NCBI GenBank assembly: GCA_030704615.1
Contig: CM060734.1
Span: 50,592,001-50,656,000, forward strand
Direction: 5' to 3'
Origin: Takakia lepidozioides
Taxonomy: Eukaryota > Plantae > Bryophyta
Length of the DNA stretch: 64,000 nt
Within the stretch, counting starts at the first letter, position 1; each line of letters opens with the position of its first letter. The translations under genes and the position numbers were made by a program. This document shows, in pieces, positions 1-64,000 of this stretch. Under the pieces are notes generated by a model. It had not been told where the DNA came from and did not search any database. It was given only the letters and a program-made list of their open reading frames with translations.

Positions 1-112
1 AATATGAAAATTCTTCACCAGGGTCTTATGCTTCACTTGTCCTTGCAAGGCATTAGTTGGAAATTCTTCTGACCAAGTCCATCCTTAATGAAACTTACAG
101 TTCATAAGCTGA

Positions 113-817
113 TCAGCAGAAAATCTGGATGCTGAGCTCCTGGTCAACCCTATGCTCAGCAATGGATTGATCACAAACAGCAGCAGATGCTTCCCACAGT
201 CTACTCGCAAGTTGTCTACCATATGAAAGCATGGAAGACTTCATAGTGAACCCCCTCGCACCAAAGAAGTATTTGCCTGACACTTCCTGCTCACATTCAA
301 TATGAAATTAGACCCATTGTCTTCATCCTCTCACATGACTGCATCGCTACTCAAAGCTCTCGGTGCATTACTACTGACCTCCCAGTTTTCTCAGGAAATT
401 TTACTTCACTTTGATTTGAGTGCTTAAGAGTCATAATGCTTTGAAGCATGGAATATAAAGCAGCTCTCACAAGACTTGTCTTCAGGTCAAGAACGGTGTG
501 AGGATACCCACCCAAGGAGCCAAAGCGGCATCAACAACTGATGCAGCTCCAACTGCTGGTGACTGCAAGACACCGAGCAGCATGAGAACCACAATGCTCA
601 GCTTCGCAAGCCAAACAGGTACTTCCCGCAAAATCTCAGTATTCACTGCCCCCAGATCTGCAGCACTGCTGACAAAAATGCAACATTAAGCACTCGATCT
701 GTAGGGAAGCAGATAAAGTTGAGGAGTGGGTCTGAGGAGAAGACCGTACACGACTGAGATGTGAGAAGAGTCGTCACTTGAGTGCAGCCGACAGTGAAGT
801 TCATATGAGTAAACACA
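113..817 (-). pseudogene. 3' exons of a short-chain dehydrogenase/reductase (plant DHRSX/retinol-dehydrogenase-like), frameshifted; 5' exons not found
   Basis: Manual translation of three GT-AG exons (817-750, 665-512, 286-113) gives YSYELHCRLHSSDDSSHISVV/AAD(P)GAVNTEILREVPVWLAKLSIVVLMLLGVLQSPAVGAASVVDAALAPW/EVSGKYFFGARG...SRLWEAS, the typical C-terminal half of this plant SDR family. Two frame disruptions (LCLL..YELH and D-P-G). Confidence 0.7.
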
Positions 818-1334
818 CTGCACAACACCCCACCATCACTCATTCGAAAACCAATACAAGGACAAACACCTTCAGTCCTATTGGTCATGTACACCTTCAT
901 CCCCCACCCGTGGAAGTAGCAACAGAGTTAAGGCAGCCTCAGTATGGTGCAGCCTCAACCTAAAACACGAGTGAAAGCACTCCAGGAACAGCAGCCAGCT
1001 GACAGGGCCCTGTGGACGTTAGCTCTGACACATAGTTGCAATGTGGCTCAAGCAGGCTGCTAACAGGCTGCTAACTCTTCCAGAGCCGGTTTAGAAACAC
1101 CAACCTGATATTACAATGGTCCTTGTGCCCGAAATATTCTGTCCGTCAGCAGAGAAACAGCCGAATTAAAGACAACCCACGAACCCCCTGGCATCTCCCT
1201 GCGAATCTGAAATGAAGCCCTGAGCACCATGTAGATACAAAAGCAGTGTTCTTCAACCCTGTATGTATGCTTTCTTGAATAGTTCGCTGTATGTCAAGAA
1301 GGGTGGCACACTTTCTTTCATGCATGTTACTTGT

Positions 1335-4244
1335 TCACCAGTACTCCCCGCAAGAACAAAACCCATCTTGGAAGTGGTGAAAGCGGTTGGCATCCCGTAC
1401 AACAATTGCCCGGCCAACAATCTTCGAAATGAACCTGGTGGTTGTGTGGCAGTCACCACAAACGCGAAGGTTCTTGATGATACAGAGAGGTGTCCCAGCA
1501 GGCGTGCTGATGATCCCAAATGCAATGGCTAGCTTCTCACTGTGGTGGCAAAGAAAAAATTCCTTTTGCTCCTCCTCCACATCATGCAATGCAAACCGCG
1601 TGTCAGGCACATACCCAGCCTCCTTCATCCACCCAAATAACCTTTCCAGCTCAGTGTGGATTTGCTCAGTTTGTGGATGCAATTTCGTGTGTACACTGAA
1701 TGTATGTACATGATTGTTGACCTCAATGCAACTGCGGCCTGTCTCTTTTTGTACACCTCTGTCCTTCATCATTCTTCTTACCTTTGCAGTGTCGTCCCAC
1801 CTGCCAGCTGCAGCATAGATGTTTGATAGCAGCACATAAGTTGCAGCGTCCTGTGGATCCAACGTGAGAAGGCATTTTGCTGCACGTTCAGCCACCTCCA
1901 CATTGCCATGAATTCTGCAAGCACCAAGCAAGGCCCCCCACACTGCAGCTGCTGGCTCCATTGGCATTTTGCTGATGAAGTCCTCTGCCTCATCTAATCG
2001 TCCTGCACGGCCGAAAAGGTCCACCATGCACCCAAAATGTTCAACTGTAGGAGTGAGGCCATGATCTCGACTGATGGAATCAAAGTAGCGACTGCCTTCA
2101 TCCACTAGGCCCACATGACTACATGCAGAGAGAAGACATATAAATGTGATACCATTGGGTTTCAACCCTTCCTCTTGCATTTCTTCAAAAAGTTGCAGAG
2201 CTTCCCTACTGAACCCATGCTGAGCATATCCTGCGATCATGGCACTCCATGAGACAACATCACGTTGAGCGATATTGTCAAACACTTGACGTGCATTCTT
2301 TATGTTCCCGCATTTGGCATACATGTTAACAAGAGTATTCTCCAGAATGATATCTGACCCAATAGCCGCTTTGACAATGAGAGCATGGACCTCTTTGCCC
2401 TTCTCCACAGCTGCCAGGCTGGCACACACATTGAGAACGGAAATGAATGTGACTTTGTTAGGTGTCACCCCTTCTTGCATCATGTGCTCGTATGTCTCCA
2501 AAGCCTTCCTACTGCACCCATGCTGAGCATATCCTGCGATCATTGCACTCCATGAGACCACATCTTGTTCGGCCATATTGTCAAACACTTGACGAGCAGC
2601 AATTAAGTTGCCGCATTTGGCATACATGTTAGCAAGGGTGGTCTCCAGAATAATATCTGGAGCAATTGCCGCTTTGATGATGTCAGCGTGGACGTCCTTA
2701 CCCATTTCCAAGGCTTCCAGGTTGGCACAAGCATTGAGAACACTAATGAATGTGACCTTGTCGGGCGTCACCCCTTCCCTTTTCATGAGCTCGTAGATCT
2801 CCAAAGCCTCCCTTCCACACCCATGTTGGGCATATCCTGCAATCATTGCACTCCAAGAGACCACATTTCGTTGAGCCATATTATCAAAGCTATGACGTGC
2901 ATGCTTCAGGTCTCCGCATTTGGCATACATGTCAACAAGGGCAGTCCCCAGGATGATGTCTGGTGCTATTTTGTATTTGATGATGTCAGCATGGATCTCT
3001 TTACCCTTTTCCAGGGCTGCCAAGCTCGTACAGGCATTGAGAATGCAGACATATGTGATCTGGTCGGGCATTACCCCTTCCTGTATCATGTGCTTGTACA
3101 TCTCCACAGCCTCCCTACTGCACCCATGCTGAGCATATCCGGCAATCATCGTACTCCATGAGACTGCATCTCGTCGAGCCATATTGGTGAACACTTTCTG
3201 TGCATCATTAATGCTCCCACATTTAAAATACATGTTTGCAAGGGTGGTCTCCAGAATGATATCTGGCGCAATTGCAGCTTTGATGATGTCAGCATGGATC
3301 TCCTTGCCCTTTCCAAGGTCTGCCAGGTTGGCACAAGCATTCAGAACGCTAATGAAAGTGACAATGTCGGGTGTCACCCCTTCCTGTTTCATGTGCTCGT
3401 AGATCTCCAAAGCCTCCCTACCAAACCCATTCTGAGCATATCCTGCTATCATCACATTCCATGAGACTACAGCTCGCTTAGTCATGTTATAAAAAACATT
3501 TCGGGCATCCTTCATACTGCCACATTTGGCATACATGTCAATGAGGGTATTCTCCAGTATGATATCTGGCGCCATTCCGGCTTTGATGATATCAGCATGG
3601 ACCTCTATGCCCTTTTCCAGGGTTGACAGGCTGGCACATGCCTTGAGAATACAAATAAACGTGACCCTGTCGGGTGTCACCCCTTCTCGTATCATTTCCC
3701 CATAGATCTTGAAGGCCTCCCTACCATGCCCATGCTTCGTATATCCAGCCATCATTGTATTCCATGTAAACACATCTCGTTCAGGCATTTTGTTGAACAC
3801 TAGGCGTGCATCCACCACGCTCCCGCACTTGGCATACATGTTGACAAGCATGTTGCATAGCACAATGTTGATGCTTGGCTTGAATCCACTTAGGAGAATG
3901 TGGGCATGCACCTGCTTTCCCTCTGCTAGGCATTTCATCTTGATGCACTCCTGCAAGAGACAGGCATATGTAGCGGAGTCTGCTGAAACGCCTCCTTGAT
4001 TCAAAATATGCAGCGCCTCTTTTAATTGTCCTGCCTTACAGAGTGCCCTCACGTATCCTGAAGAAATATTTTGAACTCCCTGGCTTTGTCCTCTTTCAAA
4101 AGCAGTTGTCATGGTGGAGGTGCTGATTTCTGTTACTGCTTCCAGTTTACCATATACGCACACAGGTTTCTTGGACAAATCTCTCCACAGTCCCTCCCAG
4201 GTACTCTTGTACTTGAAATCTGGTCGTCGAAGATAGATCTGCAC
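1335..4244 (-). CDS. PLS-class pentatricopeptide repeat protein with E/E+/DYW domain (organellar C-to-U RNA editing factor)
   Basis: 969-aa ORF with repeated P-L-S triplets (VVSWxAMIAGYAQHG, PDxVTFISVLNAC, LxxMYAKCG), E domain (WGALLGACRIHGN) and intact deaminase motif HSEKLA...CGDCH, ending GEYW. True start uncertain (GTG; an upstream exon is possible). Confidence 0.96.
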   Translation of the reverse strand: MQIYLRRPDFKYKSTWEGLWRDLSKKPVCVYGKLEAVTEISTSTMTTAFERGQSQGVQNISSGYVRALCKAGQLKEALHILNQGGVSADSATYACLLQECIKMKCLAEGKQVHAHILLSGFKPSINIVLCNMLVNMYAKCGSVVDARLVFNKMPERDVFTWNTMMAGYTKHGHGREAFKIYGEMIREGVTPDRVTFICILKACASLSTLEKGIEVHADIIKAGMAPDIILENTLIDMYAKCGSMKDARNVFYNMTKRAVVSWNVMIAGYAQNGFGREALEIYEHMKQEGVTPDIVTFISVLNACANLADLGKGKEIHADIIKAAIAPDIILETTLANMYFKCGSINDAQKVFTNMARRDAVSWSTMIAGYAQHGCSREAVEMYKHMIQEGVMPDQITYVCILNACTSLAALEKGKEIHADIIKYKIAPDIILGTALVDMYAKCGDLKHARHSFDNMAQRNVVSWSAMIAGYAQHGCGREALEIYELMKREGVTPDKVTFISVLNACANLEALEMGKDVHADIIKAAIAPDIILETTLANMYAKCGNLIAARQVFDNMAEQDVVSWSAMIAGYAQHGCSRKALETYEHMMQEGVTPNKVTFISVLNVCASLAAVEKGKEVHALIVKAAIGSDIILENTLVNMYAKCGNIKNARQVFDNIAQRDVVSWSAMIAGYAQHGFSREALQLFEEMQEEGLKPNGITFICLLSACSHVGLVDEGSRYFDSISRDHGLTPTVEHFGCMVDLFGRAGRLDEAEDFISKMPMEPAAAVWGALLGACRIHGNVEVAERAAKCLLTLDPQDAATYVLLSNIYAAAGRWDDTAKVRRMMKDRGVQKETGRSCIEVNNHVHTFSVHTKLHPQTEQIHTELERLFGWMKEAGYVPDTRFALHDVEEEQKEFFLCHHSEKLAIAFGIISTPAGTPLCIIKNLRVCGDCHTTTRFISKIVGRAIVVRDANRFHHFQDGFCSCGEYW

Positions 4245-7200
4245 CCCAACTCCATACCTGCCTCATTCAGCTGTCCTTGCCTCCACAACAAATGTTCAGA
4301 GATCCTCCACCTTGCTGCAAGTAGCTGACAATGACAACCCATACCTTACATAAGAAACACCCCACCCTACCTACCAAATACTTGTTCACATGCCAGTTGG
4401 TGGCAAGATGATGAAAATATGTGTCGAAGGAAGAGAGATAGAAAATATCCTTCCAAGGGTTGCTAGTAAGCTGAAATGGCCAGTGCTCATAAACAGTGAA
4501 GGAAACAGTCCAAATCTAGGTTTCTGAGCATTGATTTAAGGACTGGCATTAACACCATGCTAGATGCACAATCATGACATTTCCCTCTGTTATTTTGGCA
4601 GGACAAATCCCCTCTTGAAGCCGGTTGGGCTTCCTATGCTGAATAGGTGACAAGATAGAAGGATAGAGAATACGTCCTTTCAAAGCATTAGGAGCAACAT
4701 ACCCTGGCAAGACTAGTTGAATTAAATAAGTGCCGTTTCAAAATACAAAGATATGGAAAAGTGGGTCTACATTGTTATACTGCTCCTGTAGAGTCATCAT
4801 AACAATCCACTACAGGGGATTAAGTGAAGATTTAAAGGTTGGAGTTGACATCACATCACGAATGAAGATGTCCATATCAGCACTTCAGTGCGAACAAGGG
4901 GCAGTTTGACCACAGCACTATCTAGACATGTGGCTGCGGTCAACTGCCACCTGTCAAACTTAGTTAACAATGAACTCACAATCCAGAGGTAACCAAAGAA
5001 AAGAATGAGATAGTCACATCCAAGGTAAGAAGAGCTTTCCAAGGTGGAAACTAACACACTTAGGAAGAACATCAAGGAAAGTCACACAGAAGATAAACAA
5101 TAACAAGAGGGAGGAAAAAAATGCGCTGTCTCATACTTAGTCAATCTAAGAGTATGAGAAAAATCAACCATATCCTGTATAAGAGTGACCGGCTATAATA
5201 ACTCCCACTGACTTCGGACAGAGAGTGTAGACATGCCGAGTTCCCGTGTCAAAACCGGAAGAAAATCAAAAAGGGACAGACCACAGTCATGGACCACTGT
5301 GATGAGTCACCTCAAGGGTTTGAGAGAGAGAGAGAGAGACCAAGGGAACTCTTTCTTTTGCAAAAAGTCTTTTCAATGTTGTCTGCATCGCTGCAGGCTG
5401 ACATTGACTTCCTCTAGGAGGCAGATGTTCGTAACGACACTGCTAGTACGCCCACATTGTCCGCTGTACTTCACAATGAAGTGTAAAAAGGGAGAGAAGT
5501 CGTTGGCCATTGCAACGCCTTAGCTCAAGGGCTTAGTTTAATTTGCTAGAAAGCATGGGCATTCCAGCAGTGCCCTCTAGTTTATAAAAAGATGTGACGC
5601 ATGTGAATATGGTCGTCAAGTGCGCTGGAATTGCCCAGATACTAGAAAGCATAAAGTTGATCCAGCACTGCTCCTCTAGCTTTGCAACCACTGTGACAAT
5701 CGCGATGTAGTAGAAGACAGCCAGAGTAGGAGAAACAGCAAGAAGACAGAGGGAGAAAGAGAATGTGGGGGCTATCATTACTTTGCCAGAAAGTTTCTCG
5801 ATGCATCCTGTTGTCTGCTTCTGCTGTAACATAACAGACATTCACCTTATTGCCTCGATTGTCCGTCCATTGAATGGAATTCGAAAAACATTCGTTCGAA
5901 AGATTATCCTGGTCTCTCTGTTGACTTTCTGGATAATTTCCTGTGTTGGCAACCTCCTTGCTGTATGGCACTTCCTCTCCAGGTCTCCACAGCCTCGCTT
6001 TGGGCTTGAATCTGTTCGCAATAAACCTCATTCCAACCCCGTTTGGAAATTGCACAGGAGCGTACATGGTGCACAGACCACACCTTCTTCAAGCTTTCAG
6101 CAGACAGCGTAGCCTAGGGGAGGCATGTGAGGGCACCTCGAGAAGTCGGACATATTTCCCAGACCTGCACACTGAATTTCCTGCCTCTGCATGGCTGCTC
6201 CTTCTTCAACTCTTTTGCAAAATCCATTCCCCATTGCTCTCAAGAGAGCCAGAGCTGATCTTCCTCCACCTGCCTGGTTTCTCCAAACCCTAAACCTCAG
6301 CTGAGTTTTGGAGTAGCGAGCTGGAGTTTCGTTGGAAATAAGGACGAACGAGACAAACTTCCGTTGGGTGAGATGTGAACAGTTGCGACTGCTAGCGTCG
6401 TGCTCCTTCTCTCCAGTTTCCATCCTCTCTCTCGCTCTCTCTCTCGTCTGAAGCTACTCTGCCTTCCTCGCCCATGTCTGTAATCTTGTGAATCAAATCT
6501 CCCTCAGAATACATATCCCCTCACCCTCGTCCGTTGGAAGTGGGCTTCTCTCATACATGTGTGCTGAACTTGCCAGAGTCCGTTTCTGCTTTTACCAAGT
6601 CTAGACTGTTAAGATTAGAGACCTCAGCTATACCATGTTACATGGACCGCCGAGTAAGAATTTCAAGCCAGGACTTAGAAGTCCGAGATCAAAGATGTCA
6701 GGGGAAAGACCTACAACAAAAGATTTTTATATATCAAAGGAGCAAACACCAAAAGAGCATGCTTCTAGAGAACATGCTAATTCAAATGCCATGAAGGAGT
6801 ATGTGCCAAAGGTTCCACATGCTGGTCGCTCGCACATGCAGGGATCTCCCGAGAAGGTGCCGCTCATGAGCCGATCTCACATGGGATCTCCCCGCACCTA
6901 CAATCAGAGTAACAGTACGACGTCCGATCGCAATTTCAATCTTAGTACCACGACGTTCGATGCCCTTAAACAAGCGCAATGTGTCTCTCCTTGGAGGTCC
7001 ACACTCAATCTCGATTCTCGAACTCATTAATTCCTTGTGGTCCTTCACACTGTCAAGCTGCAACGTGCAAAGATTTTGATCACAGAAGAAGGAAAGAAGG
7101 ACCAGGCGAGGCCCGACTTCGGGTAGAATATGCAGCATCGGTTTGGTCTTCTATATTTAAGATTATCCATTTTCTCTTAGAAACCCAACAGTACATGCCC

Positions 7201-10200
7201 ACGATGCATTAGTCTGAATAGATGCAATGAATCTATGTGCAGGGCGAATCAGCAGTTGGAAGGGATGATCAAAGATGGCTTTCAAAATTTGAAGACTGAA
7301 GTTGGACAAGTGAAATTAGAACTGGGCAAGATAGGAAGCCGCGTGGACAATCTATCAACAGCGGTAAACATCTTGACCAACATGCAAGGTATTCTTGTTG
7401 AAAAAGTGGTTGATTTTAAGCTGCGAAACAGACAACCATCTAGCGATGGCGCTAAGCACTAATTTAATAGATGAGCCAGCTACTACATTTCAGTCCATGA
7501 ACCTTTCAGCCATCGTCTAGCTAGCATGATATAGATTCTTGCCTATCGTATGTAATAGCAGCGCAACTGAGACAGTTGAGCACTAGAAAAAGGAACTGTA
7601 TCATAATACGTAATCAAGCAAAAGTCTGCAAGTGGGCTTTGTTTCAAACTAACTTGTCCTGCATCTTAGATCTTCGTGGATTCCTTTTGAACAAGTTCGA
7701 GGATGAGAGTAGACAATCCGTTTTTGGTCTAAAACATGATGACTAGTATATTGAGCTAGATAGTGCGGAACTTTAGTCTTACTCGGCGGCTTTTGAAAGA
7801 AGTTTCAGAGCTTGTGTTTGTACATATAATAACCTGCATAAGATAATATGGACCAGATGTACCTACAAAGCATATTTGGTAGCTGTGTGCATTCTTCACG
7901 TTCATATATATGCCATGCATCAAAGATGTTACACATGCATAGTGCATAGATATCGTTAAAATTGCTGGAAAAAATTGATGCCAACCTGGTGCAATTTGTC
8001 CATGTGACTCTCAAGAACATGTGACTTCCCTCGCTATACAAGAGGTTTTCTCGTGGACAGCAACAATTAGATATCAGGGTATCTGCATCCCCTTCGCACT
8101 CCCTTCATACATTGACACTCTGCAATGTATCCGTAAAGCGGTGGGAGTGGGAGAGTGGGCTCACCTGAGAAGAGACTATTGTTCACCTCTGAGCCCACGC
8201 TGACTTTCTGAAGCCATAAAACCAAATCGTTATCTTGGGATTAATGGAGAGCTCCATTTCCGCGATTGAGGTATTCACACAATTCAAGGTAGATGGGATT
8301 CTAATATGCGGACAGATTGACAGAGACAATATTGAAAGATGCACTTAGTTCTGTCCGATCCGTGCACATGATTGACTACATTTGATGTGCCTTTGATTGA
8401 CTACATTTGATGCACCGAGCACAAAACTCTCATGATTAGCATACATTCTTCTGCTTGAATGATGGTGATGCTTAATCTTAACTACTCTGCAGGCATCCTC
8501 TCATGTTTGCTAATGTTTCAGCTCCAAACAATACCAAACTGAGGACGCAACAAACAACAGTGCACAAAAAAAGCCTAAAGGCTTGTCTTCATAACCTGCT
8601 AGTCACTAGTCTATATGAGATTATGAGAATGCAAATGAAGCCCTATCATACAAGTAGACACAAACTCCAAAAACAATTTTTTTTTTAAACTAAAGAAAAG
8701 AATCATGTGTTCATTCAAATGAAAACAATGATACCATTACTAAATATTACATAATATGCCACTCATCCAATAAGAGGCCCCACTTGCAAAGGCTGCCTTA
8801 CAAGCGGTTGGGTGTTCAAAGCCATGTGTGTGTATACACTGTCACCCATATAGCCAACCCCCTTAAAAAGCTACCATTAAAAGGGGTTTCTCTATCAAAT
8901 TTTCTTAAAGAAAACTCTTGCTCAAGCAACCATAACTTATGGTGTCACCTCATGACTTATGACATCCAACTCACAACCACTAGTGAAATGGTATTGTGCA
9001 CCTAACCATCTGCTGGCTATCTACTGCAACTGATTACTCTCATGTGTAGATGCCGCGCTACTAGAGTTTGTTGCTTCTGGGTTGGGTATTGCATTTGTAC
9101 ATGGGTTCTCTCTTCTTTGGAAGCGCATACGTTGGACCTTAAAGCAAATGTTGAGGAGGGCGCTCATAACAGTGTGGACTGTACCCATATTGCAATATCT
9201 CTTTAAAGGTGATATCCAATGGCTGGGTGTTTGTGCAGTGCATAACCTAGATGATGTAGGGTTCATATGTTCACTTTCCAAGGGAAGGCAGTACTCCTTC
9301 CTTTAGGTTGAATAGACACTATACTTTATGCTTTTTGGGGAGGAGTCATCTTTTCTCATCTGTGTGGGTGCTCAAGAATTTTTGAATCCTCCGTGAGGCA
9401 ATTGCAGCCAATAACATGCACCCAACACCTCCCATCCCAGACACAAACGAATGTAAGTAATGAAAGCGACGTGCTTGGATGGGAGTCTCTACTATTTGAA
9501 TATTGACCTAATTTGTTTTTTAATTTTCAATATTTCACACCCATTTTTCAAGTTTGCAAAAATGTGGGCACCGAAGACAAACAAGCCTATCACAAACAAG
9601 TCATCCAATCCATCTCACAAACATGGATTCAAACTGTAATGTCAATCGCGCTCTACAAGCCCTATCCCTCGAGCTCACAAGGAATAATGTAAGAACTTAA
9701 TGCACACGTGCGAGCTCTAAGAGGAGAGTTTTTGGCATGTCAAACCATCCCCACCCCGTCTGTGATTCAAGAGTGACATGGAACAAGGTTATACTAAAGG
9801 GAGTGTAGCTCCAATCAGGGTGACACCGGGCTAACATGGAAAGGAGTATAACTCTAATTGGGATTACGCCAAAGGGAGTGTACCTCCAGTCCATGTAACT
9901 CACATTTGGTCTCGAAATTTGACCAAGTCCAAATAAAATGTACTAGGAAGAGGTACACAAGACACAAACTAGGGTGGCCAGTAAAGCCAGCAAATTACCT
10001 ATTTATGTCAAAGTTGAAATTTTTGAGACCTTGTGAGTAGGGCAATTCTATGGAATATGCCCAATGCTTATGGTTGGGCCGCTTTACTGTCCCCATGGTG
10101 CTCACTCTCATGCTGTCAAATTGAGGCTGTTGCCACATCAACAGATATCCTAAAGTTCTATCAAAATAATCATCTCATGACCAATCTTTCACAAATTTTG

Positions 10201-13200
10201 TACCTTACTAACCCCTTGGAGGGTCTTCTAGTTGCTTAACATTTATCTCCATGTTTTCATCTTAATAGTAGTAATATACTAGGGTAGCATGTGTCGTTGG
10301 CCCAAGTGTCCACTGTCATCCAATCCCTTATGTATCCAACTGTGTCCCCCCATGTGTGAAGAATTGAAAATCGATGTACTAAAATGAAGTTGTTGCAAGA
10401 ATTTCCAGCAACCGAAATTCGACAGAAAAAACCAAACAACAACCTCATTTATAGATGGATAGTTTCATATATTGATGGTTTCTGTCTTTGTTACTTTTCA
10501 CGAATTTCCAGCAACCAAAAGTACTACTGTTCCTAGGAATCTCCTACACGTTTACCGTGTGTCTAGGCCTCATGGCAGCCTTCGGGCCGTAAAGGGTTTA
10601 ATTTTTTCCCTTCAAATAATTTCAAATTAAAATTGTTAGGGCCACTGTCCCTTGTTTTGTTTTTAAGAAAACACTTGAAATTCCATATCTCCTCGTAGGG
10701 TAGCTTCAATTTATTGTTTTCCATGATTTTATTGAGTAATCCAATCACTCTCCCAAGAAAGCCCAATTTGCTATTTTTTTTTTGTAGTATTACATCAAAT
10801 CATTTATGATATATCTCCCGTCAAGGCTCCAACCATTGTCCCAGGAGAGCCCACTTTGCTATTTTTTGTGAATTTCCAGCGACCCAAAGTACTTGAAATT
10901 CAACATCTCCCACTGTACCGCAAGTCCAAAAAACATGAGACCAAGTCGGTGCACCCTTCCTCATCGAGGGCTTTCTAATGGTACCAAGCACTCATGGTGG
11001 GCCCGCTGTTTGGGACATCTCAACTCTACAAAACAAAACAAAACAAACGTCTCGATTCATATCACATTGATAATTCTTACCTACACGATTCATTTTCTAT
11101 TGCAATTTTTAATCTCCGATTCTTTCCTCTTCTTCTCCACCTTCTTGAGCTCTTCTCACATATAGCCTACATCTTCGAATCTTGCTGAACCTCTTGCCAA
11201 ATCGTCACCTCCACCTTTTTCCAATTTACCTCCAATAATGAATCTCCACAGCTTTCTCCCGTTGTTACCTCATTAAAAAAATGATGAATGGGTAGAGAAG
11301 TTCATATATGATTAGAATGCAATGGTAGACTCCATCCAAACCAAGAAGAAAATCAAAAATTTAATTGGTCAGAGAGAGAGACAAATACTCTTATGAAAAG
11401 GAAATTATTGAGTCATTCATGACCTTCATGGAATACAGGTTTAAGAGAAATTACAAATGACAATATGTATTTGCAAAATTCAAGAAAGTTAGAGATCATA
11501 ACAACACCACTGGATTTGTATACTTGGTCGCTATCAATCTACGATAGAAAGAATCTAAGAGTAACCCTCCATTTTCCCAAGGGCATATGAGAAGCAATTG
11601 AAGAATTTCAATGACAATGCCTCATCTTCAAATCACCTCATTCTTGCAATTCTTCGCATCCTAATGATCAGGTATTTGAAGATTCTGTAGTGCAAGATCA
11701 AGACACGGAGCTATATTCTGAATAATCATTTTCTAAAATGTTGTTTCAAGATACTAATGTGTGTAGAAGTGGACAACTACTGTATTATACCGGCTCTGAA
11801 ATAGGTATTAGTAGTATAATGTTTAGGGGCGTTTACGATGTTCGAGTGCTCCTCTCAACTAATCATTGCGACAGAACCATCGGGGGCCATCTGGAACACT
11901 TTTTCGTCGTACATGTGATTTTTTGCCCACCCACCATTGCAAAACGCTGCTTATGATTTTGTAAAGTCACACAACATTGCAATTGTTTTGTTTTTTTTTA
12001 ACGTATATGCATGTTTTATGTACATATACATGGTAATAATGTACATATATACGTGAAATATAGTCCAGGCAATAGCCAACTCCCTAGCTGATCAAAAGTC
12101 ATATGGATTCATTCAGAAGTGCACTTGACCAATCCTACCATAAGTTGACAACGGTGTCCGGTTGATGCGCTTAGTGACCTAATGCAGGCCATATGGATGC
12201 AAACTACAGACTTGCAGTATGTAAGGGGGAATAAGAGAAAACCTAGGGTTTTTAGTTTTGGCTAACTCTCGTTGCTACTCGAACGTGCTCTCTTATCCAG
12301 TTTTTGGACTGGTGCAGTATGATTTTACAGAGCTACTTCAATCAAGTTCTCCAGGGGAAGAAGAAGATGTAAATGGAATCACCTAATCCTTTACAGTAAG
12401 AGGTCAGTGCAAAAACGAGTCTACTTCAAGCTTTGGGTAGTGAAGCAATGCGACAATCTTGTGTAGAGCTAGAGGGGATTAGCTCTTTTGTGCACACTCA
12501 ATTAAATTTCTATCACACCTGGCAGAGAACTCTGGGAATTTGTTGAATGCTCTTCCCAATTCTTCAATCCTTTTGAATTCATGAAACCAACAAACTTATA
12601 AACCTATAAGCGAAGTTGCGTAGGTGAGGCGTGCAAGGGTTTCGGCTCGGTTGCTACGGACTAGGCTGCATTATTGGGGGCATCGCGTTGGCCTAGTTTG
12701 GAGTATGGAAGAGCAAGGAATGGAAAGATGAGCTCGACGACAGAATCGGGGGCACCGCCGAGGCAATGATTAAGATTTGGGGTGACAAGAAAAAAACAAG
12801 GGAAAGTGGGTTGTTGTAGAGAGAGGTACACTTGGATCAAGTGAAGGCGAAGGTGGGGCTCAGCAAAAGAGGAGCAAAAGGAGGTGGAGCAAGAGGAGTT
12901 GGAGCGGAAGTTGGAGTTGGGCATGTCAAGGTGCTAGTGAAGAAGCCTTTTTGGCACATGACAAAAGGTATGAGTCAGCAGTTACCAAGGCTGTGCACAT
13001 ATGAGGTAGCAGTGCTCTGCTGTGCGAGTGTTTTGGTCTCTGAGATAAAGGAAATTTTGCGCCAACATCTTTTCGCCATCATCTAGTGACTTTTGCAAAG
13101 TTTTGTCATGATTTTTGTATGAAAGCGAGATGAACGGTACAACCACGGGGACATGTGGTACCTCTGTTAGTACTAAGTGGCATTGTTTCTATTCTTTCTA

Positions 13201-15332
13201 TTATGATGTCAATGTCATCTCCAAACTTTAGCTTTGTATTTCAGAGCATCCATCAGTTTGGGGATCATTGTTAAACAAACTATTCAAACTCTGTACTATC
13301 TAATTATCCTTGTTCTCATTCTGGTCTTGAGTTTTGTAATACTCAACACATATTGTTGAGATTGTATTTACTAAATTTTGATGATTTGTTTCTTTTTCTT
13401 ATTTATGTATGAGTATGAGATGCAACATTTGAACTTATGATTGTTATTTTGGTATTATAGTCTATGACAAGTTGTGCATGTATGTCATCTGCATACATGC
13501 CATACATGCGAGCACATATAGATAGAGCCTCCCATTTTTTGCTTTGGACTAAGGTTGCTCGTAACAAAATGCAACAGATACTTTTTGCAAGTTTTCTTCT
13601 ACTAATTTTTATCTTGAGATTTTTTCTTAAATTCTAGTTGCACTAAAAGAAAAATGGGATTTTATTGTTTGTTGTTATGTTGCTCCTAAAAACTGTATCC
13701 ATGGAAGAGCATGGGTACACGAATCTGAAAGAGCCTCCCATCTTCACAGCCATCTCGATCTCGTGCTTGTTGGACGAATGTGCGCAATGGTTCACATCGC
13801 CACTCGTCATGGATAGCAGCCTCACCGCGCCTCGACGCCCCACCTCTCGCAAGATTTTCACTCTATTCTCCTACACGTATTTCTGCCAACTCTTTCTCTT
13901 GTTTTTTCTACTCACGCGATGTTGTACCTTTGTGCGAGCAGCATTGAGGAGCTTCTGTCGGTGGATGAGCATTGCCCTTCGCACATACGGCAATGCCCGC
14001 TGCCCCCGCTCCTCCAAAATTTTGCACTTGGCCCTGAATTTGGCAACAACCCCACGTGCCTTCCATGCCATTCTGACATATATTGACATCTAGAGTGGCG
14101 AAAAAACCATCACTTTAGAGGGTCTGTATTGTTTATTTGTTGACTTCTAGTTGCAGGTAGAATAAAATGACTCTAGTGCCTCTGTCTAATGTTTAAAATT
14201 AATTAAATTTGCGACTATAATTTGACATGGTAACGTATCGCTTATGTAAGTTTCAGGGGCCCTCATTTTCCAATATGAGGCTCATAATAGATCTTTTGAG
14301 ATGTGACATTCTTAAAAAAATCAATTGTGGTTGTATCGCGATACAAATGATGTAAAAATGACTTGATTATTTTATCGGAACTCTGCAAATTTGCAACCCC
14401 ATACTTGTCGCCCTAATTATACAACAGCTAATTTTGAGGTATGAAGTAGTTTTGAAGTATGTGGCCACCTAATTAGGAAAACACTGTTTTTTAGTTATGA
14501 AGCCCATAGGTTGCACTAGTTTTCAACCTCCAAGGTGTTGAAAGAAAACTTTTTGCAATGTTTTGAGTATTGACGACACAAGGCGTCGCAACCAACCAAA
14601 AAGAAAAAATAATTCAATGCTTTGGGATTCGCAATTGCTCAAAATGTCGCAATATTATTTTCCGTGGCGTTTAGGGCCCGTAAACTGAATTGGCTTCAAC
14701 CCTTGGGCATCGCAATTGAAAACTTAGACAATTTTTCAAAAAAGAGTTTGGATAATTTTATGTCGGAATAATGTCCTAAATTTATCCCCTCAAAATTGTG
14801 CAATGATTGGAGGCGGTTATGCCACTTGAATAGTAACGAAGAATATAACAAAGAATATAACCATTGACTGCCTTTCTCCATTTGCAGGCATGCCTATTGT
14901 GACAAAAATGATGATCACGATGGAAGTGCTATACAGTATGCAACATCCAAGGGGTTACAAGATAATCCACTGGGTTTGTTCTGATGATTCAAAGAGTTGT
15001 GCATCGTATCTTTGGAAGGTGGTGAAACAAAGACAATGTACGTGCATGGTCCCAAACTCAGCAGCAAATGCACTCAAAACCATTGAATACACTAAACATT
15101 GTGAACTATATACTATTTGCAACATTGTTCAACAAAGTGCAAATTTCCTAGTTCTATGCTCATTAGTATAGGTGGATTCTCAATTGAGCTCAAGGCTTAT
15201 CTTAACAATCCAGTAACCAATTATCTATGACTAATTTGGACCAATAGGCGTAAGGTGACAAATCATTTTCTGTTTTGTCCGACAATTTTAATTTTTGAAA
15301 GACATGTTCAAGTCAATGTCTATAGCTCAACT

Positions 15333-18300
15333 TCATTGTTTGCTTTCTTTTGTTATGACGGTTTCATGCATTTTGCATGTAGCACATGAGATCTCCCCTT
15401 CTACAGCATATGATTTCTGAAATTGTATTTTAGTGGTGGAGTAGGAGAAGAATCCAAATTTCCACTGCCACTCTCTAGGGTCTATTTGCAGATCCTGGAG
15501 TGGCATGCCACCAATCCAGGCAAAGGAGGCAGAGAGAAGCCAAGGAAAAGGGGGTGTTCCCTCTGGGGCAGAAGGGTTGAAATCTTTGGCAGGGGAGGAC
15601 CACAGGCAGATTCTTGCCGGCAAGGCATCTATGCAGCAGAGACTTTGGGTAGTGTTTGAGAAGAGTGTCAAGAACCCAGAGAAGGTATCCGCTTTGAATG
15701 CATAGCCAGTTGGTATGCCATGTTGCACCTCTGTAATGTACATTATCGAGTACCATTTCGCATGATCAGTTTCCAGGAGTCTGGGATATTTGTGACAATG
15801 GAGTCGATGCCCGATGCCAGCCTTCTTGTACCCAAGGCCGCTTGAAGGAATTCAGTGGAGCTTCCCCACAGGTGGGCAATCTGAGAGTATCCTCTGGTTT
15901 CCCACTTTGCCCACCTCCTGGCCTGAGTGCGCTGCAAGGGGGATGGAGTAGCCTCGTTGAGAAAGAGGTGTTGCCTCATTGTCTCTTGGAAAGATGTAGG
16001 TTCTGATTTGAGTAGGAAGGGTCTAAATTTATTCCATGCTTCCCAGATTGATACCCAAAGGGGCGAACCAATGGATTTGTGTCTAAACCCTTGAGTTATC
16101 CACCTCATAGAGGGTTTTTTTTGGGTGTGACTTAGTGGGGAGCTGAGTGAGATAGCCTGTCCAACCAGTAATTTCCACCAACCCCCCTCCGGCCCAAGGA
16201 ACCTTGGTAACCATTTTCCCAAGAGTGCCAGGATTTGAGTTGCTGGATCGAGCACTCCCAGTCCTCCTTTTTTCTTTGGAAGGCAGATTTGCTTCCATGA
16301 GACCTGTGGCCTCTTGTTCTGGGTGGTCGATTGGGCACCCCAAATGAAGTTCCGGATGTATCTCTTAACCTCTCCCATAAATTCAGGGTCAGGCTTCCAG
16401 ATGGCTGTGAAATACCAGATCCCTGCCTGGAGGATCTGATTTGCTATGAGAGCCCTATTTGTTATGGTTAGAAAACGTGAGCCCCAGTATGCCAGCTGTC
16501 TCTTAAGAGCTGTCAACGTAGGGCCCATTCTCTGCTTGTCTGTGAGGTTGATTCCAAAAGTGTGGCCCAAGAGAGTTGTGGGTTCACCCTCCTTCAGCCA
16601 GAATAGTCCAGAGTCATTTCCCCAAGTGGGTACCGAGCCTATGGTGGATTTGGATATATCCCCAACCAGAAGGGCTTTGGTTTTAGACCAATTCACTCTT
16701 AAGCCGGAAACTTTGCAAAATTGCCCCAGTGTTTATTCTGCAGCCTGAAGTGTAGATGGAGTGGCATCCAACAGCAGGAAGGTGTCGTCAACAAACATTG
16801 AGTCTTTGACTTGGATTGAGATTTGTGCCACGGGGTTCCGTATGTGCAACCCTTGAATGGACAAGTTTCTATCAAACAGGTAACCCAGGGCATCTGCTAC
16901 GAAGAGGAAGAGGAATGGTGCAAGTGGACAACCTTGTCTCATTGATCGGTGAAGCTGAAAGGGCTTGGAGAGATGACCGTTAACTATTACCCTGCTGGTT
17001 GAGTGTTGCAATAGGATCATGACCCAATTACGGAATGTCTGGGGCAACCCCACTTAAGCCAGAATGTCAAGAAGGAAGCCCCAATCTACTTTATCAAATG
17101 CCTTTTCAAAATCCAATAACCAGAGTGCCAGAGCCTGTCCTGATGCCGTTGCAAAGTAAGCTGCTTCATGAGCTAGCAGTATTATCTAGGATGTATCTCC
17201 CCTTAATGAAACCTGTCTGACCTGTTCTAATCAGTGCGGGAAGGAGAGGCTGTAGACGGAGTGCCAAAGCCTTGGCTATTATTTTATAGGCCACATTCAA
17301 AAGAGTGATTGGTCTATAGTTGTTAATGTCTGCCTTGTCTCCCTTTTTGAACAACAGAGTATTACCCCTTGGGCCATAGAGGAAGGCATGATCCTGTCGG
17401 ATTTAATCCTATTGGCCATAGAGCAGAAGTCCTGGGAAAGGCCACATTGCCTTGTAGAACTCCACCGGCATGCCGTCAATACCCGGGGCCTTTTTGTTAT
17501 TCATTTTGTCTAAGGCCTTCCCGAGTTCAAGAAGAGTGAAGTCAGCTTCTAGATCTTGAGACAGGTGAGGCTGAAGTTTACAGGGCACAGCCGAGAGCAC
17601 TTCATCCAAATAATCCAATGTTGGGGTTCCTTCGGATCCGCAGGAAGAGTTTCGCAAAGTGGTTGAACGCTGCCTCACTCATAATCTTAGGGTCGGAGGA
17701 TTTAGTGCCCTGGCTGTCCAAGTAGAGCTCATGAACCCTTTGGAGAGATCTTTTAAGTTTGACTTTCTCGAAGAAGTATTTAGACATCTTTTCACCTTTT
17801 GCTGACCAGTTGATGCCTGCTTGCATACGCATTTTTGGCTCTTGCTTGAGCTGGAACATGTCAAGGTTTTGGCGGGCTTCCAAGTAGGTTTGGAAGGTAT
17901 GGTCATCGCATGTGTTGTTTTCTATTTGTTTCTGACATACATTCAGGCACTTTTTGAGGGCCAGAACGCGTTCCTTCTGGGCAGCAGATATATCTCTACT
18001 CATGTCCTGGCTTGCCTTACATGCTACTTGAAGCTTGAGGGTAAATTTGATAATAGGGCAAGATATGTCGTTGGCTGTCTGTTTCCATGCTAGTTCCAGG
18101 CCTAACTTGAAAGAGGGGATGAGGAGATGTGAAGTGTTAAGCTTATAGATACCTCTACCTCTCCTACTTTTACAGGGCATGGAGAGAGTGGCTGAAACAA
18201 TGGCATGATCGAATCCATGAGCAATGGGTTCTTGCGAGTGACGGCTTGCTCCATTAGAGATTGAGATTGAAATATATATTCTATCCAATTTGGCCATGCA

Positions 18301-18948
18301 GAGGTCCTGGAGGGTGCGGTTGTTTGTCCAAGTGAAGAAAGGGTTATTCCTTTCCGGGGGGCTAGGATTTGAGTCAATTTCTGAAAGGCTATGTGTTTGG
18401 ATAAGAGAGAGCCAAGAGACCTCCTCATCAGGGTTAAGATGATGAGATGCCAAACCTCGTCTATCTTGGTTGTTGTCTACCATATTGAAATCTCCTGCCA
18501 GTATCCAGGAGTGGGCTGTTGGTTGCGAGGACATTTTATGGTTGATGAGAGCCCAGAGTTCAGCACGTTCTATGTAGGAGTTCGGAGCGTAAATGTTAAC
18601 AAAACCAAGAGGGTCAGGTTGGCTGGGAAGTTTGAGAGAGTAGAATTGGACTCGACCTGGCTCCCAAACTTCCTCCCTGATGATGAACTGAACTAAGGAG
18701 GGTGCAAGGAGGATGGCAGTACCCCCCCTTGAGTTGGCATGGGAAGGTTTCCAGAGGGCAGCAGATGCTGGCCAGAGTTGGTCAGAGAGATTAGAGATTT
18801 TTTGCTGGCAGAGCTTGTGTTCTTGGATGAACACGATAGTCTCCGTTCGTTGGAGTGGTGCCAACCAGGTGCGTAGCTTGATTTTTTTTGTGTTTGCCTG
18901 GTCGGAGCCAATCCTCCTAATGTTCCACGAGTGAATACTAACCTGCAT
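15333..18948 (-). pseudogene. LINE ORF2: apurinic endonuclease + reverse transcriptase, multiple frameshifts
   Basis: SWNIR, FIQEH, NIYAP, WILAGDFN, KLDRIY, FDH (APE); KAPGIDG, NYRPITLLN, QTGFIKGR, RQGCPLAP, MFVDD, NWSKT (RT). Confidence 0.93.
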
Positions 18949-19560
18949 CTTGAGGTATAGACATGCTAAGAGGGAATTTCTCAATTGATGGCCTAGTGTG
19001 AGTTCTTTTGTCGGAGAGAAGAGGGGATGAGACCCATTTGTAGTTGACAGGTGCTACGGGTGCGGGGTTACTAAGCTGTATGAACAGGACTTGGGTGAAA
19101 GGGTTGAGCGGTTGGTGATGGTGGCAGTCGTGGGGAAGGGGCAAGAAACGAGCCAAGGATACTGAGTCTGTATAGATTTTCGTGGGTGCCTCCGTGCGTT
19201 AGAGGAAGAACTCGGAAAGGAGGATAAGGCCAAAGGAAGTTGGCGTTTCTGGAGAGAGGATACCAACAGACATTTCTAAAGCTAAGTCGACGAGATTGTC
19301 AGGGACCGCTATAGATGGTAAGACTTTGCTTGTTGAGCTGGCATCAGATTTAAGACACAGAATTTTACACCTATTCTGTCAGGTAGATGAACGATAGAAC
19401 ACCAAGAAGGGAATGGGGTGAAGGTAGAGGCTTACATGAAGAGGGGGTGACTGAGAGGGAAGGGGCGTGGGCGAGGGCAGTGGTAGCACATGCTGGACAA
19501 GGTTGTTTCTCAGCTGACGGGTGCTGCGATTCCGAGAGAGTAGATTTGTTAGGCTTGTCG

Positions 19561-20204
19561 TGTCAAGGACGAGAACATGACTGAACACAAACCAAAATAT
19601 CAGATTAGAGGTACAAGATTAGACAAGAAGTCAAGGCCGGCGTGGCCGAATGCATGATGAGTAAATAGAAATCAAGACGATCTTTATAACAATGAACAAG
19701 AGTACAAGATATTGGAACACGACTTGAATACTGGATTTGCTGGAAACTGGACTGGAGTACCAGATACTGGAAACTGGGCTAGGGTACTGAGAACTGGACT
19801 GGAGTACTAGGAACTGGAAACAAGAGTAGCTTGAACTGGTGTTGGCGAGACTGAAGAGTGTCCAGTCTCGCCTCCTATATATACTGGCTACTAAGAAGCT
19901 TCCCCAAGAAGCTTCCCCTATGGAGGTTTTTTGCTGGAGAAGTTTCCAAGATTAAACAAAGGTTTCTTGATGGAGAAGCTTCCTTAAGCAAATGAGGTAT
20001 CTTGATGGAGAAGTTTCCTCCAAATGAAGCTTCCTGAGTAGTTTCCCAAGGTACTCTTGGTAATTTGGTAAACTCCCGGCAACTTGGTAAGTAATGGTAA
20101 ATCATGGTACATAACGGTAAGTCATAGTAACTTCCAGTAACATGGTATCTTGGTAATTTCTGGTATTTACCCCTGGTAAGTTCCTCTGGGCTATGTCCGT
20201 GACA
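19561..20204 (-). mobile_element. Solo LTR (644 bp) inserted in the LINE
   Basis: Termini TGTCAAGGAC...GTCCGTGACA (9/10 inverted), 5-bp TSD TGTCG/TGTTG (one CpG transition), TATATATA box at ~19876-19883 next to a GGCGAGACTG/CAGTCTCGCC hairpin, no coding sequence. Confidence 0.85.
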
Positions 20205-20776
20205 TGTTGTGGACATGTGTGCGCGAGCTGGGCTCCGTAACGCTTCTGGAGACAAGGGAGGGTCGGGGCCGATGGGGTTGTAAGAAGGCTGCTGCTGATC
20301 TGTGAGCCTTCGAAGCTCGATGGCCTCATTCTGTTCATGAACCTCGGCTTCCAGCGTCGCGTGGAGGAGAGTGAATGAAAAATGGATGGTGTGTCTTGCC
20401 CGAATGGTTGCCAAGTTGGTGGGGGGGGGGGGGGCTGGTCGAAGGGGGGGAGATGAATCCAGAGGCCCTTGCCTTGGGGGTGATTTCCGAGCAGCGTTTT
20501 TTCCTCGATTAATGCTAGAATATGGGTTGATGGAGTAAGATCCGAAACCAGGCCAGGATATTGTTCAACGTAGGCTCCTCAGGTGATGACTGTGTGGGCC
20601 TGCAGTGAATAGTTGGGTGAGTACTTCAGAAGAATGGACTGAATTTTCTCCCTAAGAGTGGGGATGGGGTCCCCATCGATAGGGCAGGTAGCCATGAAGT
20701 ATCTCACGTCCACCGTTGTGATCCGGTGTGACTCCAGAGCGATCCCTTGTGGGGCAGTGGTAGAGCTGGTTGTGGC

Positions 20777-21126
20777 TGTCAAGTTAAATAAGCACAGTGT
20801 GACAACAGCTAGAATAAAACTAGTTATTTGTATTTAACACTTGGATTTAGGTCAAGTGTTAAATCAGGTGTCAAGTTTAATTTGACACCTGGTCCGTCTT
20901 ATCTTCACGAGAACGGCAGTCGCGCAGCTCATCTCTCTCAAGTTGAGCCTGCGCGACCGAGCTCCTGCATGCGTTTAGATCTGAGTGTACTCATGATGGG
21001 AGTGTAGGTTGTTGTGGGGTGGAGTCCCCATAGCTTGGGGTGCCCCTGGCTCGACTACTATTTCTAAGAGTGATGGTTTGGTTTTCATGTTTTGTGTCAA
21101 CAGTGTGTTCTTGGGTTTTCTTATCA
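20777..21126 (+). repeat. Copy 1 left terminal repeat A1 (350 bp, TG...TTATCA)
   Basis: Direct repeat of 32005-32355. Contains three hairpins (20832-20863, 20864-20891, 20919-20957). Confidence 0.95.
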
Positions 21127-21376
21127 CTCGAGAGAGATGACTTCTTACTTGTGAGTGCAAGGTAGGAGTTGAGGATTAGCACTTGTATGATTACCTCTGT
21201 GAAGTAATGCTTAGTTTGAGAAGCTTAAAAAAAAAAAAAACAAAAAGAAACATGCAGGTTTCGATCATCTCTGGTTTCTGGGTATATAGATGGTCCATGG
21301 AGGCAGGCTGCATGTCAAGCAGGGGCAAAGAACTGGTGTCTTTCCACTGGTAAGGATAGCGTTGGTTCTGGCATGA

Positions 21377-21625
21377 GGCCGCAGGGGCGGGACGGAGCTA
21401 TACTGCGAGGAAGCAGCCTTCGTTCTGGTCAGTGAGGGCGTGAACAGCTCACAGTGGGTGCGGCAAGCATTGGCGAAGCCAGAGCTGGCCAGGCAAGTTC
21501 TTGATGTGAACCTGCTGAAGACCACATGTATTGACAAGCTGCTGCTGCAGCTGATGGATGTGGCCATGCTTTGCACACACGAGGTGCCTGATAGACGTTT
21601 GGGCGAGCTGGTGTTCGAGGAGTGA
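21377..21625 (+). pseudogene. Captured fragment of a receptor-like kinase C-lobe (subdomains X-XI) in the copy 1 leader
   Basis: EGVNSSQWVRQALAKPELARQVLDVNLL...LLLQLMDVAMLCTHEVPDRR resembles the RLK consensus (LxxWVR...VLDxxL...LxIAxxCTxxxPxxRP). Recognition by eye only. Confidence 0.6.
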
Positions 21626-23055
21626 GCAAGGTTGGTGTTGTCCCTGGTGTGGTGTCGACGATTGCACTGTGTGATTACTCATTGGCGACGTTGTTTGCTG
21701 CTGCAGTAGGGCCCTATGTGGGGGCGTTGGTGATGCGCAGGTGGTGGCCTGGCCTGGCGAGCAACGTATGGGCTGGGCCTGTTACTGCCTGGGCCAGAGG
21801 TGAATCAGCAATGTTGAATTTTGGAGGAGATATATGCTGGAGTTGAACTACGGGAGCTGACGGTGTAAAGTGGAGTTTGGGCTGGCTGATAGGAAGAAGA
21901 GATAGGAAGAAGGTGCTGCAAACCGAGAGCACTCGAAGCGGCCTGTGAAGAGGAGGAAGGCTTCAAAGATGTACAAGCCAACTCGGATACTCTGTCGAAC
22001 GACCCAAATTGTGATTGAGATAACATTTCTTGAAGAAGAAGCTGCCTCAGCTCTCTGCCCAACCGTGCGAGAGGATTAAAGGGAGATATAGTTGTAACCT
22101 GCGAAAAGAGAAAGAATGAAGCATAGGGAGGGACATGCTTGACCGGTGCACGAGACCCATCACCAACACTGAAGGCACTGCCAGGGAATCCAGTCGGTTG
22201 CCAGATCGCAGGCCAGAGAAGCAAGCCTGGACGGAGGCCACTCTTGCAACCTTCTTGCTTCCGGACAGAGTGGGAATGCCAGTGGCCACCCAGGAAGATG
22301 CAGCACAGGCAGCCATTATTGAAGCAAACCGTATCAAAACCTGCACAAACTAGAGGATTGATGAGGACTGAAAGGATTGATGCATGATCCATTAGGGCAG
22401 CCGAGCATCGCCCTTACTATGAGCTGCACCTGAGGACACCAACACCATGCCGCTGATGCCAAGGACGTTGTGATGCCCTGTGCTGTTGTTGTAAGTCCCG
22501 CCATAGCTCTCTCTCTCTCATGGAAGATTGCTGCTTTGGAGTGCGCTCGGAATGCGGTGATGGTGGTCCTCCGCAGTGTAGAATAGGTCGGGGGCGTGTG
22601 TGCGTCCAGACACCACAGTCCAGCAAAGTCGACAGCATTCTATGCTCGAACTGCACCGGAAAATGGGGCAGTAGTGTGCTCACAATGTGAGGGGAACGGC
22701 CTCGGGAACCTGTAGATAACCAGGGAACAGGAACCAAGACAAGTATTTTTATTTTTATTTTAAAAGAGTTTTCTTTGTATTTGTTGTCTTATTAAATTAA
22801 ATTAAAAGGAAAGAAAAGAGAAATGTGTTAGGTTTAAAGAGCCTGGTTGGTCATATCTTTGTCAAATGAGCTCCGTTTGACTCAGTTTTTGGGGGGATAG
22901 TTGCAGAAAGGGGATAGAAAGGTTTTTGTTTTTGAGACTCTGCTAAAAATCTATGGAATTTTTAGAGTGTGAGTGTGCCGTGAAAGATCCACAATTCTGT
23001 TTCTAGAACCTATTCTGGTCTATTTGAGAGACAAATCTGTGGATGTCCTCCTTGT

Positions 23056-23805
23056 ATGGCTGGGGGAAATGAGGATGTAATTGAAAGGCAGGTCTTTTCT
23101 CTTAGCTTATGCACACAAGGGGACAGGATTTATGTTTCCCAAGGAACTCAGACTGATTTGAGTGGAGAACAATTGGACGAGTTGATTGCATACTGGGAGT
23201 CAGGCATTAGCAGTAGACAACAGACTGCTGTAGTTGGCGTTGAGGGCCTCAATATCGCTTAGGACAGTCAAAACTCTGTTGGAGCCAGCAGTTCTGCAGC
23301 TATAAGTGAAATACCAAAGTGGGTGAAAGCTAGGCTTGGAACACAGCCAAAGACAGCCCCGGGGACCAAGGTGTTCAGCCACAAGGCTGTGGTGTACTGG
23401 AGCAGAGGAGCAGGTGCTACACAAGTTTGTGCAATCAGACAGCGTTGCAGCCGGACACGCTCTGCACAAGGCAACCACGAGCGGGGGTTCATTAGCGATG
23501 ACAAGTTTGTTCTGTTTGAAGGAGATGCAGTCATTCGCAATGAGGACACCCGCAACCGTCTCAAAGCTTTCGAGTTGAGAGACTATCAGACCCTACCTTT
23601 GTTTTCTTTAGTGTTCAGTGAGCGGGAGATAGCAGAGTGTTGCTTTGTCTCTACTTGGCAAAAAGAGGAGGAGGGTTGGTTAGAGCGAACTACTGTAGCT
23701 TGGGACAAGGTTAGTGGCAGGTTTCTGGACATAGATATACCTCCTACATCTTACCATCATGCAGAGCGAGGCACTTTGAGAGAAGTCTGGCAGTTGATAG
23801 CATAG
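23056..23805 (+). pseudogene. Extra ~249-codon ORF of unknown function upstream of gag in copy 1 (one internal TAG)
   Basis: ORFs 23056-23262 and 23323-23805 are in the same frame, separated by a single TAG at 23260-23262. Confidence 0.55.
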
Positions 23806-24325
23806 ATCAGGATTAGATCTTGCTGGGTCGGGCTTCTATTCTTCCCCTCCATCTCTGTACTATTTTCATTACCTTGTACTTGTAGTTGCCAAAGCCTCTC
23901 TTGGTGGAGGCCAGTCAGTCCGGGGTTTTGGGCTGGGATATTCTGCAGGATCAGCGTTGCTGCTGGATTTTGGTGTGGGGGTGTTGATGTTTTGATTTCT
24001 TGTGTTTGGATCCCCCCCAACACCTGCATGCTTGACTGTGCGCCATGTTGGTTTTGTGTGGGCGCTTGCTTTCATAGGGATTAGGCCGGATTTGATCACC
24101 GGTCAATCCTAGAGTATGCTGTCAGTGGTGAGGCTGGAGTGATGACCAGCAAGACCACCAGTGTTTCTTCTATGGTGAGGCTGGGTTGATGACCAGCCAA
24201 CCATAGGAGTTCTTGCGGTGGATGCAGGTGTAGGTGCCCTGAGCCACTGGGATATGACCCTTAAACTGCAACAGGTGCCTACCCGTGTCACTATAAGAAT
24301 TAGTAATAGAGCCTTATAGTGTCAC

Positions 24326-27300
24326 GTGGGGGAGGTGCACATTGTGAGTGTCATCACGGAGTTACCCAGGGGTTCTGAGGGGAGTACAACTACAGGCAGT
24401 AGCAGTGAGAGTGGGTTCACCAAACGAGGTGTTCGTTTCAGACCACCTTCACCTCCACCCTCAACTAGTGCAGAGTCAGACACAGACTCGGAGGCTTCAT
24501 CAACAGGTGTGCAGTTTCATTCGCCATTGTTGTGGGACGACATGGAGGAGATGTATGGAGCTACCAAGGGGTCTCGTAGGTACTCTGGAGCTGTGGGCAC
24601 AATTGAGCTGGATGACTTTATCCAGGAGTTCGACAGCTGGTGTGATTTGCAGCAGATGCGCAATCCACAACTGTTCACTCCATTCATGGCGTGGAAGGGA
24701 CTGTTCCAGCATTTGGAAGGCCCGCCTATGGACGATTACCACGAGTTCAGGCGAGGACATGAAGCGGAGATTGAGGAGTGGAGGATGTATTGGTCACCTG
24801 ACTACGTCTCCATTACTCGAGGCACGACGCGACCAGTAGCTGCATCAGTACCAATAGCTCCCACTGCCAGCACTACTAGTGGAGCAAGTAGTGCTGGTAC
24901 TTCTGCAGGTGGTACCAGTTCAAAAGGTGCTACTACTCCTCCTGCCACGACTACAACACATGTGCCTAGATTCAACCCGGTGGTGGAGTTCTTCCAGGAG
25001 TTGCGGAGGAACTACCAAGGTGTACGGACAGAGAAGCTGCGAAGTTTGCAAGACTTCCAGCGCAAACCCAGTGAGAGCCTGCGAGAGGCGTACATTCGTA
25101 TGAGGCGCTTGATAAGTGTGACCCAAGGGGTTACTGAAGCTCAGGCAATCCAGTTTTGGTATGGAATTCTGGATAAAGAGCTCAAGAGAAGGGTGCGAGA
25201 TGCAACCCTGTTACAAGCAGCCCAACCCACATTAGCAGATGTGTTTCTGCTGGCTGAGCGGATTGAGCTCAACATGGTGGAGGAGCGAGTTGTTACCATT
25301 GGATTTGGCAAGGACATGCCTACACAAGGCGTAGCTGCCAGCCCACAGGCACAAGGAACCGCTCAACAGCGTGGTCAGGGGGGCAAGGTTTCCCAACCCA
25401 AGTTCCATGGAGCTTACATGGGACCTCAGGTGCAGAGGCCCGTGGCATCTTTTGCAGGCCAACAGCAACCAGGGGTGATATGTTGGACATGTGGAGGACC
25501 CCATGTCAAGAGAGATTGCCCAGAGAGTGGCAGAATGCCGGCACAAGCACAGCCTGCACAGTTGCAGTGTGGGCATTGTGGCAAGTATGGGCATGGAGAT
25601 GCCCAGTGTTATGACTTGCATCCTGAGTTGCGCCCAGGCCAGTTCCAAGGGAACAATGGTGGCCGGGGGCGAGGTGGACCAGCCCAGAGAGGATGAGGTG
25701 GTCGGGCACGAGGTGCAGGCCAAGGGCAAGCTCAACATAGCCAAGGACGCGGTGGTCAGGGTGTTGACCAAGGCATGGCCAACCGGCTTCAGCAGCTAGA
25801 GCAGAGGCTCGCTGCAAATGGCTATAACTCAGTTTGTACCGGCTCCCAGGCGGGATGGTCCACCTCCTGCTCCTGAGGGAGGAGATATGGGAGGCATGGG
25901 ATTCATGTGCGGAGCAGCACTACCACTAGTGCAGGTGGAGTTTGCTGCACCCGTGACTCGAGGAGCAGCACGAGCTCCTGAGCCACGAGGTGCAGAGGTG
26001 GAGTTGGATCCACAACATGGGGAGGCAAGCCGTCAGGCGAGGCTGCCTCAGTCATTCACCTTGGCGGAGACAGTGTCAACGCCATCCATGGCACCTAGTT
26101 CTCGCCCGACTGTTACCGAGGCGGAGGTTACTATGCCATTGGGGAGAGCTACACGTGTAGCACTGACACCTGCTGCCAAGGCTAGTGCAGCCGGTGTGTT
26201 GTTGGGGGCAGCCACCTCTGTGTGTCAAGCCCCACTGTTCTCGGCAACCATGATTGCGACGCCGGGGGTAAGACCTGCTGCAGTGTTCAGACTAGCAGCA
26301 ACACTCTGTGAGAGTGGGGAGGTCACTTCATCTTCTGCGGAGTTACTGGAAGGTGTAGTGGTAGAGGGATCCTCGGATTTGAGGGTCAAGACTGCCACGG
26401 CTGCGCCATGGCAAGCTGCAGCTGCCAGGTTGACGGAGCTGCCAGCTAGGCCAGCCTTTGAGCGCGCCATGGTGACACCTGGAGTTGTCTTGTTAGACAA
26501 CCAGGATGACATTTTCTCTTTGAGTGGACCGGCAGGCAAGAAGTACCGGCCACAGCGGGTCTTGTTGGACTCGGGAGCCTAGCCACTGATGTTGGGCAGA
26601 GCTGCTATTGCAAGTTTGGGCCTCATGGAGGCGGATATGGAGCCTTGTCCTTTCCAGATACAAACATCTCTAGGAGGATCAGAGCAGGCTCGGGGCATGA
26701 CACGGCATCAGTTGGCCATTAGACTACAGCCAGATCATCCTGTAGATGGCTCAGTGATGCGGGTCAAGGCCATTGTGACAGACGCAATCTCTTACGATGT
26801 CCTCGTTGGTGGGGCAGTGTTATATCCCATGGGCTTCACCCTGGACTTCTGGGAGGAGTCAGCATCCTACAGGCCTGGATGGCAGTCAGGGGATGGTCGC
26901 CGTGCACAGCTCCCTGTGACATTCATTGGGGGTATTGCAGCTGCCCAGCGGGGCAAGATGCCAACACTAGCCGCCTTCACAGCTGCAGTTAGTTGGCCTG
27001 GAGAGTTGCTGGAAGGCAATGCCCATGCAGAGGATGTGCCACATCCAGCAGAGCAGGATGACATGCATGGTACGGCGGAGTTGCCTGCCATGGTTGCTCA
27101 CACTCCATTGTGGGGTACGAGCAAGGATTTGCAGCTAGCTGCTGATGGACGGGTGCAACAAGCTTGGGTAGAAGCTTTTGTACCGTCAGGAGAGGAGGAG
27201 AGTGCGGTGATTGCACCAGGGCCACCTCAGTTGTCGCCATTGGACGCCACACCTCTTGTGTGGCAGCGCTCGGATGAAGGCATATGCCTTCTGGACTTAT

Positions 27301-28529
27301 TTGGCGGGATCAGCACTGGATTGGCTGCAGTGCTGCAGGCAGGTGTACGAGTTCGACGTTACCTGTATGTGGAGAAGGATGAGACTGCACGACGCGTCTC
27401 ACTGCGCCATGTTGCTCGGATGTTGCAGCAGTACCCTGAGTTGTTGCCGGTGTCTGCAGTTCGTGGATATCAGCAGGCCCTGCCAGCAGACATTGCGTTG
27501 CTGGGGGCGCAGGATTTGGAGCGGGTTGGCTCCATTGATCTGGTAGTGGCAGGTTGGCCCTGCCAAGGGCATTCATCAGCCGGGCATGGCAATGGATTGC
27601 TAGACTCGAGGACGGGTTTGTTTTGGGAGATGGTGCGGATTTTGCGCTACTTGCAGCTTCATCAAGCTGTATCTCCGGCATACATCTTGGAGAATGTGCC
27701 GCTGATGGGTGATTCTCGGGCCAGGGTGATGGCCAGTGTGCATCAAGTCCGGTCGTGGCTTGGGACAGCAGTGTTGCTGGATGCAGCTGCAGTGGGGTCA
27801 CGGGCTCATCGTCCACGACTATGGTGGACTAACTTGATGCCACCCGCACTGCTCAAGCGTGCATTTGATGGGGTGCAGCGGCCAGCACACCTCACCGTGG
27901 ATGGCATTTTGGACACAGGAAGGCAGTCTCAACGTGTGAGACACGATGACCGTTCGCCTTTGGCAGTGGTCAACAGGGTGGGTCAACCACGAGCAGCATT
28001 ACCTACACTGCTCAGCTTCCCAGGATCCCATGCTTTTTGGGATGGTGGACCTGGCCTCCTGTTGGATGCTCAGTTGCAGCAGTTAGTGGAGCCTAATGCC
28101 GACGAGCGAGAGCGGGCTATGGGGTTTTCCACTGGGACCACGGCGGTGCCTTCTCTTTCTGAGGCATCACGTCGTCAGGTGTTGGGGCAAGCAATGGATC
28201 TCAATTGCTTGACCTGGATTATCAGCTTGGCTATGGCTGAGCAACGTAGAGTGCAGAGTGCACTTCCCTTGACGGTCTCTCTACCTACCGAGACGGTACA
28301 GGCAGCGAGTGGGGGCGAGCCGGTGAGGACCACGGGGTGTAGACATCCATGGCACACGTGGGAGGTGCTCGAAGTTCAGAGGGAGTTGGCAGCCAAGGCA
28401 GCTGTGATGGATGAGGTTGGGGATTCTTCTCGGAATGAGGAGGTTCTCAATGATGAGATGATGGGGCAGGATGAGGCCTTGTCATTGACTGAGCAGGAAG
28501 GGAATACTGCTCAAGAGGTTGCAGCATAA
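24326..28529 (+). pseudogene. Copy 1 Gag - aspartic protease - C5 methyltransferase ORF (2 premature stops, 1 frameshift)
   Basis: Gag with knuckles CWTCGGPHVKRDC and CGHCGKYGHGDAQC, RGG-rich linker, protease LLDSGA (~26562-26579). Lesions TGA 25694, +1 A at ~25817 and TAG 26580 correspond to CGA, no insertion and CAG in copy 2, so the ancestral ORF was continuous. Confidence 0.92.
27279..28240 (+). CDS. DNMT3-like C5 cytosine methyltransferase domain (uninterrupted in copy 1)
   Basis: Motif I LDLFGGISTG, II YVEKD, IV AGWPCQG (catalytic Cys 27561-27563), VI ILENV, VIII AHRPRLWWTNL, IX ERERAMGF, X RRQVLGQAM, in unpermuted order. Confidence 0.95.
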
Positions 28530-31500
28530 CAACCACGGGACGCGTCCTCTACCTCTAAGCCCACTGGACTTAAGGTTGCAGTTACGGAGGACAATTGGGA
28601 GCCTGACATTGGACCCATTGTCACCGGAGGAGAGAGACGACGTATACGGCGGTTCCTGAGGGCTTACAGGAATTGCTTTGCCTTCAGTTTGAAGGACTTG
28701 GGAGCACTGAAGGGTCAAGAGATCCGTATTGAGTTGGCCACTGACATGCCAATCTTTCGAAGACCCTATAGATACAGTGACATGGAGAGGTCTTTGATTC
28801 AGATGAGGACTCAAGATCTCTGGGAGGAAGGTTTGGTGGAGCTCTCTGGTGGAGAGTATGCTTCAGCCACAGTGATGCCAGCCAAGAAGGATGTCTATGG
28901 CAATTGGACGGAGAGACGTATGTGCGGTGATTACCGGCCTGTAAATCGTCAGACCAAGTCCGATAGGTATGCCATGCCGACACCAGAGGAGATCTTTGAT
29001 GCCATTGGGCATTCCAAGGTCTATAGCACATTGGATTTACGATCCGGATATCACCAGTTGCCGATCAAGGAGGCGGATAAGCAAAAGACGGCATTCTGGG
29101 GGATCAATGAGCACGGGAAGAATTGCCTATACCAGTGGCGGTTCTTACCATTTGGGCTTAAAAACGCTCCCGCTGAGTTTCAAAGAGTCATGGACAGGAT
29201 TCTAGCAGGGGTGGAGTTTGCTCGGTGCTACATAGATGACATCATCATCTTTAGTGCTACGGTGGAGGAGCATGAGAGACACCTTCAGGGGGTATTTCAG
29301 CGCTTGAGGGCGCACGGATTGAAGTTACATCCGGGGAAGTGCAAGTTTTTCCACAACCAGATTGAGTATCTGGGTCACATGATATATCCTGGAGGATTGG
29401 GGGTACAGCAGACTAAGGTAGAGTCCATTGCACAGGTTCCACGCCCCACAGATGTGAGCCGAGTTCGAACTTTCATGGGGTTAGCAAACTATTACAGACG
29501 ATTTGTTAAGGGATTTAGCGCCATTGCAAAGGCTCTAACCAAGCTGACCAAGGTGGACCAGGAGTGGCAGTGGGAAGATGAGCAAGAACAAGCTTTTCAA
29601 GAGCTCAAGGCGAGGTTGACCTCGGCGCCCATCTTGAGACGACCTATCAGGGGGCGTCCTTTTCAGCTGCATACAGATTGGAGCATGTTGGGGCTTGGAG
29701 CGGTGCTCACACAGGTGGATGATGAGGGAAGAGAGTTCGTAGTGGCTTATGCTAGCCGCTCGAACAACGCTGCAGAGTCTAAGTATAGCTCATATGAGGG
29801 AGAATGCTTAGCTGCAGTGTGGGCCGTGGCACACTTCAAGTGCTATCTATACGGCAATCTCTTCACCCTTGTCACGGATCACCAACCACTCAAGTGGTTG
29901 ATGGAGTCAGACAAGCTTACGGGGAAGCTTGCACGGTGGGCACTCATCCTTCAAGAGTATGACTTTCAGGTTGTGCATGGACCGGGTTTGGTAAATCGGG
30001 ATGCAGATGGGTTGAGTCGCAATCCATGCACGAGCCAGCAGAATGATACTGGAGCTCGGTGGCATGGTGAGACGGACGAGGAGATGGTGCCCGGATGGCA
30101 TGCATCTGCATTTCTCTGTATCTTGGCAGCGGAAGGTCAGGTTGGACCTGCAACAGGGATGACTGTAGATCAAGTGTCTGAGGACCCTGAGGCCAACAAT
30201 GGAGCAAGGTGGCGCCAAAGATATACATGAGGATTCAGTTGTGTTGGACTACCTCCGCACTGGAGACACTGCAGCCACTGTGACTGCCAATGAGAGGGAT
30301 CGGATCCTACAACGAGCCAAGAGGTTCAAGGACACACCTGCTCCGAGTGTGGGAGGATGGTCGAGTGAGGATTGTGCCTCACCCAACACACCGGGCACGG
30401 TTAGTGCGGCATGCCCATGAGGAGTTGGGGCATTTTGGGGTGCGACGCACTCATAGTCTACTGCAGGGGCAGTATTGGTGGCGTGGTATGCACACAGAGT
30501 GCAACAACTTGTGGCTAGGTGCATGGTGTGTGACAGGGTGCGTGCTTCATTCAACGCCCCTACTCCACAATTGCACCCCTCTTCCGATCATGGGATTGGG
30601 CTACAGGTGGAGTCTTCACTTCGCAGGGGCGTTGCCACTGACCATGCGCCACAACAAGTACGTGTTGGTGATGGTGGAGCACTTCTCCAAGTGTATTGAA
30701 TTGGTTCCATTGCCTGATAAGGCTAGTGAGGGAGCTGCGTATGCATTCTTGGATTGTGTGCTTAGCCGATTCGGTGCTCCAGCTGAGGTACTCACGGACC
30801 AAGGAGAGAGTTCTTGGGGGAGTTTCAGGCTTTGTGTGACAAGGCCTTGATAGACCACCGCACCACTTCTTGGGATCATCCTGAGGCCAATGGCTTGGCA
30901 GAGAGAGTTGTTCAGATAGTAATAAAGAGGGGTTTGCGCAAGTATGGCTTGCAGAAGGGACACCTAGGAGATTGGGACCTTCAGTTACCCTGGTTAGCCA
31001 TGGGCTACAGGTTCAGCAAGCAAGCATCACTTGCCTCCTTCTCACCATACTTTCTTCTCTTTGGCCAAGAGCCGGATTTGCCTACATCCATTCGCAGAGA
31101 AGCTGCTACAGTTCTTAACCTTGACGATCCGGACGTGTGGGCACGTGCATGTGAGCAGCGTGCAGAGTTGTTCAAGAGAGTCATGCCCATGGCTTTCGAG
31201 AACCTTGCCATTGCAAAACATCGTGATACGTTGAGGTATGCTACCATACGTGGTGGGGGCTATCGTCCTGGGGTTCGGAGATTCAACCCTGGTGACTATG
31301 TCTATCTGCAGCAGACTGCTCCTACGACCCTGGATGTGACTGCAGGACGTGTTATTTTGAGGGTTCGAGAGGTCTTGCCCTCAGGCGTCTTGGTCTTGGG
31401 GGGTCGGGATGGCATAACTTGGAAGGACCATGTGCATAATTGTGCGCCATGTCACCTTCCGAATGTCGATGGCAGGATTGACCCAAACCGGCAGTGGTAT

Positions 31501-31658
31501 CTGCAGGTTTGAGGTGCATGTTGTGTGGGTCTGCTAAAGGGGCAGCCACCATGCTGGTGTGTGATCGATGCTCTAGAGGTTGGCATATGGGATGCTTGAC
31601 TCCACCTCTTGAGATGGTTCCAGATGGGGATTGGTTATGTCCGCATTGCATTGGATAG
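28530..31658 (+). pseudogene. Copy 1 RT - RNase H - integrase - PHD finger (frameshifted in the integrase region)
   Basis: RMCGDYRPVN, LDLRSGYHQ, PFGLKNAP, YIDD; LHTDWS, TDHQPL; HEELGH..C..C, TDQG, GLAER; PHD CMLC...CDRC...HMGC...CPHC at 31515-31650. Confidence 0.95.
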
Positions 31659-31917
31659 TGGGACTGGATACAACCATGGAAGGCTAACAAGAAACGCAAA
31701 GCCCAGCTACTAGGAGACCTTGAACACACGAGATCCTGGCTCAAGTTCACAGATTGCAAGACGGCGACTAACGATGGGGCTACTCTGTACCCGGCCTCTT
31801 GGTCTATAGAGTTTGAGTACAATAGGGACAGTGATAGAGGACTTAGTAGCGCTGTGGCTATTACATCTTGTAGCTATCTGGAGTAAGAGGGACATATCCA
31901 CCAGCTAGGGGGGCGAT

Positions 31918-32443
31918 TGTGGCAGACTACTTTATTGTGCATATATGTGTGGTGTGGTTTGGACAGCGATGTAATTGTGTAGCGATATGTATGCGCACGA
32001 CAGCTGTCAAGTTAAATAAGCACAGTGTGACAACAGCTAGAATAAAACTAGTTATTTGTATTTAACACTTGGATTTAGGTCAAGTGTTAAATCAGGTATC
32101 AAGTTTAATTTGACACCTGGTCCGTCTTATCTTCACGAGAGCGGCAGTCGCGCAGCTCATCTTCTCGGTTGAGCCTGCGCGACCGAGCTCCTGCATGCGT
32201 TTAGATCTGAGTGTACTCATGATGGGAGTGTAGGTTGTGTGGGGTGGGGTGGAGTCCCCATAGCTTGGGGTGCCCCTGGCTCGACTACTATTTCTAAGAG
32301 TGATGGTTTGGTTTTCATGTTTTGTGTCAACAGTGTGTTCTTGGGTTTTCTTATCCATTGTGGCAGACTACTTTATTGTGCATATATGTGTGGTGTGGTT
32401 TGGACAGCGATGTAGTTGTGTAGCGATATGTATGCGCAAGACA
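31918..32443 (+). repeat. Copy 1 right terminus: B1 (31918-32002) - GC - A2 (32005-32355) - CAT - B2 (32359-32443)
   Basis: Two 85-bp TGTGG...GACA repeats (2 mismatches) flank the second copy of A. Confidence 0.95.
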
Positions 32444-32447
32444 TGGC

Positions 32448-33784
32448 GTCCTTCGAAAAATGAGAGGAGTGACGCATGTTGTCTTTGGTGTCGACCCATG
32501 TAACAATTGTGAGTAGCCCCTCAGGGCCAAACTTGGAAATGACCGGAGCCTTGCACCGTTCCTGGCAATAACAGGGTTGATTGCAATTGTAGTTTTTCTT
32601 TCTTTGGTGTAGTCCTTGATGATATCTGCCTGTGTGGAAGTGTGCGGGTGGGGTTGCTAGAGCTAGCCTTTGGGATAGAGTTGTGGGCTTGATCGGATCT
32701 GGGGCGGGGTGGGGGGGCAGCTCCAGCCATTTGTGGAGCTGGTGCCAATACAGTAGCTGCCGCTTCTGCCCTCATGGGGTCCACATGGTCTTTAAGCCTC
32801 TTTCCGGGGGAAGGAAGAAGATGAGGTAGAAAGGTCCCAATTTCCTTGGTTGGGAAAGAGAGAGTCATTGAGTCTTTTCTGCTACTTTGTGGACTGCAGC
32901 TGCTGGGGCTACCGCATCAGGGTCTTTTCGATTTGCATTAGACTAGAATTGTCTTGATTTGAGATTGTGAGCCAAAGCATGTGCCTGAGAGTTGGGGGAG
33001 CCGTGCACGGAGGTTCTCTTGCGCTTAGCTTTTGGGCAGTTGACCCTCAGATGGCCTGTCTGGCCGCAAGTGTAGCAAGCGGAAGATGAAGTGTCTTCAG
33101 TGATTTTTACTGAGAAATAATTACCTTCCCTGTCAATTGGCAGACGAATAAACTCCGGCAGTATTGCATCAGCTGGCATTGAGACCACAATCTTTGCAAA
33201 ACCCGTATCATGAATTTTCGATGCAATTGTTACTCCTCCACGCTGGATGTTTTTTAGAGCCTTTGTGCACATCTCCGGATCAAAGACTGAGAGGCAGCCT
33301 AAGAAAACTCCAAAGTGATTGCCTATATTAGGTAGGCAGAAGAGGTACTGATCCGGGATATATGGAAGAGCTAAAGTCCTGGGGGCCCATACTTTCCCGT
33401 TACGGTTGCCTAGTGCCGCTGACCAGGGGAAAATATTAATGTTGAATCCCAGGAGGTGTGGGTTCGATGAGAGGGCTCGATCTGCTGCTTCTTTTGTACC
33501 TAGCAGGATGGAATAGAAGCCTTTGCCTCTGGAGTGGCAGAACTGCTGCTTTATGTCCCCTGATCCCCCCAAGTGCTTGATTGCCCATTCCCTTGCTATA
33601 TCCCTGTCCACTTTTTTTCCCAGTGCGGAGTAAGTCTAGTTAGCAATCCCAATCCCAGTATTTCGGTGACCATGTCATCGACGAAATCAAGGTCCACATC
33701 AACTAGTGGATCATTCTCGGACATTGCAAGTTGCAGAGCCGAGGGTGCTTCCGATTGTTCCAGCATGCCAGTCCATGATTCCAT
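32448..33784 (-). pseudogene. LINE ORF1 (RRM-like region + CCHC zinc knuckle), N-terminal part
   Basis: GKGFYSILL...INIFPW...CYTCGQTGHLRVNC. Same strand as, and upstream of, ORF2. Confidence 0.8.
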
Positions 33785-34133
33785 TGAAGCTGCTTTCTAC
33801 ACGGTGAGAGTTGCTAGAGGCGCCATTACACTGATGTAGGGTGCGAGCGAGTAATTTGGACTGGGAAGTGCGACGAGGAAGGATCGTGGAGGTGGAGCTA
33901 GGGAGTCGCTCCACTGTCGATGCAAATTTGGTTTGCGCCTGGTGCGCCATGAAGAAGCCCATTCCCGAAGAGGGCTGTGATTGGCGAAAGACTGGAAGTC
34001 GAGTGTAGTTGTGTTGTCGGCCTTTAGCCCCTCCCATACGGCTACTGCTTGGGTAAGGTCATGGAGAAGGATGGTGACAATACCAAGTTGACAGGGATCA
34101 GTACAAGAGGCAGATCTTCCAGCAGGAAGAAGG

Positions 34134-34495
34134 TGTCATGGTTTTAGTCATGGTTATCTAGAATTACCTACTTCTAGTTAACTAGGACATTTTAGATATT
34201 TATATTTATATTTTGGTGTTGGGGACTTCATTTGGTCTCACATGCAAATGAGGTGTCGAGCCTCACTTGAGACATGGAGATAGGTTTCCCCTTGGAGTGT
34301 TGAGAGGCTCATCTTCTTGTAGTGAGCCTCCATGAGCCTCTCCCACCTCCATAGCTCTAGGTATTGAGAGGGAGTGTGGTGAGGGCTTTGTAGGGTGGAT
34401 TCCCTTAGCAAAGGTGCCCTTGGCTTGACTTAGTTTATGTGATTGAGTGGATTCATGAGTGGAGTGTTTCCATTGTGTGTTCACTTCCATTATCA
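34134..34495 (+). repeat. Copy 2 left terminal repeat A1' (362 bp, TG...TTATCA)
   Basis: Direct repeat of 44669-45040. Not alignable by eye to copy 1 A except at the termini and around the hairpin. Confidence 0.95.
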
Positions 34496-35852
34496 CTACA
34501 AGAGAATTCTCCTTATGCTGTGAGTGCGGAGTGTAAGGGTTAGTAGCACTTGTGTGTTGGAGAGAGCTGGGAAAGAGCTCTTGTGTTGCAAGGTATTGAA
34601 GGTTTTGCACGGAAAATCCTTGTGGCGTGGAGAACATGGATTTGGTAGGTTTGAGAAGCATTACTTTGCTCTATAGCGGGGGGCAGCTTTTGAAAAGAGC
34701 TCTTGCATCACAAGAGAAGTGTTGTGTGTGGAGAAGATAGACACTAGGGTTTCAAGAGCAAGCTCTAGTTGTTCATGGTGTGAAAGAGAAGCCAAGAGCG
34801 GCACATGCTTGGGTTGGAAACACCATAGAAGGAGTACAACAAAGGGTAGCTTGAGGAGCATTGAGTAGCTCAAGAGAAGCTAAAAGTGGTTGTTCTATCC
34901 ATGGTGAAATGAAGCCAAGTGGGGTTTCATTTGGTTGACAAACAGCAAACGAAGGCGGCGCTAGAAGGGAGTGCTTTTGCTAGTTCTATGAGTTCTTGGA
35001 TTGCTCTTGGTCAAGCAAGTGATTGACCAAGCAAGTGACGCATGTGTGGAGCATGCTTTCCAAGTGTGGCTTCCATTCAAGCTTGAGGAGAGCTAGAAGG
35101 TGAAGTGAGCAAGTTCATTCATTGTGTATGAGGTGGTGCATGTTGTGGAAGAAAAGCCAAGGATCTACATAGGCTAGGGCTTGAAGACAACAAAAGCAAC
35201 CACTTGGAGAGCATCTAGAAGCTCAAGATGACTCCAAAGGGAAGCATGTGGGTGAGAATTCTATCCATGATGATGTGAAACCAAGCCTAGAGTATTGAAG
35301 AGCTTGGAGCACATGTGGGAGATCATTGGAGGTGGTCTTCATGAAGAAAGGAGATTGTGGCTCACGGCATGCATAGCAACTTCAACCATACATTAGCATG
35401 TGACAAGACAAGGAAGGGGAAGGTGAAGCTCATGTATTCATTCTTTTTTTGCTTAAGTTTTGTGGTGGATGGTTGATCAAGCAAGTGATGCTTATGTGGA
35501 ACATGCTCTAAGGCTTGTGACTTCAAGTCTGAGAAGATGAGCTCTTGAATAGAGGTGTGGATACACATTATGATGAATGAAGACAACACCTAGGTCAAGA
35601 GGTGGGAGTGTGTGTGACTAACCCATGCAAGGGAAAGCACATGGAAGATGGCATACAAAATTCAAATTCAAGCAAGGCTTGGCGCTTGTCATTGGGCACA
35701 TTAGTGTGCTATGAGTTCCAAGGAGATCAAGAGGAACTTGTCAATTTGGGATGAATGCATTACAAAGTAAGATAATGCAATCTTGCATGCATGTTAGGGG
35801 GGAAGATACCATGAAGAAGGTGTTTCCTACTATACTCTACAGACCCTAGTCT

Positions 35853-36300
35853 CCATACTCTTCAAGAAACTGAGTATGGACTCCCTCTGCCCATCATACA
35901 CTTTTAAGAACAGAGTATGGAACCCCTCTCCCCAACATACACTTTTGTGAACAAGGTATGGGCCCCCTCTGCCCAACATACGTTTTTATGAACAGTGTAT
36001 GGGCTCCCTCTGCCCCGCCATACTCTTTTAAGAACAAAGTATGGATACAAGTTGAGAGACTTTGCCTACCATACGTTTTCATTAAAAGTGTATGAAATCT
36101 AGGGTGTATCTGGAGGAGTATTGCCTTTGGAGGATCTTTGGGGGGTCATTTGAGGAGGTTTTGTAAGACACTTGAAGAGCTCTTGAAGGGGTTTTTGGAG
36201 GACTATTTGGAGGACTATTGGGGGTCCTTGAAGACCAATATTTGGCAAACATTTGGAGCTTTGGAGGGCTATTTGGAAGACTATTTTGGGGTCCTTGGAG
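35853..36300. repeat. Tandem arrays in the copy 2 leader: ~40-bp units (CATAC...GTATGG...CTCTGCCC, about 5-6 copies) then ~12-bp GGAGGACTATTT-like units
   Basis: Directly visible degenerate tandem units with no unique spacers. Confidence 0.8.
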
Positions 36301-37035
36301 GCTAATATTTGGCGAGCTTAAGGAGTCTTTGGCAACTTGTTTGAAGGACTTTTTGGGGTCCTTGAGGGCCAAGATTTGGCAGGCTTTGGGGCCCTTAGTG
36401 AGATTGTTTGAGAGACATCTTGAGGGCTCTTGGAGAGTTATTTGAGAGACCCTGAAGGTAGTTATGTCTGTTGGTCATGAGCAAAGAGCGTTTAGAGATA
36501 GGGGGAGACTAGTGGATGAGAGCATTCTGGGATTAGGAATTGCTTTACTCTCTCTTCCCCGTAGTCTTCCACCTCTATGTAGGCCAAAACCTTTCCGTAG
36601 GTGGAGGCAAGAGTCAGTCCGGGTTTGGGCTGGGGTGTCCTTGCAGGAGCGACACTGTGGCGTGTTTTTTTGGTGTGGGGGAGTTACTGTCTTGATTTTC
36701 TTGTATTGGATCCCGCCCACACCTGCATGGTTGACTGTGCGCCATGTCCAGTTTTGTGTGGGCGCTTGTTTTCATTGGAGGTTGGGTCCGGATTTGATGA
36801 CACCGCCAATCCTAGAGCATGCTGTCGGTGGTGAGGCTGGGGTGATGACCAGTTAGACCATCATTGTTTCTCTTATGGTGAGGCTGGATTGATGACCAGC
36901 AGACCATATGAGTGCTTGCAGTGGATGCAGGTGTAGGTTATGGTTACGAACCTAGTAGTCTAAGCCATAAGCTGCAACAGGTTCTCTACCTTGTTACCTT
37001 GTGGAAAAGGGGATTAGAGACAGGTTTACACAGGT

Positions 37036-40000
37036 ATGGTTGTGAGTTTTCATCGCGGAGGTCCACCAGCCGCGAGGGGAGTGCCGGTACGAGCACCAGC
37101 GATACTAGTGGGTACACAAGACAAGGTGTGCGTTTAGGCCACTTTCACCTTCAGTTTCTTCTGAGGAGGTTTCAGACTCGGAGTCAGGAGGATTCTCGCT
37201 GAGGGTGCAAGTCATTCCGTGCCATTGTTGTGGGACACGATAAATGAGATGTATGGAGCTACCAAGGGGCCACGTAGGTACTCTAGAGCTGTGGGCACCA
37301 TCGAGCTTGATGACTTCATACAAGAGTTTGACAGTTGGTGTGATTTCAGCAATGCGCAATCCACAACTGTTTACGCCCTTTATGGCATGGAAGGGGCTAT
37401 TCCAGCCTTGAGGGGCCGCCCATGGATGATTACCATGAATTTAGGCGGGGACATGCGGTGGAGATTGAGGAGTGGCGAGAGTATTGTCACCTACTATGTC
37501 TCAATCAGTAGAGGCACAAATGGCAGCGGTGACATCAGCAGCTACACAAACATCTCCCAACTACAAATACGTAGTGGAACAGAGTGTCGGTACTTCTGCA
37601 GGTGGTACCAGTTCAAAGGTGCTACTACTCCTCCTGCCACGACTACAACACATGTGCCTAGATTCAACCCGGTGGTGAAGTTCTTCCAGGAGTTGCGGAG
37701 GAACTACCAAGTGTATGGACAGAGAAGCTGCGAAGTTTGCAAGACTTCCAGCGCAAATCCAGTGAGAGCTTGCGAGAGGCCTACACTTGTATGAGGCGCT
37801 GATAAGTGTGACCCAAGGGGTTACTGAAGCTCAGGCAGTCCAGTCTGGTATGGATTTTTGACAAGGAGCTCAGGAGAAGGGTGCGGATGCAACCCTGTTA
37901 CAAGCGGCCCAACCCACATTAGCGGATGTGTTTTCTTCTTGGCTTGAGCGGATTGAGCTCAACATGGTGGAGGAGCTAGGGATGGGGGTTAATGCGAGTT
38001 TTTACATTGGATTTGGCAAGACCTGCCCTGCAAGGCGCACTGCCCAGCACCACAGGTACAAGGGACTGCCCAACGGCGTGGTCAGGGGGCAAGGTTGCCC
38101 AATCCAAATTCCATGGAGCTTCAGGGGACCTCAGGTGCGAGGCCAGTAGCTTCGTTTGCAGGCCAACAACAACCAGGGGTGGTATGTTGGACATGTGGAG
38201 GACCCATGCAAGAAAGATTGCCCAGAAAGTGGCAAAGGGCCGGCAACAAGCACAACCTGCAACAGTTGCAGTGTGGTCATTTGTGGCAGATGGGCATGGA
38301 GATGCCCAGTGTTATGACTTGCACCCTGAGTTGCGGCGAGGCCAATTCCAAGAGAACAATGGTGGCCGAGGGCGAGGTGGAGCACCTCAGAGAGGACGAG
38401 GTGCAGGACGAGGGCAAGCACAGTATGGCCAAGGACGTGGAGGTCAGGCGTTGACCAAGGTATGGCCAACCGGCTTCATCAGCTAGAGCAAAGGCTCACT
38501 GCCATGGCCACAACTTAGGTGGTACCAACTCCAAGACCTGAGGGTCCACCTCTTGTTCCTCCTCAGCAGCGTCATCCTGACAGAGGAGACATGGGAGGCA
38601 TAGGATTTATGTGTGGGGCAGCACTACCACTAGTGCAGGTAGAGTCTGCTGCAGCCGTCACCTGAGGAACAGCACGAGTTTCTAAGCTACGAGGTGCAGA
38701 GGTGGAGTTGGATTCACAACGTGGGGAGGCAAGCCGTCAGGCTAGGTTGCCTCAATCATTCATCTTGGCGGAGATAGTGTCGACGACATCCATGGCACCT
38801 AATTCTCGCCCCATGGATACCGAGGCGGAGGTTATTGTGCCATTGGGAAGAGCTACACGTGCAGCACTGACATCTGCTGCCAAGGCTAGTGCAGCCAGTG
38901 TGTTGTTGGGGGTGGCCACCTCTGTGTGTCAGGCCCCACTGTTCTCGGCAATCTTGATTGCGACGCCGGGGGTAAGAGCAGCCGCAGTGTTCAGACTAGC
39001 AGCAACACTCTGTGAGAGTGGGGATGTCACTTCATCTTCTGCGGAGTTAGTGGAAGGTGTAGTGGCAGAGGGATCCTCGGATTTGAGGGTCAAGATTGCC
39101 ACGGCTGCGCCATGGCAAGCTGCAGCTGCCAGGTTGATGGAGCTGCCAGCTAGGCCAGCCTTTGAGCGCGCCATGGTGACACCTGGAGTTGTCTTGTTAG
39201 ACAACCAGGATGACATTTTCTCTTTGAATGGACCGGCAGGCAAGAGGTACCGGCCACTGCGGGTTTTGTTGGACTCGGGAGCTCAGCCACTGATGTTGGG
39301 CAAAGCCGCTATTGCAGGTTTGGGCCTCATGGAGGCGGATATGGAGCCTTGTCCCTTCCAGATACAGATATCTCTGGGAGGATCAGAGCAGGCTCGGGGC
39401 ATGATACGGCGTGAGTTGGCCATTAGACTACAGCCAGATCATCCTGTATATGGCTCAGTGATGCAAGCCAAGGCCATTGTGACAGATGCGGTCTCTTACG
39501 ATGTCCTCGTTGGTGGGGCAATGTTGTATCCCATGGGCTTCACCTTGGATTTTTGGGAGGAGTCAGCATCCTACAGGCCTAGATGGCAGTCAAGGGATGG
39601 TCGTCGTGTACAGCTCCCTGTGACGTTCATTGGGGGTGGTGCTGCTGCCCAACGGGGCAAGATGCCAACACTAGCAGCCTTCACAGCTGCAGTTAGTTGG
39701 CCTGGAGAGTTGCTGGAGGGCAATGCCTATGCAGAGGATGTGTCACCTCCAGCAGAGCAGGATGACATGCATGGTACGGCATAGTTGCCTGCCATGGTTG
39801 CTCCACCCATTGTGGGGTACGAGCAAGGATTTGCAGCAGCTGCTGATAGACGGGTGCAAAAGCCTGGGTAGAGGCCTTTGTACCATCAGGAGAGGAGGAG
39901 AGTGCGGTGATTGCACCAGGACCACCTCAGTTGTCGCCATTGGACACCACCTCTTTGTGTGGCAGTGCCCGGATGAAGGCATATGCCTTCTGGACTTGTT

Positions 40001-41228
40001 TGGCGGGATTAGCACTGGATTGGCTGCAGTGCTACAAGCAGGTGTACGAGTTCGACGTTACCTATATGTGGAGAGGGATGAGACTGCACGACGCGTCTTA
40101 CTACGCCATGTTGCTCAGTTGGTGCAGCAGTACCCTGATTTGTTGCCAGTGTCTGCAGTTCGTGGATACCAACAAGCCTTGCCAGCAGACATCTCCTTGC
40201 TGGGGCGCATGATTTGGAGCGGGTTGGCCCTATTCACTAGTAGTGCAGGTTGGCCCTGCCAAGGGCTTTCATCAGCTGGGTATGGCAATGGGTTACAAGA
40301 CTCAAGGTCACGCCTGTTTTTGGGAGATGTTGAGGGTCCTGCGCTATTTACAGCTTCAGCAGACAGACTCTCCGGCATATATCTTGGAGAATGTGCCATT
40401 GATGGGTGATTCTCGGGCCAAGGCGATGGCCAGTGTACATCAAGTGCGGTCTTGGCTTGGGACAGCAGTATTGCTAGATGCAGCTGCAGTGGGGTCACGG
40501 GCTCATCGCCCACGACTATGGTGGACCAACTTGATACCACCTGCATTGCTCAAGCGTGCATTTGATGGGGTGCAGCGGCCACCAAACCTGACGGAGGATA
40601 GCATTTTGGACATAGGGAGGCAGTCTCAGCGTGTGAGACACGATGACCGATCACCTTTGGCAGTGGTCAATAAGGTGGGCCACCCACGAGCAGCATTGCT
40701 TACACTGCTCAGCTTTCTAGGATCTCATGCTTTCCGGGATGGTGGACCTGGCCTCTTGTGGGATAGCCAGTTGCAGCAGTTAGTGGAGCCCAATGCTGAC
40801 GAGCGCGAGCGGGCAATGGGTTTCACCACTGGTACCACGGCAGTGTCATCTCTTTCTGAGGCATCACGTCGTCAGGTGTTGGGGCAAGCAATGGATCTCA
40901 ATTGCTTGACTTGGATTATCAGCTTGGCTATGGTTGAGCAGCGCAGAGTACGGAGTACACTTCCCTTGATGGTCTCCCTGCCTACCGAGACGGTATAGGC
41001 AGCGAGTGGGGGCGAACAGGTGAGGACCACGAGGTGCACGCCGCATCCATGGCACACGTGGGAGGTGCTCGAGGTTCAAAAGGAGTTGGCAGCCAAGGCG
41101 GGCGTGATGGATGAGGTTGGGATTATTCTCGGGTTGAGGAGGTCCTCAAGGATGGGATGATGGGGCAGGATGAGACATTGTCACTGACAGAGGAGGCAGT
41201 GGTCACTGCTCAAGAGGTTGCAGCATAA
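37036..41228 (+). pseudogene. Copy 2 Gag - protease - C5 methyltransferase ORF, many frameshifts and stops
   Basis: Homologous to 24326-28529. LLDSGAQP, LDLFGGISTG (~39990), AGWPCQG (PCQ at 40254-40262), ILENV, AHRPRLWW, RRQVLGQAM. Confidence 0.92.
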
Positions 41229-44200
41229 CAACCACGAGACGCGTCTTCTACCTCTAAACCTGCTGGACTTAAGGTTGTAGTCACGGAGGACAACTGGGAG
41301 CCTGCTGTTGGACCTATAGTCACCGGAGGAGAAAGACGACGTATACGGCGGTTCTTGAGGGCTTACAGGAACTGCTTTGCCTTCAATTTGAAGGACTTAG
41401 GAGCACTGAAGGGTCAAAAGATTCGCATTGAATTGGCTACTGACACGCCAATCTTTCGGAGACCCTATAGATACAGTGACATGAGAGGTCCTTGATTCAG
41501 ATGAGAACTCAGGACCTTTGGGAGGCTGGTTTGGTGGAGCTATCTGGGGGAGAGTATGCTTCAGCCACAGTGATGCCAGCCAAGAAGGATGTCTATGGCA
41601 ATTGGACGGAGAGACGTATGTGCGGTGATTACCGGCCTGTAAATCGTCAGACCAAGTCCGATACGTACGCCATGCCGACACCAGAGGATATCTTTGATGC
41701 CATTGGGCATGCCAAGGCTTTAGCACTTTGGATTTACGATCCGGATATCACCAGTTGCCGATCAAGGAGGCGGAAAAACAGAAGACGGCATTCTGGGGGA
41801 TCAATGAGCACGGGGATGATTGCCTATACCAGTGGCGGTTCTTACCATTTGGGCTTAAGAACGCTCCGACAGAGTTTCAGAGAGTCATGGACAGGATTCT
41901 AGTAGGGGTGGAGTTTGCTTGGTACTACATAGATGACATCATCATCTTTAGTGCTACGGTGGAGGAGCATGAGAGACATCTTCACGTGATATTTGAGCGC
42001 TTGAGGGCGCACGGATTGAAGTTACATCCGGGGAAGTGCAAGTTTTCCACAACCAAATTGAGTATCTGGGTCACATGATATATCCTGGAGGATTGGGGGT
42101 ACAACAGACTAAGGTAGAGTCCATTGCACAGATTCCACGCCCCACGGATGTGAGCCGAGTTCGAGCTTTCATGGGGTTAACAAACTATTATAGACGGTTT
42201 GTTAAGGGTTTTAGTGCCATTGTAAAGGCTCTAACCAAACTGACCAAGGTGGACCAGGAGTGGGTGGAAGATGAGCAGGAACAAGCTTTCAAGAGCTCAA
42301 GGCAAGGTTGACCTCGGCGCCCATCTTGAGACGACCTATCAGGGGGCGTCCTTTTCAGCTGCATACAGATTGGAGCATGTTGGGGCTTGGAGCGGTGCTC
42401 ACAGGTGGATGATGAGGGAAGAGAGTTCGTAGTGGCTTATGCTAGCCGCTCGAACAACGCTGCAGAGTCTAAGTATAGCTCATATGAGGGAGAATGCTTA
42501 GCTGCAGTGTGGGCCGTGGCACACTTCAAGTGCTATCTATACGGCAATCTCTTCACCCTTGTCACGGATCACCAACCACTCAAGTGGTTGATGGAGTCAG
42601 ACAAGCTTACGGGGAAGCTTGCACGGTGGGCACTCATCCTTCAAGAGTATGACTTTCAGGTTGTGCATGGACCGGGTTTGGTAAATCGGGATGCAGATGG
42701 GTTGAGTCGCAATCCATGCATGAGCCAGCAGAATGATACTGGAGCTCGGGCATGGTGACGGACGAGGAGATGGTGCCCGGATGGCATGCATCTGCATTTT
42801 TGTGTATCTTGGTAGCGGAAGGTCACGTTGGACCTACAATAGGGATGACTGTAGACCAAGTGTCTGAGGACCCTGAGGCCAGCAATGAGCAAGGTGGCGC
42901 CAAAAATATACATGAGGATTCAGCTGTGTTGGATTACCTCCGCACTGGAGACACAACAGCCACTGTGACTGCCAATGAGAGGGATCGGATCCTACAACGA
43001 GCTAAGAGGTTCAAGTGGGAGGGGACACACCTGCTCCGAGTGTGGGAGGATGGTCAAGTGAGGATTGTGCCTCACCCAACATAGCGGACACGGTTAGTAC
43101 GGCATGCCCATGACGAGTTGGGGCATTTTGGGATGCGACGCACTCATAGTCTACTGCAGGGGCAGTATTGGTGGCGTGGTATGCACACAGAGGTGCAACA
43201 ATTTTGTGGCTAGGTGCATGGTGTGTGACAGGGTGCGTGCTTCATTCAACGCCCCTGCTCCACAATTGCACCCTCTTCCGATCATGGGATTGGGCTACAG
43301 GTGGAGTCTTCACTTCGCAGGGGCGTTGCCACTGACCATGCGCCACAACAAGTACGTGTTGGTGATGGTGGAGCACTTCTCCAAGTGGATCGAGTTGGTT
43401 CCATTGCCTGATAAGGCTAGTGAGGGAGCTGCGTATGCATTCTTGGATTGTGTACTTAGCCGATTCGGTGCTCCAGCTGAGGTACTCACGGACCAAGGGA
43501 GAGAGTTCTCGGGGGAGTTTCAGGCGTTGTGTGACAAGGCCTTGGTAGACCACCGCACCACTTCTTGGGATCATCCTGAGGCCGATGGCTTGGCAGAGAG
43601 GGTTGTTCAGACAGTGAAGAGGGGTTTGCGCAAGTATGGCTTGCAGAAGGGATACCTAGGAGATTGGGACCTTCAGTTACCTTGGTTAGCCATGGGCTAC
43701 AGGTTCAGCAAGCAAGTATCACTTGCCTCCTTCTCACCATACTTTTTTCTCTTTGGCCGAGAGCCGGATTTGCTTGCATCCATTTGTAGAGAAGCTGCTA
43801 CAGTTCTCAACCTTGACGATCCGGACATGTGGGCACGTGCATGTGATCAGCGTGCAGATTTGTTCAAGAAAGTCATGCCCATGGCTTTCGAGAACCTTGC
43901 CATTGCACAACATCGTGATACGTTGAGGTATGCTACCATACATGGTGGGGGCTATCGTCCTGGGGTTCGGAGATTTAACCCTGGTGACTTTGTTTATCTG
44001 CAGCAGACTGCTCATACGACCTTGGATGTGACTGCAGGACGTACTATTTTGAGGGTTCGAGAGGTATTGCCATCGGGAGTCCTGATCTTGGAGGGTCGGG
44101 ATGGCATGATTTGGAAGGACCATGTGTGTAATTGCGCGCCATGTCACCTTCCAAATGTTGATGGAAGGGTTGACCCAAACCTGACAGTGGTACCTGCAGG

Positions 44201-44351
44201 TTTGAGGTGCATGTTGTGTGGGTCTGCTAGAGGGGCAGCCACCATGCTGGTGTGTGATCAATGCTCTAGAGGTTGGCATATGGGATGCTTGACTCCACCT
44301 CTTGAGATGGTTCCTGATGGGGATTGGTTATGTCCGCATTGCATTGGATAG
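41229..44351 (+). pseudogene. Copy 2 RT - RNase H - integrase - PHD finger
   Basis: YIDD and RNase H motifs. ORF 43104-44351 shows the integrase core fused in frame to PHD CMLCGSARGAATMLVCDQCSRGWHMGCLTPPLEMVPDGDWLCPHC. Confidence 0.95.
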
Positions 44352-44581
44352 TGGGAGTGGATACAACCATGGAAGGCTAACAAGAAATGCAAGGCCAAGC
44401 TATTAGGAGACCAATACACGAGATCCTGACTCAAGTTCACAGATTGCAAGACGGCGACTAACGATGGGGTTGCTATTGTACCCGGCCTCTTGGTCTATAG
44501 AGTTTGAGTACAATAGGGACAGTGATAGAGGACTTAGTACGGCTGTGGCTATTACACCTAACCACCAGCTAGGGGGGCGAT

Positions 44582-45128
44582 TGTGGTATAGCTTTCTAGG
44601 ATTGTGTGCTTAGATTGTGTGGTGGACAGCAATTTATGTTGTGGCACGATGCTTAGGTGCACGACAACTGTCATGGTTTTAGTCATGGTTATCTAGAATT
44701 ACCTACTTCTAGTTAACTAAGACATTTTAGATATTTATATTTATATTTATATTTTGTGTGTTGGGACTTCATTTGGTTTCACATGCCAAGTGAGGTGTCG
44801 AGCCTCACTTGAGACATGGAGATAGGTTTTCCCCTTGTGAGTGTTGAGGAGGCTCATCTTCTTGTAGTTGAGCCTCCATGAGCCTCTCCCACCTCCATAG
44901 CTCTAGGTATTGAGAGGGAGTGTGGTGAGGGCTTTGTAGGGTGGATTCCCTTAGCAAAGGTGCCTTTGGCTTGACTTAGTTTATGTGATTGAGTGGATTC
45001 ATGAGTGGAGTGTTTCCATTGTGTGTTCACTTCCATTATCTATTGTGGTATAGCTTTCTAGGATTGTGTGTTTAGATTGTGTGGTGGACAACGATGTATG
45101 TTGTGGCACAATGCTTAGGTGCACGACA
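44582..45128 (+). repeat. Copy 2 right terminus: B1' (44582-44666) - AC - A2' (44669-45040) - TAT - B2' (45044-45128)
   Basis: Two 85-bp TGTGG...GACA repeats (5 mismatches) flank the second copy of A'. Confidence 0.95.
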
Positions 45129-46620
45129 AAGGCTTTGGGGGCAGAAGAGAGATGATGTTGATTGAAGCTAGTGGGGAGAGATGCAAGTCTGTGGTGTACT
45201 GAACGACAGGGAGCGAGAGGGAGAGGTGAGGTAGAGGAGACGATGAAAGAGAGGGAACAGCGCTGAGGAGGGGTATCAAGAACGCTGAATGGGGGAGAGT
45301 TGCTGTAGCTTGCAGAGGTTGTCGGCTGCCTATTAGTGAGAGATGAATGAGGGAAGGCTTGGGCCTGTGGGGGAGAGGGAATCCTGAGTGTACAGCTGCT
45401 TGGCGGCTGGAGTTATGAAGGTGATAATAAGCAAGCTTTGATGAAAGCATCAGAGGTGGTCGGGGTGGGATGAAGGGAGGAAGTTCATTAGGCTGTCATT
45501 CCAACTTCGTTTCATCATAGTACCTCAAGGTCCTTACAGGATATGGCACGAATGTAGGTAGTACTTTGTGAGGTGCGCTGTGATTAGAAGCAGGTTGTGA
45601 CGTAGTGACAAGCTTGGATGGCAAGAATGAAAGGACGCCGTTTGGGATAGGGTTCCGAACCGGGCAGAGACAAAGAGCATTCGTTTTGTAGAGTTTTGAT
45701 ATTTCTCTTATCTGAGAAAGGTAGGCGTCTGGAGGGCAGTTTATTGAGAGCTTGAGGGATCAAAGATGCAGATTTCTCTCCGAAGAGACGATGGTGGGTA
45801 AGGATCCGTTGGGCTTCTCTCACCTTCACTCTCTCTCTCACCGCGAAATGCGGAGCTACATGGCGCCCACCGTCACAATCTTTCCGCATATTAAAAAATC
45901 TTTGTTTTTTATATGACATTTGTATGCATTTGACATGTTGTCACGGGAGATCTCCTCTTGTCTTCTCTCCCCTAAACCATCATGTAGTAATCGAAGGATA
46001 TATTACGCCTAAATCGCAAGAAACTACCTATCAAGTGCACAAGAGGTCTCCCTCCGTCAATGCATTTGGACAGATCTCCCCTTATGGGAGATCTCCTCAA
46101 ATGCAAGGGGACCGTCTTGCTATTGTCCTTTATTTTGCAAAGAACAATGCTAGTTTTCCAAACAATCCCCAAAAATCCAAGGTTTTGAGTTTTAATTTAT
46201 TGTTAATACTGCATATAACATTATTTCTATATTTATTCATAGTTTAATATTATTTATTAAATGTCCATATTTCATGTTTATGTCCATATTTACTTAAAAC
46301 TGAGTTATTTCTATGATTAAAAAGGATTTTCCATGGCCCAGTTGCTTGGGGCTGGTGTTTCATTGGAAACAGTATGTATATGTATGATATTATTAAACAT
46401 ACATATATATGTATATTTAAAGGGAAATATAGTATCATACATATATATATTGTTTCCTACATCACCAGCTGCTGGTAGCTCAGTTATTAGGGATGACATT
46501 TCCTGTTGTGTGTATCTAATAAATACGTCCCTTCCAGAAGTTGGGAGTTGGTGCACTTATTAGCTCTAGAATTACTACGGTTATCTCCTCCTATTCGCAC
46601 CTGGTTCCTTGAAGAAAGAA

Positions 46621-47070
46621 AACAAGCAAACATTAAGAAGAACAACCAAAAACATTAAAACAAATTTTTGATAGACAAAAGTCCCAAAATCTTATTCATG
46701 AGTCAAGGCCACTGTCCCCTGTTCTGTAAAACCAAAAACAAAAACAAGCAAACATTAAGAAGAACAACCAAAAACATAAAAACAAATTTTTGATAGACAA
46801 AAGTCCCAAAATCTTATTCATGAGTCAAGGCCACTGTCCCCTGTTCTGTAAAACCAAAAACAAAAACAAGCAAACATTAAGAATAACAAACAAAAACAAA
46901 TAAAAATAAAAATTAAAATTGATAGATTAAAATTCCCAAATTTTTAATAAAATTCATCAGGGCCACTGTCCCCTGTTCTGTGAAAAAAAGAAAAAAGAGA
47001 GAAAGAAAACAAGCAAACCTTAAGAAAAACAAACAGCAACATGAAAACAAATTTTTCATAGCCAAAATTC
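46621..47070. repeat. A-rich tandem repeat, 122-bp unit, 2 near-identical + ~2 diverged copies
   Basis: AACAAGCAAAC.. at 46621, 46743, 46865 and ~47008, with core GGCCACTGTCCCCTGTTCTG. Confidence 0.85.
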
Positions 47071-48644
47071 GGCATCTCACCTCCGGATAATGAAGATCTT
47101 GAAGTGAATTGGCGCCATCGTAGATCTAGAGACAAAATTAAGACACAACTTGACTTTGATTCGCCCAAACGTCAGATAGTGGTTCTTCCTCCTTCTCATT
47201 CAGCTCCTCTCTTAGTCTTCTTGTTTTTCTATTCCATGTTCCTAGCATCTTTTGCCTTTGGCAGTTTTCCTAGACTTTGGTTTGGGGATGGTAGTCCCTC
47301 TGTATTTGCCTCCACGGCCGAGGTTATTGTTTCCTCATCCATGAATTCATTCCAGGGGGGGGAAAACAGATTTTGCCGGAAATCATCTTGGTTTTTGTCA
47401 AAATCTATAATCGCCAAATATGTTTCTCCGACGAACCAATCTCTGTTTCGCAAAAAGAAAAGCTCTAAGAAATCGTATCCACGAAGATTTAGTATGAGAC
47501 ATTATTGGATATCGCATTCACTTCCCGCATAGTAGGTTTCAGTGGCAAAATAACCTGTACTATAGCTAAAAAATATCTAAAAAACACCATTGTTCAAAAA
47601 AGTTTCGCCGACGAACCTCTAAAACTTTACAAATACATTCACAAACAAAAATGCTTTACACAGACATACTGAAAGGGGTTTGAATGGAGTGATCAGAGTT
47701 GTGAGCAGTGCACATGTTAACGCTAATCTTCGTTTTCCTCCTGTTGTGTCTCCCCTTTCTTAATGTGATTTCCAAGGCCTCTGTCCCCTGTTTCCTAAAA
47801 GCAAATATTTAAAAAAATATCTGCAAAAGTAGGGTTATATTGTTAGATTTGGAATAGGTAGTTTCACAAATTTTCTTGCATGAGCACATTTTTGTTTTAT
47901 CATAGTATATTGTGATACAGTCCCAAAATATATGCGGTCTCAAGTCTCAACGGCCTGAGCATGCTTTGAACCTGTTACCCAACCTTGTGAATACATGCAG
48001 AGCTCCTCAAGGTGAAATCTTCTGTAGAGCGAAAGAGGGGTCCTTATGGTTATGTCACAAAACCTCCAATAACCCCCCCTTCCCTATAGAACTTGGCTAC
48101 TCAGGAAAGAGGGACTAAGCAAGAGTAGAACAGAACTAACTAGTGGGACTCTTATCATGAGCTGGAGACTCCAATTTGGTGGACCCATAGAAAGAGTTGA
48201 GGATTAGTCATTTGTTGCTACCATTGGACACATTGATCACTCAATCCAGAGGCTGTCTTTTATTGCCCAAAAACTGAAAGAGGAGATTGTAGCCAGATTA
48301 TAGACCACAAAAGTGAGGAACCGATGAGTAATAGAGAAACCCAGGATATGCTATTTCTGTACAAATGGTTTTTCCTATAATCCAATGGATAAAGAGCTCC
48401 AAATCAGCCCCTTGGTAACTGACTCCCTCTCCCTCCCTCCCTCTTCGTCTCTCTCGTGTGTCCCTTCGTGTCCCGGATTGCAGTGTTTAGTGCGTTATTC
48501 GCATGTTTGTGATCGAATGAGTATGTTGCGATCCGTTTTCAACAGAACCCACATCTCCATTTCCTCAAATTTTACAGTATAGTGTGGCGCTTCGGCTCTG
48601 TAACGGTTTGCTTTCTCCGTATCCTCTTGCACCATCCTCCAACA

Positions 48645-50754
48645 ATGGAGCCAGACGAAATAGGGGTAGTACTGGCAAGGGCTTCAGAGCTCCATGCAAA
48701 GATCAGTGATGCCATAGAGAGGGCTATGAAGTCGGAGTTCTTGCTGAGCACAGGTGGAAGAAGCCCAAGCGCAGGTGTAGACTCAGAGAATACGCCCTCT
48801 TCCCCGCGAGAGGCGTTGTCGGGAGATGGAGACAAGGAGTACGGAAGTGATTTATATGAGGGAGGGGGATTGGGGCCTGCGGTCGGTGATGGCAATGCCG
48901 AGGCCCGGAGCTTGGGGTCTATCCGGGATGCATTAGAAGTGCTGGAAGAACAACTTGAATCCTTACAGGTGCCATCCATTATGCTTATGTCTCACGCTCT
49001 GCGTCTCTGTGTGCCATTTTCCTCCTTCCCTTTTTTAATTCACTTTCCATTTGTTGTAGTTGATGACCATTTGGCTATGGCAAGCAAATCCTATTTGGTA
49101 CTTGTCGTTTTCTTTCTCCTGGCTGAAGGATTTAAATGTGTGTGTGTGTGTCTGGGAGGGAGGGAGAGAGATGTGAGCTTATGTTGTAATGCCTTGGTAT
49201 ACATAGAGGTTTTAGCCTTGCAGCCATAAACTCCCGAGGGCTGTAATACTTTAGGGTGGGGTGTCAATCTCAGTATCGCGTCGAGAGTGAGCTTTATTGA
49301 AGCTGGAAACATGCATGTTCAGTTGTAATTGAGAAGACCACTGGGTTATCATGCCAGCATAAGGCTGCAACCCTGTGCATATTCACCCAACCACCAAATG
49401 AGTACTGGTAATGTCAACTTGCCCCATACCATAGAGCTTGCCAGCAGGGTGTAGACATAGAAGTTTTGTTCCTTCCAGGTGCTGTAGTATGTTTGAGTTG
49501 CTAGATGGCATAACCAATACACCCTTGAGACCTGAAACTCCCACATGGAAGCAGGGATAGCTTTCACACCGTAGAGCAGTCAATGAACCGCCACTAGACT
49601 AGATCCATATCCATAACTTCATTTCTTCCATGAAGTTTTTCTGACCGAGACACCTTACCAAGCTGAGACTCCCACATGGAGGCAGGTTAGCTTACTTTAA
49701 CAAGAATCAATCTGGGCTACAAGTGTATGGAGTTCGTGTGCACTTTAATTGTGGAATCTGGGAACTATCTCACTGTCCAGTGCCCTGCAACCAAGCAAGA
49801 GGATCTTGACAAAGAATTTGGTTAGATCATGGGTAATGACACAATGCCCGGGACTTTCTTTCCACTTGGTAAGGAGGAGGTGATCTGGAGGCTAGCAGGT
49901 TGTGAATTGAGGTGCACCAGAAACATTCCAATATGTTCTGCTTATCATTATAAAATAGGCTCATCTGAACGATAAAACCTCTTTTGTCGAATCAGGCTAT
50001 GCAACAGCAGCAACGGACGGAGAAAGATGCAGCACTAGCAGACCTCGAAGAAAGCCGGCGAATTCTACTTCGAAGGTTGAAGGACCATCGGGGGTGTGAG
50101 TTGGAGGTGGTGCATGAAGCCTTGGCATTTGCTGGGGAGCCTGTGGCAGAGAGGGATGACCTGCCACTTCCCCCATACCCTATGCCTATTTCTGACTCCT
50201 CCTTTGTGCCTTCTCTTGAGGACGAGTCACCCCCTTTTCGTTCTACCCCACTTTCTCTCAGGGGTAATGGTGCTGTGAAGAAGCTTACATTAGGTGACAG
50301 CCAAGATGAAGAAAACGACGAGTTGATTGAGCTGGAGGAGGAAGAGGGTGAAGATGCGGACCAAGAGGAGGGCACCAGTCCACAGTATGAAACACAGAGG
50401 GGAAAGGAGGATGAAGGTTTTTGGCGGCTTCCTACAAATATTCTCAAGATTTCAGGGAGTGTGTTTGGTCACGCAACGAAGGCAGCATTGGTGGTGGTGA
50501 GTGTGATAGCATTTCTGGCTATTTCTCAGGTCGGCCAGGGAGGACACAAGAGAAGAGCTCCCCCACCCTATTCAGTAAAGAAGCCCTCTCCCATTCCACC
50601 ACCCCGTCCAAAGCCCGCCCCTTTGCATGAGTGCCCTTTTGGGAAAAAACTGATAATGCAGGATGGGTATCCCAAGTGTGTGGTAAAAGAACGCGTGGAA
50701 CTTCCATTTCCACGGGAAGTCAAGACACCTGATGTCTTGTATGGGCGTGGTTGA
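48645..50754 (+). CDS. PDV2: Plastid division protein PDV2-like (exons 48645-48968, 49996-50754)
   Basis: N-terminus MEPDEIGVVLARASELHAKISDAI, coiled coil, one TM segment, C-terminus KCVVKERVELPF...DVLYGRG ending in the conserved Gly. Phase-0 GT-AG intron. Confidence 0.88.
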
Positions 50755-51833
50755 TGCTCCTTTTTAAGAATTGTCTTTCTACTTGGAAGTGTAACAGAAT
50801 CATTTTGCAGTATGAAGTTTCTCTTAGCACGTGAGTTTCTCGGATGGAATAGAGTCTACCCCCATCTGAATGATGGGGTGGAGAAGAGCTCTGAGACAGA
50901 TAGAGACAGATAAGAGTTCTTCCTGGAAAGAGGGTGGGGATGCCTTTCTCTCTTCATACTCGATTTCATGAGTAGTGGATGTATATTAGACCAGCAGGTG
51001 CACTTGCATTTAAATTGCAAACATTTATCCTCTGGATTCTCTCACAGAATTCTCATTGAATCAGCCTCAGAGGAGTGTTATGTGTGTGTGTGTGTGAGAC
51101 CGATATATAGCCATTGATATTCTGCATAGTGACCGAGAAAAGCCTTTCTTAACATAATCAGTACTGCACACTGGGCAACAAGTAGATTAATTGTCACTTT
51201 GTGATCTAGGAGGTTTTGGATCCCTAGGAGATGTGACATGTAAAAGACACCTTGGCATAATTTTACATGGCACTGAAATAGAGTAGGTTAAGTTGCGGTG
51301 GGTGGTTTGTCCTTCTGATGGGCACTGTTCGCCTCAAAATTTCTAGCCCAAGATTTTGAAATAACCTAATGACACATCCCTAGTCCCAAAGGCTGCACCT
51401 GCCTACTTGCAGCAAGTTGGTTTTGATGTTTGGAGGGAGATTTGTCTGCCCATCACAGGGGGTCGCAAAGTTGCTCAAATGAGTGGAGATGGCCTCAGTC
51501 AGTTCCCATTGTACCACTAGCTAAGCATAAAGGGACGATTAGTGGTGATGGCTTCAGTGGTGGCATTGATGCTTAGAAAAACTGTCATGTTTTTTAACGA
51601 ATTTTAGTGGTACTAATCATTACTCACTTGCTCTCTTCTCAACACATCTTACTCTTTACTGAAATATCACCTAATTTACAGCCACGCATGCTCAATCATT
51701 TAGAAAACATTCATGTCTAGTGTGTCATTCAGTTCTGAAAAATTTCTGAAGGTTATCAGATGAGGGACAAAAGGTCATTCCAACACTGACAAGCAGGGAC
51801 AAAATTGTGCTTGATATTCCCTGGGGCTATCGG

Positions 51834-53245
51834 TTACTTGGAGGTCCATAACTCCCAGTCATAATGCAGATGACCACGTGCCCAACCAAGGGCAGCAAGC
51901 ACTGCTTTATCTACCCCTGGCAATCCTTCTCCCTCTAGTGCTGTTCTCATCTTTCCAAACGGCTCAATTGACAAGGTGCCTTCATAGCCTGCCACAAAAT
52001 CCCGGAAGACCTGTATGCAAACCACCATCCCTCAGGCACATCTCATTTGCTACAGTCATATCCTTTCTTTTGCACCAGGGTCATGTGACATGGTTGAGCA
52101 CACAGAATCACTGCCTTTGCAGACCAAGCATTCAAATGTGATGCCTGAAACTAGTGGGCATTTCAAAATCAAAATGGTCTTCATGTCCTCAACCACAAAA
52201 AGTTACCAATTAATGCTGAGCTGATACAAAATGGGCTATGCCTTGTTGAGAAGGTAGGTTATCCACCCATCTCCAGCATTTTCATAAGCAAAAGTAGAAG
52301 GGTATAAAGTAACACCCCACATTGTGAAAGCTATGTGGTGGGTTCTACTTACTACTGTAGCATAGATGACACAGGCAATGATGAATTCGACAAGTTGAGT
52401 ACAAATTAGTTCAGTATTCGATCATCAGACACTGACCTTGGCACACACATCTGCAATCTTCACCTTGGCATCGGACAACTCCTCGGCACTTTCAAGCTGT
52501 GCCAACAAACCGTCCCGAAATTTGGAGGTCTCCTGTACTCCTCCATAAAACCCAGCGTAAAAGAGACTTGTATAGTCAAATGTGTTTGAATTTTGGCGAT
52601 GGAAAACAAAATTGGAAATCAGACGCTGGGGGAGAAATCCTGCCCAAGTGTTTCTGCTCCTTCCCTCGCATAAGTGTGTCCGTTCCAGATGATAAACACT
52701 CTAGTTTGCGCCTACGCTGGACTTCCTCCAGTAAGGAACTCACAATTTGGACAATATCGAGCGCTAGGAGCCGACCTACCTCCTTCCCACACTGACTATG
52801 GGGCTTCGATACACATTTCCTTTGGACTTATGGCTGTGCAAGAAAGAAAGGCAGATGAAAATGCCAAACAGACGGAAAGCAGTGACTTTGGAAAGCAGAG
52901 ACAGTGTTTTACGAAACACTGTACAACGAAACTCGAAAGAATGTACTCACAAGACTTTCTTTGCCGTAGTTCCCGCGAGAGAGAGAGAGAGAGAGAGAGA
53001 ACCTGGTCGGCAAAGTCTGCAAGCTGCGAACTTGCCAGGGGCGTTGCAACAGGTCTAGCCCAAGCTATCTGTTGAGTGCGTGGCGGTGGGAAGATTTCCA
53101 CAGAGGAACCCCAAAGCCCACATTCACGCCTGCACAATCCTACGACCTTTCTTCCTTCACCATTACTCCTTGCAAGGCAATGCAAGGCTGGGGCCGAGCT
53201 GAGGAAGCACCTTGTCACTGCCCGATCCACACACAAGAGCGCCAT
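51834..53245 (-). CDS. PRIN2: PLASTID REDOX INSENSITIVE 2-like protein (exons 53245-53003, 52532-52437, 52010-51834; 171 aa)
   Basis: Transit-peptide-like N-terminus, then DFADQ/ETSKFRDGLL...DVCAK/VFRDFV..GTLSIEPF...LPG..A...A..WA..H...DWELWT matching PRIN2. Both introns GT-AG, phase 0. Confidence 0.82.
52977..53000. repeat. (GA)n microsatellite at the start of PRIN2-like intron 1
   Basis: Perfect GA run. Confidence 0.9.
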
Positions 53246-53321
53246 CTCTGCGTTGCTGCGACTGCTTGCCCGGTCCTCTCTCTCTGTGCAAAACAACGTG
53301 GATGGGAACCGTTGAGATCAA

Positions 53322-53456
53322 GGAATAATGCTTTCACAGTAAGCATATCCTGCCTTCACAGTAAGAATATCCGTTTTCAGAGGAATAATTCCTTCACAGT
53401 AAGCATATCCTTTTTTAGAAGAATAATGCTTTCACAATAAGAATATCCGTTTCCAC
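53322..53456. promoter_or_regulatory. Repeated TTCACA(G/A)TAAG(C/A)ATATCC motif (4 copies) in a short divergent intergenic region
   Basis: Lies between head-to-head start codons at 53245(-) and ~53633(+). Regulatory role is inferred from position only. Confidence 0.45.
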
Positions 53457-53632
53457 AAAGTCTGACTTGACGCTTTTTTTTAAGCATGGGGCCAGAAAGA
53501 ACCAAGAGTTGCGTAAAAGATGCGGGAGGGTGTGAAGAGGGAGAAAGGCTTGCCTTTCTCCCTCTGTCTGCGCGAGTGTTGGTCTCTGTGCGAGCGATGG
53601 CGGAAGCCCCTCGGGTTCTGCAGTGAGGCAGA

Positions 53633-56600
53633 ATGTCAGGGGCGAGCAAGTTTGGGAGGGGGGAGGGCGGGGGCCGTCCCGCCTGGTGGCGGCCCCGCCA
53701 CCATTGGGACGAGGAATGACGGCCATGACGAGGAGGGGCGGGTGGGGATGAAGGGGAAGGGGGGAAAGAGTCGGGGGTAATTGGAAAGGGGAGTAGTGGT
53801 GCTGCGCCTTCACAAGAGGAGAGCTTCCAGCTGATTTCGGAGCAGCTTGGAGTGCGGCCGCCGTTTGCCATGGCAATCCGTCTTACGCCCGGACTTCTGG
53901 ACGAGCTGAAGCGTGTGGAAGCGGGCGGGGTGTGTTCAATGAAGTTTGGGGCAAGCGCAGGGGGCCATGTGAGTCTCGCTGCAAACCAGAATTGAATTGT
54001 GTAAATGGATTTGCAACTTATCTGACACCACACTCCCCACCACCACTGCCACTACTTCTATGCTAGTGGTTTGCAGCCTTCTTCTCAGTCTCCTCTGCCG
54101 ATTATTCGCTAGGAGCGAATTTCCTGGTTTCTCCTCTGACTCACTCATCTCAACAAGCATGAATTATTGTCTAATGTTGTTTTCTCCTCTCCACCGGCCT
54201 CCTTCTTAGTGTGCTAACATCCTACCGTTGCCTAAAGCTTCTCTCCATGTCTTGGGGGATCCTCCATGGGCATTGCCTCCTCCTTTGCCCTTTGATTTTC
54301 CCCTTCCGTGATGCTCTCACTTTCTATACTTCTTTATGACTCGGGTTTTCTTTATTCCCAGGCAACCTAGGGTTTACCAGCCGGGCAATTTTGTAATCAA
54401 GCCTCCTAACCCTAATTCTAGGATAACTCTGAATTAGGGACGGGTTTCCACAGAGTTTCCAAATCAACTCATGAATACAATTTGGCCTAATCCCTTACCT
54501 CCGAAGATTGATATTACACTGTAAGGTCTTATTGTTTTTGGTCTTAGTTAGTTGAATGTAGAATTTATTAGATCTCTGTTTTATGGTTCATTATCTCTTG
54601 TTGAATTCAATAGCATGTCAGCAGCAACCATCAGTGAATGGACTAGTGAACGATCTCAATTCACGGAGGTACCAGAGGAGTGCGTTGAGACTGTTTAATG
54701 AAGACCTGTCTGACCTTTGATCAAGGTGTTTGCAGTCCCTTCAAGCAAGCAACTTTTTACTGTTCATTCACTTTCAACTGTGTTGAAAGAGATCACATAA
54801 GTGGTCGTGGAAAAATTTGGTTTTACACTTGATTAGATTGTGTGCTGATTGGTAAATGATGCCATACCTTTGTGATAGTTATCTTGTTGATATTCCATGC
54901 ACGTTGCTTTGATATTCCTTGCCTCAGCAACCGTTCGGCAAAAAGGTCAATTGTCAAACTATTCTTCCATGGGATCCTACTTACTGCCCAGCAGGAACGA
55001 AAGCATGTGCAACTTGATTGTTCAATGAGCAGCAAGAATTATTCAAATGTCTGCATAGGAAACTACCCTGAGGCACATGTGAGGCGTCAAATGAGAATAA
55101 GCAATGACTCTGTTTACGTAGTCATGGCTGGGTCACATATTTTTAACTTTTTGATCTACTCCAATTTTACATGAATTTTTAACATGGGGCATTGAACCTG
55201 TCTTGGAGCTTAAGACGTTCATGGGTAGTAACCATGCCAAGTCTTTTGTTCTCTGGAACTCTTCCTTCCTTAATGAAGAATTGAAGAATTGTGTGCCTAG
55301 AATTTTCTTTCCTAACTCCCTGATTAGGAGGCACCCCCTGGGGCTGACCTTTTCTGGGTAGGCATACCTTGGCACCATACTAGATCCATTTGAGTTCCAT
55401 GTGAAATGGGTTGGCCATTTTTACAGAGATCTCTGGCAGTGCAATCAAGGTAAAGGGTCAGGAGCGTTGGCTATCAACAACATACTTCCTGCCCTTAGCA
55501 CCAGTCATCAAGAAATATAACCCTTATATCAGATCAGTCCTAACAACAGTTTTATTGCTGTGGCATATGACCTTTGTATATGGATGCATCCATAAGCTGG
55601 GCCCATGCTCAACAAGCAGACTTTCGTAGCTGCCTTGTAGCATACTAACTGTCTTTCTAAATGTGAGGGTTTGATGTCAGGTTTCAGAGAGTCAGTTTTT
55701 GTCGTCAGGAAGTCACCCGTTAATCAGAGTTACGGTGTAAGCTGTTGATCACTGTATCTCAATTGAGAGTTTTGGATCTGATGACTTGGTCGTGAACTGG
55801 CGCAGGTGATAAAGGTAGGTGAGGAGGAGTTTAAACTGTCATCGGCACCGGAGCCTGGGGACCTGTGTGATATTTTTGAAGAGGAGCGACGTGGTGAAGA
55901 TGGGCAAGGCCGACTAGTTGAGGCAGGGTCAGTGTGGCGCAAGCTGTCGGTCATCCGTACCCTGAGTGCCACTGAGAAAGACCGTGTGAAGAAGCGGTCT
56001 GTGGAGGCAGAACGCCAACAGAAGTCACGCAAGTATGTTTTTTCTAGCATTCTTTCAAGATAACAAGTTAAGATCAAAGCAACTTTACTTATGGCATGGT
56101 TAGAAGATTTGAAAACCTCACAGTCCAGACCTGGATCTCTGTTTAGAAATCGGCACAGATCTGAGAAATGGAATCCATATAGCAGCGAATTCACTTACAA
56201 CAATATAAGTTGGTTTTTATTGGCTTACTTCACCCAAGCACTGTGGAAAGTGAAACATAGGCCAAGAGAGCGGGAAGAAAATCAGAGTTAGCTCAACACC
56301 TGACACTTGCATCTGAACTGTGCAGGGCAATAATTTTGGATCCAAACCACTCTCTTGTCAATAATCAAGCAGCTTCTTCTGGGGATGGTGAGTAAAATCA
56401 TTTGGTTGATAGTTGCTCATCAATGGTATTACTTGGAATCCTCTTAGGTGTGATGTTATTCAACTTTCTATCATGCTCTGAAAATCAAGAAAAGCAGAGT
56501 GACACATAAGAAAGTTTTGCACCAATGAGAAGCTCAATGCAGGCTTGGTTGCAGCTTCAATTGCCCCTTTGACCAATCTCAGCAAGTCATCTCTCTCGAT

Positions 56601-59600
56601 TTCTCTGCCCGTACACTCTTTCTCCTGTCTCTTGCCTCTTTCCAGTTGATTCTTAGTGGCCATCCCCTATAGCTCTCCCTTTCTATCTCATTGACCTCTA
56701 ACATGAGGTCAGTCCTTGCTTGAAATGGCTTGACAAAAATTACAACTATTATCTCTGCCTTTAGAACAACCTAACCTTGTTTGACATGCCTTTTCCATTA
56801 AGATCCTTGTCCCAGCATTGCATGATGTAGGGTACTCATACAAGGGAAGTGATATAGGTTGGTGGGTCACTACCGCCAAAGCTGTGGAGGCACCGATGGT
56901 TGGATAAGCATATAGATCTAACCACAAGCTAGGTTTCAGGGATGATAAGCAACTGGGAAATTGGATGACTTGAGTTTATCTTTGACCTCTGTTGTGGGAT
57001 TGATTTGGAATGGCTGTGCTCTAGTTTTGCAACCTGCTGATGTTTCTCATGAAGAAGGGATGCTGCTATTGCTTGATAAATAAATTGACATGTTTCTGAT
57101 AAGTTGGGTGGGCATCTTGAGCAGCAAATGGACGAAGGGGGGCACTGAAGACCAAGAAGGACCCTCCTAAGAAGAAGCAAAAGGTGGCAATAAGCAGCCC
57201 TGGTAATTCCTCACGAATATGCGTCCCCTTGGCTGTCCAAGCCATCTCTAACCCCGAGTGTTTCTGTTTGGTTTGCAGACTAAAATCAAGGCTTCGACTC
57301 TTACTTTTCCACCACAATCATGGGATAGATTTTTCAACCCCGCGAAATTATGTAATGTGGTAGTGTCAAGTACCCACGTGGGGTGAAGTCTTGTCCATGC
57401 TGGTGAAGTATTGTCATTGGCGATGGTTGCTGAAGACGGTATATTGACCTTTTTCATTGAGTAGACTTATTGGCTAATGACCTATCGCAATTGTCACCTG
57501 AGTTTCCTCTGTGCCAGTTGCTGCAATTGCTAGCAGTTTTGACTAGAAAATACCCTAGCATCTTGTTAAGTGGACATATCATTGCTTTCTTGTTTTGTTA
57601 CCTCACTGGACCCTCCTAATGCCCCTCAATAGTGCTGATTTACTTTGAAGCAAATTGATGCTTGGAAAGAATTGCTGGTAGAGAAGATGACAGCCAAAAA
57701 GCACCAACATGCACCTGAGATTTTTTTATAGCCAGCTACTGTAGAAAGCTTGTGAATTTGAGGGGTTATGGGCTTCTGTTTTTTGTTCTCTGTCTTTCCT
57801 TATCTATTTCTGTGCTTTTGTCTGCAGCTGTCCCTGTAAAGCCAAAGTCAGTGGCTGCAGCAGCACCCCCACCAGCCACTGCTAGACCAACGAGAGCAGT
57901 TTCCATCTGTAGAAAGCTTGTGTATTTGAGGGATTATGGGCTTCTGTTTTTTGTTCTCTGTCTTTCCTTATCTATTTCCGTACTTTTGTCTGCAGCTGTC
58001 CCTGTAAAGCCAAAGTCAGTGGCTGCAGCAGCACCCCCACCAGCCACTGCTAGACCAACGAGAGCAGTTTCCATCTCCTCACCTGAGCCTCCTCCGGTTC
58101 GGGCACCAGTGATGCTTCCCCCAAGGGGGCGCCTGACAGGTGATGATAGTGCGATTGCACCTCCTCCAAAGCCGAGCACTGTCGTGCAGAAGGATAAGAC
58201 CCCTAGCCCGGCTGCTATCACAGCTGAAGCAGGTGGGTCTGCCAAGGCTGGGGCAGCTGTCAATACAATTGAGCTGCGCAATTGTCTCATCACTCTGCTT
58301 ACAGATAATCCCAAAGGAATGACAATCAAGGTTTGTTTGGCAACTCGTTTGAAGCATGGTGTCTGGTGCTAGTTCCTTCAATTTCAGAATTTGTCTATTA
58401 AAGGCACAGAGATGTATATGGGAGTTTTACAAAGGTCACATGGCTCTTGAGAAATTCCTTTGAAGTTGCTGATCAATCTCTACCACCTGCATACGCACTA
58501 CCAAACAGAATTGAGGGTTGCCCTCACTTGTTGAACTCCCGCAAGGAAGCACTGGCAAGCAACATCTGTTAGTATAATTTCTTTTTGGCAGCAGATTTTT
58601 ATCACCAAGGTATTTTGCCCATGTCTCTGTGACAACTCGATAGAATCGATGAGCCCTGTAGGGATGAAAATTGTTTTGCTTCCACAGGCAGTTGAAAAAG
58701 CCTTGGGAGAGGCAATGGCTAATGTGAGGCCCGAAAGAAAAACCATCGAGAAGGCCATCAAAGCAGTAAGTATCAGTCAAACCCTGCTGGAGCCTCAAAG
58801 GCTTGGGGTGGTATGCTTGGGACGGTATGTTAGTTTTGTACACTGGCAGTAGAGCAGAGCAGGCAGGGCAGGGCAGGGCAGGCAATTCTTGATTGAGGAC
58901 TTTCTTGTGAACTGAGTCTTTGAATTATTTACTCTGTTTTCTCATAATGTATTGAGACATGCAAAGCTGATTTTCCTACTATGTCAGCTCTCTGACCTGG
59001 TTCCCCTAAAAAGGTCCACAAGCTTGTCTAACTTCTCTCTACATTTTCAAAGGTTGAAAGTAGTTTACTCACGGTTGTTTTTATCCTCCCTTGAAACCTA
59101 GCCCTTTTGTTGGAATGCATGGCCTGATTATTCAGGAATCCAGAATTTTGTATGCGATTTCTGCTCCATGTTGTCTGAATGCTTAGCTTGCTTGCAGAGG
59201 CATGATAGAAAAGTCAAAGATAAGTCCATCTGACTTCTATCATCTTGGCTGGTTTCAGATTGCTTCCTATCATGCACCCGGGAAGTATATGCTGAAAGAG
59301 GGAGTCAAGAAGGGAAGCTTCGCAAAACCCTCCCCTGGTAGTGGAAGGTGAATCCACTTTTCTGTGACTCATTATTGCAGCTTTTGATGATTAAATTGTA
59401 GCATAGCAAGGACACAGAATTTCAGATGGACAAGGGCCATGTAGCTCAAGCAGAAATTAATGGTTTTGCTAAGCTTATCTTATTAATGCTGTTGGTGCTC
59501 GTCCTTGGCAGCTCTCCAGAAATTGCTCCGGCAGATTCGCCTCCTTTAGTGGACTCCCCTGCACTCACCGAGTTGGCCTCCGATGTAGCTCCTGAGGCAG

Positions 59601-62600
59601 GCAATGACACAGGTTCAGGAGGCCTGCTTGGGGAGAGACCGTCAGTCCCCCCAAGTGACTTCCATAGAGCAGATGGAACTAGTCGGAGCTCTTCTATTTC
59701 TGTGCAAAGGGCAGGAGAGACTGCAATAGGTCGAGCTATTCGGAAGGCTGGGGAGATGATGCGTGGGAATGCTGAAAGATCCCAGCCCACAATCTCTGAA
59801 AGAATGAGCTCCAGTACTGCTACTCAACGTCAGAAGCCAGAGTTTGTCAGTACAAAGCAAGCTTCACCACATGGGCAAGAATCAGGACCAGATGTGGAGC
59901 AAATTAGCGTTGGAGGGGATGAGAGCCCCAATAAGGAAAGAGCTGAAGCTGAAAGTGGGCTGTACATGAAAGAGAAGGAGGCAAGGACAGACTCTGGTGT
60001 TCTGCTGGAATCTCACGCAGGGCCCTTAGAAGTCGGGGGAGAGTCAGCCCCTGGTTCTCCCAAGGTGGATGTCAAGGGGGGGAATAGTGCTGGGAGTGAC
60101 AGTAGCAGCTCAAGTGGCAGTGGAAGTGAGAGTGATAGTGACAGTGAAGCCAGCCGCAGTGGAAGTGACAGTCACAGCGATACCAGGTGTGCAATTATGA
60201 TTGATCCTCCTTTGTACACTGGTCATTTGGGGAGTGGTGTAGAAGCTTTTCTTTAAGCTTTGTGACGATTATATTCTAAATCAGAAGGTTGCTGTAGTTG
60301 ATTTAGCATATTTACTTCCTTCAATTTTGCTAACAGATTGCATTTGTGGAAAATGACAGTCACAGTGGAAGTGGAACGGAGAGCGACAGTGATGCTAGCA
60401 GTAGTAGTGGTAGTGAGGATGAGAACATGGATGAAGATGTGGACATCATAAGTGAGGATGAGGAGAAGGCAGCTCCTAACACAGGAGATGCCTTACGCCC
60501 AAAAACCAAGGCAAAGGATGCCAAAACACAGCTGCAGCGCCAGGACAGCAAGGCCCAAAAACAAGTGGGTACCATCTTCTCTGTTGGCCACGCTGACAGT
60601 TATAAAGAGTAGTTGTTCTTGTGGACCCAAGACGTCCCAATATACGCTGTTGCTAAGTTTACGAAGTCCTAGGCTATGAAAAGAGAGAAATATGTTAGAG
60701 CTGTGGTGGCGCAGCTGTACCAGGTGATTCATGTCATGGGATTGATATGATTGTTGAATTTGATTGTCTTGTGCATTGGCAGGTTGTTAGCATTCATACT
60801 GAGCATGTGTTGATTTCCATTTGCAAGTATTTATAAACAGATGTCCACTCTCAATAACATGTAGCTAACAATGTAATACAATTCATGGAGCAGGCATCCA
60901 AGCAAGCCAAGCGGGCAAGATCAAAGGTTCCAGAGAAGGTATTGATCCCTTTGAACCCAGAAGAGGTTGACATTGGCAGCATGGTGGAGGGTTGTGAGGC
61001 AACAGTCCCCAAGTGCACTGATGAGGTGGAGAAGATGGGCGAGGGTGTTGAGACATTGGACACCAATGCAGATGCAGAGGTGGACGTGATCTCATGTGAT
61101 GGGGATGTAGGGTCGCCAAATCAATCTGGCCTTCGGTCTCCAGCTGTGTCATCCCGAAAGCAAAGTGAAGGCAGCACTGAGGAAGTTGAGGGTTCAGAAG
61201 GACAAAAGCTAGAAACTACTTGTGATAATAAGGAGGATGTTGGGGCAAGGGATAAGAGTGGTTCTGGATCTGACCAAAGCATTGGACTGTATAGAACGAA
61301 AACTGAAAACAGTGGGGCACACGGAATCACAACCAGGACAGATGACTGCGACTCCCTACAAGGAACCACTGGGAAACCAAACAGCGAAAGTCTGTCGCCT
61401 GAAGGGTTGGTCAAGGGTGGGGAGCCAAACCATCTGGAGAGAGATACCAACCTCGGGAAGGCAAAGGAATCTGAGAAGGTGAAGCCGCCAGCTTGGAGAG
61501 GTCGCAGAACCAATGACAGATCGACAAGTAAGGAGACTCATGTACATGGTGCCTCTCCTTCAATAGCTGACATCACATCAAGATCACTTCTGGGATCACC
61601 CGCAGTAAAGAAGGTTGGTAATGAGTCTGGTCCTTTGCCAGGAAAAGACACTGGTGCCAAGGGACGGGCAATGTCTGATGTGCGAAAGTCATTTGCCAAG
61701 GATGCTGGAGTGGCAGTCAAGACAGCCGAGGACATAGAGATGGGAGAATATGAACAGAAGACCATTGAGGTTTCCACAAAACCCTTGCAGGGATCAACAT
61801 GGATGGGAGATTCATCCAGTCGTGTCAGCAAGCAGGTGGAACCGCCACCCCTGCCTTGCATTGAAACAGAAACTTTGTCCAGAAACAGTGAGGGCAAGCC
61901 AAAAGGGCTGAGAGAGGGAGCACAACCAGCAGTTGTAGGGAGGGATCTGGGACACAGCAACACCGAACCTTTTGCCCGGCCTAGCAGGGAGATGGAACCC
62001 TTCGCCAGGCCTCCAAGAGATATGAATCTGCACTGGCGGAACAACCCAGATGCTGGGTTGCTTGGGAGACCTGATGTGGACTTTTTGGGACGGCCCACAA
62101 ATAAAGAATTGGACCTGACTAATGTCTATGCCAGCAAGGACACAGGGTTCTTGGGCAGGCCAAGTAGGGACTCAAAACAGGTGCGAAGGCCAACTAGAGA
62201 TCCCGAGCCATTGAGACGAAGTGAGCCTGCAAAGGAGACAGACACCAGTGGAAAATCTGGTAAAGATGTTGACATGGCTGCAAGGTTTGTAAATGAGGGT
62301 GAGCCTCCTAATAGCAGGCTTAGGGAAGGGAGAAAGACTGAGCCAAATAGACTGGGTAAAGGTTTGTTGAAAATTGACAGCAATGACAGTGGTCTTTTTA
62401 AACGGAATGAGGATGAAGGTAGAGGGGGTTCCGACCTCGAGCTAGGTGAGTGGAGGGAGAGTACTCCAGGGGAAGAGCATGGTGACGAGAGAGTGATAGA
62501 TGTCACTCGAAGCGAACTGGTGAAAGGCAGGGAAGCTACTGATGGGGGTGCAAGTAATAGGTCTTTGGGGACTAAAGGGCAAGTCAGTCCACTAAAGGAC

Positions 62601-64000
62601 AAAGTCCGGAATAAGTCAGCAGGTGACTTGAGAAAACCTTCTCCTGTTACAGCAGATGCACGGAAACCTGTCGCAATTGTCATTAAAGAGGTCCAGAGAG
62701 TAGATCAGGGTGCAACACGGGACACCTCCCGCTCTGCCACAGGCTGTGGAAAAGCATCTGGGATTGTTTCACAGGAAGAGAGGATGGAAACCGGGCCAAG
62801 CCGCAGTGTGGAGACTATAAAGAGTAGGCCCGATGTCAGTGATTTGAATGAAAGGCCTCAAGACTCGAGGGGTACAAAGAGGCCAGCAGAGGACAGTGAT
62901 GTTTTGGACACATCAAGAGTGTACAAGAGACCCTCTGCAATGGTACCTCTGCCAGCATCTCTTGGGCGAGGGCATCCAGATAGCAATCCTGCAAAAGTGT
63001 TAGTTGGACCAGAGTTATCTGGAAATCTTTTGAGTGCAGAGGTTGGCAGAGCAAGCCCACTTGATGGGCATTCGAATCTGGCAGGCCCCAGCAGCAAGGC
63101 TCCCAATGTAGAGAATGGCTGCAAGCAGCGGCCCCACGGCAAGGGGCAGGAAGCCCCTGAAAGAGACTGCTTTGAGCGCCACACTGGACAAGGCTTTGAC
63201 CGGAAGGAGAAAACAAGCGCTGGATTGCTTGGGCCTGGGGAGAAGAGAAAGTCGATTACTGCCCCTGAACCAGGCCAGAGCAATGGCAAGCGGGCAAAGC
63301 TCTCACAGGTTGCAGATGATGTGGAAGGGATGGACTTTTTCTCACGTTATGAGAAGAAAGAGCCAGAGCTGCGGGGCCCTGTACAGAGTTATGATCAGTA
63401 TGCAGGCCTCTACCTTTTCTTATGGTTAGATGTTCCAATATGTGGTTGGGTAGAGGGGAATTTGATCCCCAGCTGTGAGCTTCCAGAAGGTTGTTATTTT
63501 TGTGGCTCCATGCTGTTGTGGTGGTGTTAATCCAAACATGTGTGGGTTGCAGAGAACGTTTACCCATGTCTTCCTAGGAGTCGTGCTTGGATATTAAATT
63601 GTATCGTAGGTGTGGTTATTCCGAATTGGTCTGAGATAGTGAGAGTGACAATTGCCCGGTATGTTTGTATAGGTCTTTGGAATATCGGAAGGAGTATCGA
63701 GAGAAGTATGAGGTCTACCTCCGCCTCCACACCGCCTTTCAAGAAGACAAGTATGTGTATGGTCCCCTTTCACTCTTGAAGTGTCTCTACTTTTTGTCTG
63801 TTTTTTCTTTGTTAGCTGCACTCTTTTCAGTTAACACACCTCATGTGGACAAGGCCCCTTCTGCTAAGGGATGGCAGTTGGATATTTCTGCTGAATGACA
63901 TGGCTTCCCAATTTTATTAGGAAGAGGGCTAATATTTTTGAGGACCTGCATGTGCAGAGTTGGCTTTGAAGCTCATTTAAGGGACTTAAACCAGACCAAG
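53633..64000 (+). CDS. Multi-exon Occludin/ELL-domain protein (plant ELL-like / 'dentin sialophosphoprotein-like'), 3' end beyond the window
   Basis: EESFQL...FAMAIRLTPGLLDELKRVEA / VIKVGEEEFK...GDLCDIFEE...GSVWRKL...RK/AIILD; central LL..NPKGM; Ser/Asp-rich region; C-terminal YEKKEPELRGPVQSYDQ / EYRKEYREKYEVY. Exons include ~53633-53968, 55806-56032, 56326-56387, 57996-58330, 58689-58765, 59259-59347, 59512-60187, ~60885-63397, 63673-63750. Exon 1 is frameshifted in G runs. Confidence 0.8.
57739..58076 (+). repeat. 168-bp tandem duplication spanning an intron 3' end and exon start
   Basis: Units 57739-57906 and 57907-58074, with duplicated acceptors at 57827 and 57995. Confidence 0.95.

Follow-up and report, generated by a model that had tools for sequence, protein, structure and literature searches.

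The 64,000-nucleotide stretch of Takakia lepidozioides DNA analysed here (the window) carries two copies of a Ty3/Gypsy retrotransposon which possesses a DNMT3-type cytosine methyltransferase domain at the end of its Gag-protease frame, as well as split ends, and this land-plant element adds, as far as the main text on that system goes, to the algal precedent of the KnitGypsy type. A PPR-E-DYW gene (1335..4262, minus strand), a marker of a land-plant host, is also present in the window and agrees with the host assigned in an earlier note on this DNA. A PPR tree, in which no starred group contained this gene, gave the host no position among land plants, and a lycophyte reading based on identity over the whole protein was dropped. 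Both copies, with all element features given below, lie on the plus strand. Copy 1 (20777..32443) runs from TGTC to GACA between 4-bp target duplications (TGGC, 20773-20776 and 32444-32447), with an empty-site-like joint of 20760 to 32443, and copy 2 (34134..45128) is flanked by the duplication AAGG and carries many single-base indels. Contigs sum to a far greater depth across the element than across copy-specific stretches, which hints at a large element family, depth being no copy number.

Identity and conservation of the methyltransferase domain

The copy-1 domain (27279..28241) is an open stretch of 321 aa, which matched PF00145 with an E of 6e-12, over the curated cut-off. Its motifs are DLFGG (27294), YVEKD (27366), GWPCQ (27552, with the catalytic Cys codon at 27561-27563), LENV (27687), AHRPR (27804), ERAMGF (28110) and RRQVLG (28170), so that motifs I, IV (Cys), VI (ENV) and VIII (RxR) are all present in linear order, together with a SAM-dependent fold. 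The closest solved relatives by sequence are DNMT3A/3B, ahead of DRM, DNMT2 and bacterial enzymes such as HhaI (sequence-profile E of 1e-19 for DNMT3A, 3e-11 for HhaI and 6e-8 for DRM). DNMT3A/3B also came first by fold when the AF2 model of the domain (pLDDT 84) was searched with Foldseek (E 1e-18), and VIA gave a Z of 25.4 against DNMT3 (rmsd 2.7 A over 258 residues) and of 21 against HhaI. By sequence and predicted fold, the domain is a non-permuted DNMT3-type C5 methyltransferase with intact catalytic motifs, which confirms the earlier note on its full motif set, its linear order and its likeness to DNMT3. Compared with animal DNMT3A/3B and plant DNMT3/DRM, it shares fold and motif order with DNMT3 and, unlike DRM, is unpermuted, but it has no PWWP or ADD and its target-recognition region is longer. 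In sequence alignments, the residues of DNMT3A which we take to be the R-D dimer contact and the arginine that reads CpG are without a match in the domain.

The domain is, judged from codon substitutions, under purifying selection like RT. Between copy 1 and copy 2, dN/dS is 0.18 for the domain, 0.19 for RT and 0.61 for the Gag-PR linker, and against metagenome relatives (L031, L044 and L042) it is 0.10-0.11 for the domain and 0.08-0.09 for RT, with dS near 2. The earlier note proposed a stable family module, a view at odds with a dN/dS near 1 or with loss of the catalytic Cys in most copies; the values span 0.10-0.18, the Cys is kept in 51/51 full-length in-frame locus copies, and relatives occur in other green hosts. 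The F of FGG (51/51) and the Glu of ENV (50/51) are likewise kept among the locus copies, and E138, N139, R178 and R180 are invariant across 14 divergent proteins, as would be expected of a domain whose active site and SAM pocket are functional. These residues argue against the unlikely alternative that the domain is kept for a non-catalytic role, such as cDNA or RNA binding or particle assembly, or that it methylates RNA. That alternative draws on the change of motif IV from PC to EC in whole clades (27/51 locus copies and many algal-type proteins), on the shift of the domain's position between clades, and on the Klebsormidium nitens relative, KnitGypsy-Dnmt3, for which no methylation was seen in yeast, a result that its authors call inconclusive (de Mendoza et al. 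2018, PMC5890265).

Relatives of the domain were found in Marchantia, Calypogeia, Sphagnum, Closterium and green algae, which marks it as an old module and not a one-off capture; Marchantia polymorpha accounts for 18/60 matches. It is highly improbable that the domain is a neutral, recently captured fragment of a host DNMT3. Both window copies are broken and only 6/51 locus copies are free of stops, as such a fragment might be, but the dN/dS values, the 253 clusters (50% identity) at E below 1e-30, the same position of the domain in liverwort, moss and Closterium proteins, and its identity, which is 75% with domains carried by elements but 20-25% with human DNMT3, all oppose this reading, and the recent capture that the earlier note had allowed for is largely refuted. 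Ferns, lycophytes, seed plants and Klebsormidium gave no named match among 7991 scored candidates of limited length, and the MTases met in viral contigs were all distant ones (27-50% across a portion of the domain), with no algal-type element among these contigs. The prokaryote genomes searched gave no prokaryotic donor; their single match, a contig of the element within a cyanobacterial MAG, was read as contamination. A FastTree tree was built from 89 chosen rows, element-borne and phage only.

Reading frames and the conserved stop

ORF1 (24542..28529) encodes Gag with a zinc knuckle, a protease and the DNMT domain, and is broken in copy 1 by a stop at 25694, an indel at about 25816 and a stop at 26580, the last within the protease. 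The protease was recognised by its active-site motif LLDSG (26562..26576), PF13650 being below cut-off in open relatives. ORF2 (28530..31658) encodes RT, RNase H, an integrase (H2C2, rve) and a PHD finger, with several 1-2 base indels after 30200. LLDSG, the DNMT domain and the RT motif YIDD (29229) share one reading phase in copy 1, and an in-frame stop of the CARYYA-type context (TAA CAA CCA, 28527..28535), with predicted readthrough into pol, falls between DNMT and RT. The earlier note was thus right that the domain sits between protease and RT, LLDSG and YIDD flanking it, but not that it forms one frame with RT. Its second copy of the domain was found at about 39980-40940, where four single-base indels (copy-1 positions 27503, 27539, 27548 and 27620) leave it frameshifted with the catalytic residues retained; with these indels in copy 2 and the stops at 26580 and 28527 in copy 1, the claim of an in-frame arrangement in both copies fails.

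Decay does not account for the stop at 28527, which is kept in copy 2 (41226) and in the family. It is present in 19/19 in-phase loci of the closest clade, CAA CC following in 18, and in 4/4 loci of a ~50% clade, in the form TAG CAR YYA; about 99% of summed depth in contigs of the host organism reads TAG at this position, and in two loci (L050 and L111) this stop is the single interruption between otherwise open frames. This conserved stop of the leaky type closes the Gag-protease-DNMT frame, and the arrangement of the frames predicts that the enzyme is probably produced in step with Gag. In a ~40% clade, the CAR stop occurs in 0/22 in-phase loci, 12 of which are fully open with DNMT continuous with RT, and a conserved stop ahead of DNMT was sought in this clade and none was found. 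As well, in 110/243 protein matches the domain belongs to Pol, where it adjoins integrase or follows RT. Gag-level dosage is therefore not required family-wide.

The PHD finger at the integrase C-terminus (31515..31655; copy 2, 44193-44348) best matches those of CHD4, PHF12, KDM5 PHD1, ATXR5, PHF21A, BAZ2 and UHRF1, most of which read unmethylated H3K4. The chromodomain gave no match in the frames scanned, and the tyrosine recombinase family likewise gave none in any of them. The first integrase Asp is His in both window copies and Asp in 17/17 loci.

Split repeats and self-priming

The element has the Gag-PR-RT-RH-IN order, Ty3-type RT, DDE integrase, polypurine tract and target duplication of Ty3/Gypsy, but its ends are not two like LTRs, with A at the 5' end and B-A-B at the 3' end. 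In copy 1, repeat A1 (20777..21125), putatively part of U3 plus R-U5, opens the element, and the polypurine tract AGCTAGGGGGGCG (31903..31915) is followed by B1 (31916..32002, ending CACGACA), A2 (32005..32355) and B2 (32357..32443), with one extra base between A2 and B2. The corresponding repeats of copy 2 are A1 34134-34494, B1 44580-44666, A2 44669-45040 and B2 45042-45128. Where B1 meets A2, the right end is joined to the left end in an internal palindromic junction, GACA-GC-TGTC (31999..32008), a predicted integrase site whose general form is GACA-NN-TGTC. At the A2|B2 boundary, the end of U5 meets the start on the PPT side; copies differ here in the extra base and, in L087 and L106, in a shortened B2. 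Exact 4-bp target duplications flank 8/10 elements with both ends seen. The element would on this evidence work like a Gypsy with permuted LTRs.

The primer-binding site (21126..21140) is not of the tRNA type and pairs with a stretch of A1 (20929..20943), the predicted RNA 5' end and self-primer. A self-priming duplex of 13-18 bp is present in 9/9 elements, with 0-4 of 100 shuffles matching its score, and its folds have z of -3.5 and -2.9; a self-priming site is predicted to replace the tRNA site. The earlier note mentions neither split repeats nor a self-priming site nor a PHD finger. As to a possible renewal of B2 from B1 at every cycle, distances between B1 and B2 and between A1 and A2 overlap strongly within and between elements.

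The closest known system is KnitGypsy-Dnmt3, compared here by its published description only (PMC5890265). According to that text, it shares with the present element the Gypsy domains, an intronless, non-rearranged DNMT3-type domain under purifying selection (Ka/Ks below 0.2) and a DIRS-type repeat layout, the legend calling its repeats the 'same as that of a DIRS retrotransposon'. It differs in its algal host and may differ in the place of its DNMT, described as part of the Pol ORF, whereas the domain here ends the Gag-protease frame ahead of the stop and only in the ~40% clade is continuous with RT; PHD ('PHD' has 0 matches in PMC5890265), self-priming, target duplication and palindromic junction are absent from its text. 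The literature searched describes such an arrangement only from algae, though supplementary figures may list land-plant copies; searches of the supplements of PMC5890265 and PMC12344493 gave no match.

Ngaro/PAT elements, as described in PMC8547959, share the split direct repeats (A1-ORFs-B1A2B2) but use a tyrosine recombinase, whereas the present element combines an H2C2/rve DDE integrase with TG...CA ends and 4-bp duplications. Split ends, elsewhere typical of tyrosine-recombinase elements, seem here to be made by a DDE integrase, and LTR finders would likely miss such elements because there is no pair of like LTRs. Tf1/sushi and plant Tcn1 elements share a primer-binding site complementary to their own 5' repeat, the lack of a tRNA site and the Ty3-type RT, by the accounts in PMC6317226 and PMC4600332, but they have a chromodomain and two like LTRs in place of the PHD, split repeats and DNMT found here. 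SymbioDIRS-Dnmt3 and EpiLTRs also bear a cytosine methyltransferase on a retrotransposon (PMC5890265; 10.64898/2026.05.21.726589), but by these descriptions they belong to other element classes and DNMT clades, the EpiLTR DNMT being sister to DNMT4, and the present element is without adenine methylase or chromodomain.

Possible roles of the element-borne enzyme

Why a transposon should carry a transposon-silencing enzyme is left open in the text of PMC5890265. Our favoured reading, to which we give an even chance, is that the domain is packaged in the particle and methylates the element's own new cDNA before integration. Most ribosomes would stop after DNMT and a few would read through the CARYYA-type stop into RT-RH-IN-PHD, setting DNMT at Gag level. 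The self-primed RNA would undergo ordinary LTR-type reverse transcription into a linear [BA]-body-[BA] cDNA, the two ends of which would be joined to form the A2|B2 junction, and integrase would cut the GACA-NN-TGTC palindrome to yield A-body-B-A-B. DNMT released by the protease would methylate the cDNA, and the PHD finger, which resembles readers of unmethylated H3K4, may direct the element to silent chromatin, into which an insert already methylated would fit. For the DIRS-borne DNMT3 (SymbioDIRS-Dnmt3), which methylates CG de novo in yeast, a role in methylating cDNA has been proposed (PMC5890265), and foamy virus integrase is reported to cleave palindromic end-to-end junctions (PMC1180852). 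Weighing against this reading are the yeast result for KnitGypsy-Dnmt3, the EC form of motif IV, the DNMT3A residues without a match, the absence of the stop from the ~40% clade, and the broken state of both window copies, with His at the first integrase Asp.

It is possible, if unlikely, that the enzyme acts on chromosomal DNA, be it the target site or integrated copies, whether this limits the element itself or holds its insertions within silent chromatin. Gag-level expression would supply far more enzyme than one cDNA needs, the PHD is of the silent-chromatin-reader type, and element-end CpGs show C-to-T/G-to-A decay in 9/32 right ends, so integrated copies are methylated by something. However, host enzymes account for this decay, CpG o/e being about 0.45 across the whole window with the host PPR gene included, and a Gag-fused domain in LTR elements goes into particles by default.

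The end-joining step of that favoured scheme would call for an asymmetry. If a plain two-LTR circle were cut at either palindrome, A-B-A-body-B forms should arise, but A-B-A was seen in 0/23 distinct 5' ends, and the 3' forms comprise PPT-B-A at 11 loci and PPT-B alone at 7. These one-sided products would suit a restriction-modification-like role, quite unlikely in our estimate, in which the methyltransferase shields the internal end-to-end junction from the element's own integrase and sets which GACA-NN-TGTC is cut. The integrase would make ends at this palindrome, of which the cDNA has more than one, the Gag-borne DNMT3 would methylate the conserved junction-side CpG, sparing one copy, and no form but A-body-B-A-B could go through another round of replication. 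In favour of this, one junction of the integrase type has to stay uncut in the element, 22/32 right ends retain a CpG five bases from the tip although they come from clades with DNMTs of only 40-70% likeness, and split repeats and DNMT co-occur here and, by its description, in KnitGypsy-Dnmt3. On the other hand, the CpG may persist simply because the integrase site includes it, a jump of the template at one end of the cDNA gives asymmetry without methylation, and from the PPT-B-alone forms, which recombination of B1 with B2 yields too, it follows that an element can terminate at the inner site. If this role were true, the methyltransferase would itself belong to the machinery of transposition and would have been conserved between green algae and bryophytes.

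The analysis places a Gypsy-borne DNMT3 family in annotated land-plant genomes, including that of the model Marchantia polymorpha. Mutants of Marchantia in CG methylation release transposons, according to 10.1101/363937, and the question of cDNA methylation is directly testable because the family occurs in a model with such mutants. Finally, element DNMT domains can inflate the counts of host methyltransferase genes in bryophytes.

The methyltransferase domain and its relatives

Copy 1 of the Takakia Ty3/Gypsy element (20777-32443, forward strand) encodes a C5 methyltransferase (DNMT) of 321 aa at 27279-28241 on the same strand (PF00145, E 6e-12), between the protease site (26562) and the YIDD motif of the reverse transcriptase (RT; 29229). 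Motifs I, II, IV, VI, VIII, IX, and X follow in linear order, which bears out the earlier note's claims of a full domain with catalytic motifs that is non-permuted and DNMT3-like. Among solved structures ranked by sequence search, DNMT3A, 3B, and 3C came first, with HhaI and DRM next, while DNMT3A was also the best fold match of an AlphaFold model (pLDDT 84; Foldseek E 1e-18; Z 25.4, rmsd 2.7 Å over 258 residues; HhaI, Z 21). The claim of one open frame did not hold, as the copy 1 frame is interrupted by stops at 26580 and 28527. Copy 2 (34134-45128, forward strand; 89% identical to copy 1 in its internal region) does carry the domain with its catalytic residues, in a frame disturbed by four single-base indels. 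As a whole, the observation was partly confirmed and its interpretation partly supported. Across whole clades (L071-L110 and many algal-type proteins), EC stands in place of PC at motif IV.

One named relative is from Calypogeia fissa (75%), Marchantia polymorpha contributes 18 of the 60 matches, and others come from Sphagnum, Closterium, Monoraphidium, and Haematococcus, along with a 'Chrzof1' protein. With clustering at 50% identity, 253 clusters had E below 1e-30. In a FastTree phylogeny of 89 chosen rows, host DNMT3 not among them, the domain fell into a well-supported group of 8 including liverwort proteins, and the forms with DNMT before RT and before integrase were largely separated. 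A large clade including green-algal proteins (P0041-P0048, P0054, P0177, and others) has the DNMT placed after RNase H and ahead of integrase, so its position in the element has changed. The host is a land plant, because all named relatives of the PPR-E-DYW gene in the window are from land plants. A cyanobacterial MAG contained an open element that had been assembled into a circle and has a single B-A junction (L111:1-9285), likely plant or algal contamination.

In the accessible portion of its report, the Klebsormidium nitens element KnitGypsy-Dnmt3 combines Gypsy domains with DIRS-type repeats and is confined to Klebsormidium (PMC5890265), and the accessible text of two other sources mentions 'streptophytes' and does not name land plants (PMC12344493; bioRxiv 10.64898/2026.05.21.726589). 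No publication on land-plant copies or a leaky stop was found in a search covering the text of mainly open-access papers.

A stop codon after the methyltransferase, and selection

A stop following the DNMT characterizes the family. TAA CAA CCA follows the domain in both copies, and the survey covered those 59 of the 80 metagenome loci that have both DNMT and RT, 45 of them in phase. In the clade closest to the window's domain, all 19 in-phase loci carry a stop at the equivalent position, followed by CAA CC in 18; in the ~50% clade, TAG CAR YYA occurs in 4/4, and in the ~40% clade such a stop occurs in none of 22, 12 being open. Host-organism contigs have TAG at this position in ~99% of depth and reveal the breaks at 25694 and 25816 as copy-specific. 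One stop likewise separates a 1369-aa Gag-PR-DNMT frame from a 1047-aa RT-RH-IN-PHD frame in L050, a layout shared by L111. Tobacco mosaic virus, like other plant viruses, uses CARYYA as its readthrough signal (PMC4132726). From sequence, the DNMT would be produced at Gag level and Pol via predicted readthrough.

The earlier note had taken a dN/dS near 1, or loss of the catalytic Cys in most copies, as counting against it. Between the two copies, dN/dS was 0.18 for DNMT, 0.19 for RT, and 0.61 for the Gag-PR linker; against L031, L044, and L042, it was 0.10-0.11 for DNMT and 0.08-0.09 for RT, where dS approaches saturation. Pairs of close siblings gave 0.09-0.53, as expected from decay after insertion. 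Neutral capture of the DNMT is hardly credible to us. The catalytic Cys is retained in 51/51 full-length in-frame copies, and 50 of them also have the ENV Glu, which argues against a non-catalytic or RNA role, an improbable reading; only 6 of the 51 are stop-free.

Split repeats and priming

In both copies, a single repeat A stands at the 5' end, and B-A-B (B1, A2, B2) forms the 3' end. Ngaro/PAT elements have the same layout (PMC8547959), but the Takakia element has a DDE integrase instead, and no tyrosine recombinase matched in the frames scanned. Split repeats with a DDE integrase were found published only in the KnitGypsy-Dnmt3 legend, in the same search of mainly open-access text. The elements begin with TGTC and end with GACA. 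Of the 10 seen at both ends, 8 are flanked by exact 4-bp duplications (both window copies, L046, L060, L077, L078, L083, and L087), L055 has one mismatch, and L075 has no duplication.

The B1|A2 junction, GACA-NN-TGTC, is the right end joined to the left end and recurs in the distant L050, L061, and L111. At A2|B2, which varies between copies, the U5 end meets the start that follows the polypurine tract (PPT). These would be both ends of ordinary linear cDNA, so that the layout appears as [BA]-body-[BA] in permuted form, opened anew at the palindrome. The integrase of foamy virus is reported to cleave such end-to-end junctions (PMC1180852). The 3' end is PPT-B-A at 11 loci (two look like one locus) and PPT-B alone at 7, while A-B-A occurs at none of 23 distinct 5' ends; together these argue against a simple circle. 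The one-sided forms would be explained if RT jumped at one end or if one site were protected. The DNMT might shield the inner junction against cleavage by the integrase that the element encodes, consistent with a CpG kept at the right end in 22 of 32 ends (deamination-type changes in 9), though we consider this more doubtful still than a non-catalytic role. In L057 (5538-5819), an A-B joint still includes 10 primer-binding-site bases.

What follows A1 is not a tRNA site; in 9/9 elements it is complementary to a central stretch of A for 13-18 bases, a score reached by 0-4 of 100 shuffles, the nine elements falling in a few families. The paired stretch in A often lies ~25-30 bases after a TATA box. 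At sequence level, this pairing is a self-priming signal of the Tf1 type (PMC4600332; PMC6317226).

Proposed role and neighboring features

The integrase terminates in a PHD finger (PF00628, E 2e-10) closest to those of CHD4, PHF12, KDM5 PHD1, ATXR5, PHF21A, BAZ2, and UHRF1. Most of these read unmethylated H3K4, as does the DNMT3A ADD domain. We give about an even chance to a mechanism in which DNMT packaged together with Gag would methylate new cDNA and the PHD finger would direct integration to silent chromatin; action of the DNMT on chromosomal DNA is unlikely, if slightly less so than a non-catalytic role. Any proposed catalytic role must be set against the Klebsormidium counterpart, which is reported to have shown no activity in yeast (PMC5890265).

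The copies are mosaic (23881-31868 vs 36578-44559), Gag and DNMT being 64-90% alike and parts of RNase H 98-99%, which would fit an exchange between subfamilies by recombination or gene conversion; their terminal repeats are only 46-58% alike. At the position of the first integrase Asp, both carry His. Low depth in family contigs marks ~21270-22700, in the copy 1 leader, as a likely copy-specific insertion, and copy 2 (37100-43500) has dozens of one-base deletions relative to copy 1, which may stem from faulty assembly and not from decay. LINE pieces flank copy 1 on the reverse strand (15333-19053, 32943-33635), with a LINE-type endonuclease frame (PF03372) and a zinc-knuckle frame. Downstream on the forward strand, long charged low-complexity exons of 284 and 890 aa (59402-63530) and a two-exon host gene ending YGRG (48513-50754) are without Pfam match; the latter, we presume, resembles the plastid-division protein PDV.
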